From: an uncultured Eubacteriales bacterium
GTDB lineage: Bacteria; Bacillota; Clostridia; Oscillospirales; CAG-272
Reading direction: 5' to 3'
DNA: 64,000 nucleotides
Assembly (NCBI GenBank): GCA_934446065.1
Contig: CAKSDP010000003.1
Span: 35,349-99,348, forward strand
Part shown: piece after piece, positions 1-64,000 of the stretch
Position numbering within the stretch: position 1 is the stretch's first letter
How the letters are laid out: each line of letters begins with the position of its first letter
The notes under the pieces: generated by a model
What the model was told of the DNA's origin: nothing
Databases searched by the model: none
Seen by the model: only the letters and a program-made list of their open reading frames with translations
Position numbers and translations under genes: made by a program

Positions 1-26
1 TCGCATCGGCGTTTGTATCATGCGGG

Positions 27-278
27 ATGATCTCCTCGATAAAGAAGGGGCTGTCCCTCTCCGGTCGCGACACTGCCGTTGTTTCGGCGGAGCGATTCAT
101 TCTGAAGGAGTATGACGGGAGGATCGGGGTTTTCGTTCCCGGCGATGACACGCCGAGCGAGATCGTACCTGTATACGTATTATATCTGCCCGAAGCCGAC
201 CGCAAGGCGCTTGCAAGCGGGATCAGTGTATCAGGCAGAAAAGCGCTGCGCGCGATGATCGACGATTTTCAGAGCTGA
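27..278 (+). CDS. small hypothetical protein, possibly 5'-truncated by the window edge (no in-frame stop upstream of ATG 27)
   Basis: ORF track 83 aa; convergent with dnaE; no recognisable motif; reading frame stays open to position 3. Confidence 0.3.
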   Translation: MISSIKKGLSLSGRDTAVVSAERFILKEYDGRIGVFVPGDDTPSEIVPVYVLYLPEADRKALASGISVSGRKALRAMIDDFQS

Positions 279-280
279 AA

Positions 281-3200
281 TTACTTCAGGACAACCGAAT
301 CGTCTCCGAGTATGCCGCGCAGGACCGACAGTGCCATCGGCGACGCGCTCGTCGCAAGTCCGGTGTTTTTCACATACGATGAGGTCACCGTATTATAGTA
401 CACGACGGGCACCGCGCCGTCGAATATCGCAAATATGCTCTCAAGCCTTCGCAAAAGCTTTTCATCGGTCATATCAAATCTGATATAGAGGCGGCGGGGT
501 TTCGGCGGGGTCTGCGGCGGTGTTTGTGTTTGCGGAGGTGCCGGTGCTTTGCGGGGAGTTTCCCGTCTTTCGGGGACCGGAACGGATACGGCTTTTCTTA
601 TATGCTCGTTATCAATGAGTACAAAAAGCTCGTTGCAGATCAGTCGCGGGGCATCATCGTCCTTTGCGGAAAGCGTTCCGCTGACGCAGATGGGAGAATC
701 GGTATTGATGAGGTAGCCGACGTGCTCGAAAGCGTTCGGGAATATGATGACCTCGATCTCGCCCGAACCGTCCTCAAGGGTGACGAACGCCATCTTTCCG
801 CCCTTGCGTGTATCCTTGATCGTTCTGCGGGTAACTGAGCCGCAGATAACAAACACAGATGCCGCGGCGTCTCCGCGATCGAACGATTCGCGAAGCGACG
901 ATATTTTCACGGGGGAGATGAGCGCGGTATGCTCGCTGTAATCGTCGAGAATATGGCCGGAGGCGAACACGCCGAGATACTCCTTTTCAAGGAACAGCTT
1001 GTCCCGCACGCTCATCTCCGGGATCTGCGGAAGCTCAAGATGCGGCATCATGCTCTGCTCCGTTATTCCGTCGAACATACCGAGCTGACCCGTATCCTCG
1101 TGCTTTGCGGAAAGCTCTATCGCGGTGTCGAGCGTTGCCGCCATACGGCTGCGGTACTCGCCGAGGCTGTCGAGTGCGCCCGATTTTACAAGGGCTTCAA
1201 GCTGACGCCGATTCAGAGAATGATCTGCGGCACGCGTCAGAAAATCGACATAGCTCGTGTACTCTCCACGGCTCTCGCGTTCGGCTATGAGTACGCGGGC
1301 GTAGCTGTCTCCGACATTGCGCACGGCGGAGAGCGGGAATCTCACCGAATTATTCTCTGCGTGAAACTCCGTATAGCTGCGGTTTATATCGGGCGGAAGC
1401 ACGGCGATGCCCTGCTTTGCATACTCGCTTATATACTCCGATATTTTCGCGGGATTGCCGATAACGGAGGTAAGCAGTGCGCAGAAATACTCAAGCGGAT
1501 ATCTGCATTTGAGGTACGCCGTTCTGTACGACAGCACGGCATATGCTGCGGCGTGGCTCTTATTGAATGCATAGCTTGAGAAGCCGACGATATCGTCGAA
1601 GAGGCGTGCGACCTCGTTTGCGTCAAGCCCTCGCTCGGCTGCGCCCGCGTAAAAATGCTCGCGTTCCCGCTCAAGCTCGTCGAGATGCTTTTTCGCGATC
1701 GCGCGGCGGACTATATCCGCCTGTCCGTATGAATATCCCGCTACCGTGCGGAATATCTGCATGACCTGCTCCTGATAGACGATACAGCCATACGTATCGG
1801 CAAGGATCTCGGCTACGCCGGGGATATTATATCCGCCGCCCGCTCCGCCGTTCCGGTTCTCGATATAGTGAGGGATAAAATCCATGGGGCCGGGGCGGTA
1901 CAGGGCAATTGCGGCGATTATCTCCTCGAAGCGGTTCGGTTTCAGCTGCTGGAGCATCTGCTTCATACCGCTGCTCTCAAGCTGAAACACACCGTCAGTC
2001 TTTCCGCGCGATATCATACGGTACACGTCCGGATCGTCGTCCGGCACGCGGTCTATACGAAAATCAGGCACGCTCTCGCGTATCTGCCGCTCTGCGGCGT
2101 CGATGATCGTAAGATAGCGGAGTGCGAGAAAATCGAATTTCAGGAGTCCGAGCTCGGCGACGCCCTCCATGGTATACTGCGTGACGATGACCCCGCCGTT
2201 GTCGCTTACGGGGACGTAGTGTGTCACCGGCTCCTTGGTTATAACGACGCCGGCGGCGTGGGTCGAGGCATGGCGCGGCATTCCCTCAAGCGCACGTGAT
2301 ATATCGATAAGTCGGCGCACGGCGGCATCGGATTCGTAAAGCTCGCGCAGTTCGCGGCTGCGCATTGCGTCGTCAAGCGTAATGCCGAGGTCGCGCGGGA
2401 TAAGCTTTGCCACGCGGTCGCACTCGGAATAGCTCATTCCGAGCGCGCGTCCGGCGTCACGTATGACGGCTCTTGCCGCCATTGTACCGAACGTGATTAT
2501 CTGAGCGACGCGGTCATGCCCGTACTTTTCGCGCACATACTCGATGACCTCATCGCGGCGGTTATAGCAGAAATCAATATCGAAATCGGGCATACTGACG
2601 CGCTCGGGATTGAGAAAGCGCTCAAACAGCAGATCATATTTTATGGGGTCGATATCGGTGATCCCGCAGAGGAAGGCGACAAGGCTTCCGGCGCCCGAGC
2701 CTCTGCCGGGGCCCACGGGGATTCCATGGCTTTTGGCGTAATTCACGAAATCCCATACGATGAGGAAATACTCGGAATACCCCATTTGCGAAATGACGGA
2801 CAGCTCGTAGTCCATGCGCTCCCGATAGACCGCGATATCAGCCGAGAGAGCGAACGCGCCGTCGCCGAATCGCGAGGACATCCCGCACTCGGCAAGCTCC
2901 CGCAGGTACGAGTCACCGGTAACTCCGCTCGGCAGATCGTATGACGGCAGGAGCGTTTTTCCCGTTTCAAAATCGAAATTGCACATCTCGGCGATGCGCA
3001 CCGTATTCTCTATCGCGCCCTCGTACTCGCCGAAGAGCGCTGCCATCTCATCGCCGGATTTGAAATAGAACTCGTTTGTTTCAAATCCGATCGGTCTGCC
3101 GTCGGTAATAGTGCTGTTCGTCTGTATGCACATAAGGATCGCCTGACTCTCGGCATCGGTCTTACGCAGATAATGGACGTCGTTCGTCGCCGCCATCGGA

Positions 3201-3796
3201 ATACGGCACTCGCGTGCAAGGCGGACGAGCTCGGGAAGGATACGCGCCTGCTCGGCGATCCCGTGATCCTGAAGCTCAATATAGTAATTGCCCTCGCCGA
3301 AGATCTCCTTCATCTGCATGGCATGGCGGCACGCGTCGTCAAAATCGCCTGCGGCAAGTGCGCGCGGGATATATCCGGCGAGGCACGCGGAAAGCGCACA
3401 AAGCCCCTCAGAGTGTTCTCTGAGAAGCTCCATATCTATTCTCGGCTTTGAATAGAATCCCTCGATAAACGCGCGGGACACCATATATATCAGGTTTTCG
3501 TACCCTTTTTTATTTTTGACGAGCAGGATCAGGTGATAGCTTTTGGAATCGACGCCGTGCTCCTTGTCCGTCATCCTGCGAGGAGCGACATAGACCTCAC
3601 ATCCGATTATCGGCTTGACTCCGCACTTTTTACACTCGTCGTAGAATTTCAGTGCGCCGTACATAACACCGTGATCCGTTATCGCAACGGCGCTCATCCC
3701 CTGCTCCTTTGCCATTTTCGGAATATCGGAGATACGGCACGCTCCGTCAAGCAGGCTGTACTCGCTGTGCAGGTGCAGATGAACAAAATCAGTCAT
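281..3796 (-). CDS. dnaE: DNA polymerase III alpha subunit (DnaE-type)
   Basis: 1171 aa; N-terminal PHP domain motif HLHxHSEYSLLDG, ITDHGVMYG; overall length and architecture typical of DnaE. Confidence 0.93.
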   Translation of the reverse strand: MTDFVHLHLHSEYSLLDGACRISDIPKMAKEQGMSAVAITDHGVMYGALKFYDECKKCGVKPIIGCEVYVAPRRMTDKEHGVDSKSYHLILLVKNKKGYENLIYMVSRAFIEGFYSKPRIDMELLREHSEGLCALSACLAGYIPRALAAGDFDDACRHAMQMKEIFGEGNYYIELQDHGIAEQARILPELVRLARECRIPMAATNDVHYLRKTDAESQAILMCIQTNSTITDGRPIGFETNEFYFKSGDEMAALFGEYEGAIENTVRIAEMCNFDFETGKTLLPSYDLPSGVTGDSYLRELAECGMSSRFGDGAFALSADIAVYRERMDYELSVISQMGYSEYFLIVWDFVNYAKSHGIPVGPGRGSGAGSLVAFLCGITDIDPIKYDLLFERFLNPERVSMPDFDIDFCYNRRDEVIEYVREKYGHDRVAQIITFGTMAARAVIRDAGRALGMSYSECDRVAKLIPRDLGITLDDAMRSRELRELYESDAAVRRLIDISRALEGMPRHASTHAAGVVITKEPVTHYVPVSDNGGVIVTQYTMEGVAELGLLKFDFLALRYLTIIDAAERQIRESVPDFRIDRVPDDDPDVYRMISRGKTDGVFQLESSGMKQMLQQLKPNRFEEIIAAIALYRPGPMDFIPHYIENRNGGAGGGYNIPGVAEILADTYGCIVYQEQVMQIFRTVAGYSYGQADIVRRAIAKKHLDELEREREHFYAGAAERGLDANEVARLFDDIVGFSSYAFNKSHAAAYAVLSYRTAYLKCRYPLEYFCALLTSVIGNPAKISEYISEYAKQGIAVLPPDINRSYTEFHAENNSVRFPLSAVRNVGDSYARVLIAERESRGEYTSYVDFLTRAADHSLNRRQLEALVKSGALDSLGEYRSRMAATLDTAIELSAKHEDTGQLGMFDGITEQSMMPHLELPQIPEMSVRDKLFLEKEYLGVFASGHILDDYSEHTALISPVKISSLRESFDRGDAAASVFVICGSVTRRTIKDTRKGGKMAFVTLEDGSGEIEVIIFPNAFEHVGYLINTDSPICVSGTLSAKDDDAPRLICNELFVLIDNEHIRKAVSVPVPERRETPRKAPAPPQTQTPPQTPPKPRRLYIRFDMTDEKLLRRLESIFAIFDGAVPVVYYNTVTSSYVKNTGLATSASPMALSVLRGILGDDSVVLK

Positions 3797-3812
3797 ATAC
3801 GGCTCCTTTCCG

Positions 3813-4541
3813 TCAGGTGGTCTCTGACAGCTTTGATCTGTAAAAATCCGCTATTTTATCAAGTCTGTGCTTGACGCCGGATTTCGAGATCGGCGGGACG
3901 AATCTGCGCCCAAGCTCCGACATGGAATCATCGGGGTACTTGACACGGAGATTTGCGGTTTTCTTGAGGTCGCCCGTCAGCAGATCGAAAAATCCGCGCT
4001 CTTTCAACTCGTCGATTATGCGTATCTGCTCCTCGGACGCGCTCAGTATCTTCGCGATGTTCGCCGAATCGCAGTTGACCTGACGGTTCGTGTTCTCGCG
4101 CATTTCTCGCATGATCTTGGAGTCCATGACGCGGAACGATGCGGTTGCGGCACCGATATATCCGAGGAGATCCTCGATGGCGGTACTGCTCTTGAAATAG
4201 AGTATCTCCCGTCCCGATCTTTCGGTCGATCCCGCCTCAAATCCGGCAGCGGCAAGGACCTCTTTCGCGGCATTCGCCGACTGCTTGTCCGGGAACGCGA
4301 AATCGAGGTGATACCCCTTTGCGGGGTCAGTCACGCTGCCTGCGGCGACAAACAATCCTGCAACAAAATACGACAGGCAATCGCGGCACACAAGCCCGTT
4401 ATACCCGCGCATGATGCTTTTTGCGGGGTCGTCTCCGTCGAAGATCGTTTCTCCGTCTGATAAGGCGTGCGCACAGCATTTTTTTCTTATCTTCTGCGAG
4501 GTGATATGCTCCTTCACCTCGGCGGAAAAGCTCTTGTTCAT
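3813..4541 (-). CDS. whiA: DNA-binding sporulation/cell-division regulator WhiA
   Basis: 242 aa; LAGLIDADG-like core plus C-terminal HTH (ELGRRFVPPISKSGVKHRL), typical WhiA/YvcL. Confidence 0.8.
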   Translation of the reverse strand: MNKSFSAEVKEHITSQKIRKKCCAHALSDGETIFDGDDPAKSIMRGYNGLVCRDCLSYFVAGLFVAAGSVTDPAKGYHLDFAFPDKQSANAAKEVLAAAGFEAGSTERSGREILYFKSSTAIEDLLGYIGAATASFRVMDSKIMREMRENTNRQVNCDSANIAKILSASEEQIRIIDELKERGFFDLLTGDLKKTANLRVKYPDDSMSELGRRFVPPISKSGVKHRLDKIADFYRSKLSETT

Positions 4542-4544
4542 CGC

Positions 4545-5453
4545 TTACTCCACGAAAATTATCTCGTTTTCTATATTGACGCCGAACTTCTCAAAAAGTA
4601 CCGACCTGATGTGATCCGACAGTGCACGCACATCGGCGGCGGTAGCTCCGCCCGTGTTCACAATGAATCCGGCGTGCTTCGGCGACACCTGAGCGCCGCC
4701 GACCGCATATCCCTTGAGTCCCGCTTCGTCTATCATTGCGGCGGTATATCTTCCGGGGACACGCTTGAACGCGCTTCCGGCACTCGGATACTCGAGAGGC
4801 TGCTTCTCACGACGCCTTGACATGAAATCGTCCATTTTGGCGCGGATGGATTCCGCATCTCCCATGTCGAGCGTGAATTTCGCCGAAACGATCAGCCGTT
4901 CCGGGTGAAATCTGTACACGCTCGTTCGATATCCGAAATCGTGGCACTCGAGCGGGATCGTTCGGCACTCGCCCGACTCCGTATCGTAATACGTACTCTC
5001 GGCGAGGACACCCGCGATCTCTCCGTCGTATGCGCCTGCGTTCATATAGATCGCGCCGCCGACACTGCCCGGGATACCGTAGGCAAACTCAAGCCCGGTA
5101 AGACCGCGGCGCATTGCGGCTACGGCAAGCTCAGTAAGGCTCACGCCCGCCGAAGCTGTGACGGATGTATTGTCAAACACTGTATCGGACATTGCGGTGG
5201 TGGTGATGACCGCTCCGGCAAATCCCTCGTCGGGATAGACGAGGTTTGACGATCTGCCGCACACAAACGCTCTGATGCCGAGCTTATTTGCGAGGTTCAC
5301 GGACTCCTCAAGCTCGCGGGCGCACGACGGCATGACGAAAAATCTCGCGCTGCCGCCGATTCTGAATGTTGAATGAGCTGACATCGGCTCGTTCTCGAGA
5401 TATTTCACCCCACGCCGCGTCAGCTCTGCGGCATATCCGCAAAAATCAGGCAT
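4545..5453 (-). CDS. murB: UDP-N-acetylenolpyruvoylglucosamine reductase MurB (start likely at MPDF, not the longer ORF-track start)
   Basis: FAD-binding MurB motifs: STFRIGG, GIPGSVGGAIYMNAGAYDGE, PSAGSAFK. Confidence 0.88.
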   Translation of the reverse strand: MPDFCGYAAELTRRGVKYLENEPMSAHSTFRIGGSARFFVMPSCARELEESVNLANKLGIRAFVCGRSSNLVYPDEGFAGAVITTTAMSDTVFDNTSVTASAGVSLTELAVAAMRRGLTGLEFAYGIPGSVGGAIYMNAGAYDGEIAGVLAESTYYDTESGECRTIPLECHDFGYRTSVYRFHPERLIVSAKFTLDMGDAESIRAKMDDFMSRRREKQPLEYPSAGSAFKRVPGRYTAAMIDEAGLKGYAVGGAQVSPKHAGFIVNTGGATAADVRALSDHIRSVLFEKFGVNIENEIIFVE

Positions 5454-6162
5454 CACAGCACTCCTCCGCAAGAAATATATTAAGTATATCGGATATACTC
5501 TTTACAGTATATGTTGCACTGCACGGCGGATATTCGCGCCCACGTGTCACGAGGACGGAATCAAGCCCTGACGCCTCAGCTCCGCCTATATCGGAGGTCA
5601 CGGAATCGCCGACGACGACGTAGTGCGAACGGTCGCTGTCACCGACGGAGCGCAGAACAAAATCAAAAAACTCCGGCGACGGCTTATTTTTCCCGATATC
5701 CTCGGAGATAAATAGACCTGACAGGTACGGCGCGAGCGGCGAATTGTCAAGTCTGCCGTGCTGCACCGACGACGTACCGTTTGTCACAATGTACAGGCGG
5801 TACTTCTGCGCAAGCTTTTTGCAGGTTTCAAGCACACCGGGGACGAGCATTCCCTCGTGAGAAAGCGATATCATATATTCGGCGGCAAAGGAGGGGGCGT
5901 TTGTCTCAGAGAGGACGCCGCTTTCGCGGAAGACGCGTGAAAAGCGCTCGATTTTAAGCTTTTCGCGCGTGGTCTCGCCGCGCTCGAGAGCCTTCCACAG
6001 CTCGTCATTTACGCGATGATACAGCGAGTACAGGGCACAAGGCTCGTAATCGCCCTCGGGCGAGAAGCGGGCAAGCGTATGGAAAAACGCAGCCCGCTCA
6101 GCCGCCGCGAAGTCAAGGAGAGTATCGTCCGCGTCGAGGAGAATGTATTTATAATTCATCAT
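5446..6162 (-). CDS. HAD-superfamily hydrolase (YjjG-like 5'-nucleotidase family)
   Basis: Motif I LLDADDTLLDF at N-terminus; motifs VVGDS and D-S-xxD near C-terminus; 238 aa. Confidence 0.7.
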   Translation of the reverse strand: MMNYKYILLDADDTLLDFAAAERAAFFHTLARFSPEGDYEPCALYSLYHRVNDELWKALERGETTREKLKIERFSRVFRESGVLSETNAPSFAAEYMISLSHEGMLVPGVLETCKKLAQKYRLYIVTNGTSSVQHGRLDNSPLAPYLSGLFISEDIGKNKPSPEFFDFVLRSVGDSDRSHYVVVGDSVTSDIGGAEASGLDSVLVTRGREYPPCSATYTVKSISDILNIFLAEECCDA

Positions 6163-7382
6163 TTGACAAGGAAACGGCGGAAGTTCTTCTTTCCCTTACG
6201 GACGATGAGTCCGTCGGCAAAAGTTGCGATATTGACCGTCTCGTCGAAGCGCTCCGCTTTGGTCTCGCCGTAAATGACGCCGCCCTGTGCGATCAGGCGC
6301 TTTGCCTCGCCCTTGGAGGGAGCCATTTTTCCGACGACGAGCAGATCTGCGATACCGATCTTGCCGTCCGTGAAATCGGAGGCGGAAAGCTCGGTCGTGG
6401 GCATATCCTCGGACGCTCCGCCTGCCGCGAACACGGCTCTTGCCGCCTCAAGTGCGCGGTCTGCCTCGTCTTTGCCGTGGATCATCGCGGTCACCTCATA
6501 CGCAAGCTTTTCCTTTGCGCGGTTGATATCGCTTCCGTCGAGGTGCTCGTACTCGGCGATCTCCTCGAGCGGCATGAACGTCAGCATCTTCATGCAGTTG
6601 ATGACGTCGGCGTCGGCGATATTTCTCCAATACTGGAAGAACTCGTAGGGGGAGACTCTGTCCGCGTCGAGCCAGAGTGCGCCCCTCTCGGTCTTACCCA
6701 TCTTCTTGCCCTCGCTCGTGAGCAGGAGCTTGAACGTAAGTCCGTAGACATCGCGTCCGGTCTTGCGGCGGACAAGCTCGACGCCGCCGATGATGTTCGA
6801 CCACTGGTCGTCGCCGCCCATCTCGAGCGTGCAGCCGTAATCCTGATTCAGGCGGTAGAAGTCGTAGCTCTGCATGGTCATATAGTTGAACTCGAGGAAG
6901 GTGAGTCCGGAATCAAGGCGCGACTTATAGCACTCCGCGCCAAGCATTCTGTTGACGGTGAAATGCGGGCCTACCTCGCGGATATAATCAATATAATTCA
7001 TTCCGAGAAGCCAGTCGCCGTTGTTGACGAACAGAGCCTTTCCGTCGGAGGTGTCGATGAATCTGCCCATCTGAGCCTTGAGGTGCTCGATGTTGTTCGC
7101 GATCTCCTCCTTGGTCATCATACGGCGCATATCGTTCTTACCCGAGGGGTCGCCGATCATGGCGGTACCGCCGCCGAAGACCGCGATCGGTCTGTGGCCG
7201 GCTCTCTGCATATGTGCCATTATCTTCATCTGGATAAAGTGACCGATGTGGAGGCTGTCCGCCGTGGGGTCAAAACCGATATAGAACGTGGTTCCCTTGC
7301 CGTCGAGCAGCTTCTCGACCGCCTCCTCGTTCGTGCACTGCGCGATCATTCCTCTGTCTTTGAATTCCTTAAACAAGCTCAT
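6159..7382 (-). CDS. tyrS: tyrosine--tRNA ligase
   Basis: Class I HIGH (SLHIGHF) and KMSKS (KMGKT) motifs; C-terminal S4-like domain; 407 aa. Confidence 0.9.
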   Translation of the reverse strand: MSLFKEFKDRGMIAQCTNEEAVEKLLDGKGTTFYIGFDPTADSLHIGHFIQMKIMAHMQRAGHRPIAVFGGGTAMIGDPSGKNDMRRMMTKEEIANNIEHLKAQMGRFIDTSDGKALFVNNGDWLLGMNYIDYIREVGPHFTVNRMLGAECYKSRLDSGLTFLEFNYMTMQSYDFYRLNQDYGCTLEMGGDDQWSNIIGGVELVRRKTGRDVYGLTFKLLLTSEGKKMGKTERGALWLDADRVSPYEFFQYWRNIADADVINCMKMLTFMPLEEIAEYEHLDGSDINRAKEKLAYEVTAMIHGKDEADRALEAARAVFAAGGASEDMPTTELSASDFTDGKIGIADLLVVGKMAPSKGEAKRLIAQGGVIYGETKAERFDETVNIATFADGLIVRKGKKNFRRFLVK

Positions 7383-7430
7383 TTTTTCACTTGGGGCATA
7401 CGCCCGCCTTTCCTTGTATTGTATATAGAT

Positions 7431-9119
7431 TTAATTTTTTGTGTTTTTCATGCCGTCGAGCATTTCCGCTGCGGCGGCTCTTTGCGCATCCGTTATATCG
7501 ACGCCGCCGATTATGCGGGATATTTCCCTGACGCGGCCGTCGCGGTCAAGCTCCTCGACGGTGCTTTCGGCTCTGCCCGAGACCTCGGTCTTGCGTATGA
7601 ACATATGATGATCGGCGAGGGATGCGATCTGCGGCGAATGTGTGACGCAGAGCACCTGTGCGCCGTCCGCGAGAGAGCGCAGCATACGCCCCATCTTCTC
7701 GGACGTACCGCCGGAAACTCCGGCGTCGATCTCATCAAATATATACGTATCTGCGGGATGCTTCTCGGCAAGAGCGCATTTCAGCGACAGCATGGCGCGC
7801 GCCATCTCGCCGCCCGAGGCACAGCGTCCCAGCTCTGCCGGAGGCTCGCCGGGGTTTGCAGATATCATAAACGTGACGTCGTCGCGGCCCGAAGCCGAAA
7901 ATCCGTCATGCTCGCCTGCGGCGGGGACTATTCTCACAAGGAACCGCACCTTAGGCATATCAAGCTCGGTCATATACGCGCACACCTTTGCCGACAACTC
8001 ATCTGCGGCGGCGCGGCGGCGCGCGGTAAGCGTATCCGCGATCTTCATTGCAGCCGCCCTCAGCTTCTCATAATCACGTTCAAGCTCATCTATAACGAGG
8101 TCGCTCGATTCGAGTCCGTCGAGGCGGGCTGCTGCGTCGGCTCTGAATTTCTTTATCTCGGCGATCGTTGCGCCGTACTTATTCTTCAGCCGATCGATCT
8201 GCCTCAGTCTCATTTCGGCGGCGTTTATCGTCCGCTCCGGATCGTCGTCCGTATCTATCACCGCTGCGGCGTCCTCAGCCATACCGATAAGCTCATACTT
8301 CATATTTTCAAGCCTTTCGGCGTACTCGTCCGCCTTATCCATCACGTCGCTCATCTGCCTGAAAGCGGCGGCGGCTCTGTCGATAAGGTACGGAGCCGAG
8401 CCTTTTTCAGAATCGGACAGCGCACGCGTTATCAGCGTGACGTGACGCGCAAGCTTGTCGGCGGCTCGCGCCTTTATGAGGATGCGCTCGAGCTTCTCGC
8501 ACTCGGCGTCATCCGAAAGCTTGGCTTTGTCGATCTCCTTTATCTGATACGACAGGATGTCGCTCATCATCGCTTTTTCCTTGATGCTCTCGCGGAAGCG
8601 TGCAAGCTCCGTCCTGTTGTCGAGCAGCTTGCGATAGAGTACGGAATACTCGTCCACGAGCGCTTCTGTCTCAGCATACTCGTCGAGCAGGCGCAGGTGG
8701 ACGGATCGGTCGGACAGGGCGCGGCTGTCGCTCTGCCCCGATATTCCGAGAAGAAAATCCGTCATCTCGCGCAGCGCCGCGATCGGCACGCTCTCGCCGT
8801 TGACCTTGGCGCTGCTCCTGCCGTCCGACGTAAAGCGGCGCACGATCTCGATCTCGCCGTTCTCGTCGGCTGCAAGCGACAGTCTCTCGGGCAGCGATTT
8901 TTTGTCCGCAACATCGAATATTGCACGCACGCTTGCAACCGTTTCGCCGCTACGCACCATATCCTTGGATGCTCTTGCACCGGCGATAAGCTCGAGGCTG
9001 TCGATAAGTATTGATTTTCCGGCGCCGGTCTCACCGGTCATGACGGTGAAGCCGTCGGAAAACTCAATATTCACAGACTTCGCAACCGCGATATTCTGTA
9101 TTGAAAGTGCGCGAAGCAC
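7431..9119 (-). CDS. recN: DNA repair protein RecN
   Basis: SMC-like ATPase: Walker A GETGAGKS at N-term, long coiled coil, signature/Walker B near C-term; 562 aa; conserved position after argR. Confidence 0.9.
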   Translation of the reverse strand: MLRALSIQNIAVAKSVNIEFSDGFTVMTGETGAGKSILIDSLELIAGARASKDMVRSGETVASVRAIFDVADKKSLPERLSLAADENGEIEIVRRFTSDGRSSAKVNGESVPIAALREMTDFLLGISGQSDSRALSDRSVHLRLLDEYAETEALVDEYSVLYRKLLDNRTELARFRESIKEKAMMSDILSYQIKEIDKAKLSDDAECEKLERILIKARAADKLARHVTLITRALSDSEKGSAPYLIDRAAAAFRQMSDVMDKADEYAERLENMKYELIGMAEDAAAVIDTDDDPERTINAAEMRLRQIDRLKNKYGATIAEIKKFRADAAARLDGLESSDLVIDELERDYEKLRAAAMKIADTLTARRRAAADELSAKVCAYMTELDMPKVRFLVRIVPAAGEHDGFSASGRDDVTFMISANPGEPPAELGRCASGGEMARAMLSLKCALAEKHPADTYIFDEIDAGVSGGTSEKMGRMLRSLADGAQVLCVTHSPQIASLADHHMFIRKTEVSGRAESTVEELDRDGRVREISRIIGGVDITDAQRAAAAEMLDGMKNTKN

Positions 9120-9135
9120 ACTATCACCTCCGGAT

Positions 9136-9588
9136 TCAGATTCCGGCAGACTTCTCCATCTGCCGCGAGAAATTTTTCGCCGCTTCCTCGCTCTTCGTGA
9201 CGACGATTATCGTATCGTCGCCCGCGACGCAGCCGAGCACCTCGTCCGATTTCTGCGAATCGACACCTGCCGCTACGGCGTTGGCAAGTCCGGGATACGT
9301 TTTGAGGACGACGATATTTCCGGCGCACGCCGCGCTCTTCAGCGAATGGGATATCGTGACGCCGTATACGGCGGTGCCGTCGTTTTTGCCGTCGTCCGGC
9401 AGGATGTACGTATATCTTCCGTCGGTTCCCTGCGCTTTTGTTATTTTCATTTCACGGATATCGCGCGACACAGTTGCCTGCGTCACATCGTATCCGGCGT
9501 CGCGGAGATGGCTTATAAGCTCATCCTGCGTTTCCACGCCGACATTCTTTATGATATCCGTTATTTTTTGCTGCCTCTTTGACTTCAT
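9136..9588 (-). CDS. argR: arginine repressor ArgR/AhrC
   Basis: 150 aa; N-terminal winged HTH (QDELISHLRDAGYDVTQATVSRDIREM) and C-terminal oligomerisation domain (GDDTIIVV). Confidence 0.85.
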   Translation of the reverse strand: MKSKRQQKITDIIKNVGVETQDELISHLRDAGYDVTQATVSRDIREMKITKAQGTDGRYTYILPDDGKNDGTAVYGVTISHSLKSAACAGNIVVLKTYPGLANAVAAGVDSQKSDEVLGCVAGDDTIIVVTKSEEAAKNFSRQMEKSAGI

Positions 9589-9622
9589 TTACCGAATCCC
9601 CTTCATCTGATCTGAAAATCCG

Positions 9623-10516
9623 TTAATTTGACTTTGACGCCGATGCTCTGTACTTCGACATTTTACGGCTGAGGATATCGAGGAATCCCTGATCCTTTAC
9701 CCGCACGAGCTTTGCACGCACAGGGGATTTTTCGATTATCACGCGGTCGCATTCGTTTATGTGAAACGTTTCGTCGCCGTCGAGCGTCAGAAAGACGCTG
9801 TTCTCGCGGCAGCTTGCCGATCGGAACTCGAGCACGGAATTTCCGCTGTACAGCACGGGGCGCTGCTGCAGCGAATGCGGGCAGATCGGAGTCGATATGA
9901 TAATATCGAGTGCCGGATCGGCGACGGGACCACCCGCCGACATTGAATATGCGGTAGAGCCGGTCGGGGTCGCGAGTATCATTCCGTCGGAGCGGTTTGC
10001 CTGTGCGAGCACTCCGTCACAGTACAGATCGAAGTTGAGGATACGCGGGACGGGGCCGTTTGACAGCACGGCATCGTTCAGCACCGGACGTGCGGGGCGC
10101 ACGGTTTCGTCGGGGCGCTCTATTCTCACGTCGAGCATTATCCGATCGTCGGTATGGAAATCGCCCTGCACTATGCGTCGGACAAGCTCGGTTTCCGACA
10201 CCTCAAGCTCTGCGAGGTATCCGAGATGTCCCATGTTCACACCGAGCACGGGGACGCCGAACGGCGCGAACTCGCGCGCTGCTTTGATTATCGTTCCGTC
10301 GCCGCCGAAAACGACGACAAGCTCGCTTTCGAGGTACTCCTTCTCTGGCGGAAGCACGTCCGCACGATCCACGAGCATAGACTCGTTTGCCCTCTTATCG
10401 GATGCGACAAGGCGGCACCCCATGAGACTCAGCTCGTGAAGAAACGCCGCGACCCGCAAATGCTCGTCTTCGGCAAGCGGGCGGCATCTTACAGAAACCG
10501 TTTTCAGCATCGGCAC
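9623..10516 (-). CDS. nadK: NAD(+) kinase
   Basis: GGDGT motif (VVVFGGDGTIIKAA), NE/D short motif, 297 aa; conserved tlyA-nadK-argR-recN order. Confidence 0.9.
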   Translation of the reverse strand: MPMLKTVSVRCRPLAEDEHLRVAAFLHELSLMGCRLVASDKRANESMLVDRADVLPPEKEYLESELVVVFGGDGTIIKAAREFAPFGVPVLGVNMGHLGYLAELEVSETELVRRIVQGDFHTDDRIMLDVRIERPDETVRPARPVLNDAVLSNGPVPRILNFDLYCDGVLAQANRSDGMILATPTGSTAYSMSAGGPVADPALDIIISTPICPHSLQQRPVLYSGNSVLEFRSASCRENSVFLTLDGDETFHINECDRVIIEKSPVRAKLVRVKDQGFLDILSRKMSKYRASASKSN

Positions 10517-11289
10517 ACCTCTTTTACTGTGGATTCAAAGCTTTCGCGGCTTACATTGCCGTCGGTGGAATTTTTGAGATATATTAGAAACTCGCGATTT
10601 CCGTCGCCGCCGGTGACGGGAGATGCGGCAACACCGCAGACGGACAGTCCCGAATCGACTGCGCACTTTGCGACGCGCATCACCGCGAGCGCGTGAGATT
10701 TCGGGTCACGGACGATCCCGCCGTGCGAGAGCGCCGAGCGGTCAAGCTCAAACTGAGGCTTGACAAGTCCGACGTAGATACCGTCGGGGACAAGTATCTC
10801 GCCGATCTGCGGCAGAATAAGTGTTTGAGAGATAAACGAGACGTCGAGCACGGCGATATCGGCAGAATAGCCTACATCCTTCGATGTAAGAAATCTTGCG
10901 TTGAAGCCCTCGAGGGAGCGGACACGCGGATCAGACGCGATACGCGGATCAAGCTGACCGTGACCCGAATCGACTGCGCACACTGTTGCGGCGCCGCGTC
11001 GAAGCAGACAATCGGTAAATCCTCCGGTAGAGGCGCCGATATCGACCGCGCGCATATCCGCGACGTTTATGCCGAAACATTCGAACGCGAACTCGAGCTT
11101 TACGCCGCCGCGTCCGACATAGTCATGGACAAGTCCTGTAAGCGTGACGGTTTCGCTGCCCGAAAGCTCGAACGATGCTCTGCGGTCGGTTCTGCCGTCG
11201 ACTGAGACAAGTCCCGCCTTTATGCACTGCGCCGCCATGCTCCGACTCTTGACAAGCCCCGTTTCCTTGAGGTAGACGTCGAGCCGCAT
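10504..11289 (-). CDS. tlyA: TlyA-family 16S/23S rRNA 2'-O-methyltransferase (haemolysin-A-like); true start probably MRLDVYLK at 11289 overlapping ispA stop
   Basis: N-terminal S4 domain (RLDVYLKETGLVKSRSMAAQCIKAGLVSVDG) plus FtsJ-like SAM methyltransferase (AVDIGASTGGFTDCLL); ORF-track 26 aa N-extension lacks homology. Confidence 0.8.
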   Translation of the reverse strand: MRLDVYLKETGLVKSRSMAAQCIKAGLVSVDGRTDRRASFELSGSETVTLTGLVHDYVGRGGVKLEFAFECFGINVADMRAVDIGASTGGFTDCLLRRGAATVCAVDSGHGQLDPRIASDPRVRSLEGFNARFLTSKDVGYSADIAVLDVSFISQTLILPQIGEILVPDGIYVGLVKPQFELDRSALSHGGIVRDPKSHALAVMRVAKCAVDSGLSVCGVAASPVTGGDGNREFLIYLKNSTDGNVSRESFESTVKEVCRC

Positions 11290-12185
11290 CAGAATTTTCT
11301 CGTACAGAGGAAGCGTGCAAGGTCGGTGAGGGTCTCGCTGCCGGGCAGATCCTCGATCGCGCGGCACGCGGCTTCCGTCAGTCCGCGATACTCCTTTACC
11401 GCTTCGTCAGTTGTCATATAGTAGGTTGACGTATGCTTGTCGTTTTTCTCGTCGCTGCCGATCGGTTTACCTACAAGCGCCTCATCACCGATCACGTCGA
11501 GGACATCGTCCTGTATCTGGAAGGCAAGACCGAGTGCAATGCCGTAGGTTTGCAGGCTGTCAAGCACATCGTCGGAAGGCTCGTCCGTTGCGGCGTAATA
11601 GCCGGCAAACAGCGCCGCACAGATCAGCGCTCCTGTTTTGAGGTTATACATATGGCAGAGCTTTTCGTAATTGTCGATCGTACCGGAGAGGTCAAGCTCC
11701 TGACCGCCCGCCATTCCCGCGACACCGGAGAGTCTGCCGTAGCTGCGGCCGACTGTAACTGTTGCCGCAGGGGTAGCGAACTCGTTTGAGGCTACGGTCT
11801 GGAACGCAAGAGACAAGAGCGAATCTCCGGCAAGGAGAGCCACGGCTTCACCGAATGCCTTATGGCACGAGGGTTTTCCGCGCCGCATATCGTCGTTGTC
11901 CATAGCCGGAAGGTCGTCATGGATGAGCGAATAGGCGTGGATCATCTCGATCGCAGCCGCAAACGGCGCTGCCGCGTGCTCATCTGCCCCGAACATTCTT
12001 GCGGTCGCCATTGTAAGAAATGCGCGTATACGCTTTCCGCCTCCGAGGACGGAATATCTCATTGCATCCGCGAGCGGCGTCACGCCGATCGCATCGTATG
12101 AGAGATAGCCCTCAAGGACGCCCTCGATGAACTCGGAATTCTCTTGAAGCAGGGCTTTTACCCTGTCGAAATTGTACTCACTCAT
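11289..12185 (-). CDS. ispA: polyprenyl (farnesyl/geranylgeranyl) diphosphate synthase
   Basis: Two aspartate-rich motifs LIHDDLPAMDNDDMRRGKPSCH and FQIQDDVLDVIGD; 298 aa. Confidence 0.85.
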   Translation of the reverse strand: MSEYNFDRVKALLQENSEFIEGVLEGYLSYDAIGVTPLADAMRYSVLGGGKRIRAFLTMATARMFGADEHAAAPFAAAIEMIHAYSLIHDDLPAMDNDDMRRGKPSCHKAFGEAVALLAGDSLLSLAFQTVASNEFATPAATVTVGRSYGRLSGVAGMAGGQELDLSGTIDNYEKLCHMYNLKTGALICAALFAGYYAATDEPSDDVLDSLQTYGIALGLAFQIQDDVLDVIGDEALVGKPIGSDEKNDKHTSTYYMTTDEAVKEYRGLTEAACRAIEDLPGSETLTDLARFLCTRKF

Positions 12186-12436
12186 GCTCCCTGGACCCCC
12201 GATTCCGGTTTATTCTCATCCGCGATCTCACTTCCGTCGGATGTGAGGAAGCGTACCTTCTGCTCGGCACGGTCGAGCTTTGAATTGCACAGCTTTACGA
12301 GGGCGACGCCCTCCTCGAACACCTCGAGCGAACAGTCAAGCGGTGCGCCGCCGCTCTCAAGGTACTTGACTATCTCCTCAAGGCGCGCCATAGCCGCCTC
12401 GAACGTTAATTCCTTCTTTTCGTTATTTTCAGCCAT
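12182..12436 (-). CDS. xseB: exodeoxyribonuclease VII small subunit
   Basis: 84 aa helical protein, FEAAMARLEEIVKYLESG...LE motif typical of XseB; directly downstream of xseA with 4-nt overlap to ispA. Confidence 0.85.
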   Translation of the reverse strand: MAENNEKKELTFEAAMARLEEIVKYLESGGAPLDCSLEVFEEGVALVKLCNSKLDRAEQKVRFLTSDGSEIADENKPESGVQGA

Positions 12437-12468
12437 ACTGCCGATCCTTTCAGTTCATGTGCGCGGTG

Positions 12469-13692
12469 TCAGCGCGTCTCGTTTTTCGTTATTTCCCTGA
12501 CCTCTGCGCCGACCACACCGTCGCACAGACGCAGGTTTATTTTTTCGCCGGCGGCGAGCTGTGACACGCTCTTAACTATTTTTCCGTCGGTATCGTAGAC
12601 GGCGCCGTAGCCGCGCGTCAGCACCGCAAGCGGATCGAGCGCCGACAGCTTTCCTGCGGCAAGCGCGAGCGCTGCCCGTCCGTCCGAGGCTTTCTTCTGT
12701 GCCGACATATTGAGCTTCTCCGAGAAGTACGCAAGGGTCATGCGGCGCTCGTCGATCTGGTACGTCGGATCGGACAGTGTGCGCGTCTCCGAGTACCGCT
12801 TTAGCGTATCCCGCGCGGCGGCGATACGCTGCGAAAGCAGGGCGCTCTCGCGGCGGATTATGTTTGATATCTTATGCTTCAGCTCGGCTGTATCTGGTAC
12901 TGCGATCTCGGCTGCCGCAGACGGGGTCGGTGCGCGCATATCCGCGACGAAATCCGCGATCGTGAAGTCCGTTTCATGCCCGACAGCCGATATCACCGGT
13001 ATGGGCGACGCGGCGATCTTCCGTGCGAGCAGCTCGGAGTTGAACGCCCACAGATCCTCAATCGAACCGCCGCCGCGCCCGATTATTATAACGTCGGCAC
13101 TGCCGGTCTTTGCGAAATAGTCAAGCCCTGCGATAAGAGACGCGACAGCGCCCTCTCCCTGCACGAGCGCCGGATACACCGTCACCTCCGCAAACGGGAA
13201 GCGGCGTCCGGTAACGTTGATTATATCACGCACTGCGGCGCCGGTCGCCGAGGTTATTACCCCGACGCGCGAGGGAATCTTCGGCAGCGGGCGTTTGCGC
13301 TCGGCGGAAAACAGTCCCTCCGCCTCGAGCTTTCGCTTGAGCTGTTCGTATGCGATATACAGCGATCCGACGCCGTCCGGTTCAAGCGAATCGGCGTAGA
13401 GCTGATACTGGCCGTCCCGCACGAATGCGGATATTCTGCCGTGCGCCACGACGAGCATTCCGTTCTCCGGAACGAATGTCATTTTGGCAGCGGAGGATTT
13501 GAACATCACGGCACGGAGCGCCGAGGTATCGTCCTTCAGTGAAAAATAGTAGTGGCCCGTGCTGTAATGATTCTTGAAATTTGAAATTTCGCCCTTGATA
13601 TAGACATCGCGGAGCCGCACGTCTGCGTCAACGAGCGATTTCACGTACTCATTCAGTTGTGTTACGCTGAGCGCCGATGATACATCTGCCAT
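12469..13692 (-). CDS. xseA: exodeoxyribonuclease VII large subunit
   Basis: 407 aa; N-terminal OB fold (VYIKGEISNFKNHYSTGHYYFSLKD), catalytic core, conserved operon partner xseB. Confidence 0.88.
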   Translation of the reverse strand: MADVSSALSVTQLNEYVKSLVDADVRLRDVYIKGEISNFKNHYSTGHYYFSLKDDTSALRAVMFKSSAAKMTFVPENGMLVVAHGRISAFVRDGQYQLYADSLEPDGVGSLYIAYEQLKRKLEAEGLFSAERKRPLPKIPSRVGVITSATGAAVRDIINVTGRRFPFAEVTVYPALVQGEGAVASLIAGLDYFAKTGSADVIIIGRGGGSIEDLWAFNSELLARKIAASPIPVISAVGHETDFTIADFVADMRAPTPSAAAEIAVPDTAELKHKISNIIRRESALLSQRIAAARDTLKRYSETRTLSDPTYQIDERRMTLAYFSEKLNMSAQKKASDGRAALALAAGKLSALDPLAVLTRGYGAVYDTDGKIVKSVSQLAAGEKINLRLCDGVVGAEVREITKNETR

Positions 13693-13725
13693 TGCGTACT
13701 CCTTTCGGTTTGTTCGGATATATAT

Positions 13726-14679
13726 TTATTTCGTGCCGCACTCGCACATCTGTGTCAGAACGGCGATTCCGGCGGCGTTGTCGCAGGAATACTCCGGCTC
13801 GGCGAAATACCGATCCTCGCCCGACAGTCTGTCTCGGAGTATGCGGCAGCTCATTACGCCTCCGGCGAACACGACCGGGACCCGCCCGAATTTTTCGTAC
13901 ACGCCGTCAAACATTGCCGAGATGACGTCGCCGACGGCGCGGATCACAAATGCTGCCGTAAGCGTTCTGTCGCCGCTCGAGGCGTAAAGCTCGAGCGCCT
14001 TATTCTCAAGGCCGGAGAGATTGCACTCGATTCCGCGGACGGATATTCTCGCACGCGGTATCTTTGACGTACAGGCAAGGGCGAGTTTCTCCATCTCCCG
14101 CCCCGCGGGAAAATCAAGTCCCATAGCGACTCCGACGCGGTCGATGAGCTGACCCGCGTTGAGGTCAAGCGTACCGCCGACGGTCCTCGGGAATATGACC
14201 CGCTCGGGATCCGGCGTAACGCTTATGATATCGGTAGTACCGCCGGAGACGTGGAATGCCGCAAACTCACGTGCGGCAAGGTCACGCGCATCGGCTGAAT
14301 AAAGAGCGGCGGCGATATGCCCCGCCTGATGTGAAAAGCGGTGGAGCGGTACGCCATGCGCTGCCGCTGTCATTTCGGCAAGCGCAAGTCCGGTCATAAA
14401 GCACGGCATATACGAGCCTTCGGCATACGTGGGAGTTGCGGAAACGCCCACTGCGGCAACGGCGCCGCCGTGACGTTCAACGCACGCGCGGACGGCTGCT
14501 GCTGCGAACTCCGAATTTTTGATATGCTGAAACACGGCATCGCTCTGCCGCAGTCCGCGCTCGCTGGGCTTGACCGTCAGGAGCTGTCTGAAGCTCTCAA
14601 GCACGGTTCCGCTCTCGTCGGTGAGCGCAGCCGATGTGGTATAGTTGCTGGTATCTATACCGAGGTAGAGCTTACTCAT
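13726..14679 (-). CDS. Kae1/TsaD/YgjD-family (peptidase M22 'glycoprotease'-like) protein, divergent paralog; start probably MSKLYLGIDTS
   Basis: ASKHA fold signatures: LGIDTSNYTTSAAL, HQAGH (HxxxH metal motif), NLSGLEN, FAGGV, CDNAAGIA; about 317 aa, shorter than canonical TsaD. Confidence 0.5.
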   Translation of the reverse strand: MSKLYLGIDTSNYTTSAALTDESGTVLESFRQLLTVKPSERGLRQSDAVFQHIKNSEFAAAAVRACVERHGGAVAAVGVSATPTYAEGSYMPCFMTGLALAEMTAAAHGVPLHRFSHQAGHIAAALYSADARDLAAREFAAFHVSGGTTDIISVTPDPERVIFPRTVGGTLDLNAGQLIDRVGVAMGLDFPAGREMEKLALACTSKIPRARISVRGIECNLSGLENKALELYASSGDRTLTAAFVIRAVGDVISAMFDGVYEKFGRVPVVFAGGVMSCRILRDRLSGEDRYFAEPEYSCDNAAGIAVLTQMCECGTK

Positions 14680-15130
14680 CGGTGCTGTCAGCCGCAGGCT
14701 GCATTTCTGCCGGAGTCTCGACATCCGCCACATCGGGCAGATCCGCTGTCACGGCGCTGTTGAGGATACCGTTGACAAACGCCGGAGCGGTGTCGGCGTC
14801 GTATTTTTTCGCAAGCTCGACCGCCTCGTTTATCGCGATATTCGGTGCGAGGGATTTCACCTTGATATCGTACAGTGCAACGGTAAGTATAGCCTTTGTA
14901 ACGGGTGCGATACGATCCACGTTCCATCCATCGGCGAGCGAATCGATCATCTTCTCAAAGTATGCCTTCTCGGCGATGATATACTCAAGTCCCTTTTTGA
15001 TATAGCGGTAGTTCTCAAAGCCGCGCTCCTCGCGGGCGCTCTCATAGATATCGGCGGCACTTTTCTCCGGGCTGAATTCGGATTCATAGACAAGTGTGAA
15101 AAGTATGTCGCGCGCTTCTGATTTAGTCAT
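14672..15130 (-). CDS. nusB: transcription antitermination factor NusB (start at MTKSEARDILF)
   Basis: NusB helical fold motifs ARDILFTLVYESEF, ILTVALYD, ELAKKY; conserved upstream of xseA. Confidence 0.85.
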   Translation of the reverse strand: MTKSEARDILFTLVYESEFSPEKSAADIYESAREERGFENYRYIKKGLEYIIAEKAYFEKMIDSLADGWNVDRIAPVTKAILTVALYDIKVKSLAPNIAINEAVELAKKYDADTAPAFVNGILNSAVTADLPDVADVETPAEMQPAADSTDE

Positions 15131-15257
15131 AAAAAACCTTTCCTTTGCCGGGAAATTTTCAGGCAAGCTCTGATTTGCGGCTGTGTATTATATTTCAATG
15201 TATATTATACATCCATATGCATAAAAAGTCAATGAAGATACAAACAAAACAGGTGTG

Positions 15258-15298
15258 CAAAGGACACAAAAACGGAGCCGACGTAAGTGTCAGCTCCG
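15258..15298 (-). terminator. rho-independent terminator after divIC
   Basis: Minus-strand hairpin GGAGCTGAC/GTCGGCTCC (1 mismatch) followed by GTTTTTGTGTCCTTTG. Confidence 0.5.
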
Positions 15299-15329
15299 CT
15301 TATCGGTTAAAGTTCGATCGTCTGCCGTA

Positions 15330-15611
15330 TCAGTCGGCAAGATCATTATAAAACACGACCTCGTCGGGAAGCACAAGTCCAAGCTTTTCCTTGGCAACGC
15401 CCTCGACGTACTCGTCGTCAAAATCGGCGGCAAGCCTGTTTTTCAGTCGGCGGACATACGCCTCCGACTCCTCAACGCTTGCTTTTACCTCCGTGTATTC
15501 ACGGCTGAGATCATTCAGCTCAAGTTTGAGTCTGAACAGGGTAACAACACAGAATGCGCAGAAAACGACCAGCACGAGTTTAATTATCGCGCGCGGTTTT
15601 CGGGTCATCAC
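15330..15611 (-). CDS. divIC: septum formation initiator DivIC/FtsB family
   Basis: 93 aa; N-terminal TM helix then coiled coil (ELNDLSREYTEVKASVEESEAYVRRLKN) and C-terminal DEVVFY motif; follows yabP-yabQ as in Bacillus. Confidence 0.75.
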   Translation of the reverse strand: MMTRKPRAIIKLVLVVFCAFCVVTLFRLKLELNDLSREYTEVKASVEESEAYVRRLKNRLAADFDDEYVEGVAKEKLGLVLPDEVVFYNDLAD

Positions 15612-16233
15612 CGGTCACCTCACTAATTTCCGTAAATTTTATACTTCGTTCGAGCGAACGTCTCACGCGCTCGGTATATGCATATGCCACACGGCGATGC
15701 AGGGCGGAAAAGAACGGACGAAACAGCCGCCTGCAAAGGAACGCCGCAAATTTTTTCGCCGCCTTAGCGGCAACGCGGACCGGCAACACGAGAATCTCGC
15801 AGAGATAGCGCAGCGCTGCACGAACCGCCCAGAAGCTCACCTCAAACACAGAGATGACGAGTCGGCTCACGGTCAGGTGATACACGAGAAAACCTGCACC
15901 GGACATGAGCAGATAATACCATCTGACACGCCCCTGATTCGTATGCGTGATGAACACGGCATACATGGCGGCGGAAAGAAGCGAATAGACTATATCCCCG
16001 AAAAGCATCAGCAAAAACGACGCGCCGCGTCCGCGGGCGAGCCGCAGGTACGCACGCTTTTCGCGGATGATCGGCAGACGCATGGAATACAGCCGCTGCG
16101 ACACGGCAGAGCTTCTGCCGACGCCGCAGACTATACGCACAAGGCAGACGGCATCATACACGACACCGAGAAATATTCCGAAGAAAAACGAATAGACCAT
16201 GAGCCAAAGCTCATGCGAAAGCGAGATCGTCAT
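15580..16233 (-). CDS. yabQ: spore cortex/coat biosynthesis membrane protein YabQ
   Basis: 217 aa polytopic membrane protein immediately downstream of yabP with overlap; positional equivalence to B. subtilis yabQ. Confidence 0.6.
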   Translation of the reverse strand: MTISLSHELWLMVYSFFFGIFLGVVYDAVCLVRIVCGVGRSSAVSQRLYSMRLPIIREKRAYLRLARGRGASFLLMLFGDIVYSLLSAAMYAVFITHTNQGRVRWYYLLMSGAGFLVYHLTVSRLVISVFEVSFWAVRAALRYLCEILVLPVRVAAKAAKKFAAFLCRRLFRPFFSALHRRVAYAYTERVRRSLERSIKFTEISEVTGDDPKTARDN

Positions 16234-16511
16234 AAACCTTTGCCGGAGCGCTTTTTATCCCGCTTGCGGCGAGGTGTATCGTCAAAATACGCTATGCTGT
16301 CGATCTTTCCGAGGATCGTTAGAATTCCCTTCTCAGCGGAAAAATTCTCGATTTTAAGCTCCTCGCCCTCGACGGAAATATCTCCCATCGATGAGTGGAG
16401 GGTCACAAGATTATCGTCAAAGCTGAGCACATCGTCAACGCCTGTAAGCTCCGCCTGTCTGCGGTCAGACAGCGTTATCTTATGTACTCCGAATACATTT
16501 TCACCGTTCAT
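16230..16511 (-). CDS. yabP: sporulation protein YabP
   Basis: 93 aa; HKITLSDRRQAELTGVDDVLSFDDNLVTLHSSMGDISVEGEELKIENFS matches YabP family. Confidence 0.75.
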   Translation of the reverse strand: MNGENVFGVHKITLSDRRQAELTGVDDVLSFDDNLVTLHSSMGDISVEGEELKIENFSAEKGILTILGKIDSIAYFDDTPRRKRDKKRSGKGL

Positions 16512-16571
16512 ACAAATCCGCCTCCGAATATGATACTATATCATATTCGCAAAAGGTGGGATTTATGACAG

Positions 16572-16814
16572 TCAGGAGATCACCTCATAGAGAGACGCGG
16601 CGTCATTCTTTCCGACATTTTCGCGAACGTCGGTCACGCGGACGCTCAGCTTTCTCTCACCGAATGCGACCTCGATGGTGTCGCCTACTGCGACATCATA
16701 GGACGCGCGTGCGACCTTTCCGTTGACAGAGACGTGACCCGCGTCACAGGCGTCGTTCGCGACGGTACGTCTCTTTATGATTCTCGATATTTTCAGGAAT
16801 TTGTCAAGTCTCAT
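16572..16814 (-). CDS. yabO: S4-domain RNA-binding protein (YabO/Hsp15-like)
   Basis: 80 aa; MRLDKFLKISRIIKRRTVANDACDAGHVSVNG S4 motif; position between hup and yabP. Confidence 0.75.
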   Translation of the reverse strand: MRLDKFLKISRIIKRRTVANDACDAGHVSVNGKVARASYDVAVGDTIEVAFGERKLSVRVTDVRENVGKNDAASLYEVIS

Positions 16815-16888
16815 GAAATACCCTTAATACGGCAAAGGGCGGCTCCGGTTTTCCAAAGCTGCCCTACTTGCTCATACTTGAATGACAA

Positions 16889-17164
16889 TTATTTATTAAC
16901 CTTGTCCTTGAGATCTCTGCCGGCAGAGAAAACAGGCTGCTTGGATGCGGGAATAGTGATTGCAGCACCGGTTGCGGGGTTGCGGCCCATGCGCTCGCCT
17001 CTCTCTTTAACTGCAAAGGAACCGAAGCCTACGAGCTGTACCTTCTCGCCCTCTGCAAGAGCGGTCTCAATAGCGGAAATAACGCTGTTAACTGCTGCCT
17101 CTGCATCCTTTCTCTTGAGACCTGCGTCCTTGGAAACGACGTCAATAAGCTGAGATTTGTTCAT
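16889..17164 (-). CDS. hup: DNA-binding protein HU (start at MNKSQLID)
   Basis: HU/IHF signature GFGSFAVKERGERMGRNPATG; 91 aa from internal Met; ORF-track 15 aa N-extension unlikely. Confidence 0.9.
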   Translation of the reverse strand: MNKSQLIDVVSKDAGLKRKDAEAAVNSVISAIETALAEGEKVQLVGFGSFAVKERGERMGRNPATGAAITIPASKQPVFSAGRDLKDKVNK

Positions 17165-17299
17165 AATAATTATCCTTCCGAAATTTTTTCTGTAAGGCTT
17201 TTTGAACAAACATCAAAAAACCACTGTACAAGCATTATACCACCACACGGCGGGATTTGCAAGTATTATTGCATAAATTTATTAATTTTTTTTGAAAAT

Positions 17300-18118
17300 T
17301 TAGTTATTTTTTCTTTTCGCGGCGTTCCATGCGTCGAGAAGTTCATCATTTGTCATATTTTCGAGTTTACGTCCGCCGGAGTGCGCGATATTCTCCACCT
17401 CGGCGAACCTGTTCGTGAATTTTTCCGACGCGCGGTTCAGCGCGACCTCACTGTCAACTCCGGCGAGACGCGCCACGTTCGTCACGGCAAACAAAAGATC
17501 GCCGATCTCCTCTTCGATATGGTCAAAGTTCTCCGGTAAAACGAGCGCTTCGTCCACTTCCCCGGCTTCCTCGGTGATCTTCGTCATCGCCTCGGCTGCG
17601 GACTCAAAATCAAATCCGGCTTTCGCCGCACGTCCCGCGATCTTCTGCGCACGCATGAGCGCGGGGAGCGAGTGCGGAACGGCGCGCATCGTATCGGTCA
17701 CGCTGCGTCGTTCGGTTTTCTCCTTTTTCTTCGCTTTCTCCCAGATTCCGAGGACATCACCGCTCGTCTCGGCGGTCTTGTCACCGAAAACGTGCGGATG
17801 GCGGTACACGAGCTTACGGGCGATGCCGTCGATCACGTCGTCGAGCGTGAAGTCGCCCGCCTCCTCCTCGATCCTTGCGTGAAAGACTACCTGAAGCAGC
17901 ACATCGCCGAGCTCCTCGCACAGCAGCGCCGCGTCATCGGTATCGATCGCATCGACAGCCTCATACGTTTCCTCGATAAAGCTTTGGCGGATTGATTTAT
18001 GAGTCTGCTCGCGATCCCACGGGCAGCCGTTCTCCGAACGGAGTATCGCCATGATCTCGCGAAGCGCGTCTATATCATATTTCTCGCACTTCAGTATTTT
18101 TTCAATATTCCATTCCAT
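17300..18118 (-). CDS. mazG: nucleoside triphosphate pyrophosphohydrolase MazG
   Basis: Tandem MazG domains: EETYEAVDAIDTDD..EELGDVLLQVVFHA and EEAGEVDEA..EEIGDLLFAVTNVAR. Confidence 0.85.
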   Translation of the reverse strand: MEWNIEKILKCEKYDIDALREIMAILRSENGCPWDREQTHKSIRQSFIEETYEAVDAIDTDDAALLCEELGDVLLQVVFHARIEEEAGDFTLDDVIDGIARKLVYRHPHVFGDKTAETSGDVLGIWEKAKKKEKTERRSVTDTMRAVPHSLPALMRAQKIAGRAAKAGFDFESAAEAMTKITEEAGEVDEALVLPENFDHIEEEIGDLLFAVTNVARLAGVDSEVALNRASEKFTNRFAEVENIAHSGGRKLENMTNDELLDAWNAAKRKNN

Positions 18119-18138
18119 TTCAAAGTCCTCCGTAAAGC

Positions 18139-19773
18139 TCAGTCTCTGAGCAGATGTGCGCGTCCAAGTGCCGCGCTGATCTTATCACCCTTGGGCAGGA
18201 GCCGGACATCTTCGGCAACGACCGCTCCGGTGAAGAAAATAAGGAACAGATACACGATTCCGGCGCACGCGATCGCAACGAGGGTTGACACGGTGTTTCC
18301 GGTAAATCTCGACACGAGAGCATAGCTGCCGAGCGCGGTTGCGGCGCACAGCAAGCCGCAGATGAACGGACGCAGGAACACGCGCCTTATATTCGGGACG
18401 ATATCGGCGTACTTTGACACAAATCTGAAATTGAGGCAGGTGACTGTCAGATAGCACAAAAACGTACTGATCGGCGTTCCTCTCATTCCGATGATCTGAA
18501 TGAGGAAATAGTTTGACACGACCTTGACGACTGCGCCGCAGAGCATTGAAATTACCGGTTTACGCTCCTTGCCGCACGCCTGCAATATTGCGTTTGTGAT
18601 CGAAAGGATGCAGACGAAAAGCGACGATGGTGCAAGCAGGCGCAGCAGCGGATACGCCATCTCGACCGAGGACTCCACACGAAAGAAGAGGCTTAGGATC
18701 GGGCGGGCGAGCGCCGACATACCGAATGCGCAGGGCACGCCGATCAGCACTGCTACGCGGAGCGCCGATTCCATGATCGTGCGGGTGCGTTTTTTATCGC
18801 CTTGGCTGTGCGCGACGGACAGCAGCGGAATTATTGCGGCGGAGATCGGGTATACGAGCACCGGCGGGAGGTTGAACATCGGAACGGCGAGGGTCGTATA
18901 GTTGCCGTAAACGGTGGTCGCCTCGAGCTGGCTCATGCCGGTCTCCTGGAGGAGACGCTGCACGATCACCATGTCGATCATATTCGTAAGGCTCATAACG
19001 GAGGCGCTGATCGTTATGGGGAGCGCCACCTTTACAAGTCTTGCAAGGATCTTCGAGGTAGGTGTGGTTTCGTCGGAAACGCCTGCTATTTCAACGAATT
19101 CGGCGGTATATCTCGTTTCCTTGAACAGAAGCTTTGATATACAGAGGAATATCATTCCGAGCCCCGCGCCGATCGTCAGTCCGAACGCGGCATACGCTGC
19201 GACTATGTGGATCGGATAATTCTGATCGATGGCGTACAGCGCGAGGACGATTCCGACGGCGAGCTTGCAGAGCGCCTCGATCAGCTCCGACACCGCTGTC
19301 GGCACCATCTGCTGAAAGCCCTGAAAATAGCCGCGAAGGGCGCTTGAAATGCAGATAAAGAACAATGTGGGCGCGATGGCCATGATGCAGGCGCTCGTCG
19401 GAGACGCCTTGAGCATTGAAGCAAACGAATCGGCGCCGAATATCATCGCAAGCATTCCGACAAGGCCGATGGCAAAGAACAGCGCCACCGTTGTGCGGAA
19501 TATCTTCTTGATCTGGCGGAGCTGACCTTTTGTCCGCGATTCCGATATGAGTATTGACACGGCGATCGGGAGACCCGACGTTGAGATCATATAAAAGAAT
19601 GTATAGATCGTATACGCGGAGGTGTAGTACCCCATTCCCGTATCGCCGACGACCTTGTTCATCGGTATCTTGAACAAAAGTCCTATCGCCTTAACGAGAA
19701 GGTTGGCAACGGTCAGCACCACAACTCCGGAGAAGAACAGCTTCGTTGAATTCTTGACCTTATTCTGCTTCAT
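18139..19773 (-). CDS. MOP-superfamily polysaccharide/lipid-II flippase-like membrane protein (SpoVB/YabM-like)
   Basis: 544 aa, about 14 TM segments, N-terminal KAIGLLFKIPMNKVVGDTGMGYYTSAYTIY typical of SpoVB/MurJ-type exporters; position upstream of mazG as yabM in Bacillus. Confidence 0.7.
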   Translation of the reverse strand: MKQNKVKNSTKLFFSGVVVLTVANLLVKAIGLLFKIPMNKVVGDTGMGYYTSAYTIYTFFYMISTSGLPIAVSILISESRTKGQLRQIKKIFRTTVALFFAIGLVGMLAMIFGADSFASMLKASPTSACIMAIAPTLFFICISSALRGYFQGFQQMVPTAVSELIEALCKLAVGIVLALYAIDQNYPIHIVAAYAAFGLTIGAGLGMIFLCISKLLFKETRYTAEFVEIAGVSDETTPTSKILARLVKVALPITISASVMSLTNMIDMVIVQRLLQETGMSQLEATTVYGNYTTLAVPMFNLPPVLVYPISAAIIPLLSVAHSQGDKKRTRTIMESALRVAVLIGVPCAFGMSALARPILSLFFRVESSVEMAYPLLRLLAPSSLFVCILSITNAILQACGKERKPVISMLCGAVVKVVSNYFLIQIIGMRGTPISTFLCYLTVTCLNFRFVSKYADIVPNIRRVFLRPFICGLLCAATALGSYALVSRFTGNTVSTLVAIACAGIVYLFLIFFTGAVVAEDVRLLPKGDKISAALGRAHLLRD

Positions 19774-19783
19774 TCACAGCTCC

Positions 19784-21061
19784 TTAACCGAGTATTTTTG
19801 CGCGAGTGCGCTCGAAATCGTGTCTCAGACGCTCTATATCTATCGTTGTATATTCACCTCGCTCATAAAGTATGCAGCCGTCGACCATAGTCATGGCGAC
19901 GTCGTCGCGCGATGCGCTGTAAACCATCTCCGAGATGGGATCTCGCTCTCCCCACATTCCGGCGCGATCTGTCGATACAAGGACAAGATCGGCTGTCATG
20001 CCCTCTCGCACCTCGCTCACGGGAGCGCGTCCCTGCGCTGCCATTCCGCCCGCAGTTGCGGCAGAAAGTGCTTCTGCGGCGGGGGCAAGCGCTGCGTCCC
20101 TCTCGTATCCCTTGTGGAGCAGAGCCATGAGCTGCATTTCCGCCATAACATCAAGCTTATTGTTGGAAGCGGAGCCGTCGCTGCCGAGCGCGACCGTCAC
20201 TCCGGCGTCGCGGAGCCGTCTGTACGGCATGATCCCGCTGCCGAGCTTGAGGTTGCTTCTCGGATTGTGCGCGACTGCGGCGCCGTGGCGCTTCAGTATC
20301 TCTATATCGCCGTCGGTGATCCGGACGGCGTGAGCTGCCGTAACGGGCACGTCAAACACGCCGCATTTCTCAAAGAAGGCGGTGGGTGTCATGCCGCGTC
20401 GGGCGATGCCCTCGTTATGCTCGCGCTCCGTTTCGGAGAGGTGGAGCTGTATTCCCGTGCCGTATTTCTTCGCAAGTTCGGCGACATAGCGGGACATACG
20501 CTCCGTATTCGTATACTCGGCATGGAGCGAAAAATCGGCGCGAAGTCTGCCGTCGGCGGCTCCGTCATAATCCCGCACGAGAGCTTCGCCCTCCGCCGCA
20601 CGCTCGTCTTTCGCGGGATCGGCGGTATCGTCAAACGATACGATCGAGCGCGACAGGCGTGCGCGGATACCGGTACTTATTACGCTTTCGGCGATAGCGT
20701 AACAGAAGAAATACATATCGGAGAACGATGTTACGCCGCCGCGCAGCATCTCCGCGATTGCCGCAAGAGAGCCGATATACGCCGCAGCACTGTCAAGCTT
20801 ATCCTCCGCCGGATATATGAAATCCTCGAGCCAGCTCTGTAGCTTCACGTCGCTGCCGATGCCGCGAAGAAGCGTCATGGGCACGTGAGTATGCGCATTC
20901 ACGAATCCCGGCGAGAGTATCCCGCCGACACAGTCGATCACACGCTCGGGGGAGATGCCGTCCGGCACCTCTCCGATCCTTGCGACCTTTGTGCCGTCTA
21001 TAAGGACATCGGTCGGTGCGCCGTCTCCGCCGACGCAGACCGCATTTTTCAGAAGTATCAT
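19784..21061 (-). CDS. mtaD: amidohydrolase, 5-methylthioadenosine/S-adenosylhomocysteine deaminase-like
   Basis: GFVNAHTHVPMTLLRG metal-binding motif, later HLSET and SDGSASNN motifs of the MtaD/chlorohydrolase family; 425 aa. Confidence 0.7.
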   Translation of the reverse strand: MILLKNAVCVGGDGAPTDVLIDGTKVARIGEVPDGISPERVIDCVGGILSPGFVNAHTHVPMTLLRGIGSDVKLQSWLEDFIYPAEDKLDSAAAYIGSLAAIAEMLRGGVTSFSDMYFFCYAIAESVISTGIRARLSRSIVSFDDTADPAKDERAAEGEALVRDYDGAADGRLRADFSLHAEYTNTERMSRYVAELAKKYGTGIQLHLSETEREHNEGIARRGMTPTAFFEKCGVFDVPVTAAHAVRITDGDIEILKRHGAAVAHNPRSNLKLGSGIMPYRRLRDAGVTVALGSDGSASNNKLDVMAEMQLMALLHKGYERDAALAPAAEALSAATAGGMAAQGRAPVSEVREGMTADLVLVSTDRAGMWGERDPISEMVYSASRDDVAMTMVDGCILYERGEYTTIDIERLRHDFERTRAKILG

Positions 21062-21076
21062 ATGCTCACCGTCCGT

Positions 21077-21988
21077 TCATCCGATAAACTCGCGTATTAC
21101 GGAATTCCCGGGCACGAGCGACGGGGATATCGCATACGGGGCTATTGACTCAAGCTTCTCGAGAATATGCTTTGCCGCAGGGTATTCCGAGCTGTACAGA
21201 TCGACTCCGTGCAGGATGTCGCACACCTCGGGGCACATCACGTACAGGTCATACGGCACGGTAGAATCAATGGTGATCTCCGCGTCGGCAGACGGCGGGA
21301 AGATATTCGCTTCCTCGTTTATGCGGACGCCGTCCCACAGGCGGAGCGTGAACTCTCCGTTCGACGATCTGAATTTGTAGTCGCGGAGGAGGCGGCGTAC
21401 AAGCCTGATCTCGTCCGGCAGGAACAGCGTGCCGTCGGCGTTCACCGACGATGCCACGTTTATAAACACGCGGCGTGTTGCGGCGGGGTCGAATGATTTG
21501 TAGATCTCGGGGTACATCGCCTGTATTCCCTCGAAGATGTAGACGTCGTTCTCCTGCGGCACGATCGTCCGGAAGCCGTCGCGGCGGCATTTCTTGAAAT
21601 CATAAATGGGCAGCGACGCTTCCCTGCCGCAGAACAGATCCGATGTGAAGCGCTCAAATGTTTCGAGGTCGAGTGCGCTCGGGGACTCGTAATCCGGCAC
21701 CTGTTTGCGGTCGAGCAGCATATCGCGGTCGAAATAAAAATCGTCGATCGACACGGGCACGACACGTCTTCCCGAATCGGTCAGGTAACCCTCAAGCTTT
21801 CCCGCAGTAGTGGTCTTGCCGGAGCAGGACGGTCCCGACATCGCTACCGTATGGACCGACTCTCCGCTCACGATCTCCTTTGCCGCTGCGGCGACATTCT
21901 CCTCAAAATTCCGCTCCCACATTGATATTACGTCGCCGACTTCGGTCGCGGCGCCAAGTGCAAGCTCGATTATGCGTTCCGTATTCAT
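21077..21988 (-). CDS. uridine kinase-family nucleoside kinase (start probably MNTERI)
   Basis: P-loop GPSCSGKTT and IYDFKK...YIFEGI motif resembling Udk; ORF-track start adds 40 aa without homology. Confidence 0.55.
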   Translation of the reverse strand: MNTERIIELALGAATEVGDVISMWERNFEENVAAAAKEIVSGESVHTVAMSGPSCSGKTTTAGKLEGYLTDSGRRVVPVSIDDFYFDRDMLLDRKQVPDYESPSALDLETFERFTSDLFCGREASLPIYDFKKCRRDGFRTIVPQENDVYIFEGIQAMYPEIYKSFDPAATRRVFINVASSVNADGTLFLPDEIRLVRRLLRDYKFRSSNGEFTLRLWDGVRINEEANIFPPSADAEITIDSTVPYDLYVMCPEVCDILHGVDLYSSEYPAAKHILEKLESIAPYAISPSLVPGNSVIREFIG

Positions 21989-22031
21989 TTGGATATCCTT
22001 TCTCTCCGGCAGTAACCGGGGCTCTCTGTAT

Positions 22032-23537
22032 TCATCCGTGGTTTTTATAAAACTCGACCGCCCGCGAGCGCATGAGATCTCGTCTTTCGCGCCCGACATC
22101 TCCGGCATGATCCTTTAGATATTCATATGGGTATTTCATCTCAAATATTCGCTCGATCTCCTGCTTTCCGCTCGCCTTGTCAGTAAGCGTCATTCTTGTG
22201 ACGGACGAAGCTCCGACGCCGAACACCGTATGCACCTCTTCCATCATGTAGATATTGTAGAGGCCCTCGCATCCGGGCAGCGCATAGCCGGTATTTTCGA
22301 GATTTGCGACCGTGTTTTTCTGGCGGTACATATAGTACGGGGCGTAACCTTCGGCGCAGAGCATTTTCTGCGCACGGCTGACCGAAATTCCCGCATCCGT
22401 GTTCTCGCGGGAGAAGACGCCCTCCTCCTTGAATTCGGAGGATTTCTTCACCGTGAAGGTATGCACCGTGACATTTTCGGGGCGGAGCGCTGCTACCCTT
22501 CCGAGCGAATCCGCAAAGCTGTCGGCGCTCTCTCCCGGAAGTCCCGCGATAAGGTCAACATTTATCTGCGGGATCCCGGCGGCGCGGGCGGCATCGAATG
22601 CACGGAAAAACTGCTCGGGCGTATGGCTGCGCCCGATATTTTCAAGTATCTGCGGATTCAGCGTCTGCGTATTGACGCTGACGCGGTTAACACCGTTCGC
22701 CCGCAGGATACGCATTTTCTCATCACTGATCACATCGGGGCGGCCCGCCTCGAAATCAAGCTCCGCTGCGTTGTCGCCGAACTCGCGGCGGACGTGCGCA
22801 AGCAGGCGGTCTATCTGACTCTCCGTAAGTATTGCCGGTGTTCCGCCGCCGACATATATTGAAGCGACGGTAAGTCCGAGTTCACGGACGGTATCGGCGA
22901 CAGCCGTAATATCAAGACACAGGGCATCGAGGTATTCCGGAATGAGCGAAAAAAGGCGCGGGGACGCGACGGAGACGAACGAGCAATACCTGCACTTTGT
23001 CGGGCAGAACGGGATCGCGATATATATGCTGCATCTGCCGTTCTCGTCCGGCAGGATGAAGCGCCTTTCCGATTCGGCGACGCTCACCGCGAGCGATGAT
23101 TTATCATCCGACGCGCCGTACACGCTTGTGAGATACGCGGCGCACTCCGCCGGCGTTTTTCCGGAATCGAGCAGAGCCGATGCGACGCGTGCGGGACGGA
23201 CGCCGGTGAGTATTCCCCACGGTGGGATATAGCCCGTAAGCTCGGTTGCCGCGCACTGAAGCGCACGCCCTGCGGCGATCTTTGCGCATTTGTCGGCATC
23301 CGCAAGCGCAAGCTCCGACGTACTGCACGTTTTTTCGGATGATGCGGTTCTGCCGTCCGCCGTAAGCGTGACAGATGCCGCAGCGCCGTCGGGGGTATCG
23401 TGCACCGAGAACTCACACACGGTGGACTCGGCAGCGCGCGCCGCCTCGTCATCCGGGAACTTCTCACCCGGGAAATAGATCAGGCACAGCGTTTCGGCGT
23501 AGTAGCGGTTGATGTTTCCGTTTACGGTCAGCTTCAT
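22032..23537 (-). CDS. radical-SAM oxygen-independent coproporphyrinogen-III oxidase-like protein (HemN/HemZ family)
   Basis: CxxxCxxC radical SAM motif (CPTKCRYCSF), GGGTP motif, 501 aa with N-terminal extension as in HemZ. Confidence 0.7.
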   Translation of the reverse strand: MKLTVNGNINRYYAETLCLIYFPGEKFPDDEAARAAESTVCEFSVHDTPDGAAASVTLTADGRTASSEKTCSTSELALADADKCAKIAAGRALQCAATELTGYIPPWGILTGVRPARVASALLDSGKTPAECAAYLTSVYGASDDKSSLAVSVAESERRFILPDENGRCSIYIAIPFCPTKCRYCSFVSVASPRLFSLIPEYLDALCLDITAVADTVRELGLTVASIYVGGGTPAILTESQIDRLLAHVRREFGDNAAELDFEAGRPDVISDEKMRILRANGVNRVSVNTQTLNPQILENIGRSHTPEQFFRAFDAARAAGIPQINVDLIAGLPGESADSFADSLGRVAALRPENVTVHTFTVKKSSEFKEEGVFSRENTDAGISVSRAQKMLCAEGYAPYYMYRQKNTVANLENTGYALPGCEGLYNIYMMEEVHTVFGVGASSVTRMTLTDKASGKQEIERIFEMKYPYEYLKDHAGDVGRERRDLMRSRAVEFYKNHG

Positions 23538-24010
23538 TTTTCCGCACTCTCCGCATGACGGACTCCGAGCGCTTCACTGTCGAGGATTATTGTGACGGGA
23601 CCGTCGCCCGACATATCGACCGTCATATCGGCGCCGAACTCGCCGCACTCCGTATGGACGCCGAGAGCGCGAAGCTCCTCTGCAAACATTGAAAAATAGC
23701 TGCGCGCGATATCGGGCGCAAGGCTTTTCGTGAAATCGGGGCGTCTGCCGTGGCGGCACGATGCCGCAAGTGTGAAATTCGGCACGGCGAGAATCTGCCC
23801 GCCTATATCTATGACCGAACGGGACATCTTCCCTCTCTCGTCCGGAAAGATCCGCAGCTCAGCCGCTTTTTTTGCGACGGTACGCAGGTCGGTCTCGCTG
23901 TCGCCGTCCGCAAATCCCGCAAGGATCAACAGCCCCTTGCCGCACTTGCCGACGATATTTCCGTCCACGGTGACCGATGCCGATACAACTCTCTGAAGCA
24001 CTGCTGTCAT
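23534..24010 (-). CDS. dtd: D-aminoacyl-tRNA deacylase
   Basis: 158 aa; SQFTL-like motif (VPNFTLAAS), GLLILAGF; conserved relA-dtd pairing. Confidence 0.9.
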   Translation of the reverse strand: MTAVLQRVVSASVTVDGNIVGKCGKGLLILAGFADGDSETDLRTVAKKAAELRIFPDERGKMSRSVIDIGGQILAVPNFTLAASCRHGRRPDFTKSLAPDIARSYFSMFAEELRALGVHTECGEFGADMTVDMSGDGPVTIILDSEALGVRHAESAEK

Positions 24011-24041
24011 GTGTTATGCCTTTCGATTGCGAATATTTTTA

Positions 24042-26276
24042 TCAGCTGAAGCCGCGGACTATGCTCGTCACGCTGTTTATGGACTTCAGTCTTGAAACTA
24101 TCGAATTATAGTGGTCGATATCCTTACATCCGACGGTGAGGTTGATTATCACGTCGTCATCCGTATTCTTCTTGGTATTGATCTGTATGATCGAGACCTT
24201 CATATCCGCAAGAGCCATGGAAATATCGGCGATAAGCGATATACGGTTCTCCGCGAATATCTGTATCATTGCCTCGAACGTCTTACGCGAGCGCTCGCCG
24301 ACCTCCTCGCTGTCCCACTCGGCATGTATCCAGCGATTGAAGAACTCGGGGCTTTTCATTCCGCTTATAACATTCGGGCAGTCCCTCTTGTGGATCGAGA
24401 TACCGTAGCCCTTGGTGATATAGCCGATAACGGGATCGCCCGGCAGCGGGTTGCAGCATTTCGCAAACTTGACGGCGCAGCCGTACTGACCGTCCACGAT
24501 TATTCCGCCGGAAGCGCTCTTGTGATGGTGCGCGACAGTCTTGACCTGCGACACATCCGTGATCGGCTGCGCTTCCTCCTCGGGCTTGCACACGCGCTCG
24601 TACTCGTCGCGCAGCTTCACTGCGATCTTTGTTACGGCAAGGCCGCCGTAGCCGATCGTATTGTAGAGATCCTCGGCTTCCTGCATACCGATGCGGTGTG
24701 CGACACCCTCGACGATTTCCGTCTTTTTGTCCTCGGGAATACGCCGCGACAGCTTTGCAAGCTCACGGTCAATCTCGCTGCGTCCGACCTCGATATTGTC
24801 GGAGCGCATCTCCTTCTTGAACCACTGTCTGATCTTATTGCGCGCCTCGCTCGTTTTCACGATCTTGAGCCAGTCACGGCTCGGGCCGCGCGATGCCTGG
24901 GATGTGATGATCTCGACGATCTCGCCGTTCTGCGGAACGCGGTCGATCGGTGCGATCATTCCGTTGATCTTTGCGCCGATCATGCGGTTTCCGACCTCGG
25001 TATGGATCGAATATGCAAAGTCGATTATGGTGGAGCCCTGCGGCAGAGCGACCACGTCGCCCTTCGGGGTAAATACGAACGTTTCGTCGTTGAAGATATC
25101 GTTCTTGAGCGCACTCATGAACTCGTCGGGGTCGATCGTCTCGTTCTCCGTATCAACAAGCTTCGCGATCCACGAAAGCTTCTTGTCGATCTCCTCCTTG
25201 CTGCGCTCGCCGGACTTGTACTTCCAGTGAGCCGCGATACCGTATTCGGCGACATGGTGCATATCCTTGGTACGTATCTGCACCTCAAATGGGATTCCGT
25301 CGCTGCCGATGACGGTCGTATGAAGCGACTGGTACATATTCGGCTTCGGCGTTGAGATATAGTCCTTGAATCTGCCGGGCATGGATTTGAACAGCTCGTG
25401 GATAATTCCGAGCGCGGTATAGCACTCAAGCTCGGTATCGACGATTATTCTGAGGGCGTAGAAGTCGTATATCTCGTCAAAGCTCTTATTCTGGTTGAAC
25501 ATCTTGCGGTAAATGCTGTACACCGTTTTGACGCGCCCCTCGAGGGTAAAGTGTATTCCGTACTCCTCAAGCTTATCGGAGATATACGAGCGCACCTTCT
25601 CGATGAAGTCGCGGTTGCGGCCGTACTTTTTCTCGATATCGGCGCTGACCTCCTTATACCCGATGGGGTCGAGGTATTGCAGAGCGAGATTCTCAAGCTC
25701 CTGCTTGATCTTCTGGATACCGAGACGGTGAGCGAGCGGCGCATACACGTGCATCGTTTCGAGCGCGGTGGTACGTCTCTTGTTCTCCGGCTTTGCGTCG
25801 AGCGTGCGCATATTGTGCAGTCTGTCGCACAGCTTTATGAATATAACACGGATATCCTTCGACATCGCGAGAAGCATTTTACGGATGTTCTCCATATGTG
25901 CTTCTTCTTTATCGACGATACTGATATCCGCCATTTTCGTGAGTCCGTCGACGAGAAGTGCTACATCGTCGCCGAACTTCGAGCGGATCACGTCAAGGCT
26001 CGTTTTATCCGAGCAGTCCTCGATCGTATCGTGAAGAAACGCCGCGCAGATCGAGTCTGTGTCGAGTCCGAGCGCAGCGGTGATCTCCGCGACCGCGACG
26101 GGATGGACGATATACGGCTCACCCGAGTTGCGGAACTGCCCCTCGTGCAGCTCGCGCGCATACTTGAATGCCTCGTATATCTTGTCCATATTGTACTTCT
26201 TACCGCTCGTTTCGAGCATGGTGAAGAACTTGCCGACAAGGGCGTCCTCCTCGGGCGTCAGTTTGATCTCATTCAT
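24042..26276 (-). CDS. relA: bifunctional (p)ppGpp synthetase/hydrolase RelA/SpoT (start at MNEIKL with AAAGGA RBS)
   Basis: HD domain (HPVAVAEI, FLHDTIED), synthetase domain (YSIYRKM), TGS, ACT; about 744 aa. Confidence 0.9.
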   Translation of the reverse strand: MNEIKLTPEEDALVGKFFTMLETSGKKYNMDKIYEAFKYARELHEGQFRNSGEPYIVHPVAVAEITAALGLDTDSICAAFLHDTIEDCSDKTSLDVIRSKFGDDVALLVDGLTKMADISIVDKEEAHMENIRKMLLAMSKDIRVIFIKLCDRLHNMRTLDAKPENKRRTTALETMHVYAPLAHRLGIQKIKQELENLALQYLDPIGYKEVSADIEKKYGRNRDFIEKVRSYISDKLEEYGIHFTLEGRVKTVYSIYRKMFNQNKSFDEIYDFYALRIIVDTELECYTALGIIHELFKSMPGRFKDYISTPKPNMYQSLHTTVIGSDGIPFEVQIRTKDMHHVAEYGIAAHWKYKSGERSKEEIDKKLSWIAKLVDTENETIDPDEFMSALKNDIFNDETFVFTPKGDVVALPQGSTIIDFAYSIHTEVGNRMIGAKINGMIAPIDRVPQNGEIVEIITSQASRGPSRDWLKIVKTSEARNKIRQWFKKEMRSDNIEVGRSEIDRELAKLSRRIPEDKKTEIVEGVAHRIGMQEAEDLYNTIGYGGLAVTKIAVKLRDEYERVCKPEEEAQPITDVSQVKTVAHHHKSASGGIIVDGQYGCAVKFAKCCNPLPGDPVIGYITKGYGISIHKRDCPNVISGMKSPEFFNRWIHAEWDSEEVGERSRKTFEAMIQIFAENRISLIADISMALADMKVSIIQINTKKNTDDDVIINLTVGCKDIDHYNSIVSRLKSINSVTSIVRGFS

Positions 26277-26304
26277 TTGGTTGATCCTTTCAAAATCGGC
26301 GGCA

Positions 26305-28482
26305 TCACGCGTCCGCCGCACGAAGCGCCTGAATCAGGCGGGAATTTTCAAGGTTTCGTTTTTCCGTTGTACGTATGTAGGTGAAGCGGTAGGCTTCAAG
26401 CACGGGGTCGATGCACTCGGCACCGATTAGCTGCATCTCGTCAAGCACGAGGATCGCTATGCGCAGCTTTACATAGCCGACAGAAACCCCGCTCGAGCGC
26501 ATGAGATTTGTAAGTGCGCGGATGCTGAATATCTCATGATCCATGCGAAGCTCGTTGCGGAGCAGGCTGTACACGGACGCGAAATCGTCACGCGTCGGGA
26601 TATTGCCGCGCACAAGCTCGAGCGGGATTGCCGCGCCGCGCTCATAACAGTCGATAATTTCGGCAAATTTATCCGACTCTGTGCACTCGCGGAGATACGC
26701 GCTCTGAGTAAGGCGGAGATCCTTCACGATAAACTGAAGGCTTTTATGCCCCTGAAACTCGTTTATATCAAGGGTAAACAGGACGTCCACCTCGTCGCCC
26801 GGATACACGTCGTAATCCTCGGGAATATGCCTGAAGCACATGGCGGACACGTATTCCGAGCCGCATTTCAGGGTGAATTTCGTATGCTTGCCCGCGCCGA
26901 CGGTACCGAGGTCGGTAACGGGAACTGAATTCATTCGGAAAACAGGCATGGGATTTGCGACGCCGAACGGCTCGAGCAGATAAAGCTCCGACGCCTGACG
27001 CATGGTCACGTCGTCCTTTGTGATCAGCATCTCGTAATCGACGGTCGGAGGATGCGGTTCCGTACCGAGCGACTGTTCCGCAAAAGCCGAAAGTCTCTCT
27101 CTCAGCGCAGGCAGATTCTCACGCTTGACGGAAAGTCCTGCGGCGAGCTCATGTCCGCCGTACTTCTCAAGCAGGTCGGAGCACGAATGAAGCGCTTCGA
27201 CGAGGTTCATCCCCTTCACGCTTCTGCCGGAGCCTTTTCCGATATCATCACCGGACGGCTCTCCGTCAACCGAGCCTTCAAATGATATGAGGATCGACGG
27301 GCGTGCGTACTTTTCGGTGATGCGCGACGCCACGATCCCGATGATCCCGTGGTGCCACGAATCATCGTCGAGCACGATGACGGGCGCTGTACGCAGTTCT
27401 GCGTCCGCCTCGATCTTGGCGCTCGCCGAATCCGCGATAACGTTCTCCTCGTGCTGCCTTTCGCAGTTGATCTCGCAAAGCTTCTGCGCAAGGCGGTCGG
27501 CTTTGATCCTGTCCTGTTCAAGGAAAAGCGAGACGGCGATACCCGCGCTGCTTATGCGGCCGGCGGCGTTGATCCTCGGGGCGATGGAGAAGCTGATATA
27601 GCCGGATGTTATCTTCCTTGCAGCCGACTGCTTCTTTGACTCTCCCGCGACGGCATCCATGAGGGCGACAAGCCCCGGACGGTCGCTGTGCTCGATGCGG
27701 GCAAGTCCCGCCGAGACGATCAGTCGGTTCTCGTCCTTGAGCGGCATGACATCGGCGACGGTGCCTATTGCGACGAGGTCGATATACCTCTCCGCCACAC
27801 GCTTTGCCGCGGCGTACATATCATCTCCGGAGTGCAGCTTTTCAAGCGCACAAAGGAGCTTGAACACGACGCCGACGCCCGCAAGCTCTTTGAACGGGTA
27901 TTCGCAGTCGGGGCGGTGCGGATTCACGACGGCATAGGCATCCGGCAGCTCGCTGTGACATTCGTGGTGATCGGTAACGATCAAAGTCATTCCGAGATCG
28001 CGGCAGAGCGCCGCCTCGGCTACGGCTGTGATTCCGGTATCGACTGTTATGACAAGCGACACGCCGTCGGACGAAAAGCTTCGCACGGCGCTCTCGGACA
28101 TTCCGTAGCCTTCGCCGATACGGTTGGGTATATAGTAATCCGCGTTTGCGGAAATTGATCTCAAATATAAAAGAAGCGCGCTGACGGACGTAACTCCGTC
28201 AACGTCGTAATCGCCGTACACGATAATTTTCTCGCCCGACGACACCGCATCAAGAATACGGCGTGCGGCAGGCTCCATATCTTTCATCAAAAACGGATCG
28301 TGAAGAAGGGCTTCCTTTTTCGCGATGAACGCATCGGCGGCATCGCTTCCGGTACATCCCCTGTTCGCGAGTAGCTCAGCCGTCACCGGGGTGACGCCGA
28401 GGTCGGCTGCGATCGCCGATATATCGGAACCGTCTGCCCTGCGTCCGTTTGTCAGGTTCCATTCATATTTGTATTTTCTCAT
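26305..28482 (-). CDS. recJ: single-stranded-DNA-specific exonuclease RecJ
   Basis: DHH motifs (YGDYDVDGVTS, VTDHHE), DHHA1 domain, 725 aa. Confidence 0.9.
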   Translation of the reverse strand: MRKYKYEWNLTNGRRADGSDISAIAADLGVTPVTAELLANRGCTGSDAADAFIAKKEALLHDPFLMKDMEPAARRILDAVSSGEKIIVYGDYDVDGVTSVSALLLYLRSISANADYYIPNRIGEGYGMSESAVRSFSSDGVSLVITVDTGITAVAEAALCRDLGMTLIVTDHHECHSELPDAYAVVNPHRPDCEYPFKELAGVGVVFKLLCALEKLHSGDDMYAAAKRVAERYIDLVAIGTVADVMPLKDENRLIVSAGLARIEHSDRPGLVALMDAVAGESKKQSAARKITSGYISFSIAPRINAAGRISSAGIAVSLFLEQDRIKADRLAQKLCEINCERQHEENVIADSASAKIEADAELRTAPVIVLDDDSWHHGIIGIVASRITEKYARPSILISFEGSVDGEPSGDDIGKGSGRSVKGMNLVEALHSCSDLLEKYGGHELAAGLSVKRENLPALRERLSAFAEQSLGTEPHPPTVDYEMLITKDDVTMRQASELYLLEPFGVANPMPVFRMNSVPVTDLGTVGAGKHTKFTLKCGSEYVSAMCFRHIPEDYDVYPGDEVDVLFTLDINEFQGHKSLQFIVKDLRLTQSAYLRECTESDKFAEIIDCYERGAAIPLELVRGNIPTRDDFASVYSLLRNELRMDHEIFSIRALTNLMRSSGVSVGYVKLRIAILVLDEMQLIGAECIDPVLEAYRFTYIRTTEKRNLENSRLIQALRAADA

Positions 28483-28528
28483 ATTTTACAGTGTTCCATT
28501 CTGATTTTGCTCTTTTTGTGCGTCCGCA

Positions 28529-28975
28529 TTATTTCAAGTGTTTGTTCGCATTTTCGACAATTGCGGTTATTCTGATCTCAGGCTCCCGAGCACGCTTTCG
28601 CTTTTCTGCAATCGCCGATATCCCGAATGCGGCAGCAAATCCTGCGATTGCCGAAATCAGTGATGCGTTCTGATTCGCCGAAAAATGATATGCAGCCGCA
28701 TAAAATGCTGCGGCGATGATAAGCGGCAGGAGAAACAGCATCGCTGCGGGGAGCAGGACGGAGGATTCGCCCGCTTCGACCGTCACAACATCGCCGACTG
28801 CGGCACCGACAGGGTTCTTCGCACGCGCACGTGCACTTTTGCCTTTGCCGAATATTCTCGCCATGGGGCACGACGATCCGCAGGAATTATGGCAGCCGTC
28901 GCACATAGCTGCACGCGAGACTTCGACCACGGCGTAACCGTCCGCCGTCCCGACGACCTTGGCTCTCTGCGTCAT
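28529..28975 (-). CDS. RseC/MucC-family small membrane protein (SoxR-reducing-system component-like)
   Basis: 148 aa; N-terminal Cys cluster (CDGCHNSCGSSC) then two TM helices, layout of RseC/PF04246. Confidence 0.55.
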   Translation of the reverse strand: MTQRAKVVGTADGYAVVEVSRAAMCDGCHNSCGSSCPMARIFGKGKSARARAKNPVGAAVGDVVTVEAGESSVLLPAAMLFLLPLIIAAAFYAAAYHFSANQNASLISAIAGFAAAFGISAIAEKRKRAREPEIRITAIVENANKHLK

Positions 28976-29002
28976 GCCGACACCCCCTCGATTTCAAACA
29001 TC

Positions 29003-30604
29003 TCAATCGGATATATGCTTCGGCGGAGCAAATTCCGCCATGATCGCACGCGCGGTACGGATCCCGTCAACAGCCGCACTCATTATGCCGCCTGCGTATC
29101 CGGCGCCCTCTCCGCACGGGTATATATTGCCGCCGAAGGTGATCCGCCTGTCCTCGCCGCGCATTATGCGCACCGGGGCGGATGTTCTCGTTTCAACTCC
29201 GGTGAGCACCGCATCAGGTGCATTGAAGCCGCTGATCTTTTCGCCGAATTTTCTTATGCCGACCATAAGCATATCGCTCACAAAATCCGGCAGGACGGAC
29301 ACAAGATCCGTCTCGGTCACTTTTCCGTTCATGTATGTCGGCACGACGTCCTTTACGCTGCCGCTGCCACCGAGGAATTTTCCGACCGGCTGCATCGGGG
29401 CTGCAAAATTGCCGCCGCCCGCCGCAAAGGCTTTATGCTCAAGCTCGCGCTGAAACGATATTGCGCCGATGGCACTTCCGCCGAAATCCTCCGGCAGGAC
29501 GGACACGGCGAGTGCGGCATTGGAATTTCTGCCGTCGCGGGCGTGATAGCTCATGCCGTTCGTGACGACACCGCCCTCCTCCGACGCGGCAGGGACCACT
29601 ACTCCGCCGGGGCACATACAGAACGTATAGACCCCGCGCGCACCGGTGCGGTATGACAGCGCGTACTCCGCCGGAGGCAGTATTCCGAGCGCGGCGGCAT
29701 CGCCGTACATGGCGCGGTCGATGCTCTCACGCAGATGCTCCACCCTGACACCGACCGAAAACGGTTTCGGTATCACGGGATAGCCGTGATTCATAAGGAA
29801 GCTGTACGTATCACGCGAGCTGTGACCGATGGCGAGCACAAGTGCGCCGAACGGTATCGACGCGCCGCCGACTCCGACCGCGCCATCGGATATCTCATCA
29901 ACGCATCTGCCGTACTCGACCGTTCCGCCGAGACGGCGCACCTCACTGTCGATATTTGAGACAATCAGCCGCAAGATGTCCGTACCGATATGAGGCTTTG
30001 CCTGCCACAATATCGACTCGTCGGCGCCGAAGCGCACGAACTCATCGAGCACGCGCCCGCAGTATTTATCGCCGATCCTCGTAGTAAGCTTGCCGTCGGA
30101 GAATGTGCCGGCACCGCCTGCGCCGAACTGAATGTTCGACCTCGGCGAAAACTCGCCGCCGCTCATGAATCGCTCCACGGCTGCGGCACGCGATGCGACA
30201 TCTCCGCCGCGCTCGAGCACGAGCGGAGCATAGCCGTTCCGCGCAAGCTCAAGCGCACAGAACATTCCGGCGGGGCCGAAGCCGACTATCACCGGTCGAT
30301 GCTCAAGGGGGCGTGAGCCGAAGCAAAGCTCGTCCGGCTCATCCGCGATAAGCTTCAGGTCGCGGACGCCCTTCAGGCGCTCAGCCGTTCCCGGGTCGAG
30401 CGCGGCTCTCGCCGACACGGAGCAGACGAGGAGAATGTTATCCTTGTGTCTCGCGTCGATGGACTTCCGCCTGATGCGGACGCGCTCGACCGCGCCGAGG
30501 ATCCCGGCACGGCGAAAGATATGCTTTGCTTTGTCGAGCGCTTCCCTCTCGTCGGCGCCGACCGGTATTTTAAGATTTTCTGCAATTACGGTGTAGTTTG
30601 TCAT
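29003..30604 (-). CDS. FAD-dependent oxidoreductase (COG2509-type 'FAD-dependent protein')
   Basis: Rossmann dinucleotide motif VIVGFGPAGMFCALELARNG; 533 aa; family commonly annotated NAD(FAD)-utilising dehydrogenase. Confidence 0.65.
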   Translation of the reverse strand: MTNYTVIAENLKIPVGADEREALDKAKHIFRRAGILGAVERVRIRRKSIDARHKDNILLVCSVSARAALDPGTAERLKGVRDLKLIADEPDELCFGSRPLEHRPVIVGFGPAGMFCALELARNGYAPLVLERGGDVASRAAAVERFMSGGEFSPRSNIQFGAGGAGTFSDGKLTTRIGDKYCGRVLDEFVRFGADESILWQAKPHIGTDILRLIVSNIDSEVRRLGGTVEYGRCVDEISDGAVGVGGASIPFGALVLAIGHSSRDTYSFLMNHGYPVIPKPFSVGVRVEHLRESIDRAMYGDAAALGILPPAEYALSYRTGARGVYTFCMCPGGVVVPAASEEGGVVTNGMSYHARDGRNSNAALAVSVLPEDFGGSAIGAISFQRELEHKAFAAGGGNFAAPMQPVGKFLGGSGSVKDVVPTYMNGKVTETDLVSVLPDFVSDMLMVGIRKFGEKISGFNAPDAVLTGVETRTSAPVRIMRGEDRRITFGGNIYPCGEGAGYAGGIMSAAVDGIRTARAIMAEFAPPKHISD

Positions 30605-31851
30605 TCGATCTTCACCTGCACGGGATACTCGCCTATCGGGTACAGATCGGCGGACATTCCGGAGACGGAGACCTCCGCGTTGACCGAAAGTGTTCCGGTG
30701 ATGTTGTTGTACTCCGAAAGATTCACGGTCACGGTAATATCGTCTGCCGTAAGCTTCAGAAGCTTTTCAGCCGTACCTCTGATCTGGACGCTGAGCGAGC
30801 TTGTCTGAAGCTCATACTTAAGCTTATCGGCGCCGAGCACCCTTATCGAATTCACGGTAAACGCCTTGACCGACGTTCCCTTGTGCGCAATCGAGACGCG
30901 TACGGTATCGGTATCGTCGGCGACGGTGGTTCCGGTCGGTGCGGTCAGCTTATAGACCTGCATCACGTTGGACGTGATCCGCCGCTCGTCAAGGATTGCG
31001 ACGGTGATAGAGTCGATCTTCTCCAGCGTTCCGGGATCGCCCTTCAGCTCCACGCTTGCAGGATCGAGAGTCACCGTAACGTTCTTATCGTTGTAGTAGC
31101 CGTTTTTGTAGTCCACCTTGAGCGGCACGGTCTTGGTCGTGGTTACGGGCACCGTCACCTTGATCTCCGAACGCGCGGGCTGGACATACCGCATATCGAT
31201 CGCGTTGCCGTCCTTGCCGATCAGCTCAACCTTGCCGACCGCGGAAACGGTAGATGATATCTCGCCGAGGTCAAGTGAGATCTGCGCGCAGTCTATGGTA
31301 TTTATGATCTCTCCGGGTCCTGTCACGCCGATGATCGTGTAATCGGGCACGGCATCTCCGAGCTCGCACCCCTGCGCGACCACGGCGCTCGTTACCTTTG
31401 CGACCACATCTATTTCCTTCGTGACCTTGGTATCGGTATAAACCGTAATATTTGAAACGGAAACCGAACCGATCCTTATCCCCGACGGGACCTCGCCCTG
31501 CACCTGAACGCTGTGTCTGCCGCTCTCGGTGATCGAACCGACATCCGCATAGAGGCGGATGCTGTCGGAGGTATATCTGTTGATATCGCTCTTGCGCCCG
31601 ACAACAGTGACATTCGCAGTGTTGCCGTAACCGCTGTAAACGTACAATCCCGACTCGGACTCGAGCAGTGAGGTATTCTCAAGCTCGATCGCCACGCCGT
31701 TGAACGTCTCCTCATAATCGGATGTTTCGATCTGCGTCACATACAGCCACAGCACAAAGGCGAACACGACGCACAGTATTTTCGGAACGATATCGTAACC
31801 GCCACGCTTTTTTTCGTTTGTATTTGTATTTTTCATAAGCGTACGCCCCAA
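30601..31851 (-). CDS. cdaR: YbbR-domain protein, diadenylate cyclase regulator CdaR
   Basis: N-terminal TM anchor then repeated YbbR-like beta domains; immediately downstream of cdaA, overlapping stop/start. Confidence 0.8.
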   Translation of the reverse strand: MGRTLMKNTNTNEKKRGGYDIVPKILCVVFAFVLWLYVTQIETSDYEETFNGVAIELENTSLLESESGLYVYSGYGNTANVTVVGRKSDINRYTSDSIRLYADVGSITESGRHSVQVQGEVPSGIRIGSVSVSNITVYTDTKVTKEIDVVAKVTSAVVAQGCELGDAVPDYTIIGVTGPGEIINTIDCAQISLDLGEISSTVSAVGKVELIGKDGNAIDMRYVQPARSEIKVTVPVTTTKTVPLKVDYKNGYYNDKNVTVTLDPASVELKGDPGTLEKIDSITVAILDERRITSNVMQVYKLTAPTGTTVADDTDTVRVSIAHKGTSVKAFTVNSIRVLGADKLKYELQTSSLSVQIRGTAEKLLKLTADDITVTVNLSEYNNITGTLSVNAEVSVSGMSADLYPIGEYPVQVKIE

Positions 31852-31863
31852 AATAGAATTTTA

Positions 31864-32853
31864 TCAGCCGTCCGTCCGATCCGAGCCGGAGTTTGCCGCG
31901 TCCTTGTCATCGCCGGGTTCTGCGGGCTTTGAGTCCGCGCTACCGTCGGCATTGCCGATCTTGCCGATCGCTCCTCTGAGCGATCTTGTATTCATCAGAT
32001 ACTCAAGCTTTGTGCGGAAGCGTCCGTGACCGCGCTCCTCTGTTACAAGATATTCGTTCAGCGCTGCCGCGAGCGATTCTGCCGTGAATCCTCGTCTGAG
32101 CTTGCCCTCGGCGGCAAGCGAAATAACTCCCGTTTCCTCGGAGACGACTACGACCACGGCGTCGCTGTTCTCGCTTATGCCGAGCGCCGCGCGGTGCCGT
32201 GTGCCGAGATCGCGCGTTATCTCCTGACTCTGCGACAGAGGAAGAAGACATCCGGCGGCATACAGCCGCATATCGCGGATTATGAGCGCTCCGTCATGGA
32301 GCGGGGATTTGTTGAAAAATATATTTTTTATGAGCGGTACGGAGACCTGCGAGTCTATCACCGTTCCGGTGAGTATGAGGTCGCCGAGCTTCGTCGTGCG
32401 CTCAAACACGATGAGTGCGCCGGTTTTTTTCTCCGACATTTCCGCCGCAGCCTGCGCGACGGTCTCGATCATACCGGCCTTTTCGCGGTCGTCCTTTGAT
32501 TCTCCGAAGCTGCGCATTCCCTTGAGGGAGCCGCCTCCGACCTTCTCGAGCGCGGCGCGGAACTCCGGCTGAAATACTATAAGTATCGCGATTATTCCGA
32601 TCTGGAAGACGTTCTGCATAATATAGCTCAGGACCCTCATATGGATGAGGTTGCTGACGAAAAGCAGCAAAAGTATCGTAATTATGCCGACAGCGAGCTT
32701 TCCGGCACGTCTGTCGCGTATGAACTTGAACACGTAGTACAGTATTATCGCAACGAGCGCGATATCTATAAGATCTGCAAAGCGGAATGTCGAGAGATTT
32801 CTTACGATACTGTTCCAGTATTCGGCGGCTTTATCCCAAAACACAAGTCGCAC
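31864..32853 (-). CDS. cdaA: diadenylate cyclase CdaA (c-di-AMP synthase) with C-terminal extension
   Basis: Three N-terminal TM helices, DAC domain motifs DGA (LHDGALIIR), RHRAALG, GAL; 329 aa. Confidence 0.9.
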   Translation of the reverse strand: MRLVFWDKAAEYWNSIVRNLSTFRFADLIDIALVAIILYYVFKFIRDRRAGKLAVGIITILLLLFVSNLIHMRVLSYIMQNVFQIGIIAILIVFQPEFRAALEKVGGGSLKGMRSFGESKDDREKAGMIETVAQAAAEMSEKKTGALIVFERTTKLGDLILTGTVIDSQVSVPLIKNIFFNKSPLHDGALIIRDMRLYAAGCLLPLSQSQEITRDLGTRHRAALGISENSDAVVVVVSEETGVISLAAEGKLRRGFTAESLAAALNEYLVTEERGHGRFRTKLEYLMNTRSLRGAIGKIGNADGSADSKPAEPGDDKDAANSGSDRTDG

Positions 32854-32969
32854 CTCCTTCGGATATAATACAGGTATTATATAATATAATAGTATACCAT
32901 AAAACTGTGCCTATTTCAAACATTTTTTATGAATTATGAGGGAAAGCACACGATATTTTCACACCTCTA

Positions 32970-32998
32970 TTTACAGACAGCGCGATCGGTGCTATAAT
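32970..32998 (+). promoter_or_regulatory. near-consensus sigma-A promoter for mtaB: TTTACA-17-TGcTATAAT
   Basis: TTTACA at 32970-32975, 17-nt spacer, extended -10 TGcTATAAT at 32990-32998, GGAGA RBS at 33024. Confidence 0.55.
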
Positions 32999-33030
32999 CT
33001 ATAATAGATATTTATGCGCAAAACCGGAGA

Positions 33031-34347
33031 ATGGTCATGAATCCTACCGTATCCTTCTGCACTCTCGGGTGCAGGGTAAATCAATATGAATCAAGCGCCA
33101 TGTCAGCCGCCCTCGAGGAGGACGGCTTTACCGTCGTGCCGTTCGGCGATCCGTGCGACGTTTGCATCGTGAACACCTGCACGGTCACATCCGAAAGCGA
33201 CCGCAAAAGCCGTCAGATGATACGGCGCGCCGCCAAATATTCGTCGGGAAACGTGATCGTATGCGGCTGCTTTGCCGAGGTATCGGCGGACAGCGCCGCC
33301 GCGATCGACGGTGTCATTGCCGTGATCGGAAACAAAAACAAATCCGCCGTGACAGAGGCGGCAAAAGCGGCGGCTTCGGGCACAGGCGTGATCAATGCGG
33401 ACAAGCCGGACGGAGAATCCTTCGAGAGCTGCGATAACGCGATGCTCCTGCGTCCCGGCCGCGTTCGCTCGTTCATCAAGGTCGAAGACGGCTGCGAGGG
33501 TAGGTGCGCGTACTGCATCATTCCGAAGGCGCGCGGTCCCGTCCGCTCGAAATCGCCGGAGCTTGTTCTGCGCGAGGCGGCGGCTCTTGCCGCAGCAGGA
33601 TCGCCCGAGGTGATCCTCACGGGGATCGAGATATCGGCATACGGCGCCGATCTTCCTCGGAACGGGGACGGCTCGCGCTACGATCTGTCGTACCTCATAC
33701 GCGATGTTGCGAATCTTACCGATATCCGCCGAATTGCGATGGGATCGCTCGATCCGACGCTGATGACGGACGCATTTCTTGCGCGGATCGCGGAGGTACC
33801 GGAACTTGTGCGTCATTTTCACCTGTCGCTCCAAAGCGGATCGTCGGCAACGCTCGCGAGAATGCGGCGGCGCTACAATGCGGATCAGGCGATGCGCTTC
33901 ATCGAAGCCGCGCGGCGGTACTTCCCGGACGCAATGCTCAGCGCAGACGTGATCGTCGGCTTCCCCGGCGAGAGCGAAGCCGATTTTCTCGACAGCGCCC
34001 GCTTCTGTGAGGAGGCGGAGCTTCTTAACCTGCACATATTCCCGTATTCGGTGAGGCGCGGGACTGCGGCGGCAGAGATGGACGGACAGATCCCGGAAGA
34101 CGAAAAGAGACGCCGCGCCGAGGAGATGGAGCGTATGCACGAAGGTGTACGCTCACGGATAATGTCCCGCTACGCAGACAGAAAGGCTCCGGTCCACGTG
34201 CTGTTTGAGCGCAGCCGCGGCGGTATTCTTTCCGGGCACAGCGAACATTTCGTGGAGCTTGAGGTTCCGGGAGACGAGTCCCTTGTCGGTCGGATATGCC
34301 GCGTGATGCCGAACGCTGACGGAACCGGCGTCCTATATGACGAATGA
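33031..34347 (+). CDS. mtaB: radical-SAM tRNA methylthiotransferase, MtaB/MiaB family
   Basis: N-terminal MTTase Cys triad (C..C..C), radical SAM CAYCIIP, C-terminal TRAM domain; 438 aa. Confidence 0.85.
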   Translation: MVMNPTVSFCTLGCRVNQYESSAMSAALEEDGFTVVPFGDPCDVCIVNTCTVTSESDRKSRQMIRRAAKYSSGNVIVCGCFAEVSADSAAAIDGVIAVIGNKNKSAVTEAAKAAASGTGVINADKPDGESFESCDNAMLLRPGRVRSFIKVEDGCEGRCAYCIIPKARGPVRSKSPELVLREAAALAAAGSPEVILTGIEISAYGADLPRNGDGSRYDLSYLIRDVANLTDIRRIAMGSLDPTLMTDAFLARIAEVPELVRHFHLSLQSGSSATLARMRRRYNADQAMRFIEAARRYFPDAMLSADVIVGFPGESEADFLDSARFCEEAELLNLHIFPYSVRRGTAAAEMDGQIPEDEKRRRAEEMERMHEGVRSRIMSRYADRKAPVHVLFERSRGGILSGHSEHFVELEVPGDESLVGRICRVMPNADGTGVLYDE

Positions 34348-34369
34348 CTGTTGAGGTAAACACAGAAAA

Positions 34370-35761
34370 ATGAACATACTTAAAAAATACATAGGCACGC
34401 GCGAATTCTACCTTCGCGTATTCGCACTGGCGATCCCGATAATGGTGCAGAACGGCATCACGAATTTCGTCAGTATGCTTGACAACATAATGGTCGGACG
34501 CGTCGGAACGCTCGAGATGACGGGAGTTGCCGTGGCAAACCAGCTCTTCTTCGTATTCTTCCTCTGCGTTTTCGGTACGGTATCGGGTGCGGGAATATTT
34601 GTGGCGCAGTTCCACGGAAACGGCGACACCGAGGGCATCCGCCGCACGTTCCGTTTCAAGCTGATATCAAGCTTTCTGATATCGGCGATCGGTATCGGAA
34701 TATTCCTGCTGTTCGGTCGCGATCTTATATCGATGTATCTGCGCGGCAGCGGAGAGAACAACCCCGCCGATGTTGCGGCGGCGCTCGAATTCGCATGGCA
34801 GTATCTGCTCATTATGCTCGTGGGGCTTTTGCCGTACGCGATCGTGCAGTGCTATTCGAGCACGCTGCGCGAGACCGGGCGTCCCCTGCTCCCGATGGTC
34901 GCGGGCGTCATCGCGGTCATAACGAACCTCGTGCTGAACACCGTTCTGATATTCGGCAAGCTCGGCGCTCCCCGCCTCGGCACGAACGGTGCCGCGATCG
35001 CGACGGTCATCTCCCGCTTTGTCGAGCTTCTGATCGTATCCGTTTGGACGTACATGAAGCGGCGCGACAATCCGTTCATCGTAGGTGCGCTGAAAAGCCT
35101 CCGCGTTCCGCTCTCGCTTGTGCGCGACATCACGATCAAGGGAATGCCGCTCATGCTGAACGAGACGCTGTGGTCCGCCGGCATCGCAATGCTCAGCCAG
35201 TGCTACTCCGAGCGCGGCATGGCGGTCGTTTCGGCGAACACGATCTGCCAGACCTTCTCGAATGTGTTTTCAACTGCTTTCATGGCGGTCGGCACCGCGA
35301 TCGGCATCATTCTCGGTCAGATGCTCGGAGCAGACAGAAAGGACGAGGCACGCGACTCGGCGCGAAAGCTGATCACATTCTCGGTCATGGTATCCGTTAT
35401 CGTATCGGCGCTGTTCTTTGTCGCATCGGCGTATATCCCGCTGATGTACAACACGTCCGACGAAATACGCATGACGGCTCACCGCATGATGCAGATATGC
35501 GCTGTGGCGATGCCGCTCGACGCGTTCGCGAACGCCGCGTACTTTACCCTGCGCTCCGGCGGAAAGACGCTTATAACGATCCTGTTTGACAGCTGCTTCG
35601 TCTGGGTCGTAAGCGTTCCAACAGCATACTTCCTGAGCCGGTACACTGCCGTGTCCATCTTCGTTATCTACGCGATATGCCAAGGCGAAAACTTCATAAA
35701 AGACGTGTTCGGCTTCATTCTCGTAAAGCGCGGCATTTGGGTAAAGAATATTGTAAAGTAA
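34370..35761 (+). CDS. MATE-family efflux transporter
   Basis: 463 aa, 12 TM, tandem MatE repeats (GTLEMTGVAVANQLFF...; GMPLMLNETLWSAGIAMLS). Confidence 0.85.
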   Translation: MNILKKYIGTREFYLRVFALAIPIMVQNGITNFVSMLDNIMVGRVGTLEMTGVAVANQLFFVFFLCVFGTVSGAGIFVAQFHGNGDTEGIRRTFRFKLISSFLISAIGIGIFLLFGRDLISMYLRGSGENNPADVAAALEFAWQYLLIMLVGLLPYAIVQCYSSTLRETGRPLLPMVAGVIAVITNLVLNTVLIFGKLGAPRLGTNGAAIATVISRFVELLIVSVWTYMKRRDNPFIVGALKSLRVPLSLVRDITIKGMPLMLNETLWSAGIAMLSQCYSERGMAVVSANTICQTFSNVFSTAFMAVGTAIGIILGQMLGADRKDEARDSARKLITFSVMVSVIVSALFFVASAYIPLMYNTSDEIRMTAHRMMQICAVAMPLDAFANAAYFTLRSGGKTLITILFDSCFVWVVSVPTAYFLSRYTAVSIFVIYAICQGENFIKDVFGFILVKRGIWVKNIVK

Positions 35762-35770
35762 AAAAGCATA

Positions 35771-35799
35771 AAAAGCCTGTACGCTCGGACAGGCTTTTT
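35771..35799 (+). terminator. rho-independent terminator after MATE gene
   Basis: AAAGCCTGT-acgctcgg-ACAGGCTTT followed by TTTAT. Confidence 0.7.
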
Positions 35800-35807
35800 A
35801 TCGCGGG

Positions 35808-35836
35808 GTTTACATTACAGGAAAATCATGTTATAA
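35808..35836 (+). promoter_or_regulatory. near-consensus sigma-A promoter for the LRR-dockerin gene: TTTACA-17-TGtTATAAT
   Basis: TTTACA 35808-35813, 17-nt spacer, TGtTATAAT ending 35836; AAAGGA RBS before ATG 35900. Confidence 0.55.
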
Positions 35837-35899
35837 TTAAGAAGGAATTACATAATACACAGAAAACTGATACAAGAAAAATGAAAGGACTCCTCGATC

Positions 35900-36988
35900 A
35901 TGAGAAAAATGCTATCACTATTTCTTGCAGCGGTTATGATAATTTTGGCTGTTCCGATGACCGCAGTCACAGTCTCGGCGGAGACGGACGGGTTCTACAC
36001 TTACAGGATCGCCGACAGACAGGCGATCATAACCGGCGTGGACAGAACCATCAGCGGAAACGTAACGATCCCGGACAAGCTCGGCGGCTATCCCGTGACC
36101 GAGATAGGTGTGCGGGCATTCTACAAATGCACAAATCTCAAGAGGGTCACTGTGCCGGGCAGCGTGAAAGCGATAGGCGACTACGCGTTTATGGACTGCT
36201 CGAACCTCACGGGGCTTGTGATCCTGAAGGGAGTAACGAGCATCGGCAACAGCGCGTTCTGCAACTGCTTCGCTCTCACAAGTGTGACTCTCCCGGACAG
36301 TGTCACGATCATCTCGGATTTTGCATTTGAAGCCTGCAAAAATCTCAAAAGCATCACGCTTCCGAACAGTGTCACAACTATCGGCGAATACGCCTTCGGC
36401 TTCTGCATAAGCCTTGAGAATATAGACATTTCCGAACGTGTGACGTCTATCAGCACGGGTGCCTTTTACGACTGCGCAAAGCTCACGGACATCGCGCTCC
36501 CCGCAAGCGTCGTTGCCATCGGCAGAAATGCGTTCACGGACTCTGGGCTTGAGGATATATACTACCCCGGAAGCAGCGACAGCTGGTACGGCATTGACAT
36601 ACATAGTGAAAACACAACATTGAACAAGGCAAATGTTCACTTCAGCATTACAGACCCCTCGACGCATTACAAGTACCGCGAAAAGCAGCCGGGAATGTAT
36701 GAGGAGGGCGAACGCGGCTACTACTGCTCCTGCGGATTTACAAAGAATGTCGAAGTGCTCCCCGCACTGAGCGGAACTGCTTACAGTTACAAGGTACTTG
36801 ACGGCGAAGTTACAATCACCGGCACCACAAAACACCCTGAAAACATAGTAATTCCAAGCACTATCGACGGATATCCGGTAACGGGCATTGCGGACAGAGC
36901 ATTCAGGGGGAACCGCGAAATTAAAACCGTGACGATCCAGTCGGGCGTAAAGAGTATCGGTAAGGAAGCATTCAACGGTGTCACATAA
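35900..36988 (+). CDS. secreted leucine-rich-repeat (BspA-type LRR) surface protein, N-terminal part; terminated by in-frame TAA inside a repeat unit
   Basis: Signal peptide MRKMLSLFLAAVMIILAVPMTAVTVSA; repeated about 23-aa units ...C.NL..I.IP.SVT.IG..AF.. Confidence 0.8.
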   Translation: MRKMLSLFLAAVMIILAVPMTAVTVSAETDGFYTYRIADRQAIITGVDRTISGNVTIPDKLGGYPVTEIGVRAFYKCTNLKRVTVPGSVKAIGDYAFMDCSNLTGLVILKGVTSIGNSAFCNCFALTSVTLPDSVTIISDFAFEACKNLKSITLPNSVTTIGEYAFGFCISLENIDISERVTSISTGAFYDCAKLTDIALPASVVAIGRNAFTDSGLEDIYYPGSSDSWYGIDIHSENTTLNKANVHFSITDPSTHYKYREKQPGMYEEGERGYYCSCGFTKNVEVLPALSGTAYSYKVLDGEVTITGTTKHPENIVIPSTIDGYPVTGIADRAFRGNREIKTVTIQSGVKSIGKEAFNGVT

Positions 36989-38632
36989 ATGACGGACATT
37001 ACGATTCCCGACAGTGTTACGAGTATTGGGAATTATGCGTTCTCCGGATGCCCAAAACTTCAGAGTATGATCATTCCAAAGGGCGTAACGAGCATTTCCG
37101 ACGGTATGTTCTACAACTGTTCGGAACTTACGGACGTTACTGTCCACGATAATGTAATAAGCATTGGCGCAAAGGCATTTTACGGTTGTTCAATTCTCTC
37201 AGGCATCGCTATTCCCGACAGTGTTACGAGCATCGGCGAGAAGGCTTTCTGCTTTTGTTTACGTATTTCAAGCATCACAATACCCAAGTCGATGACAAAC
37301 ATCGGAGAATATACATTTTCCTCCTGCACCGGTCTTACGGACATTACGATCCCGAGCAACATAACAAGCATCGGTAATCATGCATTTTTAATGTGCACAA
37401 ATCTTACAAGCATCACTATTCCCGACAGCGTGACAAGCATCGGTATGTATGCATTCAAAGAATGCACAAGCCTTCAAAGCATCGTCATACCAGACAGTAT
37501 AACAAGCATTAGCCGTAATATGTTCGATGGCTGCTCAAGCCTTTCAAGCATTACTGTACCGAGCGGAATAACGGAAATCGAGGTATGTGCATTTCAAAAT
37601 TGCTCAAGTCTTGTTAGTTTCACCATACCCGATGGGTTGACAATAATCAATTCGTCTGTCTTTTCCGGATGCACAAATCTCTCAAGTGTAATCATACCCG
37701 ATAGTGTGACAGAAATTGATGGTAATGCATTCGCCGAATGTTCAAGCCTTGCAAGCATAACGATACCAAACAGCGTGACATATATTGGCTATTCCGCATT
37801 TATTGGCTGCTGCAGTCTTACAAGCATTACAATACCCTATGGCGTAACGGCGATACAAGGCAGCACCTTCGAATCCTGCACAGGTCTCGTAAACATCACC
37901 ATTCCAGACAGTGTAACGGGTATTGGTATGTCAGCGTTTTACGAATGTTCAAGCCTTGTAAGTATAACATTACCCGATAGCATAGAATATATACACCCTC
38001 AAGCATTCTACGAGTGTGCAAATCTTGCAAGCATAACGATACCCGACGGCGTTTCCACCATCTATAGCTACACATTTTCATACTGCAAAAATCTTACAAG
38101 TATCACTATTCCCAAAAGCGTAAAGTTCATCCGTATGGATGCGTTCGGAAAATGCGCAGACCTTAAAGATGTATACTATGCCGGAAGCCGCAAGGATTGG
38201 GAAAATATCGAGATAGAAGAACGCAACGAAGACTTTATTGACGCTTTCGTTCACTACAACATATCGGACCCCGAAGGTCACTACGAGCTTGTAACCACAC
38301 CTCCCACCTGCACGAAAGACGGACGTAGCATTGAGGTTTGCCCCTGCGGACATTCAAAAAATGAGCTCACAATCCCGGCGACCGGTCACAAGTACGAGAA
38401 CGGTACGTGCACGGTCTGCGGCGAAGCAAAGCCCGATGTGATACTCGGTGACGCAGGCGGCGACGGCGCGGTCAGGATCGGTGACGCGATAACGATTCTC
38501 AAGCACGTTGCGGGGTGGCAAGGAATCACAATTGACACCGACACCGCCGACGTGGATGCAAGCGGCAAGGTCGATTTGAACGACGCGATACTTGTTTTAA
38601 GGAAGATCGCCGGATGGGCTGTGGATTTCTGA
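36989..38632 (+). CDS. LRR protein C-terminal part with type-I dockerin; same frame as the upstream ORF, separated only by TAA (probable single disrupted roughly 910-aa gene)
   Basis: At least 17 more LRR units then dockerin duplicate Ca-binding segments GDAGGDGAVRIGDAITILKHVAG and DVDASGKVDLNDAILVLRKIAG; ATG 36989 immediately follows TAA 36986-36988. Confidence 0.8.
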   Translation: MTDITIPDSVTSIGNYAFSGCPKLQSMIIPKGVTSISDGMFYNCSELTDVTVHDNVISIGAKAFYGCSILSGIAIPDSVTSIGEKAFCFCLRISSITIPKSMTNIGEYTFSSCTGLTDITIPSNITSIGNHAFLMCTNLTSITIPDSVTSIGMYAFKECTSLQSIVIPDSITSISRNMFDGCSSLSSITVPSGITEIEVCAFQNCSSLVSFTIPDGLTIINSSVFSGCTNLSSVIIPDSVTEIDGNAFAECSSLASITIPNSVTYIGYSAFIGCCSLTSITIPYGVTAIQGSTFESCTGLVNITIPDSVTGIGMSAFYECSSLVSITLPDSIEYIHPQAFYECANLASITIPDGVSTIYSYTFSYCKNLTSITIPKSVKFIRMDAFGKCADLKDVYYAGSRKDWENIEIEERNEDFIDAFVHYNISDPEGHYELVTTPPTCTKDGRSIEVCPCGHSKNELTIPATGHKYENGTCTVCGEAKPDVILGDAGGDGAVRIGDAITILKHVAGWQGITIDTDTADVDASGKVDLNDAILVLRKIAGWAVDF

Positions 38633-38642
38633 GCGATAAGAC

Positions 38643-38677
38643 AAAAAATGCTGTTACTTTCGTAACAGCATTTTTTC
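38643..38677. terminator. bidirectional intrinsic terminator (perfect 8-bp stem, A-run/T-run on both sides)
   Basis: AAAAAAT-GCTGTTAC-tttc-GTAACAGC-ATTTTTT; sits 11 nt after LRR-dockerin stop and just after the stranded copy of the DUF2156-gene 3' end. Confidence 0.75.
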
Positions 38678-38804
38678 TATTGTTTTCTCAGCAGCAGAAC
38701 ACGGTATACTTCTTCAGCATTTTCACCGGGTGCAGAGAGGATTTTGACTGCCGCAATCCGGGGATGCCCATATCCTCTTCCCTGTTCACGAACTTCACGT
38801 CGGG
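38657..38804. repeat. direct repeat copy A (stranded 3' fragment of DUF2156-like gene: last 38 codons plus 3' flank)
   Basis: About 96 % identical to 41029-41176 (5 mismatches, 1 indel); minus strand encodes ..PDVKFVNREEDMGIPGLRQSKSSLHPVKMLKKYTVFCC*. Confidence 0.85.
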
Positions 38805-39079
38805 ACGGAAACACAAATGAGCGAACGGCTTAGTTCGCTTTCAATGTTCCGTGCCGATGTATATACAAGTCTTAAAACTCAAAAGGTAACTGCTTATGAG
38901 AAGCAGATGCTGTGTGTGGTGCTGTCTTTCAAGCGACAGGGTGACAGTAGTAACTGTCGCGGCACTTGGTATTCAGTTTTTACCCGACCTCGGTCGGCAG
39001 TCTTATTATACCATGTGCAGGGAATTTTTGTTAAAGCGGGCGCATAAAGTATATGGATAACGGGAATACTATTCCGTTT

Positions 39080-39129
39080 CGGCGTAAGCAAAGACACCGC
39101 CGAGAGCAGTTATAGTGCTTGCTCTCGGC
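39080..39129 (-). terminator. intrinsic terminator of the sigma-fusion gene
   Basis: 12-bp perfect stem CCGCCGAGAGCA/TGCTCTCGGCGG (39095-39106 / 39118-39129) followed on minus strand by TGTCTTTGCTT. Confidence 0.55.
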
Positions 39130-39139
39130 GGTAGTTCAA

Positions 39140-40822
39140 TTATATGATCAAATATGCTCCCAGCATCTGTTTGTCATTATCCTTATCAAAGGTTAAATAA
39201 CCTTGTCTGACAGCCTCTTCCAAGACTGCGCCGCGCATAGCAAAAACATTTGCACAAGCGTGATCGATTTGGAATTCATCTTCTTTAAAAAAGTCGGGAA
39301 TTTCTTTATAGATCTGCTCGCGGCAGAACAAATAATGTCGTGTAGCAATCTCTGCTGCTTTACAACGAAGTGCCTCAAACTCTTTGCGTGCATCCGGGGG
39401 CATTTTGCGTGACTTATCCCTATACATAACCATGATAGTCGGAACATATCCCTCATCTGTGCTTTTAATATATCCGTATGTTTCCAATCTTTTTAGTATA
39501 GTCTTGTCTACATCTGAGCTATTACCATCAGCAACTGCCACCATTGCTTGACCGTCTGCATAATTAAGAAACGGAGGCGTCCTATCTTCAATTCCGCCAA
39601 ATTCAAACCTGTATTGACGGAAATAAATTTCAGGCAGATCTTTCTCATCGGGATTTGACACACAACCGCTTAGTCCGACAAAATTCGGCTTGCTGCCGAG
39701 ATAATTTTCCATGCCGAGAAGATCCCATTCTCCTCCGTCGGGACGAAGAGTATGTCCCCAAGAACCGATATTGGTAACCTCTGCCGCATTTTTATTAAAC
39801 GGTTTTAGCGTGTAGGAATTGACAGCATCCGTTTCTGTCATAAGCAGTGCCCATTTCATATCCTCAAACGACTGATACCCCTCATGCCATTTCGGACAAT
39901 TATCGTTTCGCCACTTGATATCATATTCCATGGCTTCTATTACAGCTTTTGTGAGTTCAGGGGTAATTCCGCGCAAATATGCGTAAATCTTTTCCTGCGC
40001 TTCTGCACTTACGATGAAGATATTTGTTTCGTATTGATTCCCGTTTTTCTTCATTAAGGTGGCTTGCGCAAGCGCCGATAGTTCTTCTTCCATATACGGA
40101 AGAGCTACCCCAACCTCCATTGCCAGCTCTTCTGCTGTAGAGGGGTTTCTATAAGCTGCAAGCAGAATGTTTTTGCAGAGCAAACGCGAAATATAATTCC
40201 ATGGTTCACCGCTTTTTCCTACCATTCCGTTCATAACAAACGCAATGTTTTGGGGGTTATAACTAAGCTTTCCGAATTCTCTTGCCATATCCATACCTTC
40301 TTTCAATATGATTCTTGCACGGTGAAGTCTTTGCTGAACCGTACTGATCGAAAGAGAGAGAGATGATGCAATATCACGAACGCTTTTGCTTTCTATATAA
40401 TAGGCAACGACGATATTGCGATAATCGCTTTTTATGAACGCCAACTCTCGCCGAAGCAGAGCCATTTGCTCTGTATGTATTATTTCATCAAGGATGTTTT
40501 TGCTTTCATCCTCAACCTCATAATCGCCGATATCGGAACCGGTTACCGACTCGTTTCGATTATGCTTTACAGTTGCCCATACGGAATAACGATTTCGCGC
40601 GATCTGCCATACCCACGCCGAAAAACTCGTTGGAATCGCCCCTCTGTTCAAAGCCGTTATAATCTGAAGCGCGATATCTTGCGTCAGACCTTCAGCTTCA
40701 ACATTGTTTCCTGTCTTCTTCAAGCAAAAATAAAACAACTTTTCCATATAGTTTTCAGTAAATTCATTGATAAGCTGATCGCACATTCGGTTCGTTTCTT
40801 GCATTTTCTCGCCTCCTTTCAC
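39140..40822 (-). CDS. ECF-type sigma-70 family sigma factor fused to a roughly 370-aa soluble C-terminal domain of unknown function
   Basis: Region 2 (EAEGLTQDIALQIITAL, FSAWVWQIARNRYSVW) and region 4 HTH (SVRDIASSLSLSISTVQQRLHRARIILKE) within first roughly 190 aa; remaining roughly 370 aa hydrophilic, no TM segment, no recognisable motif; 560 aa; low-GC codon usage. Confidence 0.65.
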   Translation of the reverse strand: MKGGEKMQETNRMCDQLINEFTENYMEKLFYFCLKKTGNNVEAEGLTQDIALQIITALNRGAIPTSFSAWVWQIARNRYSVWATVKHNRNESVTGSDIGDYEVEDESKNILDEIIHTEQMALLRRELAFIKSDYRNIVVAYYIESKSVRDIASSLSLSISTVQQRLHRARIILKEGMDMAREFGKLSYNPQNIAFVMNGMVGKSGEPWNYISRLLCKNILLAAYRNPSTAEELAMEVGVALPYMEEELSALAQATLMKKNGNQYETNIFIVSAEAQEKIYAYLRGITPELTKAVIEAMEYDIKWRNDNCPKWHEGYQSFEDMKWALLMTETDAVNSYTLKPFNKNAAEVTNIGSWGHTLRPDGGEWDLLGMENYLGSKPNFVGLSGCVSNPDEKDLPEIYFRQYRFEFGGIEDRTPPFLNYADGQAMVAVADGNSSDVDKTILKRLETYGYIKSTDEGYVPTIMVMYRDKSRKMPPDARKEFEALRCKAAEIATRHYLFCREQIYKEIPDFFKEDEFQIDHACANVFAMRGAVLEEAVRQGYLTFDKDNDKQMLGAYLII

Positions 40823-40940
40823 TCATATAGTGTGGTATTTATTGATTTGCTGACAAAAATATTTTCTTTGTTTTTTCTATTATATCACAATGTTTGCTAA
40901 GAATAAATTGGTTCCGGCAAGGTTACAAGATCTGTTGAAG

Positions 40941-40988
40941 AAAAAGCAAAAGAGAGTACAGCCTTTCGACTGTACTGCCTTTTGTTTA
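40941..40988 (-). terminator. terminator of DUF2156-like gene in its current (post-insertion) context
   Basis: Hairpin AGTACAG-cctttcga-CTGTACT (40955-40976) flanked by A/T runs on both strands. Confidence 0.5.
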
Positions 40989-41028
40989 TCCTATTCGGTT
41001 TTCATATTTCTCCGTTAAGGACATCCCG

Positions 41029-41176
41029 CTTTTCGTAACAGCATTTTTTCTATTCTTTCTCAGCAGCAGAACACGGTATACTTCTTCAGCATTTTCACCG
41101 GGTGCAGAGACGATTTTGACTGCCGCAGCCCGGGGATGCCCATGTCCTCTTCCCTGTTCACGAACTTCACGTCGGG
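41029..41176. repeat. direct repeat copy B (3' end of intact DUF2156-like gene)
   Basis: See copy A; continuous with ORF 41060-41965. Confidence 0.85.
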
Positions 41177-41965
41177 CGCGTCAAGGCTGCGCAGGTATCC
41201 GGTCGAGAGATACTGGTACGCTCCCGGCATATCCTGCATGGCTTTCTCAAAATGCACGAACACCGTATCGCCGACGATCTCCCCGACGGTAAAGCCCGCA
41301 GTCTCGCCGCCCGCAGTGAGGATCGCGCCGGACAGCCCAAGTTCATCCCAATGCTCCGCGAGGTCACATATCGCGGAAAGCTCGGCTGCCGCCATTTTCG
41401 AGCCGTCGGAATAAAGCTCGTCCCATTTTGCGACGAAATCTGCCATCATCGCGGCATTTGTGACGGTCATGGGGATTATTTCGGCGTCCGGATGCATTTT
41501 GCCGAAGCGATTTACGAAGTTTTTCTGCCCGTGGAACTTTCTGCCGGACAGCTCCGATATTTCGGTGCGGTCGTATACGTAGTCCGACCAATCCGGCTCT
41601 TCCGAGGGAAACACGACGTCGAACACCTCCCCGAACATGGGGACATTCTGCTCCGCGACGAAGCAGAAATACATATTCATACCGCGCCCGTGGGCGTATT
41701 CGCCGATCGCGGCAAGCGCTGTGCGCGGGTCCCCGCCGATCGGGAAAGAGAACATCTCCGTTCCCTCGCACGAGGCGAGAAGCACGACGGAATCGCCGCA
41801 GCGCGCCCATTTCGTATCGTAATAGCCGCGCCACAGGAATGTGGTTCCGAACAGATTATCGCAGATGAGCGGTATCCCCGCCTCCGCTCTCTCAAGATTA
41901 TCACGCTCAAAGACGGCACGAAGATATTCGATATCAGCGTATTCGAGCCTCTTAAACTCAAGCAT
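41060..41965 (-). CDS. DUF2156-like protein (MprF/LysX C-terminal-domain-like, GNAT-fold acyltransferase family), function unknown
   Basis: 301 aa; family assignment from memory of the YdaK/DUF2156 pattern (FVAEQN..., LRSLDAPDVKFVNREEDMGIPGLRQSK); moderate certainty. Confidence 0.45.
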   Translation of the reverse strand: MLEFKRLEYADIEYLRAVFERDNLERAEAGIPLICDNLFGTTFLWRGYYDTKWARCGDSVVLLASCEGTEMFSFPIGGDPRTALAAIGEYAHGRGMNMYFCFVAEQNVPMFGEVFDVVFPSEEPDWSDYVYDRTEISELSGRKFHGQKNFVNRFGKMHPDAEIIPMTVTNAAMMADFVAKWDELYSDGSKMAAAELSAICDLAEHWDELGLSGAILTAGGETAGFTVGEIVGDTVFVHFEKAMQDMPGAYQYLSTGYLRSLDAPDVKFVNREEDMGIPGLRQSKSSLHPVKMLKKYTVFCC

Positions 41966-42162
41966 ACTGCACCTTTCCGGCGAAATCGCCTTGATGTTTC
42001 ATTTATGTGCAAAATATTGTTTTGTTATTTATTACCAATATGCGGCGTTGATTTTTGTGCAATATTTTTCGTCGTTATCACTTGAACAATATGGCAAAAT
42101 GTGGTATCATATATATACAACAGAACCAAATATTACCAAACGCCGATATAAAGGAGAAAATC

Positions 42163-42939
42163 ATGGATAAAAACGCAAAGATTCTGATAGCAGACGAAAA
42201 CTCAGATGTGAGAAAAGGATGCATGGCATCGCTTCACAAGTACGGCTACCGCAATGTGGAAGAAGCGTCAAACGGGGAGGAAGCGCTCCACATTATAAAC
42301 CGCTATCATCCCGACATCGTGGTTGCGGACGTATGGCTGTCGAAGCTCGACGGGATCGGGCTTGTCCGCCAATGTTCCGAGACGGATTTCACTCCGGACA
42401 AAGCTCCGTCGTTCATCATTACATCACTTGTTGCAAACCAGAACATATTTGTCGAAGCGATCAGCGCAGGCGCGGTGATATGTCTGCCGAAGCCGATCGA
42501 TCACATCAGTCTGTGCGATCACATCACCACCGTCATCCACAACAGAGCCGAGGGTGTCTACAAAGCTGCGGATATGTCGGGGCTGCCCGATATTGAGGCG
42601 CAGGTCACGAAGATCATTCACCAGATCGGCGTACCCGCTCATATCAAAGGTTATCAGTATCTCAGAAGCGCCATTCTTATGGCGATCAGCGACAACGAAG
42701 TGATAAACTCCGTAACGAAGATCCTCTACCCGTCAGTTGCAAAGAAGTATTCGACCACCACGTCCCGCGTAGAACGCGCGATCCGTCACGCGATCGAGGT
42801 TGCATGGGACAGAGGTGACATCGACACGCTCAACTCCTATTTCGGATACACGATCCAGAACACACGCGGCAAGCCGACCAACAGCGAATTCATCGCGATG
42901 ATCGCCGACAATCTCCGTCTGAAATACAAGATCCGCTGA
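42163..42939 (+). CDS. spo0A: sporulation master regulator Spo0A (start at [13 protein letters not shown]; ORF-track start 42055 is an upstream extension)
   Basis: Receiver domain ([10 protein letters not shown]...[14 protein letters not shown]) plus diagnostic Spo0A_C signature [17 protein letters not shown]...[30 protein letters not shown]...KPTNSEFIA; AAAGGAG RBS; TTGAAC-17-TGgTATCAT promoter upstream. Confidence 0.9.
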
Positions 42940-43842
42940 GAGCGCGCTCGCTCCGCTTACGGGAGTCACGCTCACGCCGTCGCATCTGAACACAATGTCG
43001 CCCGACACGTCTGTACGGAACACTGCTGCTCCCGCTGCGGCGAGTCTGTCGAGAATCGTCGGATCCGGGTGCCCGTATGAATTATTTTTCCCGCACGATA
43101 TCACCGCATACTCCGGCGACACGGCGTAAATAAAATCATCGCTGCTCGATGTGGACGAGCCATGGTGTCCGACCTTCAGAATGTCCGCAGACAGCGCCTC
43201 GCCGGACATGAGCAGCTGACGCTCTATCTCCGTTTCGGCATCGCCCGTGAACAGGATATGCGTATTTCCGAATGCGGCGCGGATAACGGCACTGACGTTG
43301 TTCGTCTCCGTATAATTCACGCCGGACTCCGGCGAGAGAATGTTGAACGTCATATCGCCGACGGCAAAGCTTTCGCCTCGGACTGCCTCGATCACATCGG
43401 CGCCAGAGCCTTCTATCGCGTCAAGAAGTCTGTCAAATGACGCGCTGTCCGCCGCTCTGTCGGGCAGGACTGTGTGCTTTACTGCGACTGCGCCGAAAAC
43501 GGCGGGCGCGCCGCCGATATGATCCTCGTGAGGATGGGTGAACACGGCGTAGTCAAGAGACGATGTTCTTGCGCTGACGTAGGCGGCAAGCCTGTCGGCA
43601 TACGAGCCTGTTCCCGCGTCGATCAGCACGCTTCCCGCATCAGACAGGATCAGGGCGGAATCTCCCTGCCCCACGTCAATGAAATGCACCTCGATCACGC
43701 CCGACGGCGGGGTCGTATCCGTGAGATAACCCGATATGTACAAAAAAGCGGCGGCAATTATTGCGAAAGCAGAAGCTATCGCAATAGTTGCCGCTCTGAG
43801 CTTTCCTGCCTTTTTATATACCGAAGGGATCCTTCGTTTCAT
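42733..43842 (-). CDS. membrane-anchored MBL-fold metallo-hydrolase (ComEC C-terminal-domain-like)
   Basis: N-terminal [26 protein letters not shown] motifs; about 70-aa low-complexity tail runs 207 nt into the 3' end of spo0A on the opposite strand. Confidence 0.7.
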
Positions 43843-44257
43843 CCGACAACTCCTCCGTCAGGTGAGTTTTACCGTCTCCGAACCAAATTCCGATCGCCGC
43901 GCAGATACGGTCGCCCGGAATACAGAGAAGATACCACAGCGCGAAGTACAGCGGGCATATCTGCCCGTAGACGTTAAGCGGCATATTTGAATAATCCCAC
44001 ATTCCGCGTCTGAGAACAATATTGAACACAAAGCCGAAAGCGTATTCCACAAGCGTGATAAGCGCTGCGTCAACAAGGCAGCGCACTCCGACCGGAAGCC
44101 TGTCAAACGCGAAGTGCACTCGATATATTATAACAAGCGACAAAGCGCCTGCTGCACCCATTGCGGCATACGTATGTCCCCGCCAGAGCATCTCGATCGA
44201 GGTATACAGGAAAAAGCCAATTATGGCGAGAACGAGATATTTCGCAATTTTTTTCAA
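43814..44257 (-). CDS. small polytopic membrane protein, function unknown
   Basis: 147 aa, 4 predicted TM helices, overlaps start of MBL gene by 29 nt. Confidence 0.4.
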   Translation of the reverse strand: MKKIAKYLVLAIIGFFLYTSIEMLWRGHTYAAMGAAGALSLVIIYRVHFAFDRLPVGVRCLVDAALITLVEYAFGFVFNIVLRRGMWDYSNMPLNVYGQICPLYFALWYLLCIPGDRICAAIGIWFGDGKTHLTEELSDETKDPFGI

Positions 44258-44330
44258 AAATAATCACCCCTTTATTGTATTGACGCAAAAGAGGTGATTT
44301 ATTCATTTGAAAAGCGGAAAACGCGCGTCC

Positions 44331-44894
44331 TCAGAGAAGGCTCTTGCCGCTCTTTCTGGACTTGAAGCCTCTTATGTATCCCATGAACATAGCGGGAATT
44401 TCGCAGACCACAAGAATTACCATGGAAATAAGCTTATAGCTCGTCGGAACGTCGCTGAAGCTCGTGTTTCCGGTTGCTCTTGCAAAGAACGGAGCAAAGT
44501 ACGACACGGGACCGCCGATGAACTGATATCCTGCGATGCAGCAGATACCGAAATACACTCCGACGGACACGATGACGATAAGAAGCGGGTAGATGATGTT
44601 GAGGTTCGGGTTTGCGGTATCATACATCTCCGCAACGATGGCACCGTCAACACCCGGCTTGTTCATAAACATATAGACGGCAATGACCGACGCGATAAGA
44701 CCGATGATACCGACGACGAGATATCCGACGCCGTCAACTCTCTCGGCGGACGATGAGTTGCCGAACCAAACAAACGCTTTTACGATAAGACCCGGAATGA
44801 TCATTGCAAACTCTGCAATAAGTCCGGTCACGAGAAGGAGCAGTAGCTGGAGCGGTATCTGCTTCAGTGCGTCCGTCAATCTTTTTGAATTCAT
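44331..44894 (-). CDS. membrane protein, function unknown
   Basis: 187 aa, 4-5 hydrophobic segments. Confidence 0.4.
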   Translation of the reverse strand: MNSKRLTDALKQIPLQLLLLLVTGLIAEFAMIIPGLIVKAFVWFGNSSSAERVDGVGYLVVGIIGLIASVIAVYMFMNKPGVDGAIVAEMYDTANPNLNIIYPLLIVIVSVGVYFGICCIAGYQFIGGPVSYFAPFFARATGNTSFSDVPTSYKLISMVILVVCEIPAMFMGYIRGFKSRKSGKSLL

Positions 44895-45120
44895 AATCGA
44901 TCTCCATTTACTATACAGTTATTCGTGCTGCTCTCATACTGCGGCAACACTAATGCTTATACTATAATACTATACTTTCAGCGGATTTGTCAATATTTTC
45001 AGAGCAATTTCATACAAATATTGCGAGAAATTATTTTTATTTTTCTGCATATGGACACCAAAGGAAATTTGTGGTACAATACTTTTGTTATAACGCTGTC
45101 ATTTACGGAGGGATCTTTTA

Positions 45121-45602
45121 TGTCCGACAGGCAAAGGATGCTCGTCTGGCGATGCATTATCTCGGTATTCATCGCGGCGACGCTGTTTTTCATATGGTCA
45201 AACTCCCTCGCGGACGCGCCCGAATCGACTGTGCGCAGCGACGGCGTGATAGAATGGCTGAAGCCGATCGTCGATCCGCAGGACAAGATCGACGAAGGCA
45301 CGTTCACCTTCGCCGTGCGCAAGACGGCGCATTTCACGGAATTTGCGGTTCTCGGCGGGGAGATATTCCTCCTTCTCTCCACCTTCGGCGAGAATTTCCC
45401 GAGGCGGCTTCGCCGCGTTCCGCCAAGCGGTCTCCTCGCCTGCGGTGTTGCGGTCATTGACGAAATATTGCAGCTGTTTTCGCCGGGACGGGCGTGCAGG
45501 GTGACGGACATGATGATCGACATGGCAGGCGCGCTCACGGGAGCGCTCGTACTGTGCGGGATCACGGCTGTGATCGGGAAAATACGGGGCAGAGTAAACT
45601 GA
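45121..45602 (+). CDS. VanZ-family membrane protein (start at MSDRQ)
   Basis: VanZ-like signature RKTAHFTEFAVLG and C-terminal IDEILQLFSPGR. Confidence 0.65.
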
Positions 45603-45606
45603 ACAG

Positions 45607-45641
45607 AAAAAGGTGCGAAGAATATCTTCGCACCTTTTTAT
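45607..45641. terminator. bidirectional intrinsic terminator between vanZ-like and flotillin genes
   Basis: AAAAAGGTGCGAAG-aatat-CTTCGCACCTTTTT perfect 14-bp stem. Confidence 0.8.
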
Positions 45642-45652
45642 TCGGTTTGGGC

Positions 45653-47095
45653 TTACTCTGCCGCGGGGGTGTCCGCCGTCACGATCTCGGCGGGCGATTC
45701 GTTTGCGGTCTCAGCTTTTTTGCCGAGGTACGTCGGAAGCTCCATGCCCGCCATATCGAACATCTCGTTCAGGGGCGGCACGCTCTTCATGAGTCCGGAG
45801 ACAAAGTTTGCGGTAGTCGTTTTTCCGTCTGCGCCGGAACCTCCGTCCCACACGGTGATCTTGTCGATCTGGAGATTCTTTATCGCCTCGACCTGGATCT
45901 TCACAAGCTCTTCCATCTTGTCTGCGATCATAAGGCGGACTGCGTCGGATGCGTCGCCGCCGGCAGACTTCACGATCTCCGCGAAACCTTCTGCCTGCTT
46001 TGTCAGCATTGCACGCATACCGTCTGCCTCAGCCTGCATCTTCATGAGGATAGCGTCAGCCTCACCCTTCGCCTTGCGGCGGATCTGCTCAGCCTCAGCC
46101 TCGGCTTCAAGCTCAAGCTTGCGTTTATCGACCTCGGTACGGACGATGACGTCAGCCTCAAGCTTTGCTTTTTCGAGCGACGCACGCTCAAGCTCCGCGC
46201 TCTTCTGCGCGCCGTAGGACTCCTCCATCGCCTTTGCGCTCTGGATGTTCTCGGCAGCGGTTGCACGCTTGAGGGACTCTGCCTCGCGCTCGCGGCGGGT
46301 CGCGTCGGATTCGGCGATCTGCGCCTTTGCCTCGTTCTCACCCTTGATAGCCTCGGAGTTCGAGCGGGAGACGTTTATTCTCATCTCACGGTCAGCCTCA
46401 GCCGAACCGATCGCACCGCTTCTGTCAGCCTCGGCGACGGATATCTTCGCGTCGTTTATAGCCTTTGCGGCAGCCTCTTTACCGAGCGCCACAATATATC
46501 CGCTCTCGTCGGTGATATCGGTGACGTTGACGTTTATGAGTCTCAGACCGATCTTTTTAAGCTCGGTTTCGACGTTGCCGGACACGGCGTCGAGGAACTT
46601 ATCCCTGTCGGTGTTGATCTCCTCGATATCCATGGTAGCGATGATAAGTCTCATCTGACCGAAGATGATGTCCTCGGCGATCTGCTTGATCTCGTCAAGC
46701 TTGAGTCCGAGCAGGCGCTCAGCCGCGTTCTGCATAACTCCCGCCTCGGTCGAAATACCGACGGTAAAGCGCGAGGGGACGTCAACACGGATGTTCTGAC
46801 GCGACAGCGCATTTCTCAGGTCAACGCTGATCGACATAGGCGTAAGATCCATGTACTCATACGCCTGAAATACGGGGACGATAAACGCCGCGCCGCCGTG
46901 GATACACTTTGCGCTGCGGGACGCACCGTCCTTGCCGCGCCCGATCTTACCGTAGATCACGAGGATCTTGTCGGACGGACACTTGCGGTATCTCGAGATT
47001 ATGAGTATCGCACTCGTCAGGACGACAAGGGCGATCACACACACGAGAAACACGACTGTAATGTCAATGCCTGCACCGGGAATTGTGTTATTCAT
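45653..47095 (-). CDS. floT: flotillin-like SPFH/band-7 protein (FloT/YuaG-like)
   Basis: N-terminal TM, SPFH domain, long EA-rich coiled coil (AEAEAEQIRRKAKGEADAIL), 480 aa; partnered with NfeD gene. Confidence 0.85.
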   Translation of the reverse strand: MNNTIPGAGIDITVVFLVCVIALVVLTSAILIISRYRKCPSDKILVIYGKIGRGKDGASRSAKCIHGGAAFIVPVFQAYEYMDLTPMSISVDLRNALSRQNIRVDVPSRFTVGISTEAGVMQNAAERLLGLKLDEIKQIAEDIIFGQMRLIIATMDIEEINTDRDKFLDAVSGNVETELKKIGLRLINVNVTDITDESGYIVALGKEAAAKAINDAKISVAEADRSGAIGSAEADREMRINVSRSNSEAIKGENEAKAQIAESDATRREREAESLKRATAAENIQSAKAMEESYGAQKSAELERASLEKAKLEADVIVRTEVDKRKLELEAEAEAEQIRRKAKGEADAILMKMQAEADGMRAMLTKQAEGFAEIVKSAGGDASDAVRLMIADKMEELVKIQVEAIKNLQIDKITVWDGGSGADGKTTTANFVSGLMKSVPPLNEMFDMAGMELPTYLGKKAETANESPAEIVTADTPAAE

Positions 47096-47125
47096 TTGCT
47101 TTTCTCCTGTAAATGTTTGATTTTA

Positions 47126-47788
47126 TTATTGCCGGTCTCCCGGAATATTTTCACCGATTTTATCTGGCTCAGCCTTTGTCGGGATCGGCTCAACGACAAG
47201 CGTGCCGGAACCGTCAACCGCGGTCACAACGACGCTCTCGCCTGTTTTGAGGGCTCTGTCGGAGGAGGTCACCGCATCGGCTTCGATGAAGCGATTCTGA
47301 AGCGTAAGGTTGACCTTACCCGTGCCGCTCATTCCGGCTGGGATTGGTATGTAGACCTTGGCGCACTTCCCTTTCGCTCCGTCGATCTCGATATTGCCGG
47401 AATCCTGGAGCTTCATCACGCCGCGCATCATGTAGGCGATGACGACAAGCGCCACTGCACCGAACACGAGCGAGAGTATGACCGTGAGCCACAGATCAAG
47501 TCCCGACTGATACATTGCAAGGCCGCTCCAGCCGCCGATCGCGAGCATTGCGACAACACCTCTGACCGAAAACAGTGCAAATCCGTCGCCGTCACCGCCG
47601 ACATCGCCGTGGATGTCAACATCGCCTCCGCAGTCGCAGCCCGGATCGACGTCACCGTCGCCGTCTCCGATCCCGAACAGAAGCAGCACCGTCTGCACGA
47701 CAAGCACAAGTGTTGACGGGATCGCGATCAGCGCGAATATCTGCCCGACAAGTCCAAGTGAATTCCACCACTCTGTCACATGAATCAT
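47126..47788 (-). CDS. NfeD-family membrane protein (YuaF-like flotillin partner)
   Basis: TM segments, acidic Gly/Asp-rich linker, C-terminal OB-fold beta domain; 30 nt upstream of flotillin. Confidence 0.8.
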   Translation of the reverse strand: MIHVTEWWNSLGLVGQIFALIAIPSTLVLVVQTVLLLFGIGDGDGDVDPGCDCGGDVDIHGDVGGDGDGFALFSVRGVVAMLAIGGWSGLAMYQSGLDLWLTVILSLVFGAVALVVIAYMMRGVMKLQDSGNIEIDGAKGKCAKVYIPIPAGMSGTGKVNLTLQNRFIEADAVTSSDRALKTGESVVVTAVDGSGTLVVEPIPTKAEPDKIGENIPGDRQ

Positions 47789-47823
47789 TCCTTTCGTTTA
47801 CTTATTTCAGAGCCACCGGCACA

Positions 47824-48420
47824 TCAAAGCACCTGCGGCATACCGTCAGCCTCTATCTTCTCAAACAGCTTATCGGTGTGACGCTTGAGGATCGTCGCCT
47901 GATACGCACGGACGATGATCTCGAGCGCAGTCGTAAGTCTGTCGCCCGCGCCGGGAAAACGCTCCTCATAATCCGATGTCACCTCGGCGATAACATGGCG
48001 CAGGCGCGCGTCCGGTGCATCCGGGTCAATGATGTCAAGCACGCGGCATATGTAGTCATAGAGCACCGACTCCTGCACGATATCGTCGTCCGCGGTGTCG
48101 ATACGTCCGTTGATATAGCTGAGCAGGAACGATATTCTCGACAGCTGGACCGTATCTCTCATCATATTGATAATTAGGATACGCGCGAGCTGGTCGATGC
48201 CGTACAGCTTATTCACCGGGTTGAGCAGCCAGCCGCGCTTCACCCAGTTCTGGAGCGTCGTTCCGTCAACTCCGGATATCTCACGCAGCTGGGAGAGCTT
48301 TATTCCGTCGGAGACGAAGTACACTCTGTGCAAAAACTCCATTCCCGTTGCGTTGTCGCTTGCGCTTCGCGCCATTACCGTTCCCGGCACAAATTCAGTC
48401 ATTTCTTCTTTCAGAAACAT
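47824..48420 (-). CDS. DUF1836-like putative DNA-binding protein (MerR-like HTH)
   Basis: GIKLSQLREISGVDGTTLQNWVKRGWL HTH-like segment; 198 aa; upstream of nfeD-floT. Confidence 0.4.
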   Translation of the reverse strand: MFLKEEMTEFVPGTVMARSASDNATGMEFLHRVYFVSDGIKLSQLREISGVDGTTLQNWVKRGWLLNPVNKLYGIDQLARILIINMMRDTVQLSRISFLLSYINGRIDTADDDIVQESVLYDYICRVLDIIDPDAPDARLRHVIAEVTSDYEERFPGAGDRLTTALEIIVRAYQATILKRHTDKLFEKIEADGMPQVL

Positions 48421-48653
48421 TTTTCAAATACTCCGTTTTTCTGCAAGATCTTACAGTAGCCATATTATATCACGCAGTCACGTGATTGTCAATAGAATTC
48501 TTGCGATTTGATAAAAATATCGAATTTGCAGAAATTTTCCTTCTTTATCGCCGTACAGGATTGCAATAACAGCAGAAATGATATATAATATATAAGATAT
48601 CATCGCATTATGTATTTCTCTTTCCAAATCATCAGCACAAGGGGGAGTTCCTT

Positions 48654-49454
48654 ATGAAGGACTCAATTTTCTCCCCGGGTGAGCGTGGGGAAAAACTGAT
48701 CCGCGTAAACGACGCGGGATTTGCGAAAAATCCGGCGCCACGCCATCACGCGCGCGGTGCGGGGTTTTGCTTTCTGTATATCATGTCGGGGGAGGCGGCG
48801 ATCGAGTCTCCGAACACGCTTGTATCCGCCGGTCCCGGCAGAGTCGTGATAATACACGACTCCGAGGAATGTGTTGTCTACAAGAACAGCGGTGACTTGT
48901 CGCTCATCAGGTTCTCTGTATCCGGATTCATAACCGAAGCCGTATACGAGGTGCTCGGACTCGACCGCATAGCCGTGTTCCCTGCGGACAGGCTCATCAC
49001 ATTCACAAAGCTCGAACGTGAATATGCCGAATATCTCGCGGGCAGCGGCAAAGCCGGGCAAAGGATCTGCGAGGCGGCGTTCTCGCTCATGCTCGACTGC
49101 GCGGGCTACTCAAAAAGAGACTCCGACGCGAGGCCGATCGCCGAACGTATGCGGGAATTTCTCGATCTTTCGGTATGCGAGGACATAGACCTTGATATGC
49201 TCGGCGCACATTTCGACATCACGGGTGTTCACGCAATAAGAGTATTCAGAAAAGAATACGATATAACTCCGATGCAGTATCTTCGCGACGCGAGACTCAA
49301 CGCGGCGGCTCAGATGCTGCGCATGACGGATATTCACTCATCGGTTATAGCGGAAACGCTGCGATTCTCAAACCCGCAGCACTTTTCTAACGCCTTCAAG
49401 GAAAAGTTCGGCATCTCGCCCGGGCGGTACAGAGAATCCGTCAGAGGCAACTGA
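48654..49454 (+). CDS. AraC-family transcriptional regulator
   Basis: C-terminal tandem HTH_AraC (...LRMTDIHSSVIAETLRFSNPQHFSNAFKEKFGISPGRYR). Confidence 0.8.
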   Translation: MKDSIFSPGERGEKLIRVNDAGFAKNPAPRHHARGAGFCFLYIMSGEAAIESPNTLVSAGPGRVVIIHDSEECVVYKNSGDLSLIRFSVSGFITEAVYEVLGLDRIAVFPADRLITFTKLEREYAEYLAGSGKAGQRICEAAFSLMLDCAGYSKRDSDARPIAERMREFLDLSVCEDIDLDMLGAHFDITGVHAIRVFRKEYDITPMQYLRDARLNAAAQMLRMTDIHSSVIAETLRFSNPQHFSNAFKEKFGISPGRYRESVRGN

Positions 49455-49490
49455 TCGCCGAAACTCACGGTACGATTCCGAGGTATTATC

Positions 49491-51629
49491 TTGAGAAAAT
49501 TTTTATCGGATATAAAAGCTCTCGTCTCACGGGCAGGACGCGGAATATGCAAATTCCTCTCCTCCGTGATACGTTATCTCTTTGCGCATCCTACGACGGA
49601 ATGGGTGATCCTTACACTTATTCTGTATTTCATCACCGACTCACTGTGCAGGCGGTCGTTTATACAGTCCGTCGTCTTCATATTCACCTCGCCGGTGATG
49701 TTCCTGTTTAATTTTTCGATCGTCGCCATCGGCACATCGTTTGCGCTCATTTTCAGGCACAGGTATTTCTTCTACCTTCTGAATCTCGTATTCTGGCTTA
49801 CGTTGTCGATCACGGATTTCGTTCTGCTCGGGATGCGGGCAGACCCGTTTTCGGCGGTCGATCTGAACGTCATCGTAACGGCGCTCGGCATCGTTCCGAA
49901 ATACATCGGATGGGGCGGCATCATCGCAATAATCGCGGCATTCGCGGCAAGCGCGTCGCTGCTCGTTCTTCTGTGGCGGCGTCATCCGAAGATAGTTCGG
50001 CTGAACCGTTCGTCCGCCGCGCTTCGCACCGCGACGCTTGCGCTTATAATATGCGTGCTCTCGATCTCGACCTCATATTATCACTATATTCCCGACAATT
50101 TTGAAAATGCAGCGGTCGCATACGACACATACGGATTTCCGTACTGCTTCTTTCGCAGCTTTGTACAGCGCGGGGTCAGCACACCGGACGAATATTCGGA
50201 GGACGCGATCGAAGCTCTGACAAAAAAGCTCGGCGACACGGAAAACACGGCGAAGGACGTTCCGAACGTAATATTCCTTCAGCTTGAATCGTTCTTTGAC
50301 GTTAACCGCGTAAAGGGGCTGTCTCTCAGCGAAAACCCGATTCCGAACTTCACGTCGCTCAAGGAAAGCTGTGCTTCGGGAAAGCTTCGCGTAAACACGA
50401 TCGGCGGCGGAACGGCAAACACCGAGTTTGAGGTGCTGTGCGGCATGAACCTGACCCATTTCGGTCTGCTCGAATGTCCGTACACAACGATCCTGAACCG
50501 GACTCCGTGCCGCTCGGCGGCATCGGTATTCGCCGAATGCGGGCTTACGACGCACGCGATCCACAATCACATCGCGACATTCTACGACAGGTATGTCGTA
50601 TACCCGAATCTCGGGTTTGACACATTCACCCCCGTCGAATATATGAAGAACATCGAGCGCAACAGTCTCGGCTGGGTCAAGGACTCCTGCCTTGAAGACG
50701 AGATCATGAGCGCGCTGTCCTCGACCGAGGGAAACGATTTCATATTCACGGTTTCGGTTCAGCCGCACGGCAAGTACCCCGATTTCGAGACGGCGGGCGA
50801 CGATGACATTCACGTGCTCTCATACCCCGATGAAAAGATGATATTCGACATCGAATATTACGTAAACGAGATAAACGAGACCGACGCCTTTCTCGGCAGT
50901 GTGATAGACGCGCTGCGTGACTATCCGGAGGATGTTGTGGTGGTCGCATACGGCGACCATCTCCCGATCCTCGGGCTTGACGACGAGAGTATGTTCAGCG
51001 GCGATCTGTACAGCACGGAATACGTAATATGGACCAACTTTGATTCCGATTACGAGGGCGGAGACATCCAGGCGTTCCAGCTCGCGGCAAAGGTCATGAG
51101 CGGGCTCGACATTGACGGCGGCAGTATGTTCTCGATCCATCAGAAGCTCTCGGACGATCCGGACTACGACGCATACATGAAGCTGATGGAATACGATTCC
51201 CTTGAGGGGGAGCACTTTGCCACTCACGGAAAGGCTCCGGTCGCGACAGCGATGTCGTTCGGCACGGAGGAGATCCGCGTCACCGGCGCTAAAAAATACG
51301 GCGACATTCTGTTTGTCTCAGGCGAAAACTTTACCGAAAGTAGCTATGTATTCGTAAATGACAGGCGGCTTGACACGACGCTTGTAAACGACTCGCTGCT
51401 TGTGGTAAAGAAGGCAAAGCTGCACGAGGGCGACGAGATCTACACGGCTCAGCTGTGCGAGGGCGGCACACTGCTGTCGCACTCTGCCCCGTTCACTTAT
51501 TCCTCGTCGGACGAGGGGGATGTTGTGATTCCCGACGACATATTCTCAGGCAGCAAAGCGGATTCCGGCGGATACGGGGACGAGTCTGAGACATACGACA
51601 CCAACGGCGCACCGCTTACACAAAACTGA
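49491..51629 (+). CDS. LtaS-family sulfatase-fold membrane enzyme (lipoteichoic acid synthase / phosphoglycerol transferase-like) with extra C-terminal domain
   Basis: 5 N-terminal TM helices then sulfatase domain motifs NVIFLQLESF, TIGGGTANTEFEVLCG; 712 aa. Confidence 0.75.
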   Translation: MRKFLSDIKALVSRAGRGICKFLSSVIRYLFAHPTTEWVILTLILYFITDSLCRRSFIQSVVFIFTSPVMFLFNFSIVAIGTSFALIFRHRYFFYLLNLVFWLTLSITDFVLLGMRADPFSAVDLNVIVTALGIVPKYIGWGGIIAIIAAFAASASLLVLLWRRHPKIVRLNRSSAALRTATLALIICVLSISTSYYHYIPDNFENAAVAYDTYGFPYCFFRSFVQRGVSTPDEYSEDAIEALTKKLGDTENTAKDVPNVIFLQLESFFDVNRVKGLSLSENPIPNFTSLKESCASGKLRVNTIGGGTANTEFEVLCGMNLTHFGLLECPYTTILNRTPCRSAASVFAECGLTTHAIHNHIATFYDRYVVYPNLGFDTFTPVEYMKNIERNSLGWVKDSCLEDEIMSALSSTEGNDFIFTVSVQPHGKYPDFETAGDDDIHVLSYPDEKMIFDIEYYVNEINETDAFLGSVIDALRDYPEDVVVVAYGDHLPILGLDDESMFSGDLYSTEYVIWTNFDSDYEGGDIQAFQLAAKVMSGLDIDGGSMFSIHQKLSDDPDYDAYMKLMEYDSLEGEHFATHGKAPVATAMSFGTEEIRVTGAKKYGDILFVSGENFTESSYVFVNDRRLDTTLVNDSLLVVKKAKLHEGDEIYTAQLCEGGTLLSHSAPFTYSSSDEGDVVIPDDIFSGSKADSGGYGDESETYDTNGAPLTQN

Positions 51630-51658
51630 AACTCACTACCCAAAGAAAGGCTACGCAT

Positions 51659-53497
51659 ATGTGCGGATTTGTGGGATTTACCGGATATCTTCAAAACCGG
51701 AACGAAATAATAAAGAAAATGGCTGACCGCATCATCCACCGCGGTCCGAACATGGAGGGGTACTACGTCACTCCCGACGGGAAGTTTCCCGTCGCGCTCG
51801 GCTTCAGGCGTCTCAGCATCATTGACCTTGCCGACGGCGCTCAGCCGATGTTCAACGAGGATGGCACTGTCGTCTGCGTATACAACGGTGAAATATACAA
51901 CTTCATGGAGCTGCGCGACGAGCTTATCGCGCGGGGCCATGTATTCCGCACAAGGTGTGACTCCGAGGTTCTGATCCACGGGTACGAGGAATACGGTGAG
52001 ACGCTCGTCGAGCGCCTGCGCGGTATGTTTGCGTTCGTCATATACGACATGAAGGATCACACGCTGTTCGGCGCGCGCGACATATTCGGCATAAAGCCGT
52101 TCTACTACTGCCGCCGCGGCGAGGCGCTCATATTCGGCTCCGAGATCAAGAGCTTCCTCGAGCATCCGGAGTTTGCGCCCGAGGTCAATCCCGACGCGCT
52201 CCGCCCTTATCTGACGTTCCAATACTCCGCGACGGAGGAAACGTTCTTCAAGGGGACGTTCAAGTTGCCGCCCGCGTCCTGCTTTACGTTCAAGAACGGC
52301 GAGATGAAGATCCGCGAATACTTTGACTTCAACTTTGCCGAGAAGCGAGACATCTCGTTCGACGAGGCTGTGTCAATGGTTGACGACCGCATCCGCGAAT
52401 CCGTTGCCGCGCACAGGATCAGCGATGTCAAAGTCGGGTCGTTCCTCTCCGGCGGAGTCGATTCAAGCTACGTCACGGCGGCGCTTATGCCGCACGACAC
52501 CTTCTCGGTTGGCTTTGATTTTGAAAAATTCGACGAGACCGGCGAGGCACGCGAGCTGTCGCGGCTGCTCGGCGTCGAAAACTACACCCGTATGCTCACG
52601 GCGGAGGACTGCTTCTCCGCCCTCTCCGATATTCAGTATCACATGGACGAGCCGCAGTCGAACCCGTCGTCGGTTCCGCTGTATTTTCTCGCAAAGCTTG
52701 CGTCCGAGCACGTAACGGTCGTTCTCTCCGGCGAGGGTGCCGATGAGATCTACGCAGGCTACGAATGGTACGATGAAACGCCCGCGATGCGGAAGTACAA
52801 AAAAATACCGGCTCCGCTGCGCCGTGTCGCTGCCGGGGCTGCGTCGCACCTGCCTTATTTCAAGGGACACGATTTCATAATAAAGGGTAGCGGTCGCCCG
52901 GAGGATTATTTTATCGGTCAGGCGCTCGTATTCCCCGAGGGGGAGGCTGCCGACATTCTCCGTCCGAAATACCGCTCGGGCATGACGCCGCACGACATCA
53001 CCGCTCCGATCTACGAGCGTGCGAAGGGACTGTCCGAGCTTGAGCGCAAGCAGTACCTTGACCTGAAGCTGTGGCTTCCCGGGGATATTCTGCTGAAGGC
53101 AGACAAGATGAGCATGGCGCACTCGATCGAGCTGCGCGTGCCGTATCTCGACCGCGAGGTAATGCGCGAGGCGCAGACGATCCCCGCAAAGTACAAGATC
53201 ACACCGCAGAACACGAAATACGTTCTGCGCAAAGCGGCAAACCGTATTCTGCCGAACGAATGGGCGGACCGCACGAAGAAGGGCTTCCCCGTTCCGATCA
53301 GGCAGTGGTTCCGCAAGGATAAATACTACGATTTTGCAAAAGAATACTTCACCTCCGACGCGGCGGCGGAATATTTTGAGGCGGACAAGCTGCTGCGGCT
53401 GCTCGACGATCACAAGAGCGGTGCGGCGAACAATCAGCGCAAGATCTGGACCGCACTCGTATTCCTCGTATGGCACCGCAGATTCTTCGGAGAATAA
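51659..53497 (+). CDS. asnB: asparagine synthase (glutamine-hydrolysing) family protein (AsnB/AsnH-like)
   Basis: N-terminal MCGFVG Ntn-glutaminase Cys2, SGGVDSS PP-loop; 612 aa. Confidence 0.88.
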   Translation: MCGFVGFTGYLQNRNEIIKKMADRIIHRGPNMEGYYVTPDGKFPVALGFRRLSIIDLADGAQPMFNEDGTVVCVYNGEIYNFMELRDELIARGHVFRTRCDSEVLIHGYEEYGETLVERLRGMFAFVIYDMKDHTLFGARDIFGIKPFYYCRRGEALIFGSEIKSFLEHPEFAPEVNPDALRPYLTFQYSATEETFFKGTFKLPPASCFTFKNGEMKIREYFDFNFAEKRDISFDEAVSMVDDRIRESVAAHRISDVKVGSFLSGGVDSSYVTAALMPHDTFSVGFDFEKFDETGEARELSRLLGVENYTRMLTAEDCFSALSDIQYHMDEPQSNPSSVPLYFLAKLASEHVTVVLSGEGADEIYAGYEWYDETPAMRKYKKIPAPLRRVAAGAASHLPYFKGHDFIIKGSGRPEDYFIGQALVFPEGEAADILRPKYRSGMTPHDITAPIYERAKGLSELERKQYLDLKLWLPGDILLKADKMSMAHSIELRVPYLDREVMREAQTIPAKYKITPQNTKYVLRKAANRILPNEWADRTKKGFPVPIRQWFRKDKYYDFAKEYFTSDAAAEYFEADKLLRLLDDHKSGAANNQRKIWTALVFLVWHRRFFGE

Positions 53498-53529
53498 AAG
53501 TCGGACAAACAATGACGGAAAGGCATAAC

Positions 53530-54762
53530 ATGACACAGAAAATATATCCCGTGCTCATCGGCGCGGATCTCAACTGCTATAATGTTGCACGCGCATTCCA
53601 CGAGGCTTACGGCGTTACATCCAAGGCGTTCGGCAGATACGCGGTCTCGGCGACAAAGTATTCGACCATCGTCGATTTCACGGCGATCCCCGATATTGAC
53701 AGCGAAGACGTGATGATACGCACGCTGAAGGACTATGCCGCGTCCCACGCGGACGGGAGGCTCGTACTGTTCGGCTGCACAGATGATTACGCAACAATGA
53801 TCATCCGCAACAAGCAGAATCTTACGGAATACATCTGCCCGTACACCGAACCCGAGATGATCGACACGCTGTCCTGCAAGGCCGAGTTTTACGAGATGTG
53901 CGAGCGGCACGGCATTCCGTATCCGAAAACCGTTGTGCTTGAGGGTGTACCGGAGGACGGGGCGCTTGACGCCGCCGTACTCGGATTCCCATACCCGATA
54001 ATAATAAAGCCGTCGTCAAGCGTTGCTTACTGGAAGCATCCGTTTGACGGGATGAAGAAGGTCTACACCGCCGAGGCACCGGATGACGCGATGAAGATCG
54101 TCCGAGACATCTACGCTTCCGGCTACGACAACAAGATAATCGTACAGGACATGATCCCCGGCGGCGACGCGCAGATGCGAGTATTCACCGCATTTTCGGA
54201 CGCGCGCGGCAAGGTGCGTGCGATGTGTCTCGGTCACACGATGGTCGAGGAGCACACGCCGAAGGGGCTTGGCAATCACGCGGCGATCGTGACGGAGGAC
54301 ACGGCGGCGTTCCCGCTGACCGAAAAGATCCGCGCGCTGCTTGAGGAGCTGCACTACGTCGGGTTCTCGAACTTCGACATCAAATACACGGGCACCGGCA
54401 ACGATTTCCGCGTGTTTGAGATAAACCTCAGACAGGGGCGCAGCAATATGTACATGACCGCTGCCGGTCTTAATGTTGCAAAGCTTGCGGCAGAGGTGTT
54501 TCTCTCGGACGGCGACGACTGCGTGCTCTGCACAAACGAGCATTTCTGGCATCATGTGCCGAAGGCTGTTGCATACAAGTACACCGAGGACGCCGAGCTT
54601 GTCCGCAAGGCGAAGTCACTCGCGCACAGCGGCCGCGACACGTCGTCGCTGTGGTACAAGCCCGACATATGCAAAAGTCCGATGAGGTTCCTTTGCGTCT
54701 GCGAACAGCTGCGCCGCCAATTCGGCAAATTCAAGACATACTATCCGACCGGGCGCGAATAA
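53530..54762 (+). CDS. ATP-grasp superfamily ligase (candidate D-aspartate ligase, Aslfm-like); start at second Met with GAAAGG RBS
   Basis: ATP-grasp fold pattern (YPIIIKPSSSVAY, NFDIKYT...FEINLRQGRS); about 410 aa; embedded between asnB and racemase. Confidence 0.6.
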   Translation: MTQKIYPVLIGADLNCYNVARAFHEAYGVTSKAFGRYAVSATKYSTIVDFTAIPDIDSEDVMIRTLKDYAASHADGRLVLFGCTDDYATMIIRNKQNLTEYICPYTEPEMIDTLSCKAEFYEMCERHGIPYPKTVVLEGVPEDGALDAAVLGFPYPIIIKPSSSVAYWKHPFDGMKKVYTAEAPDDAMKIVRDIYASGYDNKIIVQDMIPGGDAQMRVFTAFSDARGKVRAMCLGHTMVEEHTPKGLGNHAAIVTEDTAAFPLTEKIRALLEELHYVGFSNFDIKYTGTGNDFRVFEINLRQGRSNMYMTAAGLNVAKLAAEVFLSDGDDCVLCTNEHFWHHVPKAVAYKYTEDAELVRKAKSLAHSGRDTSSLWYKPDICKSPMRFLCVCEQLRRQFGKFKTYYPTGRE

Positions 54763-54789
54763 TCCGTTACGGACATAACCGAAAAGGAC

Positions 54790-55569
54790 TTGGAACACAT
54801 GGCAAAACTGCTTGGAATTCTCGGCGGGCTGGGACCTCTGTCAAGCGCGTATCTTTACAGGCTTATAACAGAGCACACCCTTGCTGCGAGAGATCAGGAT
54901 CACATAGATATTGTAATAAACAGCCGCGCGACGACTCCCGATCGCACGGACTTCATTCTCGGGCGGTCGGATGAATCGCCCGTAGGCGCGATGGTCGAGG
55001 ACGCGCGCCGTCTCGAGGCTTACGGTGCGGACGCGATCGTCATTGCGTGCAACACGGCGCACTACTTCATTGACGCCGTGCGCGATGCGGTAAACGTTCC
55101 CGTGCCGAGCATCATCGAGGAGACTGCCTCATTCATAAAATTCGCCGGCTACAAACGCGCGGGGATACTCGCGACGGAAGGAACGATCATATCCGGCGCA
55201 TATCAGGACAAGCTGTCCCGCGTCGGCGTTGCCTACTCGGTGCCGGGCGCAAAATCGCGGAAGATCCTCATGGAGCTGATCTACGACTGCGTGAAATCGG
55301 GCAAACCCGGCGGACTTGACCGCTTTGAAGCGGTGTCGCACGAGATGGAGGACGCGGGATGCGACTGCCTCATTCTCGGCTGCACGGAGCTGTCCGTGCT
55401 TGCGGATGAGCTGTCACTCAAAGACGGCTCGCACTTCCCCGCTGTGGTTGACTCGCTCGATGTGCTTACGGCATATTCCGTAAATCTGTGCGGGAAGCAA
55501 ACCGTGGGGCTGCCGGATGCGCTTGACGCGTGGGGCAAAACGATACGATCCGGAGGTGACATGGCATGA
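54790..55569 (+). CDS. Asp/Glu/hydantoin racemase family (aspartate racemase-like)
   Basis: LGILGGLGP N-terminal motif, catalytic Cys motifs IACNTAHYF and LGCTELS; 259 aa. Confidence 0.85.
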   Translation: MEHMAKLLGILGGLGPLSSAYLYRLITEHTLAARDQDHIDIVINSRATTPDRTDFILGRSDESPVGAMVEDARRLEAYGADAIVIACNTAHYFIDAVRDAVNVPVPSIIEETASFIKFAGYKRAGILATEGTIISGAYQDKLSRVGVAYSVPGAKSRKILMELIYDCVKSGKPGGLDRFEAVSHEMEDAGCDCLILGCTELSVLADELSLKDGSHFPAVVDSLDVLTAYSVNLCGKQTVGLPDALDAWGKTIRSGGDMA

Positions 55570-57071
55570 TGTGCAAAAAAACGCTTCGCGAGATCTCGGA
55601 GCATCTTCACTCACCGATCGTCGGCGGTGAAATGCACAAGGATGACGCGATACTTCGCATAGAATACGATTCGCGGACGGTCGGCGGCGGCGACATTTTT
55701 GTCGCTCTGACCGGTCACAAGCTCGACGGTCACCGTTTTGCGCCGATGGCGTACAACGCAGGCTGTCGGGCGTTCCTGTGTGAACGCGATCCGGGGCTGC
55801 CCGAGGACGCAGCCGTAATATACGTTAAGAATACACGTGAGGTACTGCCGCATTTGTCGGCATTTTTCTATGGCTATCCGGCAGACCGTCTGAAGATCGT
55901 CGGCATCACGGGAACCAAAGGAAAGACGACCACGTCGCTTATGCTCGCGGAGATCCTTAACCGTTCGGGCAAAAACTGCGCATACATCGGCTCAAACGGA
56001 GTTGTTATCAACGGTGAGCACACCGACACGGTAAACACAACTCCCGAAAGCCGCGATCTTCACCACTTCTTCGCGAAAATGGTTGACGGCGGCGTCACGC
56101 ACGCCGTGATCGAGGTATCCTCACAAGCGCTCGCGCACAACAGGGTCGATGGGATCCCGTTTGCCGCGAGGGTCTTTATGAATCTGTCACCCGACCACAC
56201 GGGCGACGGCGAGCACAAGGACTTTGCCGAATACAAGGCTGCAAAGGCGTCGTTCTTCACCGGTGCCGGAGGCACGATAATCTACAATTCCGACGATACG
56301 GAATCACTCTCCGTCATCGCCGGTCACGCACCCGACGCACGACTGATCTCGTTCGGGCTTGACAGCTCTGCCGATTTTTATGCGACGGGCGATGAGCTGT
56401 TCCGCGACGAGACGACGCTCGGGATCGGATTTTCGTGCCACCACGGCGGGAGCACGGTCGGCGTGCGGCTCAACTCCCCCGGTTCGTTCAGTATCTACAA
56501 TGCCCTTGCGGCTATCGCCTGCGCAGACACGCTCGGAGTTTCCGCCGAGGCTGCGGCAGAGGCGCTGCGGCACACGTTTGTCAGCGGCAGATTCCAGATA
56601 GTTCCGGGGCTGCTCGGCCGCACATTCATCGTTGACTATGCTCACAACGGTGAGAGTCTGCGCCGCGCGCTTACGGCGCTGCGTGAGTTCTCGCCGAAAA
56701 GGCTCACGGTCGTTTTCGGCTCGGTCGGCGGCAGGACCGAGCTCCGTCGGCGCGAGCTTGCCGAAGCTGCGTCCGCCCTCGCCGATATGTCGGTGATCAC
56801 GTCAGACAACCCCGACTCCGAGGATCCCGCACACGTCTGCGCCGACATTGAGTCCTACATGGACAAAAACCATCCTTACGTAACTATTGTTGACCGCGAA
56901 AAAGCGGTGCGCTTTGCCGTGCGCAACTCGTCCCCCGGCGATATCGTACTGTTCGCCGGAAAGGGACACGAAACATATCAGCTCGTCAACGGACAAAAGC
57001 TGCCGTTCATCGAATCCGCCATCATCCGCGACGAATGCATGAAATTGAAAGCAGAGGAACAACATGACTGA
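55566..57071 (+). CDS. murE: UDP-MurNAc-L-Ala-D-Glu:diamino-acid ligase MurE (non-DAP type)
   Basis: MurE N-terminal DSR motif (EYDSRTVGGGDIFVAL), P-loop GITGTKGKTTT, Mur ligase C-domain; specificity motif reads DNPD (56805-56816) rather than DNPR. Confidence 0.85.
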   Translation: MMCKKTLREISEHLHSPIVGGEMHKDDAILRIEYDSRTVGGGDIFVALTGHKLDGHRFAPMAYNAGCRAFLCERDPGLPEDAAVIYVKNTREVLPHLSAFFYGYPADRLKIVGITGTKGKTTTSLMLAEILNRSGKNCAYIGSNGVVINGEHTDTVNTTPESRDLHHFFAKMVDGGVTHAVIEVSSQALAHNRVDGIPFAARVFMNLSPDHTGDGEHKDFAEYKAAKASFFTGAGGTIIYNSDDTESLSVIAGHAPDARLISFGLDSSADFYATGDELFRDETTLGIGFSCHHGGSTVGVRLNSPGSFSIYNALAAIACADTLGVSAEAAAEALRHTFVSGRFQIVPGLLGRTFIVDYAHNGESLRRALTALREFSPKRLTVVFGSVGGRTELRRRELAEAASALADMSVITSDNPDSEDPAHVCADIESYMDKNHPYVTIVDREKAVRFAVRNSSPGDIVLFAGKGHETYQLVNGQKLPFIESAIIRDECMKLKAEEQHD

Positions 57072-58407
57072 CTCCAAGCCCCAGCTATTTACATCAAAAC
57101 AACTCCGTGTGCTTATTTTCCCGCTGATCGCGGAATGCTTCCTTTCATGCTCGCTTGGCATTGCAGACACAATGATGATCTCCTCGATAGGAGAGGCCGC
57201 AATGTCGGGCGTTGCGCTTGTCGATATGCTGAACGTGCTGATAATCAACTTCTTCGGCGGACTTGCCACCGGAGGTGCGGTGATCGCGGCACAGTTCATC
57301 GGCAAAAAAAACAGCCGACGCGCGTCCGACTGCGCAACCGAGATAATCATGCTCTCGCTTTTCGTCGGTGTTCTCATCGGCGGTGTAATGCTCCTTCTCA
57401 GGCGGCAGGTCATGGGCCTTTTCTTCGGTTCGATCGAAGCGGACGTAATGGCTGCCGGTGTGAGATATCTTTCGTACAGCGCGTGCTCATACCCGTTCAT
57501 CGCGATCTATTCGGCGTCATCTGCGCTGTTCCGCGCGATGGGCAACTCGAAAATATCAATGTTCTCCTCCCTCATGATGAACATAATGAACATCTTCGGA
57601 AACGCGACGCTCATATTCGGGTTTGGTCTCGGCATTGACGGAGCCGCAATTGCGACGATGATCTCGCGCTTCGCGGCGATGCTTTTCCTGCTTATCCGCA
57701 TCTCAATGAAGTCGGAAACGATCCATGCGAACTTTCGTCACTACCGCCCGAACCCCGGCATTATAAAGAAGATACTGTACATCGGGATCCCGTCAAGCTT
57801 TGAGAACAGCATATTCCAGCTCGGACGCGTAGTCGTGGTCAGCATCATTTCCCTGTTCGGCACGACGCAGATCGCCGCAAACTCGGTCGCGGGAAATCTT
57901 GACGGCTTCGGCTGTATTCCCGGGCAGGCGCTTCAGCTTGCGATGATAACCGTCATCGGTCAGTGCATCGGAGCCGGAGACGACAAACAGACAATGTATT
58001 ACGCGCGAAAACTCATGAAGATCGCGATGATCGCCGGGGCGGCGATAAACGCCGCGGTCATGATATCCATGCCGCTCGTGCTGAAGCTCTACACGCTCTC
58101 CGACGAGGCACGCGAGCTTACCGTAATACTTGTAATAATCAACTGCATCAGCGCGAGCATTCTTTGGCCGTCAGCATTCGTTCTGCCGAACGCGCTGAAG
58201 GCGGCGGGAGACGTGAAGTTCACGATGGTCGTATCGATCGTATCAATGATCACGCTCCGCGTAATGTTCAGCTATGTTCTCGGCGTGATCTTCGGTCTCG
58301 GCGCGATCGGCGTTTGGATATCGATGGTGCTTGACTGGGTTCTGAGAGCATCGTGCTTTATCGCGAGATTCCGCTCACGCAAGTGGCTGCACGGCAGCAT
58401 GGTGTGA
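57064..58407 (+). CDS. MATE-family (MOP superfamily) transporter
   Basis: 447 aa, 12 TM, MatE repeats; start overlaps murE stop. Confidence 0.85.
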   Translation: MTDSKPQLFTSKQLRVLIFPLIAECFLSCSLGIADTMMISSIGEAAMSGVALVDMLNVLIINFFGGLATGGAVIAAQFIGKKNSRRASDCATEIIMLSLFVGVLIGGVMLLLRRQVMGLFFGSIEADVMAAGVRYLSYSACSYPFIAIYSASSALFRAMGNSKISMFSSLMMNIMNIFGNATLIFGFGLGIDGAAIATMISRFAAMLFLLIRISMKSETIHANFRHYRPNPGIIKKILYIGIPSSFENSIFQLGRVVVVSIISLFGTTQIAANSVAGNLDGFGCIPGQALQLAMITVIGQCIGAGDDKQTMYYARKLMKIAMIAGAAINAAVMISMPLVLKLYTLSDEARELTVILVIINCISASILWPSAFVLPNALKAAGDVKFTMVVSIVSMITLRVMFSYVLGVIFGLGAIGVWISMVLDWVLRASCFIARFRSRKWLHGSMV

Positions 58408-58466
58408 GCCGCACGATCATATACTGCAAAAATACACCACAAGGGCATGATGCTCTGTGGTGTATT

Positions 58467-59273
58467 TTATTTTTGCCGCTGCTTGTTTTTAGATGTAAGG
58501 AAGGCTGCTACCGGGATAATTTCCGCAGCTCCCGCAAACGAGAGAGCGGACACGGCGGCACGCATCGTTGCACCTGTCGTGATCATGTCGTCGATGACTA
58601 TTACACGCGCCCCGGCGGCATCCGTGGCGGCGCTTTTGCGAAGCGAGAGCGTCGATTCGGCATTGCGTTGGCGCTCAAGTGCGCCGAGAGTCTTCTGATC
58701 CGTTCCGCCGCGCCGCACGAACATTGCGCAATAACGGCATCCGATAAGCTTTGCGCATCTCTTTGCACAAAGCCCCATATGATCGAAGCCGTACTTGCGC
58801 AGAGCGGCGGCGGAGCGCGGTATGTACGTTACGGTGCAGTCGCGCACGTCAAAGTGATCGGTAGCGGCACGCCGCAGTATTTCCGCCGAGATCATACGCG
58901 CGAGAAACACTGCTCCGCTTGAATCGGCGGCACGCTTTGTGTGATACACGAGCGACGAGACTGCGCTGTCTTCGTCGTATCCCTCATAGAACGCGCAGAA
59001 TATCAGCGGATGCACCGCTGTAAACGGCGACACCTCAAACTCGCTGCAAAACTCGGGAGCGCAGACACAATCGCGCGGCGCTTGCCCGCACTGCGGGCAG
59101 ACAGTGCACATATCATCCGTAAGACGGGACAGGCATTCCGGACACGGCTCGCCTATGCGGCGCTTTCCGCTGACATCCCCGCATACCGGGCATATCGGCG
59201 GAAACAGCAGATACATCGCAGTCGCGCCGAGGCGTTTCAGGTATCGGATGAGCTTTCTCGCGGCTGCCGTCAT
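58467..59273 (-). CDS. comFC: ComF-family protein (ComFC-like phosphoribosyltransferase)
   Basis: N-terminal double Cys-x-x-Cys zinc fingers (CPVCG..CPEC; CTVCPQCG) and PRTase motif VIVIDDMITTGAT. Confidence 0.8.
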   Translation of the reverse strand: MTAAARKLIRYLKRLGATAMYLLFPPICPVCGDVSGKRRIGEPCPECLSRLTDDMCTVCPQCGQAPRDCVCAPEFCSEFEVSPFTAVHPLIFCAFYEGYDEDSAVSSLVYHTKRAADSSGAVFLARMISAEILRRAATDHFDVRDCTVTYIPRSAAALRKYGFDHMGLCAKRCAKLIGCRYCAMFVRRGGTDQKTLGALERQRNAESTLSLRKSAATDAAGARVIVIDDMITTGATMRAAVSALSFAGAAEIIPVAAFLTSKNKQRQK

Positions 59274-61528
59274 TGGGCAGTCCCCGAATATTTTTTAAGA
59301 ATGTACGAAAGTCCGGTTGAGCGCTTTGAGTGCGAGCTGTTTGACACCATATATTGCAGGCTGTCCGGACGCGCGACAAGTATAACGAGACGCGACGCAC
59401 GCGTGATTGCTGTATACAGCAGATATTTCGACAGAAGCATCGGGTGGCAGCCGTACACGGGGATTATGACCACCGGATACTCGGAGCCCTGGCTTTTGTG
59501 CACGGTGATCGCGTATGAAAGGTCAAGCTCCTCAAGCTCTGTTTGCCCGTAGACGGCACGTTTGCCGTCAAAATTCACGGTCACGGCACCGTCGGTATCG
59601 ATCTCCTCGATCACGCCTATATCGCCGTTGAATATCCCGTGCCCGTCCGTCGAATCCTTCTCCCACTCGATCGTGTAGTTGTTGCGCATCTGCATGACGC
59701 GATCGCCCTCGCGGAATGTCACTCCGGCGCGGGTGATCTCACGCTTATCCGGAGACTTCGGATTGAGCGCATTCTGCAGTGCGCGGCAGATCTCCTCGGT
59801 TCCGGCTGCTCCCTTTTTCGAGGGAGAGATGACCTGTATTTTTGACACGATGTCCTCCCCATATGCCATCGGCAGCCGCCTTGTGCAAAGATCGGTTATG
59901 GCTGCGGCAACGTCTGCATCGCTTTGCCTTTTCAGGATGAAGAAATCGCTTTCGCGTCCGCCCGAGGTCGGCATAATGCCGTGGTTGACCGCGTGGGCGT
60001 TCGTGACGATCAGGCTTTCGCCTGATTGGCGGAATATTTCGGTGAGCCTTACCGTACAGAAGCAGCCGGAATCAATGAGGTCGCCGAGGACGTTTCCCGC
60101 TCCGACAGACGGAAGCTGATCCGAATCGCCGACGAATATCACACGTGCGCCGGGCTTTATCGCGCGGAGCAGCGAATGCATGAGCAGCGTGTCGATCATC
60201 GACACCTCATCGATGATGAAAACGTCCTCGGCGAGCGTGTTATTCTCGTCGCGGAGAAAAACGCCCGATTCATCGTCGTTTTCCGCAGAAAAGCTCGTCT
60301 CAAGCAAGCGGTGGATCGTCTGAGCCTCATGCGAGGTTGCCTCGCTCATCCGGTTTGCGGCACGGCCGGTCGGTGCAGCAAGCGCGCATTTCTGTCCCAT
60401 ACTCTCGAATATCGAGAGTATCGCGCGGGTGATGGTGGTTTTTCCGGTACCGGGTCCGCCGGTGAGTATCATAACTCCGTTTTCCATTGATGCTGCGATC
60501 GCGCGGCGCTGCATATCGGCAAATGTGATGCCGTTTGAGCGCTCAAGATTATCTATAAATATCCCGATATCGCCCGCGTCGATCTTCGGACACAGCGCAG
60601 AGAGACGCAGAAGACTCTCGGCAATGGAGTTTTCAGCTTTATAATATTTCGGAAGATATACGACGCGCTCATCCGACAGCATCTCGCAGCTCAACGCCAA
60701 TCTCGAGATCAGCGTCTCGGCAGCATCCGAGACGGTCTGCGGCTCGAGCGCAAGAAGATCCGAGGCATACGCGACGAGCGTGCCAAAGGGGACGCAGGTG
60801 TGACCGCCCCGCCTTGCCTCCTCCGAGAGGACAAAATCTATTCCGGCGGAGATGCGCTCGGGCGAGTCCGGCTCAAGCCCCATCGAATGGGCAAGCTCAT
60901 CGGCTTTTCTGAAGCTTATACCCGAAATATCGCGGCAGAGGGTATACGGGTTCGCCTTGATCTTATTCACCGCCGCAGCGCCCCATTTTTTGTATATGCG
61001 CATTGAAACCGAGGGGGAGCAGATATTCTTGCAGTACATTATCACGGCGCGGGCGCCGGCGCTTTCGCGGAAGCTCTCGCCGATCTGAGCAGCCTTCTTC
61101 TTCGAGATACCGCTCATTTCCGCGAGCCATTCCGGATGGTTTTCTATGACGTCAAACGTCTCGGTGCCGTACTTTTCAACGATCTTTATTGCGGTTTTGG
61201 GACCGATCCCCTTGACGTTGCCCGCGGAGAGGTACCGCAGAATGTCCCCTTCGCTCGACGGCATATCCTGCTCATAATATTCGCATCGAAACTGTTTGCC
61301 GTATGTCGGATGGGTGTCCCATCTGCCGTATGCCGTTACGGTATCTCCCTCGGATATCATGGGAAGCGAGCCTACAAGCGTTACAAGCTCTCCCGATGAA
61401 TCCTCAAGGTCACATACGGTATAGCTGCCGTCAGGACTCTGATATACAACGGCGTCAACAACGCCTGTAATCTTTTCATCCATCGTACCCATGAGAAAGT
61501 CCCCGTCCTTGTAATTTTCCGATACCAC
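59270..61528 (-). CDS. recD2: RecD2-type SF1B ATP-dependent DNA helicase
   Basis: Walker A GGPGTGKTT, Walker B IIDEVSM, HhH N-terminal region, C-terminal SH3-like; 752 aa. Confidence 0.85.
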   Translation of the reverse strand: MVSENYKDGDFLMGTMDEKITGVVDAVVYQSPDGSYTVCDLEDSSGELVTLVGSLPMISEGDTVTAYGRWDTHPTYGKQFRCEYYEQDMPSSEGDILRYLSAGNVKGIGPKTAIKIVEKYGTETFDVIENHPEWLAEMSGISKKKAAQIGESFRESAGARAVIMYCKNICSPSVSMRIYKKWGAAAVNKIKANPYTLCRDISGISFRKADELAHSMGLEPDSPERISAGIDFVLSEEARRGGHTCVPFGTLVAYASDLLALEPQTVSDAAETLISRLALSCEMLSDERVVYLPKYYKAENSIAESLLRLSALCPKIDAGDIGIFIDNLERSNGITFADMQRRAIAASMENGVMILTGGPGTGKTTITRAILSIFESMGQKCALAAPTGRAANRMSEATSHEAQTIHRLLETSFSAENDDESGVFLRDENNTLAEDVFIIDEVSMIDTLLMHSLLRAIKPGARVIFVGDSDQLPSVGAGNVLGDLIDSGCFCTVRLTEIFRQSGESLIVTNAHAVNHGIMPTSGGRESDFFILKRQSDADVAAAITDLCTRRLPMAYGEDIVSKIQVISPSKKGAAGTEEICRALQNALNPKSPDKREITRAGVTFREGDRVMQMRNNYTIEWEKDSTDGHGIFNGDIGVIEEIDTDGAVTVNFDGKRAVYGQTELEELDLSYAITVHKSQGSEYPVVIIPVYGCHPMLLSKYLLYTAITRASRLVILVARPDSLQYMVSNSSHSKRSTGLSYILKKYSGTAQ

Positions 61529-61672
61529 GCCGGATCTTGTGTTAACCTATTGTATCACAAATTGCGCCGTTTGTCAAACGTATGTTCGCAAATCTGCGAA
61601 AAATATACGGCAAAAACCTAATCAACAACCTCACGGCATGAGCATAAACTTTTACTGAGCGGAGGTGATGCC

Positions 61673-61888
61673 ATGACATTTGAAGCCGTGCTGTATACGA
61701 TACTTACTATTTTTGCGGTATACGGAATGTATACGGCGCTGCACGGATTTGTCTCGTTCATCGTCGGAATATTCGGAAAGGACGAGAGAGGGACTGCGTG
61801 CTGCGACTGTCCGCACTGCAAAATATCGAATATAAAGGACGCGCCGGAGACAGAGACCGGAGAGGATCATAAAGATCGGTCTGAATAG
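61673..61888 (+). CDS. small membrane-anchored Cys-cluster protein, unknown function
   Basis: 71 aa; GGAGGTG RBS 5 nt upstream; one TM helix then CCDCPHC motif and acidic tail; terminator follows. Confidence 0.45.
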   Translation: MTFEAVLYTILTIFAVYGMYTALHGFVSFIVGIFGKDERGTACCDCPHCKISNIKDAPETETGEDHKDRSE

Positions 61889-61907
61889 GAACACAATGCT
61901 GCCTTGA

Positions 61908-61946
61908 AATGAGTTCGGGATTACACCGGACTCATTTTTGTTTTTC
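61908..61946 (+). terminator. rho-independent terminator
   Basis: AATGAGTTCGG...CCGGACTCATT hairpin followed by TTTTGTTTTT. Confidence 0.6.
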
Positions 61947-62057
61947 TATATAAAGAGGCGTGCGATTTTACATCGATTTTACAATAGTACGATTACCGAT
62001 TTGACATCAGCTTGTTAAAATAAATTGTAAAAATTATAAGAGGGGTTTGTAAAATAC

Positions 62058-63800
62058 GTGGATATTTTTCATTTTTTAACGATGATCGGGGGGCTGTGTC
62101 TTTTCCTGTTCGGAATGACCCTTATGGGACAGGCACTTGAACGCAGAGCCGGAAACGGACTCAAAAATATACTCGGCCGCCTGACGGGAAGCAAGACCGC
62201 CGGACTTTTGACGGGACTCGGAGTGACCTCGGTCATTCAAAGCTCCTCCGCCACAACGGTTATGGTTGTCGGCTTTGTCAACGCGGGGATCATGACGCTC
62301 CGTCAGTCCATCAACGTAATAATGGGCGCAAACATTGGAACGACCGTTACGGCGTGGATCCTCAGCCTTGCGGGGATCGACAGCGGCAATATATGGGTAA
62401 AGCTTCTGAAGCCCTCGTCGTTTACGCCGATCCTTGCGCTCATCGGTATAATTCTGTTTATGTTCTGCAAGAAGGACAAGCAGAAGGACACGGGCATGAT
62501 ACTGCTCGGATTTGCCACTCTGATGTTCGGCATGGAGACAATGACGGACGCAGTCTCCGTACTCAAAGACACCCCCGGCTTCGGAGAAGCGCTCCTGCTG
62601 TTCACTAATCCTGTACTCGGCGTTCTTGTCGGCGCGATCCTTACGGCAATAATCCAATCAAGCTCCGCCTCCGTCGGTATTCTGCAAGCTCTTGCTTCCA
62701 CCGGCGTAGTTTCCTACGGTGCCGCCGTACCGATCATCATGGGTCAGAACATCGGAACCTGCGTGACGGCGCTTATTTCCTCGATCGGCGCAAACAAAAA
62801 CGCAAAGCGCGCGGCGATGGTTCATCTCTCGTTCAACGTCATCGGAAGTGCCGTATGGCTGACAGTCTTCTGCATCGTAAAGGCGATCTTTGCACCGGCG
62901 ATCCTTGCCGCCTCCGCTTCGCTTTTCGGAATTGCCGTATGTCACTCGATCTTCAATATACTTTGCACGCTCCTCATGCTTCCCATGGGCAATCTGCTCG
63001 AAAAGTTGGTCTGCACGATAATTCCCGATTCCAAGGAAAAAGAAAAGCAGAACGAGCTTGATGAGCGCCTGCTTGCCACCCCCTCGCTTGCGCTCGCGCA
63101 AAGTCAGGCTGTTGCCGCAAAAATGGCGGAATGTGCGGGAGATGCACTTAAAAAATCGCTTGCGAATCTTACGAATTATTCTCCGTCGATCGCAAAAGAA
63201 ATTCGCGACGCCGAAAACAAATGCGATGAGTACGAGGACATTCTCGGCACTTATCTGATCAAGGTCAGTTCGGCAAAGCTCAACCGCGAAGAGAGCGAAG
63301 AAGCCACGATGCTTCTGAAGGTGATCGGTGATTACGAGCGCATTTCCGATCACGCAGTGAACATTCTTGATTCCGCAGAGGAGCTGCACGACAAGAAGCT
63401 CTCGCTGACGGAAGAAGCCCTGAAAGAATATGAAGTTATGGCGAAAGCCGTCTACGAAGTTGTAACCCTCACAAATGCGGCGTTCGTTCAGTCCGATGTT
63501 GAAACGGCAGCCAAAGTCGAACCGCTTGAGCAGGTCGTGGATCAGCTCCGCGATCGCCTGCGCACAGACCACATTCTCCGTATGCAGAAAGGAAAATGTT
63601 CGGTTGAAGCCGGATTTGTATGGGCGGATCTGCTCACGAATCTGGAAAGGGTCAGCGACCATTGTTCAAATATTGCGGGATACATAATCGACAGCTCCGA
63701 GCACAATCTGAATCTTCACGAAACGCTGAGAAAAGCAAAGGTGAGCGACGGTCCTTATCAGGAGAATTACAGAAAGTACGCCGAAGAATATCAGGTGTAA
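62058..63800 (+). CDS. Na+/phosphate cotransporter family protein with C-terminal PhoU-like domains (YjbB-like)
   Basis: Duplicated Na_Pi_cotrans motifs (GSKTAGLLTGLGVTSVIQSSSATTVMVV; ILTAIIQSSSASVGIL), C-terminal PhoU-like helical repeats; 580 aa; probable GTG start. Confidence 0.85.
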   Translation: MDIFHFLTMIGGLCLFLFGMTLMGQALERRAGNGLKNILGRLTGSKTAGLLTGLGVTSVIQSSSATTVMVVGFVNAGIMTLRQSINVIMGANIGTTVTAWILSLAGIDSGNIWVKLLKPSSFTPILALIGIILFMFCKKDKQKDTGMILLGFATLMFGMETMTDAVSVLKDTPGFGEALLLFTNPVLGVLVGAILTAIIQSSSASVGILQALASTGVVSYGAAVPIIMGQNIGTCVTALISSIGANKNAKRAAMVHLSFNVIGSAVWLTVFCIVKAIFAPAILAASASLFGIAVCHSIFNILCTLLMLPMGNLLEKLVCTIIPDSKEKEKQNELDERLLATPSLALAQSQAVAAKMAECAGDALKKSLANLTNYSPSIAKEIRDAENKCDEYEDILGTYLIKVSSAKLNREESEEATMLLKVIGDYERISDHAVNILDSAEELHDKKLSLTEEALKEYEVMAKAVYEVVTLTNAAFVQSDVETAAKVEPLEQVVDQLRDRLRTDHILRMQKGKCSVEAGFVWADLLTNLERVSDHCSNIAGYIIDSSEHNLNLHETLRKAKVSDGPYQENYRKYAEEYQV

Positions 63801-64000
63801 ATCACATGATAGCTTTGACGAATGCTGACACAGCGGAACGACGTATGATGTAAAAGCGCTGCATTCCCCCCCTTTCACTTATCGCTATAATCCTACAATC
63901 GCACGGCAGTATGGTATGGGGCATGTTGGTTTGTCAATGATATGTTACACAGTGCTTCAAAAAATTATCGAGAGTAGCCTTGGGAGAGATCCAGTTAAGC

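Follow-up and report, generated by a model that had tools for sequence, protein, structure and literature searches.

The window, by which we mean the whole 64,000-nt stretch of DNA analysed here, contains on its minus strand an intact DUF2156/LPG_synthase_C gene of 301 aa (41060-41965) whose 3′ end is present twice. The two direct repeats, copy A (38658-38804, 147 nt) and copy B (41031-41176, 146 nt), both on the minus strand, differ by five substitutions and one single-base indel, as given in the preliminary description of the locus, which placed their start coordinates 1-2 nt too far left. Each copy takes in the final 38 DUF2156 codons, the stop codon and a further 29-30 nt (30 nt in copy A), and because the two translate into the same 38 residues, all four coding differences are synonymous. 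Copy B is the functional gene end, which runs on into the intact gene as had been claimed, and copy A is a stranded 3′ end fragment, a relic of the empty-site allele. Copy A adjoins an intact native bidirectional intrinsic terminator (38643-38676; AAAAAATGCTGTTAC-TTTC-GTAACAGCATTTTTT), with a 15-pair stem and a fold of -25.9 kcal/mol (z = -6.8), that is common to the LRR-dockerin gene and, in empty-site genomes, to DUF2156. At copy B the left arm of this hairpin has been lost to insert DNA, and a predicted intrinsic terminator borne by the insert (40955-40976, minus strand) now follows the gene, where it would terminate DUF2156 transcription and insulate the element; both of these hairpin placements agree with those first proposed. 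A hairpin at this position, of varying sequence, is found in every member of the element family described below, and each carries a replacement terminator ~50 nt inside its left end.

The insert between the repeats had been described as AT-richer than its flanks. Its computed GC content of 42.1% is the lowest of any 2.2-kb stretch of the window (0.08th percentile), and the GC3 of its gene is 0.40, as against 0.66-0.75 in neighbouring host genes; the left flank is less distinct than stated because the neighbouring LRR-dockerin gene is also fairly AT-rich (46% GC, GC3 0.50). As anticipated, the cargo is a single gene (39140-40804, minus strand; 554 aa) in which an ECF-type sigma factor (sigma2 and sigma4, residues ~12-170) is extended by a C-terminal region of ~380 aa. 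An alternative GTG start at 40822 would give 560 aa, and gene callers take the 554-aa start. The sigma domain is recognised by TIGR02937 (8e-20, residues 12-169), by Pfam Sigma70_r2 and r4_2 and by the SigW structure 5wuq (2.4e-10); the full ECF profile is covered and sigma2 and sigma4 are the only sigma domains, placing the protein in the ECF group (group 4). Pfam gives no significant match for the 377-aa C-terminal region, the AlphaFold model of the fusion is poor (mean pLDDT 56.7), and its homologues number ~1900, many at 77-97% identity. That the fusion might itself be a recombinase or transposase was rejected, as its N-terminus is a full ECF sigma domain, its C-terminus carries no DDE, HUH or recombinase signature, and relatives of the element carry a separate large serine recombinase.

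The 3′ part of the element (38805-39139, minus strand) is non-coding, with terminator-like hairpins that include the terminator of the sigma gene (~39096-39110). In full-length relatives its homologue lies immediately upstream of the HTH_36/serine recombinase module, element positions 1996-2309 matching positions 8181-8429 of one such relative, L063, and also L074, L083 and L048. Rfam (at the gathering threshold) and tRNA scans of the window returned nothing, giving neither a tRNA or tmRNA target nor, by Rfam, a known ncRNA in the 335-nt structured region of the element. An IS200/IS605- or IS110-like element with an ncRNA, an idea prompted by the subterminal hairpins, was dropped once inverted-repeat ends and recombinase-bearing relatives had been found, and a viral-contig motif scan for the element gave only chance-like matches in an unrelated phage gene.

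In independent insertions the mobile unit ends elsewhere than at the repeat boundaries. The element of contig L018, whose host belongs to a different genus (CdaA only 60% identical), matches the window at 96.6% nucleotide identity over exactly 41033-38797 and then continues for 105 nt, past the boundary at 38805, into an inverted copy of the left end. The same 105-nt tail and inverted end complete the element in L075. The tail is also present in L001, a contig of the same species with flanks 99.9% identical to the window, which at this same site holds a complete element, E, and a second element, E2. Copies with both ends were found in L001, L018, L060, L075, L068 and L091. In L001, the L018 group and L075, the complete E (~2.34 kb) has imperfect terminal inverted repeats flanked by AA(A), and no DUF2156 fragment or long flanking repeat was found with these copies. 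The left terminal inverted repeat, or att half-site, of the window copy lies at 41008-41029 (GCGGGATGTCCTTAACGGAGAA on the minus strand, a unique exact match in the window) and is conserved at the ends of ~22 independent insertions; its inverted partner at the far end of complete copies reads TTCTCCGTyAAGAACATCCGC. In L001 and L075 the ends are joined to each other where E meets E2, and the putative attP of the element would read TTCTCCGTTAAGAACATCCGC-AAA-GCGGGATGTCCTTAACGGAGAA, with the 38643-38676 hairpin as its attB counterpart. Next to the left end is an A-run (41030-41033, TTTT on the plus strand) that contains the recombinase crossover, situated in the loop of a native terminator whose right arm (41034-41050) remains. 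Judged against these copies, the junction 41029/41030 is the only true element end in the window and falls in the native terminator loop. The window copy, E(delta) (38805-41029, minus strand), is a truncated miniature element without the last 105 nt of the complete 2.34-kb form, and the missing segment includes the right terminal inverted repeat, or att half-site.

This comparison bears on the reading first put forward, in which an integrase-type element, mobilised in trans, targets the 3′ end of DUF2156 and brings a replacement gene end, the repeats being attL and attR. Direct repeats do surround AT-rich foreign DNA, the differences between A and B are all synonymous, as expected of two functional gene ends, empty sites exist, and circle-like contigs with one hybrid repeat are on record. 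However, the copies in L001, at this very site, and in the L018 group and L075, in other hosts and at other sites, end elsewhere, in inverted repeats with AA(A) flanks, and complete copies bring no DUF2156 segment with them; 105 nt of the complete element lie beyond the boundary at 38805; and the family enzyme is a serine recombinase with a 2-3-bp core and terminator loops as its sites. Nor is the DUF2156 gene end what the element aims at, since its ~22 different sites have a terminator-like palindrome as their common feature. We regard the attachment-site reading as highly improbable. The 147-bp repeats are no attachment sites but, we conclude, what a later illegitimate recombination left behind.

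The ~22 distinct insertion sites were recovered by a motif scan for the element ends. AAA(A) stands on both sides of the element in L018 and L063, and the L063 flanks, put back together, form a perfect hairpin whose loop is AAA. Reconstructed empty sites resemble terminator hairpins in their folds (z = -7.0 for L063, -6.8 for the window and -4.5 for L091), and 16 of 22 left flanks contain five or more consecutive A at -35 to -8, versus 6.8% in controls (p = 1e-14). From these rebuilt sites, the targets of the family are the loops of bidirectional terminator-like palindromes, not a gene, and the native hairpin at 38643-38676 is an attB-like palindrome of this kind.

The 11.8-kb family member L063 encodes HTH_36 and a Resolvase/Recombinase/Zn_ribbon_recom/DUF4368 protein next to the right end of its element, and a large serine recombinase is partly present in L083 and L074. 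A tblastn search with the large serine recombinase found no relative in the insert or in the 64-kb window, which extends to the whole window the earlier statement that the insert lacks a recombinase. Given that full-length L063 has such an enzyme and the window copy has none, the latter is a derivative and not an autonomous member of the family. Complete E without a recombinase is found at 96-97% identity at no fewer than three sites in different hosts, with both ends kept, which implies mobilisation in trans; we infer this rather than observe it, because the recombinase is not seen in the 64 kb available from this genome. The earlier guess of a decayed stump or an element mobilised in trans was therefore essentially right, the insert being an internal-deletion derivative of a large-serine-recombinase element. 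DUF4368 large serine recombinases form a multi-targeting TndX-like clade (PMC10083194), TnpX-type elements have flanking 2-bp repeats (PMC3158075), and sigma-factor genes are known cargo of large-serine-recombinase elements (PMC3158075; PMC10083194).

The other boundary of the insert, 38804/38805, lies 105 nt inside the element and coincides with an 8-nt microhomology (38797-38804; ACGTCGGG, or CCCGACGT on the gene strand) common to the subterminal region of the element and DUF2156 codons ~263-265. The sequence is ...GTTTCCGTCCCGACGT|ATGTGCGAG... in complete elements, ...GCGCCCGACGT|GAAGTTCGTG... in the gene and ...GTTTCCGTCCCGACGT|GAAGTTCGTG... in the window, and this microhomology marks the junction as the product of illegitimate, not site-specific, recombination. 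The empty-site alleles on record read CCCTACGT, which gives a microhomology of 4 (+3) nt instead of 8. We consider it probable that the arrangement arose by site-specific insertion of E, followed by an illegitimate join to an empty-site template together with homologous exchange, in the manner of homology-facilitated illegitimate recombination (HFIR). The first step is shown by comparison: a ~2.34-kb recombinase-less mini-element of the DUF4368-type (TndX/TnpX-like) family, with the ECF sigma fusion as cargo, entered site-specifically where DUF2156 and LRR-dockerin share a bidirectional terminator, in the loop of that hairpin, creating the junction 41029/41030, and its own terminator now serves DUF2156. 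In the second step, suggested by the junction anatomy, subterminal CCCGACGT of E would have joined illegitimately to identical or near-identical DUF2156 codons ~263-265 on a chromosome copy still with an empty site, contributed by another strain or, less likely, by an unoccupied sister chromosome. A second, homologous crossover would then have replaced the last 105 nt of E and what lay beyond with the last 147 nt of DUF2156, the intact terminator and the LRR gene, leaving the 147-bp direct repeat. The 8-nt CCCGACGT at 38797-38804 is within the 3-10 bp range of HFIR microhomologies (PMC3240628). Having lost one end, the window element is presumably no longer excisable by its recombinase, and homologous recombination, through the flanks or between the repeats, would be the sole means by which the truncated form spreads or is lost in the species.

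The alleles from which such an event could be assembled are present in the species. Three same-species metagenome contigs (L105, L111 and L112) run without a break from the LRR stop through the intact hairpin to the DUF2156 end; the insertion is thus polymorphic within the species, and the empty-site comparison suggested earlier supports a horizontally acquired insertion. Copy A differs from the empty-site allele of these contigs at 1 of 147 positions, and copy A with the intact hairpin likewise shows 1 difference. Beyond the repeat, a tract at 36989-38804, containing the 3′ part of the LRR-dockerin gene, the terminator and copy A, matches L105, of the empty-site lineage, at 99.6% identity, and the flanks on both sides of it do so at 96-98.5%. 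This tract is not proof of the original donor: it could stem from a later allelic replacement instead of the original event, since homologous imports from donors with an empty site all have to stop within copy A. Occupied contigs number 20-odd, from at least three lineages, and all have the same junction between A and E. Inside E, lineages with 2-5% divergence in their flanks show a single difference in 1891 nt, and the shared junction and near-identical interior suggest that the truncated E had a single origin and was spread by homologous recombination.

The repeats themselves have been reshuffled. Within the 147 nt, 4 of the 5 differences between A and B are clustered and therefore point to different alleles, and the earlier proposal that the two copies represent different alleles of the gene end is supported. 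Hybrid repeats also occur in the population, copy A of L005 being Aleft/Bright and copy B of L001 being Bleft/Aright, and copy A has diverged in L104 and L113. As such, the haplotypes do not separate donor from recipient. The hybrid gene end of L001 is not predicted by the simplest HFIR-like model.

This reshuffling bears on a variant in which no foreign DNA takes part and an E-bearing sister chromosome exchanges unequally with a still-empty sister at CCCGACGT in one cell, soon after integration, the repeat differences arising afterwards by allelic recombination. The junction anatomy would be the same, and the L005 and L001 hybrids make later reshuffling visible. Yet such an exchange needs a narrow time window, L001 shows a complete E with a second element persisting at the site in the same lineage, and the clustered differences indicate different alleles. 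We consider this variant very unlikely.

An exchange by way of a circle is also unlikely, though less so. By this route, deletion or circularisation between two CCCGACGT 8-mers lying 2372 bp apart in an L001-like chromosome would yield a circle of the DUF2156 3′ end and truncated E, which would enter a genome with an empty site through one Campbell-type crossover within the 146 bp of homology; duplication of this segment follows automatically from a single crossover, and the circle may still arise by recombination between the repeats. Three circle-like contigs (L008, L010 and L011) do read from the right end of the insert through one hybrid repeat (Bleft/core/Aright) to its left end, this hybrid equals the gene end of L001, and L010 closes on itself after exactly 2372 bp. 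It is moreover documented that incoming DNA can circularise and then undergo a single crossover (PMC3240628). The circular permutation, however, runs through the 147-bp repeat and not through the element ends. A strain with B as Bleft/Aright and A as Aleft/Aright would share 121 identical nt between its repeats, which is enough to mislead assemblers at k <= 119-121, and L009 is what repeat collapse should give as a unitig at k = 55. The breaks of all three contigs fall in one and the same AT-rich stretch, and L008 begins with a Nextera adapter. They are therefore ambiguous, being explicable by repeat collapse during assembly; the 2372-bp circle or tandem junction, if real, would favour the circle and single-crossover route. 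In addition, resemblance to L105 is confined to the left side of the insert and does not extend to the DUF2156 body on its right, so that a circle would need an extra recombination event. The illegitimate join to an empty-site template with homologous exchange remains our preferred account.

The family resembles elements of the Tn4451/Tn4453 and Tn5397 type (TnpX/TndX) in that L063 encodes a protein of Resolvase, Recombinase, Zn-ribbon and DUF4368 domains at one end, a kinship judged from domain content and not phylogeny. Further likenesses are the imperfect inverted-repeat ends, which give a dyad-symmetric attP if joined, a very short flanking direct repeat (AA/AAA), many target sites and sigma-factor cargo. 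The short crossover core is seen as AAA(A) in L018 and L063, and L105, L111 and L112 show precise empty sites. Unlike the TnpX/TndX elements, the window copy lacks a recombinase and retains just one end, and the family consistently hits the loops of bidirectional terminator-like hairpins; a limited literature search found no description of terminator-loop targeting combined with a replacement terminator. Complete E (L001, L018, L075) keeps both ends without a recombinase, as CIMEs and MITE-like mini-elements do, but it carries a large cargo gene, and the window copy, minus one end, is no longer even cis-mobilisable. The junction resembles HFIR in Acinetobacter baylyi, Streptococcus pneumoniae, Pseudomonas stutzeri and E. 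coli conjugation, where one GC-rich short-microhomology junction joins foreign to resident DNA and the other side is homologous. Here, in contrast, it is read from natural genomes of uncultured gut Clostridia rather than from an experiment, and its outcome is a 147-bp duplication of resident sequence instead of the usual deletion alone. With phage and ICE integration at gene 3′ ends the locus shares gene-end direct repeats that flank foreign AT-rich DNA and leave the gene intact, but its repeats lie off the element ends and are missing from other copies, and no integrase is present.

Two wider ideas have a rather low probability: that the family represents a specialisation, not described before, of multi-targeting serine-recombinase elements for terminator loops, and that the truncated copy acts as a 'homology-hitchhiking' cassette. 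Under the first, the A-tract/stem/T-tract symmetry of bidirectional terminators would mimic the attP of the element itself, and the replacement terminator would make insertion nearly neutral for both neighbouring genes. Under the second, the captured 147 bp would let the truncated copy loop out as a 2372-bp circle and return to genomes with an empty site through one homologous crossover, without the help of any recombinase. The case itself is made of known processes and is a clean natural example of them. For annotation, it cautions that an integrase-less island bracketed by repeats that look like attL and attR can be a secondary scar, with the real element ends visible only through comparison with other copies. 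For these uncultured human-gut Clostridia, it is a natural microhomology junction that immobilised a mobile element, in a species in which the empty, complete-element and truncated alleles still segregate and can be compared directly. A serine-recombinase family that prefers terminator loops, with 2.3-kb minis mobilisable in trans that carry an ECF sigma fusion from one genus to another, is a candidate tool or model system and may be of interest for the study and engineering of multi-targeting large serine recombinases.

The AT-rich insert at the end of the LPG_synthase_C/DUF2156 gene (41060–41965, minus strand; Pfam 3e-39) is bracketed by direct repeats that duplicate the 3′ end of this gene, as the preliminary description had it. 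Copy A occupies 38658–38804 (147 nt) and copy B 41031–41176 (146 nt), and the two differ by five substitutions and one single-base indel. Each copy spans the last 38 codons of the gene, its stop codon and 29–30 nt beyond, and both encode the same peptide, PDVKFVNREEDMGIPGLRQSKSSLHPVKMLKKYTVFCC*, so that none of the four coding differences alters an amino acid. Copy A adjoins an intact bidirectional terminator with a 15-bp stem (38643–38676), common to the convergent LRR_5/dockerin gene, while at copy B insert DNA takes the place of the native hairpin's left arm and a different terminator (40955–40976) follows. The 68-aa ORF at 38614–38820 (plus strand), called as a gene in public assemblies (e.g. 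contig L004, 11985–12191), is antisense to copy A and the terminator and almost certainly a spurious gene call.

At 42.1% GC, the 2226 nt between the repeats are poorer in GC than any other stretch of this length in the window of 64 kb (0.08th percentile), and GC3 is 0.40 in the sole insert gene vs 0.66–0.75 in neighbouring genes. The described difference from the flanks is confirmed, and it is less marked on the left, where the LRR-dockerin gene is itself intermediate (46% GC), than towards DUF2156. The insert gene (39140–40804, 554 aa) encodes a complete ECF-type sigma domain (TIGR02937 8e-20; SigW structure 2e-10) followed by ~380 aa without a recognisable family; its AlphaFold model has a mean pLDDT of 56.7. 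The cargo is a true ECF sigma factor whose C-terminal extension is uncharacterised. Rfam and tRNA scans of the window were empty. In other loci (L039, L041–L047, L049–L051 and L054), the promoter and N-terminal sigma domain (window 40250–40863) are 72–89% identical in nucleotides, with C-terminal regions that are unrelated or only 45–51% identical overall; locus L048 shares the element ends and has another C-terminal half. This pattern suggests a modular sigma fusion family whose C-terminal domains are swapped.

Scanning species-representative genomes with the sigma fusion yielded 38 loci, and comparison with complete copies reveals where the element truly ends. L018 (UMGS1312), from a different host whose CdaA is only 60% identical to that of the window, holds an element 96.6% identical in nucleotides that matches exactly window 41033–38797 and then runs 105 nt more, as ...GTTTCCGTyyCGAyGT/ATGTGCGAG...TTCTCCGTCAAGAACATCCGC. 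The terminus TTCTCCGTCAAGAACATCCGC and the left end GCGGGATGTCCTTAACGGAGAA (window 41008–41029, minus strand) form an inverted pair, and a long direct repeat was looked for around the L018 element and not found. Complete 2.34-kb copies (E) also occur in L001, at the window's own site and in its own lineage (flanks 99.9% identical) with a second, related element, E2, directly after, and in L075, as an E–E2 pair at yet another site. Because these copies extend further, the window insert is a copy without the last 105 nt, including one of the two ends. The reading of the 147-bp repeats as attL and attR fails here, since their boundaries do not coincide with the element ends, and the insert boundary 38804/38805 is not an element end. 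E2 abuts E at two different chromosomal sites (L001:3748–3876; L075:2547–6454) and in L075 encodes a TetR-like protein and membrane proteins; the two seem to travel together as a composite.

A degenerate left-end pattern search recovered 35 genuine metagenome loci, representing ~22 distinct insertion sites, so that the family does not target the DUF2156 gene end as had been proposed. One member, L063, is 11.8 kb long. Besides an HTH_36 gene and helicase genes of a defence-like kind, it encodes a large serine recombinase of 584 aa (Resolvase, Recombinase, Zn_ribbon_recom and DUF4368 domains) adjoining the right end; pieces of this recombination module are also present in L074, L083, L048 and L068. 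No relative of the recombinase was found in the 64-kb window. In the mini-element, positions 1996–2309 show homology to the stretch immediately preceding HTH_36 in full-length relatives. The 2.34-kb element is thus an internal-deletion derivative that retains both ends, a cargo gene and, of the recombination module, its upstream part. The earlier suggestion of a decayed stump of a larger island, or one mobilised in trans, was thus essentially right. Large serine recombinases bearing DUF4368 belong to the 'multi-targeting', TndX-like clade (PMC10083194), and clostridial elements of the TnpX type have 2-bp repeat flanks and in some cases sigma-factor cargo (PMC3158075). E works like the Tn4451/Tn5397-type serine-recombinase elements, but the window copy is a non-autonomous derivative, having no recombinase and only one end. 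The cargo at L063:457–8065, a 918-aa protein without Pfam match and a 1616-aa DEAD/Helicase_C/MZB (MrfA Zn-binding) protein, looks like a defence system. Just upstream of an element left end, L048:6236–7456 encodes ~95 N-terminal residues that by eye resemble the start of a mobilisation relaxase, joined to a secreted glycoside-hydrolase-like remainder; it looks like the wreckage of an older mobilisable element.

The insertion sites share a structural feature. L063 is flanked as AAAAAACACCCCCATGGG-AAA/element/AAA-CCCATGGGGGTGTTTTT, a perfect bidirectional terminator interrupted within the loop, and rebuilt empty sites folded much more stably than shuffled controls, with z = −7.0 for L063, −6.8 for the window native hairpin and −4.5 for L091; the fit was weaker at L018 and L068. 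An A-run of at least 5 lies at −35 to −8 from the crossover in 16 of the 22 distinct sites vs 6.8% of control positions (p = 1e-14), and the element's own right half-site has an A-run at the same distance. Every member carries a terminator hairpin, differing in sequence, ~50 nt inside its left end. At 41029/41030 the window has its genuine site-specific junction, placed within GAAA, the loop of the native DUF2156/LRR terminator. [quoted passage not shown]

The window arrangement is present in most of ~30 same-species contigs, recovered from human-gut metagenomes via exact-protein look-ups. The search for an empty site, suggested in the preliminary description, succeeded: in L105, L111 and L112 the LRR stop, intact hairpin and DUF2156 end are contiguous, and L103 is also empty, with a hairpin variant. 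The insertion is therefore a segregating polymorphism. Window copy A differs from the empty-site allele at 1 of 147 positions. In L103 (5745–5985) the terminator loop is inverted, GCTGTTAC-GAAAA-GTAACAGC vs GCTGTTAC-TTTC-GTAACAGC in other strains, with the stem unchanged; because the crossover core lies in the loop, a future insertion would be reversed in orientation, and the inversion could be the footprint of a past event.

At the truncation point, the sequence is GTTTCCGT-CCCGACGT-ATGTGCGAG in complete copies, GACGCG-CCCGACGT-GAAGTTCGTG in the DUF2156 gene and GTTTCCGT-CCCGACGT-GAAGTTCGTG in the window, which places the join inside an 8-nt microhomology (4 (+3) nt when measured against CCCTACGT, the allele that empty-site contigs carry today). 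The gene's last 147 nt and the intact terminator beyond the join can only derive from a chromosome copy without the insertion. The element would have been joined illegitimately, at the microhomology, to such an empty-site copy, with the other crossover homologous. Homology-facilitated illegitimate recombination (HFIR) likewise combines one illegitimate junction at 3–10-bp microhomology with one homologous crossover (PMC3240628). Across window 36989–38804 (LRR-dockerin 3′ part, terminator and copy A), identity to L105 is 99.6%, compared with 96–98.5% on either side; this tract is supportive of HFIR, not decisive, as later allelic replacement could give the same. At its left edge, a nonsense TAA (36986–36988; AAA in L105 and L104, AAC in L103) splits the LRR_5/dockerin gene (35900–38632) into ORFs of 362 and 547 aa vs a single 910–911-aa protein in other lineages.

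The truncated element can no longer be excised by the recombinase. Its junction with copy A is identical in occupied contigs from at least three lineages, and a comparison of the window with L104 shows 1 difference in 1891 nt of the element's interior, against 2–5% in the flanks. The element has therefore passed between lineages recently, presumably by homologous recombination through the flanks. Repeat haplotypes have been reshuffled: by left and right parts, copy A of L005 is Aleft/Bright and the gene end of L001 is Bleft/Aright, and copies A of L104 and L113 have diverged, that of L113 with a His-to-Leu change. In contigs L008, L010 and L011 a Bleft/core/Aright repeat leads from the insert back into its other end, and L010 closes at exactly 2372 bp. 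A real circle or a tandem duplication, formed by recombination between the repeats, could have given these contigs, as could the intermediate of a circle-plus-single-crossover route, with a low probability. An assembly artefact would explain them as well: in a strain with both copies Aright, the copies would share 121 identical nt, enough to mislead assemblers at k ≤ 119–121; L009 is a k = 55 unitig of the collapsed repeat; all three contigs break in one AT-rich stretch; and L008 opens with an untrimmed Nextera transposase adapter (TCGTCGGCAGCGTCAGATGTGTATAAGAGACAG, positions 1–42), here in a public metagenome contig.

The whole locus is built from known processes. What may merit follow-up is a natural HFIR-like scar whose allelic states all still segregate, together with the family's consistent use of terminator loops and its built-in replacement terminator.

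Follow-up and report, generated by a model that had tools for sequence, protein, structure and literature searches.

A putative ECF-type sigma factor with a large fused winged-helix domain, carried on a truncated mini-element and belonging to an abundant family of gut Clostridia

The locus described here raises the question of how a sigma factor with a C-terminal extension of about 370 residues might be controlled, and how its gene came to lie on an insertion in a clostridial genome. The window, that is, the whole stretch of 64,000 nucleotides that was analysed, contains on its minus strand an open reading frame of 560 residues (39140..40822, from GTG 40822), which a sequence-only reading had described as an ECF sigma factor with a long C-terminal domain. 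That frame and its two parts are indeed present; its start is better set at 40804 (Table 1). The true start is most likely this ATG, because of its spacing from the AGGAGG sequence and because 554 residues is the length of most homologues and of the product in independent gene calls.

Table 1. Coordinates of the features discussed in the text, in window positions
Feature	Position	Strand	Description
Sigma-fusion CDS	39140..40804	-	554 aa from ATG 40804
Shine-Dalgarno AGGAGG	40812..40817	-	8 nt ahead of ATG 40804
Sigma-70 region 2	40589..40756	-	aa 23-78 (560-aa numbering); Pfam PF04542
Sigma-70 region 4 HTH	40313..40432	-	aa 131-170; Pfam PF08281
C-terminal domain	39143..40267	-	aa 186-560; two winged helices, long helical hairpins, small beta-sheet
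Winged helix 1 (wHTH1)	40010..40183	-	aa 214-271; acidic recognition helix LPYMEEEL
Winged helix 2 (wHTH2)	39425..39562	-	aa 421-466; internal duplicate of wHTH1, in variable tail
ECF-like promoter candidate (proximal conserved block)	40826..40855	-	TGTCAG (40855-40850), 17 nt, CACTATA (40832-40826)
Distal sigmaA-like promoter, extended -10	40879..40907	-	TGATATAAT 40887-40879; weak -35 TTTATT 40907-40902
Intrinsic terminator of sigma-fusion gene	39096..39131	-	same hairpin after other family members
Left-end module of element	40955..41029	-	terminal repeat GCGGGATGTCCTTAACGGAGAA (41029-41008), conserved ~45 nt, hairpin 40976-40955
Element tail	38812..39034	-	promoter TTAACA-18-TATAAT with TG (39034-39005), ~185-nt RNA (predicted), terminator 38839-38820
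8-bp microhomology (ACGTCGGG / CCCGACGT)	38797..38804		truncated element tail joined to host DNA
Direct repeat copy A	38658..38804		duplicate 3' end of LPG_synthase_C-like gene + half of terminator
Direct repeat copy B	41031..41176		true 3' end of gene 41060-41965
Intact bidirectional host terminator hairpin	38643..38676		element occupies loop of other copy

The sigma module and the C-terminal domain

The region 2 and region 4 signatures noted in the sequence-only reading were confirmed by profile searches. Pfam Sigma70_r2 scored 29.8 bits against a curated cutoff of 24 and Sigma70_r4_2 37.5 bits against 25.7, PF04545 was passed as well (24.4 against 24.1), and NCBIfam TIGR02937 (sigma70-ECF) scored 71.1 against 42.9, its match spanning model positions 3-163 of 165. 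The same Pfam/NCBIfam search gave no match to Sigma70_r3 or r1, and all NCBIfam subfamily and equivalog cutoffs (SigW, SigM, SigX, SigZ and others) were missed, at 58-66 bits against 147-243. Region 2 is conserved (0.6-0.69) and contains the canonical ECF 2.2-2.4 motifs AEDLTQDI and F-AWVWQIARNRY, while the nearest solved structures found by a PDB sequence search are those of the ECF sigma factors SigW, SigE and SigH. At the sequence level, the gene product appears to be a genuine ECF-type (group 4) sigma factor.

The remaining residues, from about 186 to 560, found no match in Pfam, NCBIfam, PHROGs, PADLOC or PDB sequences. The highest 19-residue hydropathy window of the protein is only 0.91, so that it has no transmembrane segment, and the earlier description of the C-terminal ~370 residues as soluble and not assignable to a family therefore stands for the libraries searched. 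An AlphaFold model of the C-domain (pLDDT 93; pTM 0.90 for the domain alone against 0.69 for the full-length protein) consists of two duplicated winged helices and long helical hairpins, and hhalign aligned its wHTH1 and wHTH2 halves with a probability of 91% (E 9e-7). Fold matches were to PadR/ArsR/Phr-like winged helices combined with long-helix units, and neither the PDB nor the viral fold searches matched anything beyond ArsR-like winged-helix cores. As modelled, the fold is a novel arrangement, undescribed in the libraries and structure databases searched. The possibility that this region is a common, characterised domain routinely fused to sigma factors in Clostridia is thus borne out only for the fusion, which is routine; as a characterised domain it is recognised by no library or structure database.

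Could this region, for which the sequence-only reading had suggested a fused anti-sigma/sensor module, be a classical anti-sigma domain joined to the sigma module in cis, that is, a degenerate class I ASD/zf-HC2 domain wrapping sigma2/sigma4? It does follow directly after sigma4, and a separate anti-sigma gene is absent from the inserted unit; zf-HC2 reached 12.1 bits in Pfam, below its cutoff of 22.2 (E=0.22, aa 274-297), no ASD structure was among the fold matches, and we consider this explanation most improbable. Pfam also found neither a SnoaL-like domain after sigma4, where the fold is winged-helix/helical instead, nor TPR repeats in the extension. A transposase or recombinase was rejected, since the invariant residues of the C-domain (S187, Y188, P190, N218, G238, I270, W366) do not include an acidic, His or Ser/Tyr catalytic set and its fold is non-enzymatic.

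The conserved head, the variable tail and the promoters

A sigma factor fused to a large C-terminal domain had been thought unusual for Clostridia, which proved not to be the case. At 50% identity the C-domain family forms 566 clusters, and at 90% identity >1700; nearly all of its members come from Clostridia/Oscillospiraceae MAGs of the human and ruminant gut and have the same sigma plus C-domain architecture. Complete genomes that contain members include CP091718.1. They frequently occur as tandem paralogs in arrays; other giant ECF extensions adjoin them, and at some loci they are flanked by TnpV genes. The stand-alone homologues of the C-domain that the sequence-only reading had proposed to look for exist as forms of ~382 aa, but all of these come from contigs of 1.3-3.6 kb, and L086, the only form whose frame is open upstream, is truncated at a contig edge, so genuine stand-alone proteins were not accepted. 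L085, an apparent stand-alone C-domain protein, is ambiguous.

Conservation along the protein is uneven, with values of 0.54-0.74 across residues 21-280 against 0.21-0.48 across residues 281-560; wHTH1 is conserved to the same degree as the sigma domains, and wHTH2 falls within the variable part. The N-module has a dS of 0.5-0.8 against nearly all relatives, whereas the C-modules form classes with 28-37% amino acid identity and saturated dS; in L003/L004 this pattern of divergence is inverted. At the DNA level, an identity of 82-87% ends at residue ~183-190, and where two loci reach 91-97% identity, the match is confined to the gene with 45-136 bp ahead of it and 37-60 bp behind it. The conserved head consists of the promoter, the leader, the sigma module and the first winged helix, and the variable tail of residues 281-560. 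Tails appear to have been exchanged between family members by recombination at the domain junction, and the promoter-gene-terminator cassette appears to spread horizontally among gut Clostridia.

Two promoters, one sigmaA-like and one ECF-like, stand ahead of almost all members and are conserved at ~46 family genes or loci, with the family consensus TAGACT-N17-TGATATAAT for the distal and TG(C/T)A(A/C)C-N17-CACTATA for the proximal one, the latter resembling the ECF promoters of the Bacillus sigX/sigM/sigW type. When 597 kb were searched for the two boxes with a regular expression, 48 of the 49 matches lay upstream of family genes and 1 elsewhere, and no target promoter beyond the family genes was found in the 64-kb window and ~600 kb of loci. 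The idea that a conserved promoter motif precedes both this gene and the neighbouring LRR-dockerin gene consequently holds for the first half only: a PWM found the sigma-fusion gene's own block and nothing in front of the LRR-dockerin gene or any other gene in the window. The 45-nt block is uniformly highly conserved, spacer included, which is more than two promoter hexamers require. The 5' leader forms no conserved RNA structure by RNAalifold (-0.47 kcal/mol, no covariation). Since the heads are nearly identical, one promoter would be recognised by every paralog, an odd arrangement for a signal-specific regulator.

These features also bear on whether the protein is a true sigma factor at all. 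It might instead be a multi-HTH DNA-binding regulator whose sigma4 and winged helices bind operators such as the 45-nt block, the sigma2-like part being vestigial or serving dimerisation. A chain with three HTH-type modules, an upstream block longer than a normal promoter and units that are typical of repressor folds would all suit such a protein, yet it would leave unexplained the conservation of region 2 with its canonical motifs and full-length TIGR02937 coverage; moreover, wHTH1 has an acidic recognition helix, poorly suited to binding DNA, and wHTH2 belongs to the variable tail. We regard this explanation as unlikely.

The element that carries the gene

The gene had been described as carried on a horizontally acquired insertion, and this description is upheld. 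It is the single ORF of a 2237-bp unit (38797-41033) bracketed by 147-bp direct repeats; the unit shares 96.5% identity with units at other loci, whereas the host genes common to those genomes are only 74-77% identical, and its GC content is 0.40-0.43 against ~0.55 in the flanks. It holds neither an anti-sigma nor a recombinase gene, and the LRR-dockerin gene falls outside it. The same unit occurs in three contexts, namely purA|spoIVB (L001/L002), LPG_synthase_C|dockerin (the window, L058, L059 and L078) and L077, and terminal inverted repeats are present at both ends in L001, L002, L059 and L077. Such repeats were found only for the window lineage and L033 and at most family loci were not seen; around family genes in general none rose above the shuffled background, L033 excepted. 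The hairpin in the left-end module is terminator-like. The element tail is common to L001, L002, L059, L077 and the backbone elements L070, L076 and L080, and its predicted RNA is hairpin-rich (z=-2.3). An Rfam search of 35000-42500 found nothing at E<=1, so this non-coding tail corresponds to no known RNA.

At a distance of 50 bp from its right end, a larger relative, L070, has a gene (10054-11808) with Resolvase, Recombinase, Zn-ribbon and DUF4368 domains, a large serine recombinase that is absent from the window unit. Related elements share their ends and vary in cargo, and their insertion sites are terminator-hairpin loops, where AAA(A) borders the element on each side. The window copy thus seems to be the cargo of a ~2.35-kb recombinase-less mini-element from a serine-recombinase element family. 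None of the loci showed a tyrosine integrase, and an integron gene cassette with an attC site, suggested by the palindromic ends, seems unlikely, the orientation of the ends not fitting R'/R'' cores on reading. Like MIC/MITE-like elements, these have short TIRs bounding passenger genes without a recombinase (L001, L059, L077, L074, L083), and like the TnpX-type/Tn4451 family they include a member, L070, with a large serine recombinase beside its right end, TnpV lying near some loci. Unlike both, they insert in terminator-hairpin loops with AAA(A) on both sides, and have a left module of ~45 nt with its own hairpin and a tail RNA predicted to be promoter-driven.

In the window only the left terminal repeat is present, the right end being missing at the microhomology join. 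Both the host gene (41169-41176) and the intact element tail of L059 contain the octamer CCCGACGT, and the window copy, which is truncated and immobile, has probably lost its right end through an illegitimate join at this 8-bp microhomology; this join would also have generated the 147-bp direct repeats. A 147-bp target-site duplication by transposition was rejected: the two copies are 3-4% divergent (5 substitutions and 1 indel), there is no right TIR, and the octamer occurs in both parents. The insertion is present in all assemblies that have the identical flanking gene, and a search of metagenomes recovered no empty site.

Being the only protein gene on the mini-element, beside a predicted promoter-driven RNA of ~185 nt, the sigma-fusion gene could in principle serve the element rather than host physiology, for instance through control of excision or integration by a serine recombinase acting in trans, or through transcription of the tail RNA. 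TnpV genes near some family members and a likeness of wHTH1 to the transposon-transfer assisting protein TTRAP point the same way, but the latter is weak (E 0.011) and far below the Pfam threshold, most family members (about 50 loci) have neither element ends nor tail, and sister elements sharing these ends function although their cargo is entirely different. We consider such a maintenance role very unlikely.

A role in conflict or defence deserves similar attention, as the same cargo slot holds DruE/Druantia-like genes, an N6-methylase with specificity subunit (RM) and AbiEi/AbiEii. Here the winged-helix tail would sense phage or other mobile-element proteins, or invader nucleic acid, and unleash the sigma head to commandeer RNA polymerase or to drive a toxic or protective programme, so that a single gene would confer abortive-infection-like or anti-MGE protection and a sigma factor would act as immune effector. 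The recombining mosaic of constant heads and variable tails, the spread of a single-gene cassette by HGT, the tandem arrays and the lack of a local regulon would agree with this, and conserved N-modules recombined with divergent C-modules are likewise seen in Avs/STAND sensors and polymorphic toxins, which also form tandem arrays and spread by HGT. On the other hand, the head is a sigma factor rather than an NTPase, nuclease or toxin-delivery module, and the family has neither sequence or fold likeness to those systems nor their defence-island enrichment: a survey of 129 neighbouring proteins at independent loci yielded regulators, transporters and housekeeping genes with few defence genes and no general defence-island association. 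PADLOC HMMs matched the C-domain with 0 families and the full-length protein only with weak HTH-type noise, PHROGs gave no match, and no relatives were found on plasmids or in IMG/VR, one weak partial match in a phage bin aside; regulators, too, are ordinary cargo of mobile elements. To our knowledge, a sigma-fusion conflict module has no experimental precedent, and we think it quite unlikely that the family works in this way.

Possible mode of action and relation to known systems

In our judgement there is an even chance that the protein is a self-contained, autoregulated 'one-component' ECF sigma factor, the cassette of which is shuffled horizontally and sits here on a truncated mini-element. 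The N-terminal sigma2-linker-sigma4 module would bind the RNA polymerase core and a fixed type of promoter, and the fused cytoplasmic C-domain would replace a separate anti-sigma factor and gate sigma activity. The wHTH1 region (aa ~186-275) may provide a constant interface with sigma4/sigma2 or RNA polymerase, and the distal ~280 residues, made up of helical hairpins, the small sheet and wHTH2, may act as the variable, specificity-determining sensor of a ligand or partner protein. Expression would depend on the constitutive sigmaA-type promoter together with the proximal ECF-like promoter, the latter possibly serving positive autoregulation. The promoter-gene-terminator cassette would move horizontally, its heads and tails being reshuffled at the domain junction, and the mini-element, derived from the terminator-loop-targeting serine-recombinase family, may have been mobilised in trans before its right end was lost, either on entry into the window genome or during rearrangement within it.

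Among sigma factors, those of the ECF type that have fused extensions represent the 'one-component systems'; only a few kinds of extension (SnoaL, TPR, Cys-rich) have been investigated, for the most part in Actinobacteria and Proteobacteria. The activity of ECF41, ECF42 and ECF238 is regulated by fused C-terminal extensions, and the extensions described include SnoaL-like domains (ECF41/56/205/294/295), TPR (ECF42), Cys-rich regions (ECF238/287/288) and DUF1835 (ECF264) (PMC8999054, PMC7826278, PMC3426412). Similarly, in the present family a sigma2-sigma4 core is followed by a cytoplasmic extension that should gate sigma activity in cis; a cognate anti-sigma gene is missing, and the gene is apparently autoregulated. 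Yet the extension is ~370 aa long rather than 20-200 and has two winged helices and helical hairpins without SnoaL, TPR or Cys motifs, and the family resides in gut Clostridia, where it is MGE-borne and multi-copy, with a modular and recombining tail. Bacillus subtilis SigX, SigM and SigW, the best NCBIfam and PDB sequence matches of the protein, share its dual promoter layout of sigmaA plus putative autoregulation and have a similar -35-like TG(C/T)AAC with a 17-nt spacer; the family differs from them in its -10-like element, CACTATA rather than CGT-type, and in having no membrane anti-sigma partner. The SigI/RsgI systems of cellulolytic clostridia also consist of multiple paralogous alternative sigma factors, and the window gene adjoins a dockerin protein gene. 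SigI, however, forms a separate sigma70 lineage, has a C-terminal domain of its own and is paired with a membrane partner, RsgI (PMC6056542, PMC10575876), the NCBIfam SigI model did not match the sigma-fusion protein, and there is no promoter link between its gene and the dockerin gene.

The family is thus very abundant, unannotated in human and ruminant gut Clostridia, and has an extension much larger than those studied before and structurally undescribed. It evolves in the manner of a modular sensor, with a constant head and swappable tails, as a compact cassette that is sometimes carried on a mini-element. The terminator-loop element family, with a cargo slot shared with defence systems, may be useful for the discovery of accessory genes. 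If the tails bind defined ligands or partner proteins, these sigma factors would constitute a large new class of signal transduction in the gut microbiome, as well as natural orthogonal single-protein transcription switches for Firmicutes.

An ECF sigma factor with an uncharacterised C-terminal domain

The minus-strand frame that had been read from sequence alone as an ECF-like sigma factor with a fused domain (the sigma fusion, 560 aa) indeed carries both sigma-70 regions above their curated Pfam cutoffs (Sigma70_r2, aa 23-78, 29.8 bits against 24; Sigma70_r4_2, aa 131-170, 37.5 bits against 25.7). The ECF superfamily model TIGR02937 of NCBIfam matches aa 18-175 (71.1 bits, cutoff 42.9), and the closest solved structures by sequence are those of the ECF sigmas SigW, SigE and SigH; every named Bacillus subfamily model in NCBIfam scored far under its own cutoff. 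The start, however, has to be moved: the true coding sequence most likely begins at ATG 40804, given an AGGAGG box 8 nt upstream and the length of 554 aa shared by most homologs and by gene calls made independently on further assemblies of this locus. The remainder, residues ~186-560 (the C-domain), was described as soluble and impossible to place, and it remains so: the highest 19-residue hydropathy window in the protein is only 0.91, which leaves no membrane segment, and the region has no match in Pfam, NCBIfam, PHROGs, PADLOC or PDB sequences.

The AlphaFold2 model of the whole protein, built on an alignment of 59 sequences, reached a pLDDT of 87.5, with disorder in the sigma2-sigma4 linker (96-130) and at the sigma4/C-domain junction (178-185), while the C-domain modelled alone gave a pLDDT of 92.9 and a pTM of 0.90. 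It is predicted to contain two winged helices, wHTH1 and wHTH2 (see table). Since the two halves of the domain align over the recognition helix and wing in a profile-profile comparison (91% probability, E 9e-7), these are an internal duplication. In wHTH1, the acidic character of the recognition helix (LPYMEEEL) argues for a protein-protein role rather than DNA binding.

The same architecture is abundant. A full-length search returned >1700 clusters at 90% identity; the best 120 relatives (553-560 aa, 76-97% identical) belong to MAGs of Clostridia, Eubacteriales and Oscillospiraceae, with 'sigma-70 family RNA polymerase sigma factor' as their sole annotation. When the C-domain was searched exhaustively by itself, 566 clusters at 50% identity emerged (237 at E<=1e-10), in agreement with a profile search. 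Nearly all are 520-560 aa long with the match beginning at residue ~170-185, and hence represent the same fusion. Of the stand-alone homologs that the sequence-only reading had proposed to seek, together with their partners, no clear case was recovered: every ~382-aa version lies on a 1.3-3.6-kb contig, and locus L086 is a truncation, because its frame continues through sigma4 up to the contig edge. At L085 (cluster of 39 sequences), the C-module is preceded by the last sigma4 helix only (L085 1-260), and upstream of it by unrelated sequence with stop codons; either recombination has left an 'orphan tail' here or the assembly is chimeric. Among 56 loci from GTDB species representatives, tandem paralogs are frequent, and the family genes also adjoin further ECF sigmas whose giant extensions are of other kinds. 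With so many clusters in gut-Clostridia-type MAGs, such paralogs and such neighbours, the view that the fusion is unusual in Clostridia fails. The C-domain, though widespread, is uncharacterised, and the sigma fusion belongs to a large ECF sigma group, undescribed so far, with a new type of extension.

An ECF sigma of 1053 aa (L009 2716-5877; also L050), whose ~870-aa extension is of another kind and contains a DUF3108-like region, sits immediately upstream of the family member; cytoplasmic ECF extensions of giant size seem to be commonplace in such genomes. In L062, L063 and L064 (9001-14317), a regulator islet lies between PTS genes and asnB/amt/glnA; it consists of two sigma fusions in tandem and, after them, a tandem pair of XRE-type HTH proteins.

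Constant head and variable tail

Conservation is 0.6-0.74 across sigma2, sigma4 and wHTH1 (to ~aa 275) and falls to 0.21-0.48 over aa 281-560. Between proteins only 46-52% identical overall, the first ~600 bp of DNA are still 82-87% identical, and this identity ends at 40253-40275 (aa 183-190). By the Nei-Gojobori method, the N-module has a dS of 0.5-0.8 against nearly all relatives, whereas the C-modules form classes of about 75% or 28-37% amino acid identity with dS from 1.3 to saturation; the pattern is reversed in L003 and L004, whose C-module is the nearer of the two. Together, these comparisons indicate that the mosaic is due to recombination at the domain junction, beyond unequal constraint. 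The sigma carried by a sister element (L083) is 27% identical over sigma2-sigma4-wHTH1 (E 1e-28) and shows no similarity further on, so that the architecture 'sigma + wHTH1 + variable distal domain' predates the window subfamily.

An inserted unit and its cargo slot

That the gene is carried on an insertion is borne out: the 2237 bp between two 147-bp direct repeats match L001 and L002 at 96.5% identity (there the neighbours of the unit are purA and spoIVB), whereas host genes common to the window genome and L001 are only 74-77% identical. The repeats, which differ by 5 substitutions and 1 indel, are the duplicated 3' end of the LPG_synthase_C-like gene. In L001, L002, L059 and L077 the unit extends ~112 bp further, to a right end that is the inverted complement of its own left end (GCGGGATGTCCTTAACGGAGAA), giving a full element of ~2.35 kb with ~21-bp terminal inverted repeats. 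The window copy, which occupies the dockerin/LPG terminator hairpin at its GAAA loop, lacks the right terminal repeat and ends at the octamer CCCGACGT, which is found both in the intact element tail and in the host gene (41169-41176). The simplest reading is homology-facilitated illegitimate recombination, in which one crossover would have fallen in or beyond the host gene and a second event would have joined at the 8-bp microhomology, truncating the right end; this would account for the duplication, for the 3-4% divergence between its copies (donor versus recipient) and for the lost end. A search of metagenomes yielded no empty site, and neither did other assemblies with the same flanking gene.

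Positions of features of the sigma fusion, its element and its surroundings (window nucleotides, protein residues or comparison loci)
Feature	Position	Strand	Remarks
Sigma fusion ORF	39140-40822	minus	coding sequence most likely 39140-40804
Conserved upstream region, distal part	~46 loci		TAGACT-N17-TGATATAAT, extended -10
Conserved upstream region, proximal part	~46 loci		45-nt block TG(C/T)A(A/C)CCAAATTCAAAAATGCCACACTATATGGATGAAAGGAGG
Distal extended -10 in the window	40887-40879	minus	
Proximal boxes in the window	40855-40850; 40832-40826	minus	TGTCAG; CACTATA; 17 nt between
Direct repeats	38658-38804; 41031-41176		147 bp
Element-tail transcription unit	38812-39034	minus	small, self-contained; no Rfam match
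BspA-type LRR + dockerin gene	35900-38632	plus	in-frame TAA at 36986-36988
Beta strand (AlphaFold2)	N-terminal of wHTH1		C-domain element 1
Winged helix 1 (AlphaFold2)	aa 214-271		C-domain element 2
Long helical hairpin (AlphaFold2)	aa 273-342		C-domain element 3
Small sheet (AlphaFold2)	aa 365-406		C-domain element 4
Winged helix 2 (AlphaFold2)	aa 421-466		C-domain element 5
More long helices (AlphaFold2)	aa 476-539		C-domain element 6
Cargo	L001, L002, L059, L077		window-type sigma fusion
Cargo	L083		different sigma fusion
Cargo	L076		remnant (deletion) of L083-type sigma fusion
Cargo	L074		517-aa membrane-anchored protein, no assigned identity
Cargo	L075, L079, L080, L084 (e.g. L080 3656-9150)		N6-adenine methylase, specificity-subunit-like protein, AbiEi/AbiEii toxin-antitoxin
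Cargo	L070		DruE (PADLOC E 9.5e-170) and 918-aa partner; Druantia-like

When metagenomes were scanned for the left end, 19 loci emerged, and their left flanks were of at least 10 different kinds. The left module comprises ~45 conserved nt and a terminator hairpin whose stems vary among loci yet remain paired; the tail has a strong promoter (TTAACA-18-TATAAT with TG, 11/12) and a hairpin-rich RNA of ~185 nt (z -2.3) closed by an intrinsic terminator, and between the two lies a cargo slot. The left neighbour of the methylase-bearing cargo is an XRE-HTH + TPR regulator. In L070, L076 and L080 the tail leads into an HTH_36 gene, followed in L070 by a TnpX-like large serine recombinase (Resolvase + Recombinase + Zn-ribbon + DUF4368) with the right-end repeat 50 bp beyond it. 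The outer flanks of this ~11.8-kb integrative element (59-11876) are perfect reverse complements, which places it exactly within a terminator-hairpin loop and points to an element family targeting terminator loops. The sigma-carrying unit is best seen as a miniature recombinase-less relative of such serine-recombinase elements, presumably mobilised in trans.

Most other family loci lack these element ends, yet between unrelated contexts they share gene, promoter and terminator at 91-97% identity, in a cassette-like manner. At L033, the family gene is flanked, at -242 and +292, by an imperfect inverted repeat of 44 bp whose core is a palindromic TCCTTAAGGA; a second lineage of mini-elements may end there. 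Genes for TnpV (PF14198) lie next to family members or on both sides of them in L008 (5489-5860 and 8093-8467), L006 and L026, hinting at Tn4451-like carriage in other lineages. In L059 (3740-3770) and L077 (2521-2570), a second left-end-like repeat (TGATGTCCTTAACGGATAA) and hairpin begin 10 bp past the right terminal repeat and form with it a long palindrome. This might reflect a second element in tandem, or else an end of composite structure.

Possible autoregulation and function

The ~100 nt upstream of the family genes are conserved in ~46 loci. No conserved RNA structure was found in the proximal 45-nt block, so it acts at the DNA level, and its layout resembles that of B. subtilis sigX/sigM/sigW-type promoters and the usual pairing of a sigmaA promoter with an autoregulatory one. 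A conserved motif, sought both upstream of the gene itself and upstream of the LRR-dockerin gene, proved to be present at the former but not the latter: a PWM scan of the 64-kb window found the self site alone, and of the 49 sites that a relaxed two-box pattern gave in 597 kb, 48 lay upstream of family genes. Neither scan revealed a local regulon or a link between the sigma fusion and the LRR-dockerin gene. In the latter gene, whose region also has a low GC content (0.43-0.52), the in-frame stop is directly followed by ATG (…ACA TAA ATG…), which makes it a nonsense pseudogene or, alternatively, a pair of coupled ORFs, of which the second, dockerin-bearing one has no signal peptide of its own.

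The model with the best support is a one-component ECF sigma that would regulate its own gene and in which the fused domain would stand in for an anti-sigma factor, by analogy with the regulatory fused extensions of ECF41, ECF42 and ECF238 (PMC8999054, PMC7826278, PMC3426412). In such a protein, wHTH1 would serve as the constant interface and aa 281-560 as the variable sensor. The weak points of this model are that the scans revealed no regulon and that near-identical heads imply cross-recognition among paralogs. A role in genetic conflict would fit the head/tail mosaic, the horizontal transfer of the gene and a cargo slot common to defence systems; yet the 129 neighbours counted at independent loci include few defence genes and consist mostly of XRE and AraC regulators, ABC ATPases, TnpV and housekeeping genes, and the family is absent from phage, plasmid and viral collections apart from one weak, partial hit in a phage bin, so that we consider such a role improbable. 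With its modular tails, cassette mobility and a defined mini-element, the evolutionary behaviour of this family is more notable than the fusion itself.

Follow-up and report, generated by a model that had tools for sequence, protein, structure and literature searches.

A conserved four-gene cassette in gut and rumen Clostridia predicted to direct a D-Asx-branched, non-DAP peptidoglycan precursor

Introduction

What kind of cell wall would a bacterium build with an asparagine synthase-like amidotransferase, an ATP-grasp ligase, an aspartate racemase and a MurE encoded side by side? The question matters because the wall chemotype determines the muropeptides that a bacterium sheds, and DAP-type fragments are NOD1 agonists, which makes them relevant to host signalling. 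Peptidoglycan type is unknown for most genera of the Ruminococcaceae and Oscillospiraceae (reviewed in PMC11382707), while the roles of AslA, RacD and AsnH in D-Asp bridge synthesis have been described (PMC4155827), as has the RacD/AslA/AsnH pathway of L. curvatus (PMC13631041). Here we analyse such a gene run in a 64-kb stretch of DNA from an uncultured Clostridial bacterium (hereafter the window), which a first-pass annotation had read as a candidate six-gene module for an L-Lys-D-Asp cross-bridge. We put the probability that its core serves the synthesis of a D-Asx-branched, non-DAP peptidoglycan precursor at about 0.68, with all substrate specificities predicted from sequence.

Results

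The six genes all lie on the plus strand, as does the AraC-family gene upstream that makes seven in the ORF list (Table 1), and the tiny gaps and overlaps from which a single transcript had been proposed are exact in that list (53497/53530 and 54762/54790, with overlaps of 4 nt at 55569/55566 and 8 nt at 57071/57064). An alternative start for the ATP-grasp ORF exists at 53470, though homologue lengths favour 53530, and gene callers place the starts of the LtaS-like gene and the racemase at 49605 and 54799 (ATG; the probable start), respectively. A terminator scan found no terminator-like sites in the short intergenic gaps, its plus-strand matches in the region being intracoding, and a promoter-like site was located upstream of the AraC gene (48561-48589). 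The identical arrangement was seen on 14 independent metagenome contigs. GC and GC3 of the cassette resemble those of the remaining window, and its neighbourhood is core chromosomal. The enzyme classes named at first pass were matched by Pfam and NCBIfam models or, for the ATP-grasp protein, by AF2 and Foldseek.

Table 1 Genes of the same-strand run and the evidence for their assignment
Feature	Position	Strand	Evidence
AraC-family regulator	48654..49454	+	Pfam HTH_18/HTH_AraC; heads same-strand run
Sulfatase-superfamily protein (LtaS-like), membrane-anchored	49491..51629	+	Pfam Sulfatase, 100 bits
AsnB/AsnH-type amidotransferase, glutamine-dependent	51659..53497	+	TIGR01536, 528 bits
ATP-grasp carboxylate-amine ligase, putative D-aspartate ligase (Asl/AslA) family	53530..54762	+	Full-length homology, fold
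Aspartate racemase (RacD-like), PLP-independent	54790..55569	+	TIGR00035, 208 bits
MurE paralogue or subfamily, DNPD replacing DNPR	55566..57071	+	Three Mur-ligase domains
MATE-family efflux transporter	57064..58407	+	TIGR00797, 208 bits

Conservation of the run was assessed across 81 loci, comprising the window and the closest loci of 80 species-level genomes (L001-L080). The ATP-grasp gene adjoins MurE in 72/81, the racemase in 65/81 and AsnB in 60/81 loci, while gene families beyond these each occur in at most 10 of the 81. Of the 80 closest loci, most contain the full cassette; they come mainly from gut and rumen Clostridia, with hosts that include Gemmiger, Subdoligranulum, Terrisporobacter, Intestinibacter and Peptostreptococcus, and synteny of four genes across most of 80 genomes far exceeds chance. 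Pairwise distances of the ATP-grasp and MurE proteins were strongly correlated (Mantel r = 0.85; 0/999 permutations reached r), and motif inspection found the catalytic residues intact in all four core enzymes. The conserved unit thus consists of four genes only (AsnB, ATP-grasp, Asp racemase and MurE; 51659-57071), which upholds the proposal that these four are packaged together.

The flanking genes had also been assigned to the module, and this part did not survive comparison. The LtaS-like gene stands beside the cassette only in the nearest relative, L001 (56% identity), and no MATE homologue adjoins the cassette in any of the 80 genomes; at locus L088 one (44% identity) is encoded on the opposite strand, at a distance of about 3.5 kb. 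An AraC homologue was likewise upstream of the cassette in L001 only, and AraC adjacency is not kept across the 81 loci. These three genes are probably co-transcribed, lineage-specific neighbours and not parts of the pathway. Their annotation was also narrowed. Identity of the 49491-51629 product as lipoteichoic acid synthase was not supported, since it scored 27.6 against the LtaS equivalog NF053595 (cutoff 970) and matched the generic Sulfatase domain alone. The transporter passed the MATE model (TIGR00797, 207.8 vs. cutoff 147.4) and was rejected as a MurJ/MOP lipid II flippase, the MurJ models scoring far below threshold (TIGR01695, 18.9 vs. cutoff 235.6) or close to it (Pfam, 28.1 vs. 27.4). 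A second MATE gene is present in the window at 34370-35761, and a divergent AraC gene also flanks the Romboutsia cluster L062.

Scans with Pfam gave no match for the ATP-grasp protein, with weak CPSase-like matches in the Pfam/NCBIfam scan, and its class was assessed from structure and homology. The AF2 model (pLDDT 90.7) retrieved only ATP-grasp enzymes among the top Foldseek matches, the best in PDB being biotin carboxylase, PurK, L-amino-acid ligases and PylC (E around 1e-16). The Mg/ATP-binding E-x-N and catalytic Arg are present as FEINLR at residues 296-301 (E297-x-N299-x-R301); K117, K160, N299 and R301 are invariant family-wide and E297 nearly so. Over 96-100% of its length, the protein is homologous to ligases of L. 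crispatus (34% identity, E = 6e-87), L. curvatus (32%, E = 4e-80) and L. fermentum (30%, E = 3e-71), which places it in one family with the aslA-type enzymes of lactobacilli that have Lys/Orn-D-Asp walls. The L. curvatus ligase sits beside racD and that of L. crispatus directly after asnB. A family search returned 3765 matches, and 343 clusters (50% identity) lay below 1e-30. The family occurs in at least 593 matched stretches of the species-level genome collection. Automated names of its members are ‘D-aspartate ligase’ (JGI) and the generic ‘carboxylate--amine ligase’ (NCBI). The lactobacillus homologues and the automated names indicate that the protein most likely belongs to the D-aspartate ligase family.

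The racemase, immediately downstream of the ATP-grasp gene in the window, scored 207.7 against TIGR00035 (cutoff 93.1), carries both catalytic Cys motifs (CNTAH at residue 87, GCTE at residue 197) and is 36% identical to the racemase preceding aslA in L. curvatus. It fell just below the cutoff of the cysteate racemase model (184.6 vs. 190) and matched glutamate-racemase models weakly (about 44-50 bits). The AsnB-type protein exceeded the TIGR01536 cutoff (528 vs. 267), has the Cys2 nucleophile (MCGF) and a PP-loop SGGVDS at residue 264, and shares 44% identity over the full length with the L. crispatus asnB product, whose gene directly precedes the asl homologue. Its predicted role is the conversion of D-Asp to D-isoAsn on the precursor.

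MurE has three Mur-ligase domains, the P-loop GITGTKGKT and GKGHE, and its DNPD motif (residues 414-417) aligns with DNPR of E. coli and M. tuberculosis MurE, the Arg of which binds the distal DAP carboxylate. That Arg was found in 0/67 cassette-linked MurEs (DNPD 51, DNPG 6, DNPN 2, DNPA 2, DDPG 2, others 3). Overall similarity points toward DAP-type enzymes: the protein scored above the cutoff of the DAP-ligase equivalog (NF001126, 417 vs. 373) and below that of the Lys-ligase equivalog (NF010628, PRK14022; 322.3 vs. 536), and DAP-type MurEs slightly outscored the S. aureus enzyme in a PDB search. It also has signatures of its own (GS-xGGR and a 2-residue insertion after NLSPDH). This combination suggests that the DNPD MurE is an independent departure from DAP-type ancestors. 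We know of no characterised MurE with a DNPD motif. In the Lys-type MurE of S. aureus the motif reads DNPA, and Lys selection rests on an acidic pocket (PMC3829189). We infer that the cassette MurE adds L-Lys or L-Orn. The window holds no dcw genes along its 64 kb, so the placement of MurE outside any dcw cluster is borne out for that span. Classical Lys-type Firmicutes likewise have murE away from dcw.

Taken together, these assignments would allow the following pathway. The racemase would convert L-Asp to D-Asp, and the DNPD MurE would add a cationic diamino acid with no distal carboxylate, most likely L-Lys and possibly L-Orn, to UDP-MurNAc-L-Ala-D-Glu, with MurF, encoded elsewhere, completing the pentapeptide. 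The ATP-grasp enzyme would activate the D-Asp beta-carboxyl as an acyl phosphate and join it to the side-chain amine at position 3 of the stem peptide, and the AsnB-type enzyme would amidate the free alpha-carboxyl with glutamine to give D-isoAsn. After export, the D-Asx amine would serve transpeptidases as the acceptor in cross-linking, and the wall would be of type A4alpha (Lys) or A4beta (Orn). The most likely product is therefore worded here as a lysine- or ornithine-type wall cross-linked via D-aspartate. The cassette is present in a Peptostreptococcus sp. MAG, and Peptostreptococcus walls are reportedly Lys-D-Asp (Schleifer and Kandler; Bergey's).

Discussion

The principal alternative is that the cassette is an accessory or alternative-chemotype module alongside a housekeeping DAP-type murE in dcw, used conditionally (for example through AraC) or for a second stem type, with a variant in which the Asl-like ligase decorates meso-DAP (A4gamma) where the cassette MurE is missing. 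We consider this conceivable but doubtful. One related assembly (S. variabile TSDC17.2-1.1, probably Ruthenibacterium-like) carries the ATP-grasp/racemase/AsnB trio without MurE (L088/L089) together with a dcw cluster PBP-MurE(DNPR)-MurF-MraY-FtsW-MurG, although its two OY7258xx contigs (L088/L089) may stem from different organisms, so-called plasmids in the assembly number at least 45, and the nearest MurE relatives are named Ruthenibacterium. A Romboutsia MAG (L062) has the order AraC (minus strand), MurE (DNPR), SDF transporter, ATP-grasp, racemase and second MurE. Given these loci, possession of the ligase need not mean a non-DAP wall, and the source genome may have a second murE. A meso-DAP wall is listed for Faecalibacterium (PMC11382707), a relative of Gemmiger and Subdoligranulum, which carry the cassette. 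In the window and L001 the run begins with an AraC gene, but AraC adjacency is not conserved, and the core chromosomal surroundings and native GC argue against an accessory element. Location of murE outside dcw, as noted, is equally a trait of classical Lys-type Firmicutes. A bolder proposal, which we regard as unlikely, is that the four genes form a portable, self-contained ‘wall-chemotype module’ built on an unrecognised DNPD MurE subfamily, derived from DAP-type ancestors apart from the Staphylococcus/Streptococcus Lys-MurE clade, and coexisting in some gut Clostridia with a dcw DAP-type MurE. If true, two stem-peptide types or switching between them (e.g. by AraC) would change the release of NOD1/NOD2 ligands by abundant gut bacteria.

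The remaining explanations concern the chemistry of the individual enzymes. MurE might be an ordinary DAP ligase and AsnB an AsnB1/LtsA-like enzyme that amidates meso-DAP, with the ATP-grasp enzyme and racemase employed otherwise, as the NF001126 score and the L. plantarum asnB1 gene, which co-localises with murE and amidates mDAP (PMC4155827), would allow. The loss of the DNPR Arg in every cassette MurE, the position of AsnB next to the ATP-grasp gene and not MurE, as in the Lys-D-Asp species L. crispatus, and the co-variation of the four genes as a unit leave this little chance. Comparably improbable is the same architecture with other chemistry, either a bridge of D-Glu, D-isoGln or another D-dicarboxylic amino acid, or a ligase whose product, free N-epsilon-(D-aspartyl)-lysine, is subsequently installed by MurE. 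The Asp/Glu racemases form a broad superfamily, the near-cutoff cysteate racemase score fits such a shift, and Asl has no known specificity determinants or solved structure; yet the glutamate-racemase matches are weak, characterised Asl enzymes use D-Asp and act on UDP-MurNAc-pentapeptide, and Asx-bridged Lys muropeptides were among the targets in a sacculus analysis of mouse gut (PMC9942837). Finally, a secondary-metabolite or small-peptide pathway, in which ligase and racemase make a D-Asp product exported by the MATE pump, could accommodate NCBI's generic family naming and the overlap of the MATE gene with the murE stop codon. It is scarcely credible given that the most conserved partner of the ligase is a full-length MurE with a UDP-binding domain, that MATE is not conserved with the cassette, and that the vicinity holds no further biosynthetic genes.

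The D-Asx-branched precursor pathway, our preferred reading, would make the cassette a simple genomic marker predicting an Asx-bridged, non-DAP wall. It also implies that cassette MurEs are probably misnamed systematically as DAP ligases by automated annotation. Lactic acid bacteria already provide the precedent for D-Asp bridge chemistry, and the gain here is in prediction and annotation, not in a new mechanism.

Compared with known systems, the cassette contains the same three enzyme classes as the RacD-AslA(Aslfm)-AsnH system of Lactococcus lactis, Enterococcus faecium and most lactobacilli. The ligases are homologous over their full length (30-34% identity in lactobacilli), racemase-ligase adjacency recurs as in L. 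curvatus and asnB-ligase adjacency as in L. crispatus, and the mechanism via beta-aspartyl phosphate would presumably be shared. Unlike those loci, the window and most of its 80 relatives combine the three genes with murE in one cassette, and the host lineage, uncultured Oscillospirales-like Clostridia with few wall types on record, has enzymes of low identity to those of lactic acid bacteria. The window MurE shares the three-domain Mur ligase architecture of the S. aureus Lys-type enzyme (PDB 4C12/4C13; PRK14022 type), both lack the DNPR Arg (DNPA vs. DNPD), and both have the GKGHE Glu, which in S. aureus makes contact with the Lys epsilon-amine, whereas the window protein falls below the PRK14022 cutoff and scores better against DAP-type models and structures. 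AsnB1 of L. plantarum, AsnB of B. subtilis and LtsA of Corynebacterium belong to the same AsnB-type family and share the genomic link to murE. These enzymes amidate mDAP in DAP-type walls, whereas the MurE linked to the window's AsnB is without the DAP motif and, unlike them, this AsnB is encoded in a row with an Asl-type ligase and an Asp racemase.

A near-contiguous gene run on a core chromosomal segment

The first-pass annotation had proposed six genes as a single module for an L-Lys-D-Asp(D-isoAsn) cross-bridge, and the ORF list confirmed six plus-strand reading frames with the junctions it quoted (gaps of 29, 32 and 27 nt, overlaps of 4 and 8 nt). An AraC-family gene heads the run on the same strand, preceded by a promoter-like site found by sequence scan. 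Scanning returned no terminator-like sites in the short intergenic gaps of the run, the plus-strand matches in the region being intra-CDS, and AsnB, ATP-grasp, MurE and MATE each have a Shine-Dalgarno-like sequence ahead of the start codon. The ATP-grasp and racemase start codons were set at 53530 and 54799 from homologue lengths and independent gene calls, and gene callers began the LtaS-like gene at 49605. Different samples yielded 14 metagenome contigs with an identical seven-gene arrangement.

In GC and GC3 the six genes resemble the window as a whole, and the remaining window was ordinary core chromosome (dnaE, whiA, murB, tyrS, recN, xseA, relA, recJ, cdaA, spo0A, recD2). Neither a dcw cluster nor a second murE lies within the 64 kb, so that the placement of this MurE outside any dcw cluster holds at that scale. 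tRNA and Rfam scans of the 64-kb window gave zero matches.

Features of the window, with positions, strands and supporting matches or remarks
Feature	Position	Strand	Match or remark
SpoVB/MurJ-like MOP-superfamily protein	18139-19773	-	beside mazG
Second MATE transporter	34370-35761	+	
Two adjoining BspA-type leucine-rich-repeat proteins	35900-38632		low-GC stretch, ~36-42 kb
Protein with N-terminal sigma-70 regions 2 and 4	39140-40822	-	560 aa
Stand-alone LPG_synthase_C protein	41060-41965	-	DUF2156, MprF C-terminal-like; 301 aa
Promoter-like site	48561-48589		sequence scan
AraC-family gene	48654-49454	+	first gene of run
Sulfatase-superfamily membrane protein (LtaS-like)	49491-51629	+	Pfam, NCBIfam
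Asparagine synthase, glutamine-hydrolysing (AsnB)	51659-53497	+	TIGR01536, 528 bits
ATP-grasp protein	53470/53530-54762	+	no Pfam match; weak carbamoyl-phosphate-synthase-like matches
Aspartate-type racemase	54790-55569	+	TIGR00035, 208 bits
MurE, three-domain	55566-57071	+	Pfam, NCBIfam
MATE transporter	57064-58407	+	Pfam, NCBIfam

Several other features of the window were recorded. The BspA-type stretch has a GC of 0.46-0.48, below the window mean of 0.545, and may be an acquired surface-protein island. The LPG_synthase_C gene adjoins spo0A, 7.5 kb upstream of the cassette, and encodes a candidate aminoacyl-tRNA-dependent transferase. The C-terminal part of the sigma-70-like protein is a long extension that matches no family. 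Given the MOP-superfamily protein beside mazG and the second MATE transporter, MOP-family transporters are multi-copy in the region.

Conservation of a four-gene core

We searched one-genome-per-species bacterial and archaeal genomes with an ATP-grasp profile (10-sequence alignment), which gave at least 593 relatives, and retrieved the best 80 loci for synteny. These were mostly from gut and rumen Clostridia MAGs (Oscillospiraceae, Acutalibacteraceae, Avispirillum, Gemmiger, Subdoligranulum) and also included Terrisporobacter, Intestinibacter, Romboutsia, Peptostreptococcus, Wansuia and Slackia. The closest of them was just 75% identical, and the species of the window is therefore without a close representative in that genome collection.

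Window proteins were mapped onto the 80 loci and, separately, all ORFs were clustered unsupervised. Exactly four families recurred across the 81 loci including the window, namely ATP-grasp (81/81), MurE (72/81), racemase (65/81) and AsnB (60/81), while every other real gene family occurred in at most 10. AsnB, ATP-grasp, racemase and MurE followed one another in this order in nearly every case, and contig ends explained several missing members. Pairwise distances of ATP-grasp and MurE were tightly correlated (Mantel r = 0.85, reached by 0 of 999 permutations). This recurrence and correlation indicate that the functional unit is the four-gene core, not six genes. The six-gene reading thus stands for AsnB, ATP-grasp, racemase and MurE and fails on conservation for its two outer members: the LtaS-like and AraC neighbours recurred solely in the nearest relative among the 80 loci, and MATE was beside the cassette in none of the 80. 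Family scores also spoke against both outer genes (27.6 bits against the LtaS equivalog cutoff of 970), and we rejected them as members.

Two of the loci, L074 (titled Varibaculum timonense MGYG-HGUT-02421) and L077 (Wansuia hejianensis), share gene order with 80% ATP-grasp and 68% MurE identity. Inter-phylum transfer was considered and rejected, since L074 has a GC of 33.5% and is probably a mislabelled Firmicute.

Ligase, racemase and amidating enzyme

The presence of racemase, ATP-grasp and AsnB classes beside MurE was borne out by Pfam and NCBIfam matches and, for the ATP-grasp protein, by an AlphaFold model (pLDDT 90.7). All matches to this model were ATP-grasp enzymes (biotin carboxylase, PurK, L-amino-acid ligases, PylC), and the E-x-N-x-R motif is conserved. 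The family is large, with 343 clusters at 50% identity below 1e-30, and we found no solved structure for it; several members carry the JGI name 'D-aspartate ligase'. Both catalytic Cys motifs are present in the racemase, as are the Cys2 nucleophile and PP-loop in AsnB.

Lactobacillus homologues of the ligase were met by chance, in chromosome-like records, during tblastn of the plasmid collection (PLSDB). In L. curvatus an amino-acid racemase downstream of aspS precedes the homologue, which matches over its full length (32% identity, E = 4e-80); racemase and ligase are the racD-aslA pair described in that species (PMC13631041). The L. crispatus homologue (34%, E = 6e-87) comes immediately after an asnB that is 44% identical to the window AsnB, and the L. 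fermentum homologue is 30% identical. The D-aspartate ligases Aslfm of E. faecium and AslA of L. lactis were absent from the representative cluster names, the lactobacillus-ligase profile search and the plasmid-collection tblastn, and the ligase comparison runs through the lactobacillus homologues. The L. crispatus Lc116 'plasmid p1' record (96 kb) holds an asnB-asl pair and nrdDG, and transposase genes lie close by upstream. Either the record is a chromosomal fragment that was assigned wrongly, or the wall-synthesis genes are carried on a plasmid here.

A MurE subfamily without the DAP-binding arginine

[quoted passage not shown] The Lys-type MurE of S. aureus has DNPA and selects Lys via an acidic pocket to which the Glu of GKGHE contributes (PMC3829189); this Glu is conserved in the window MurE. 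Among 67 cassette-linked MurEs the motif was DNPD in 51, DNPG in 6, DNPN, DNPA and DDPG in 2 each and others in 3, and none of the 67 had a motif-terminal Arg. Unlike DNPR enzymes, cassette MurEs have GS-xGGR in common, as well as two residues inserted after NLSPDH. The MurE of Deinococcus radiophilus, tried as a calibrator for Orn-type motifs, was too divergent in this region to inform.

Cassette MurEs scored slightly closer to DAP-type models and structures than to the S. aureus type. For the window MurE, the NCBIfam DAP-ligase equivalog NF001126 gave 417 (above its cutoff of 373), NF010628 gave 322 (below 536), and PDB bit scores were 243-234 for DAP-type structures versus 216 for S. aureus. 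Annotation pipelines will therefore name these enzymes DAP ligases, and the whole cassette-linked clade is likely auto-named '2,6-diaminopimelate ligase' despite Asp in place of the DAP-binding Arg. Judged by sequence, cassette MurEs look like a separate offshoot of DAP-type ancestors.

Genomes with a second, DAP-type MurE

Some genomes have both MurE types, which bears on whether the window cassette might be accessory or conditional and not housekeeping. In a Romboutsia MAG (L062, 6013-12948), an AraC gene (-), a DNPR-type MurE, a sodium:dicarboxylate symporter, ATP-grasp, racemase and another MurE, truncated at the contig end, follow one another, which places a MurE gene on either side of the ligase cluster. 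Two PLSDB records, 'plasmids' 45 and 5 of 'Subdoligranulum variabile TSDC17.2-1.1' (OY725879.1 and OY725839.1; GC 61.5-63%, nearest MurE relatives named Ruthenibacterium), carry core genes (dcw cluster, metG, tatD) and are evidently chromosomal contigs mislabelled as plasmids. One has ATP-grasp, racemase and AsnB without MurE, and the other a PBP-MurE-MurF-MraY-FtsW-MurG dcw cluster whose MurE has canonical DNPR. The ligase family thus does not invariably go with a non-DAP wall. The pairing of this trio with a DNPR dcw MurE, together with L062, speaks for an accessory role, but the two OY contigs may not be from one organism, and we consider that role unlikely for the window cassette. Other dcw-type MurE matches traced to bulk metagenome assemblies, not to the MAGs sharing an accession prefix with cassette loci.

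Proposed pathway and comparison with known systems

We favor, with a probability of about 0.68, a pathway for a D-Asx branch on an L-Lys or L-Orn stem peptide. The racemase would convert L-Asp to D-Asp, and the cassette MurE would install L-Lys or L-Orn, as a cationic diamino acid that has no distal carboxylate, in a pentapeptide finished by MurF encoded elsewhere. The ATP-grasp enzyme would then join the D-Asp beta-carboxyl to the side-chain amine, AsnB would amidate D-Asp to D-isoAsn, and transpeptidases would use the D-Asx amine to form the cross-link. The analysis establishes which genes are present, their motifs, the fold, homology and synteny; every substrate is inferred.

A 2024 review lists most Ruminococcaceae and Oscillospiraceae wall types as unknown and reports the abundance of the A4alpha class to be roughly level with that of the DAP-type A1gamma class (PMC11382707). 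Lys-type muropeptides bearing Asp or Asn belonged to the set covered by a targeted study of mouse gut sacculi (PMC9942837). Our literature search found no description of the cassette in Clostridia and nothing usable on wall types of Terrisporobacter, Romboutsia or Peptostreptococcus. The gain is a solid, useful wall-type prediction and a likely annotation correction; the mechanism is not new. In the known pathway, RacD supplies D-Asp, AslA/Aslfm ligates it to Lys3 of the precursor via beta-aspartyl phosphate, and AsnH amidation is the last step (PMC4155827). As proposed, the window cassette is functionally equal to this RacD/AslA/AsnH system, which E. faecium and lactic acid bacteria use, but differs in its physical fusion with murE, its own MurE subfamily and its host lineage.
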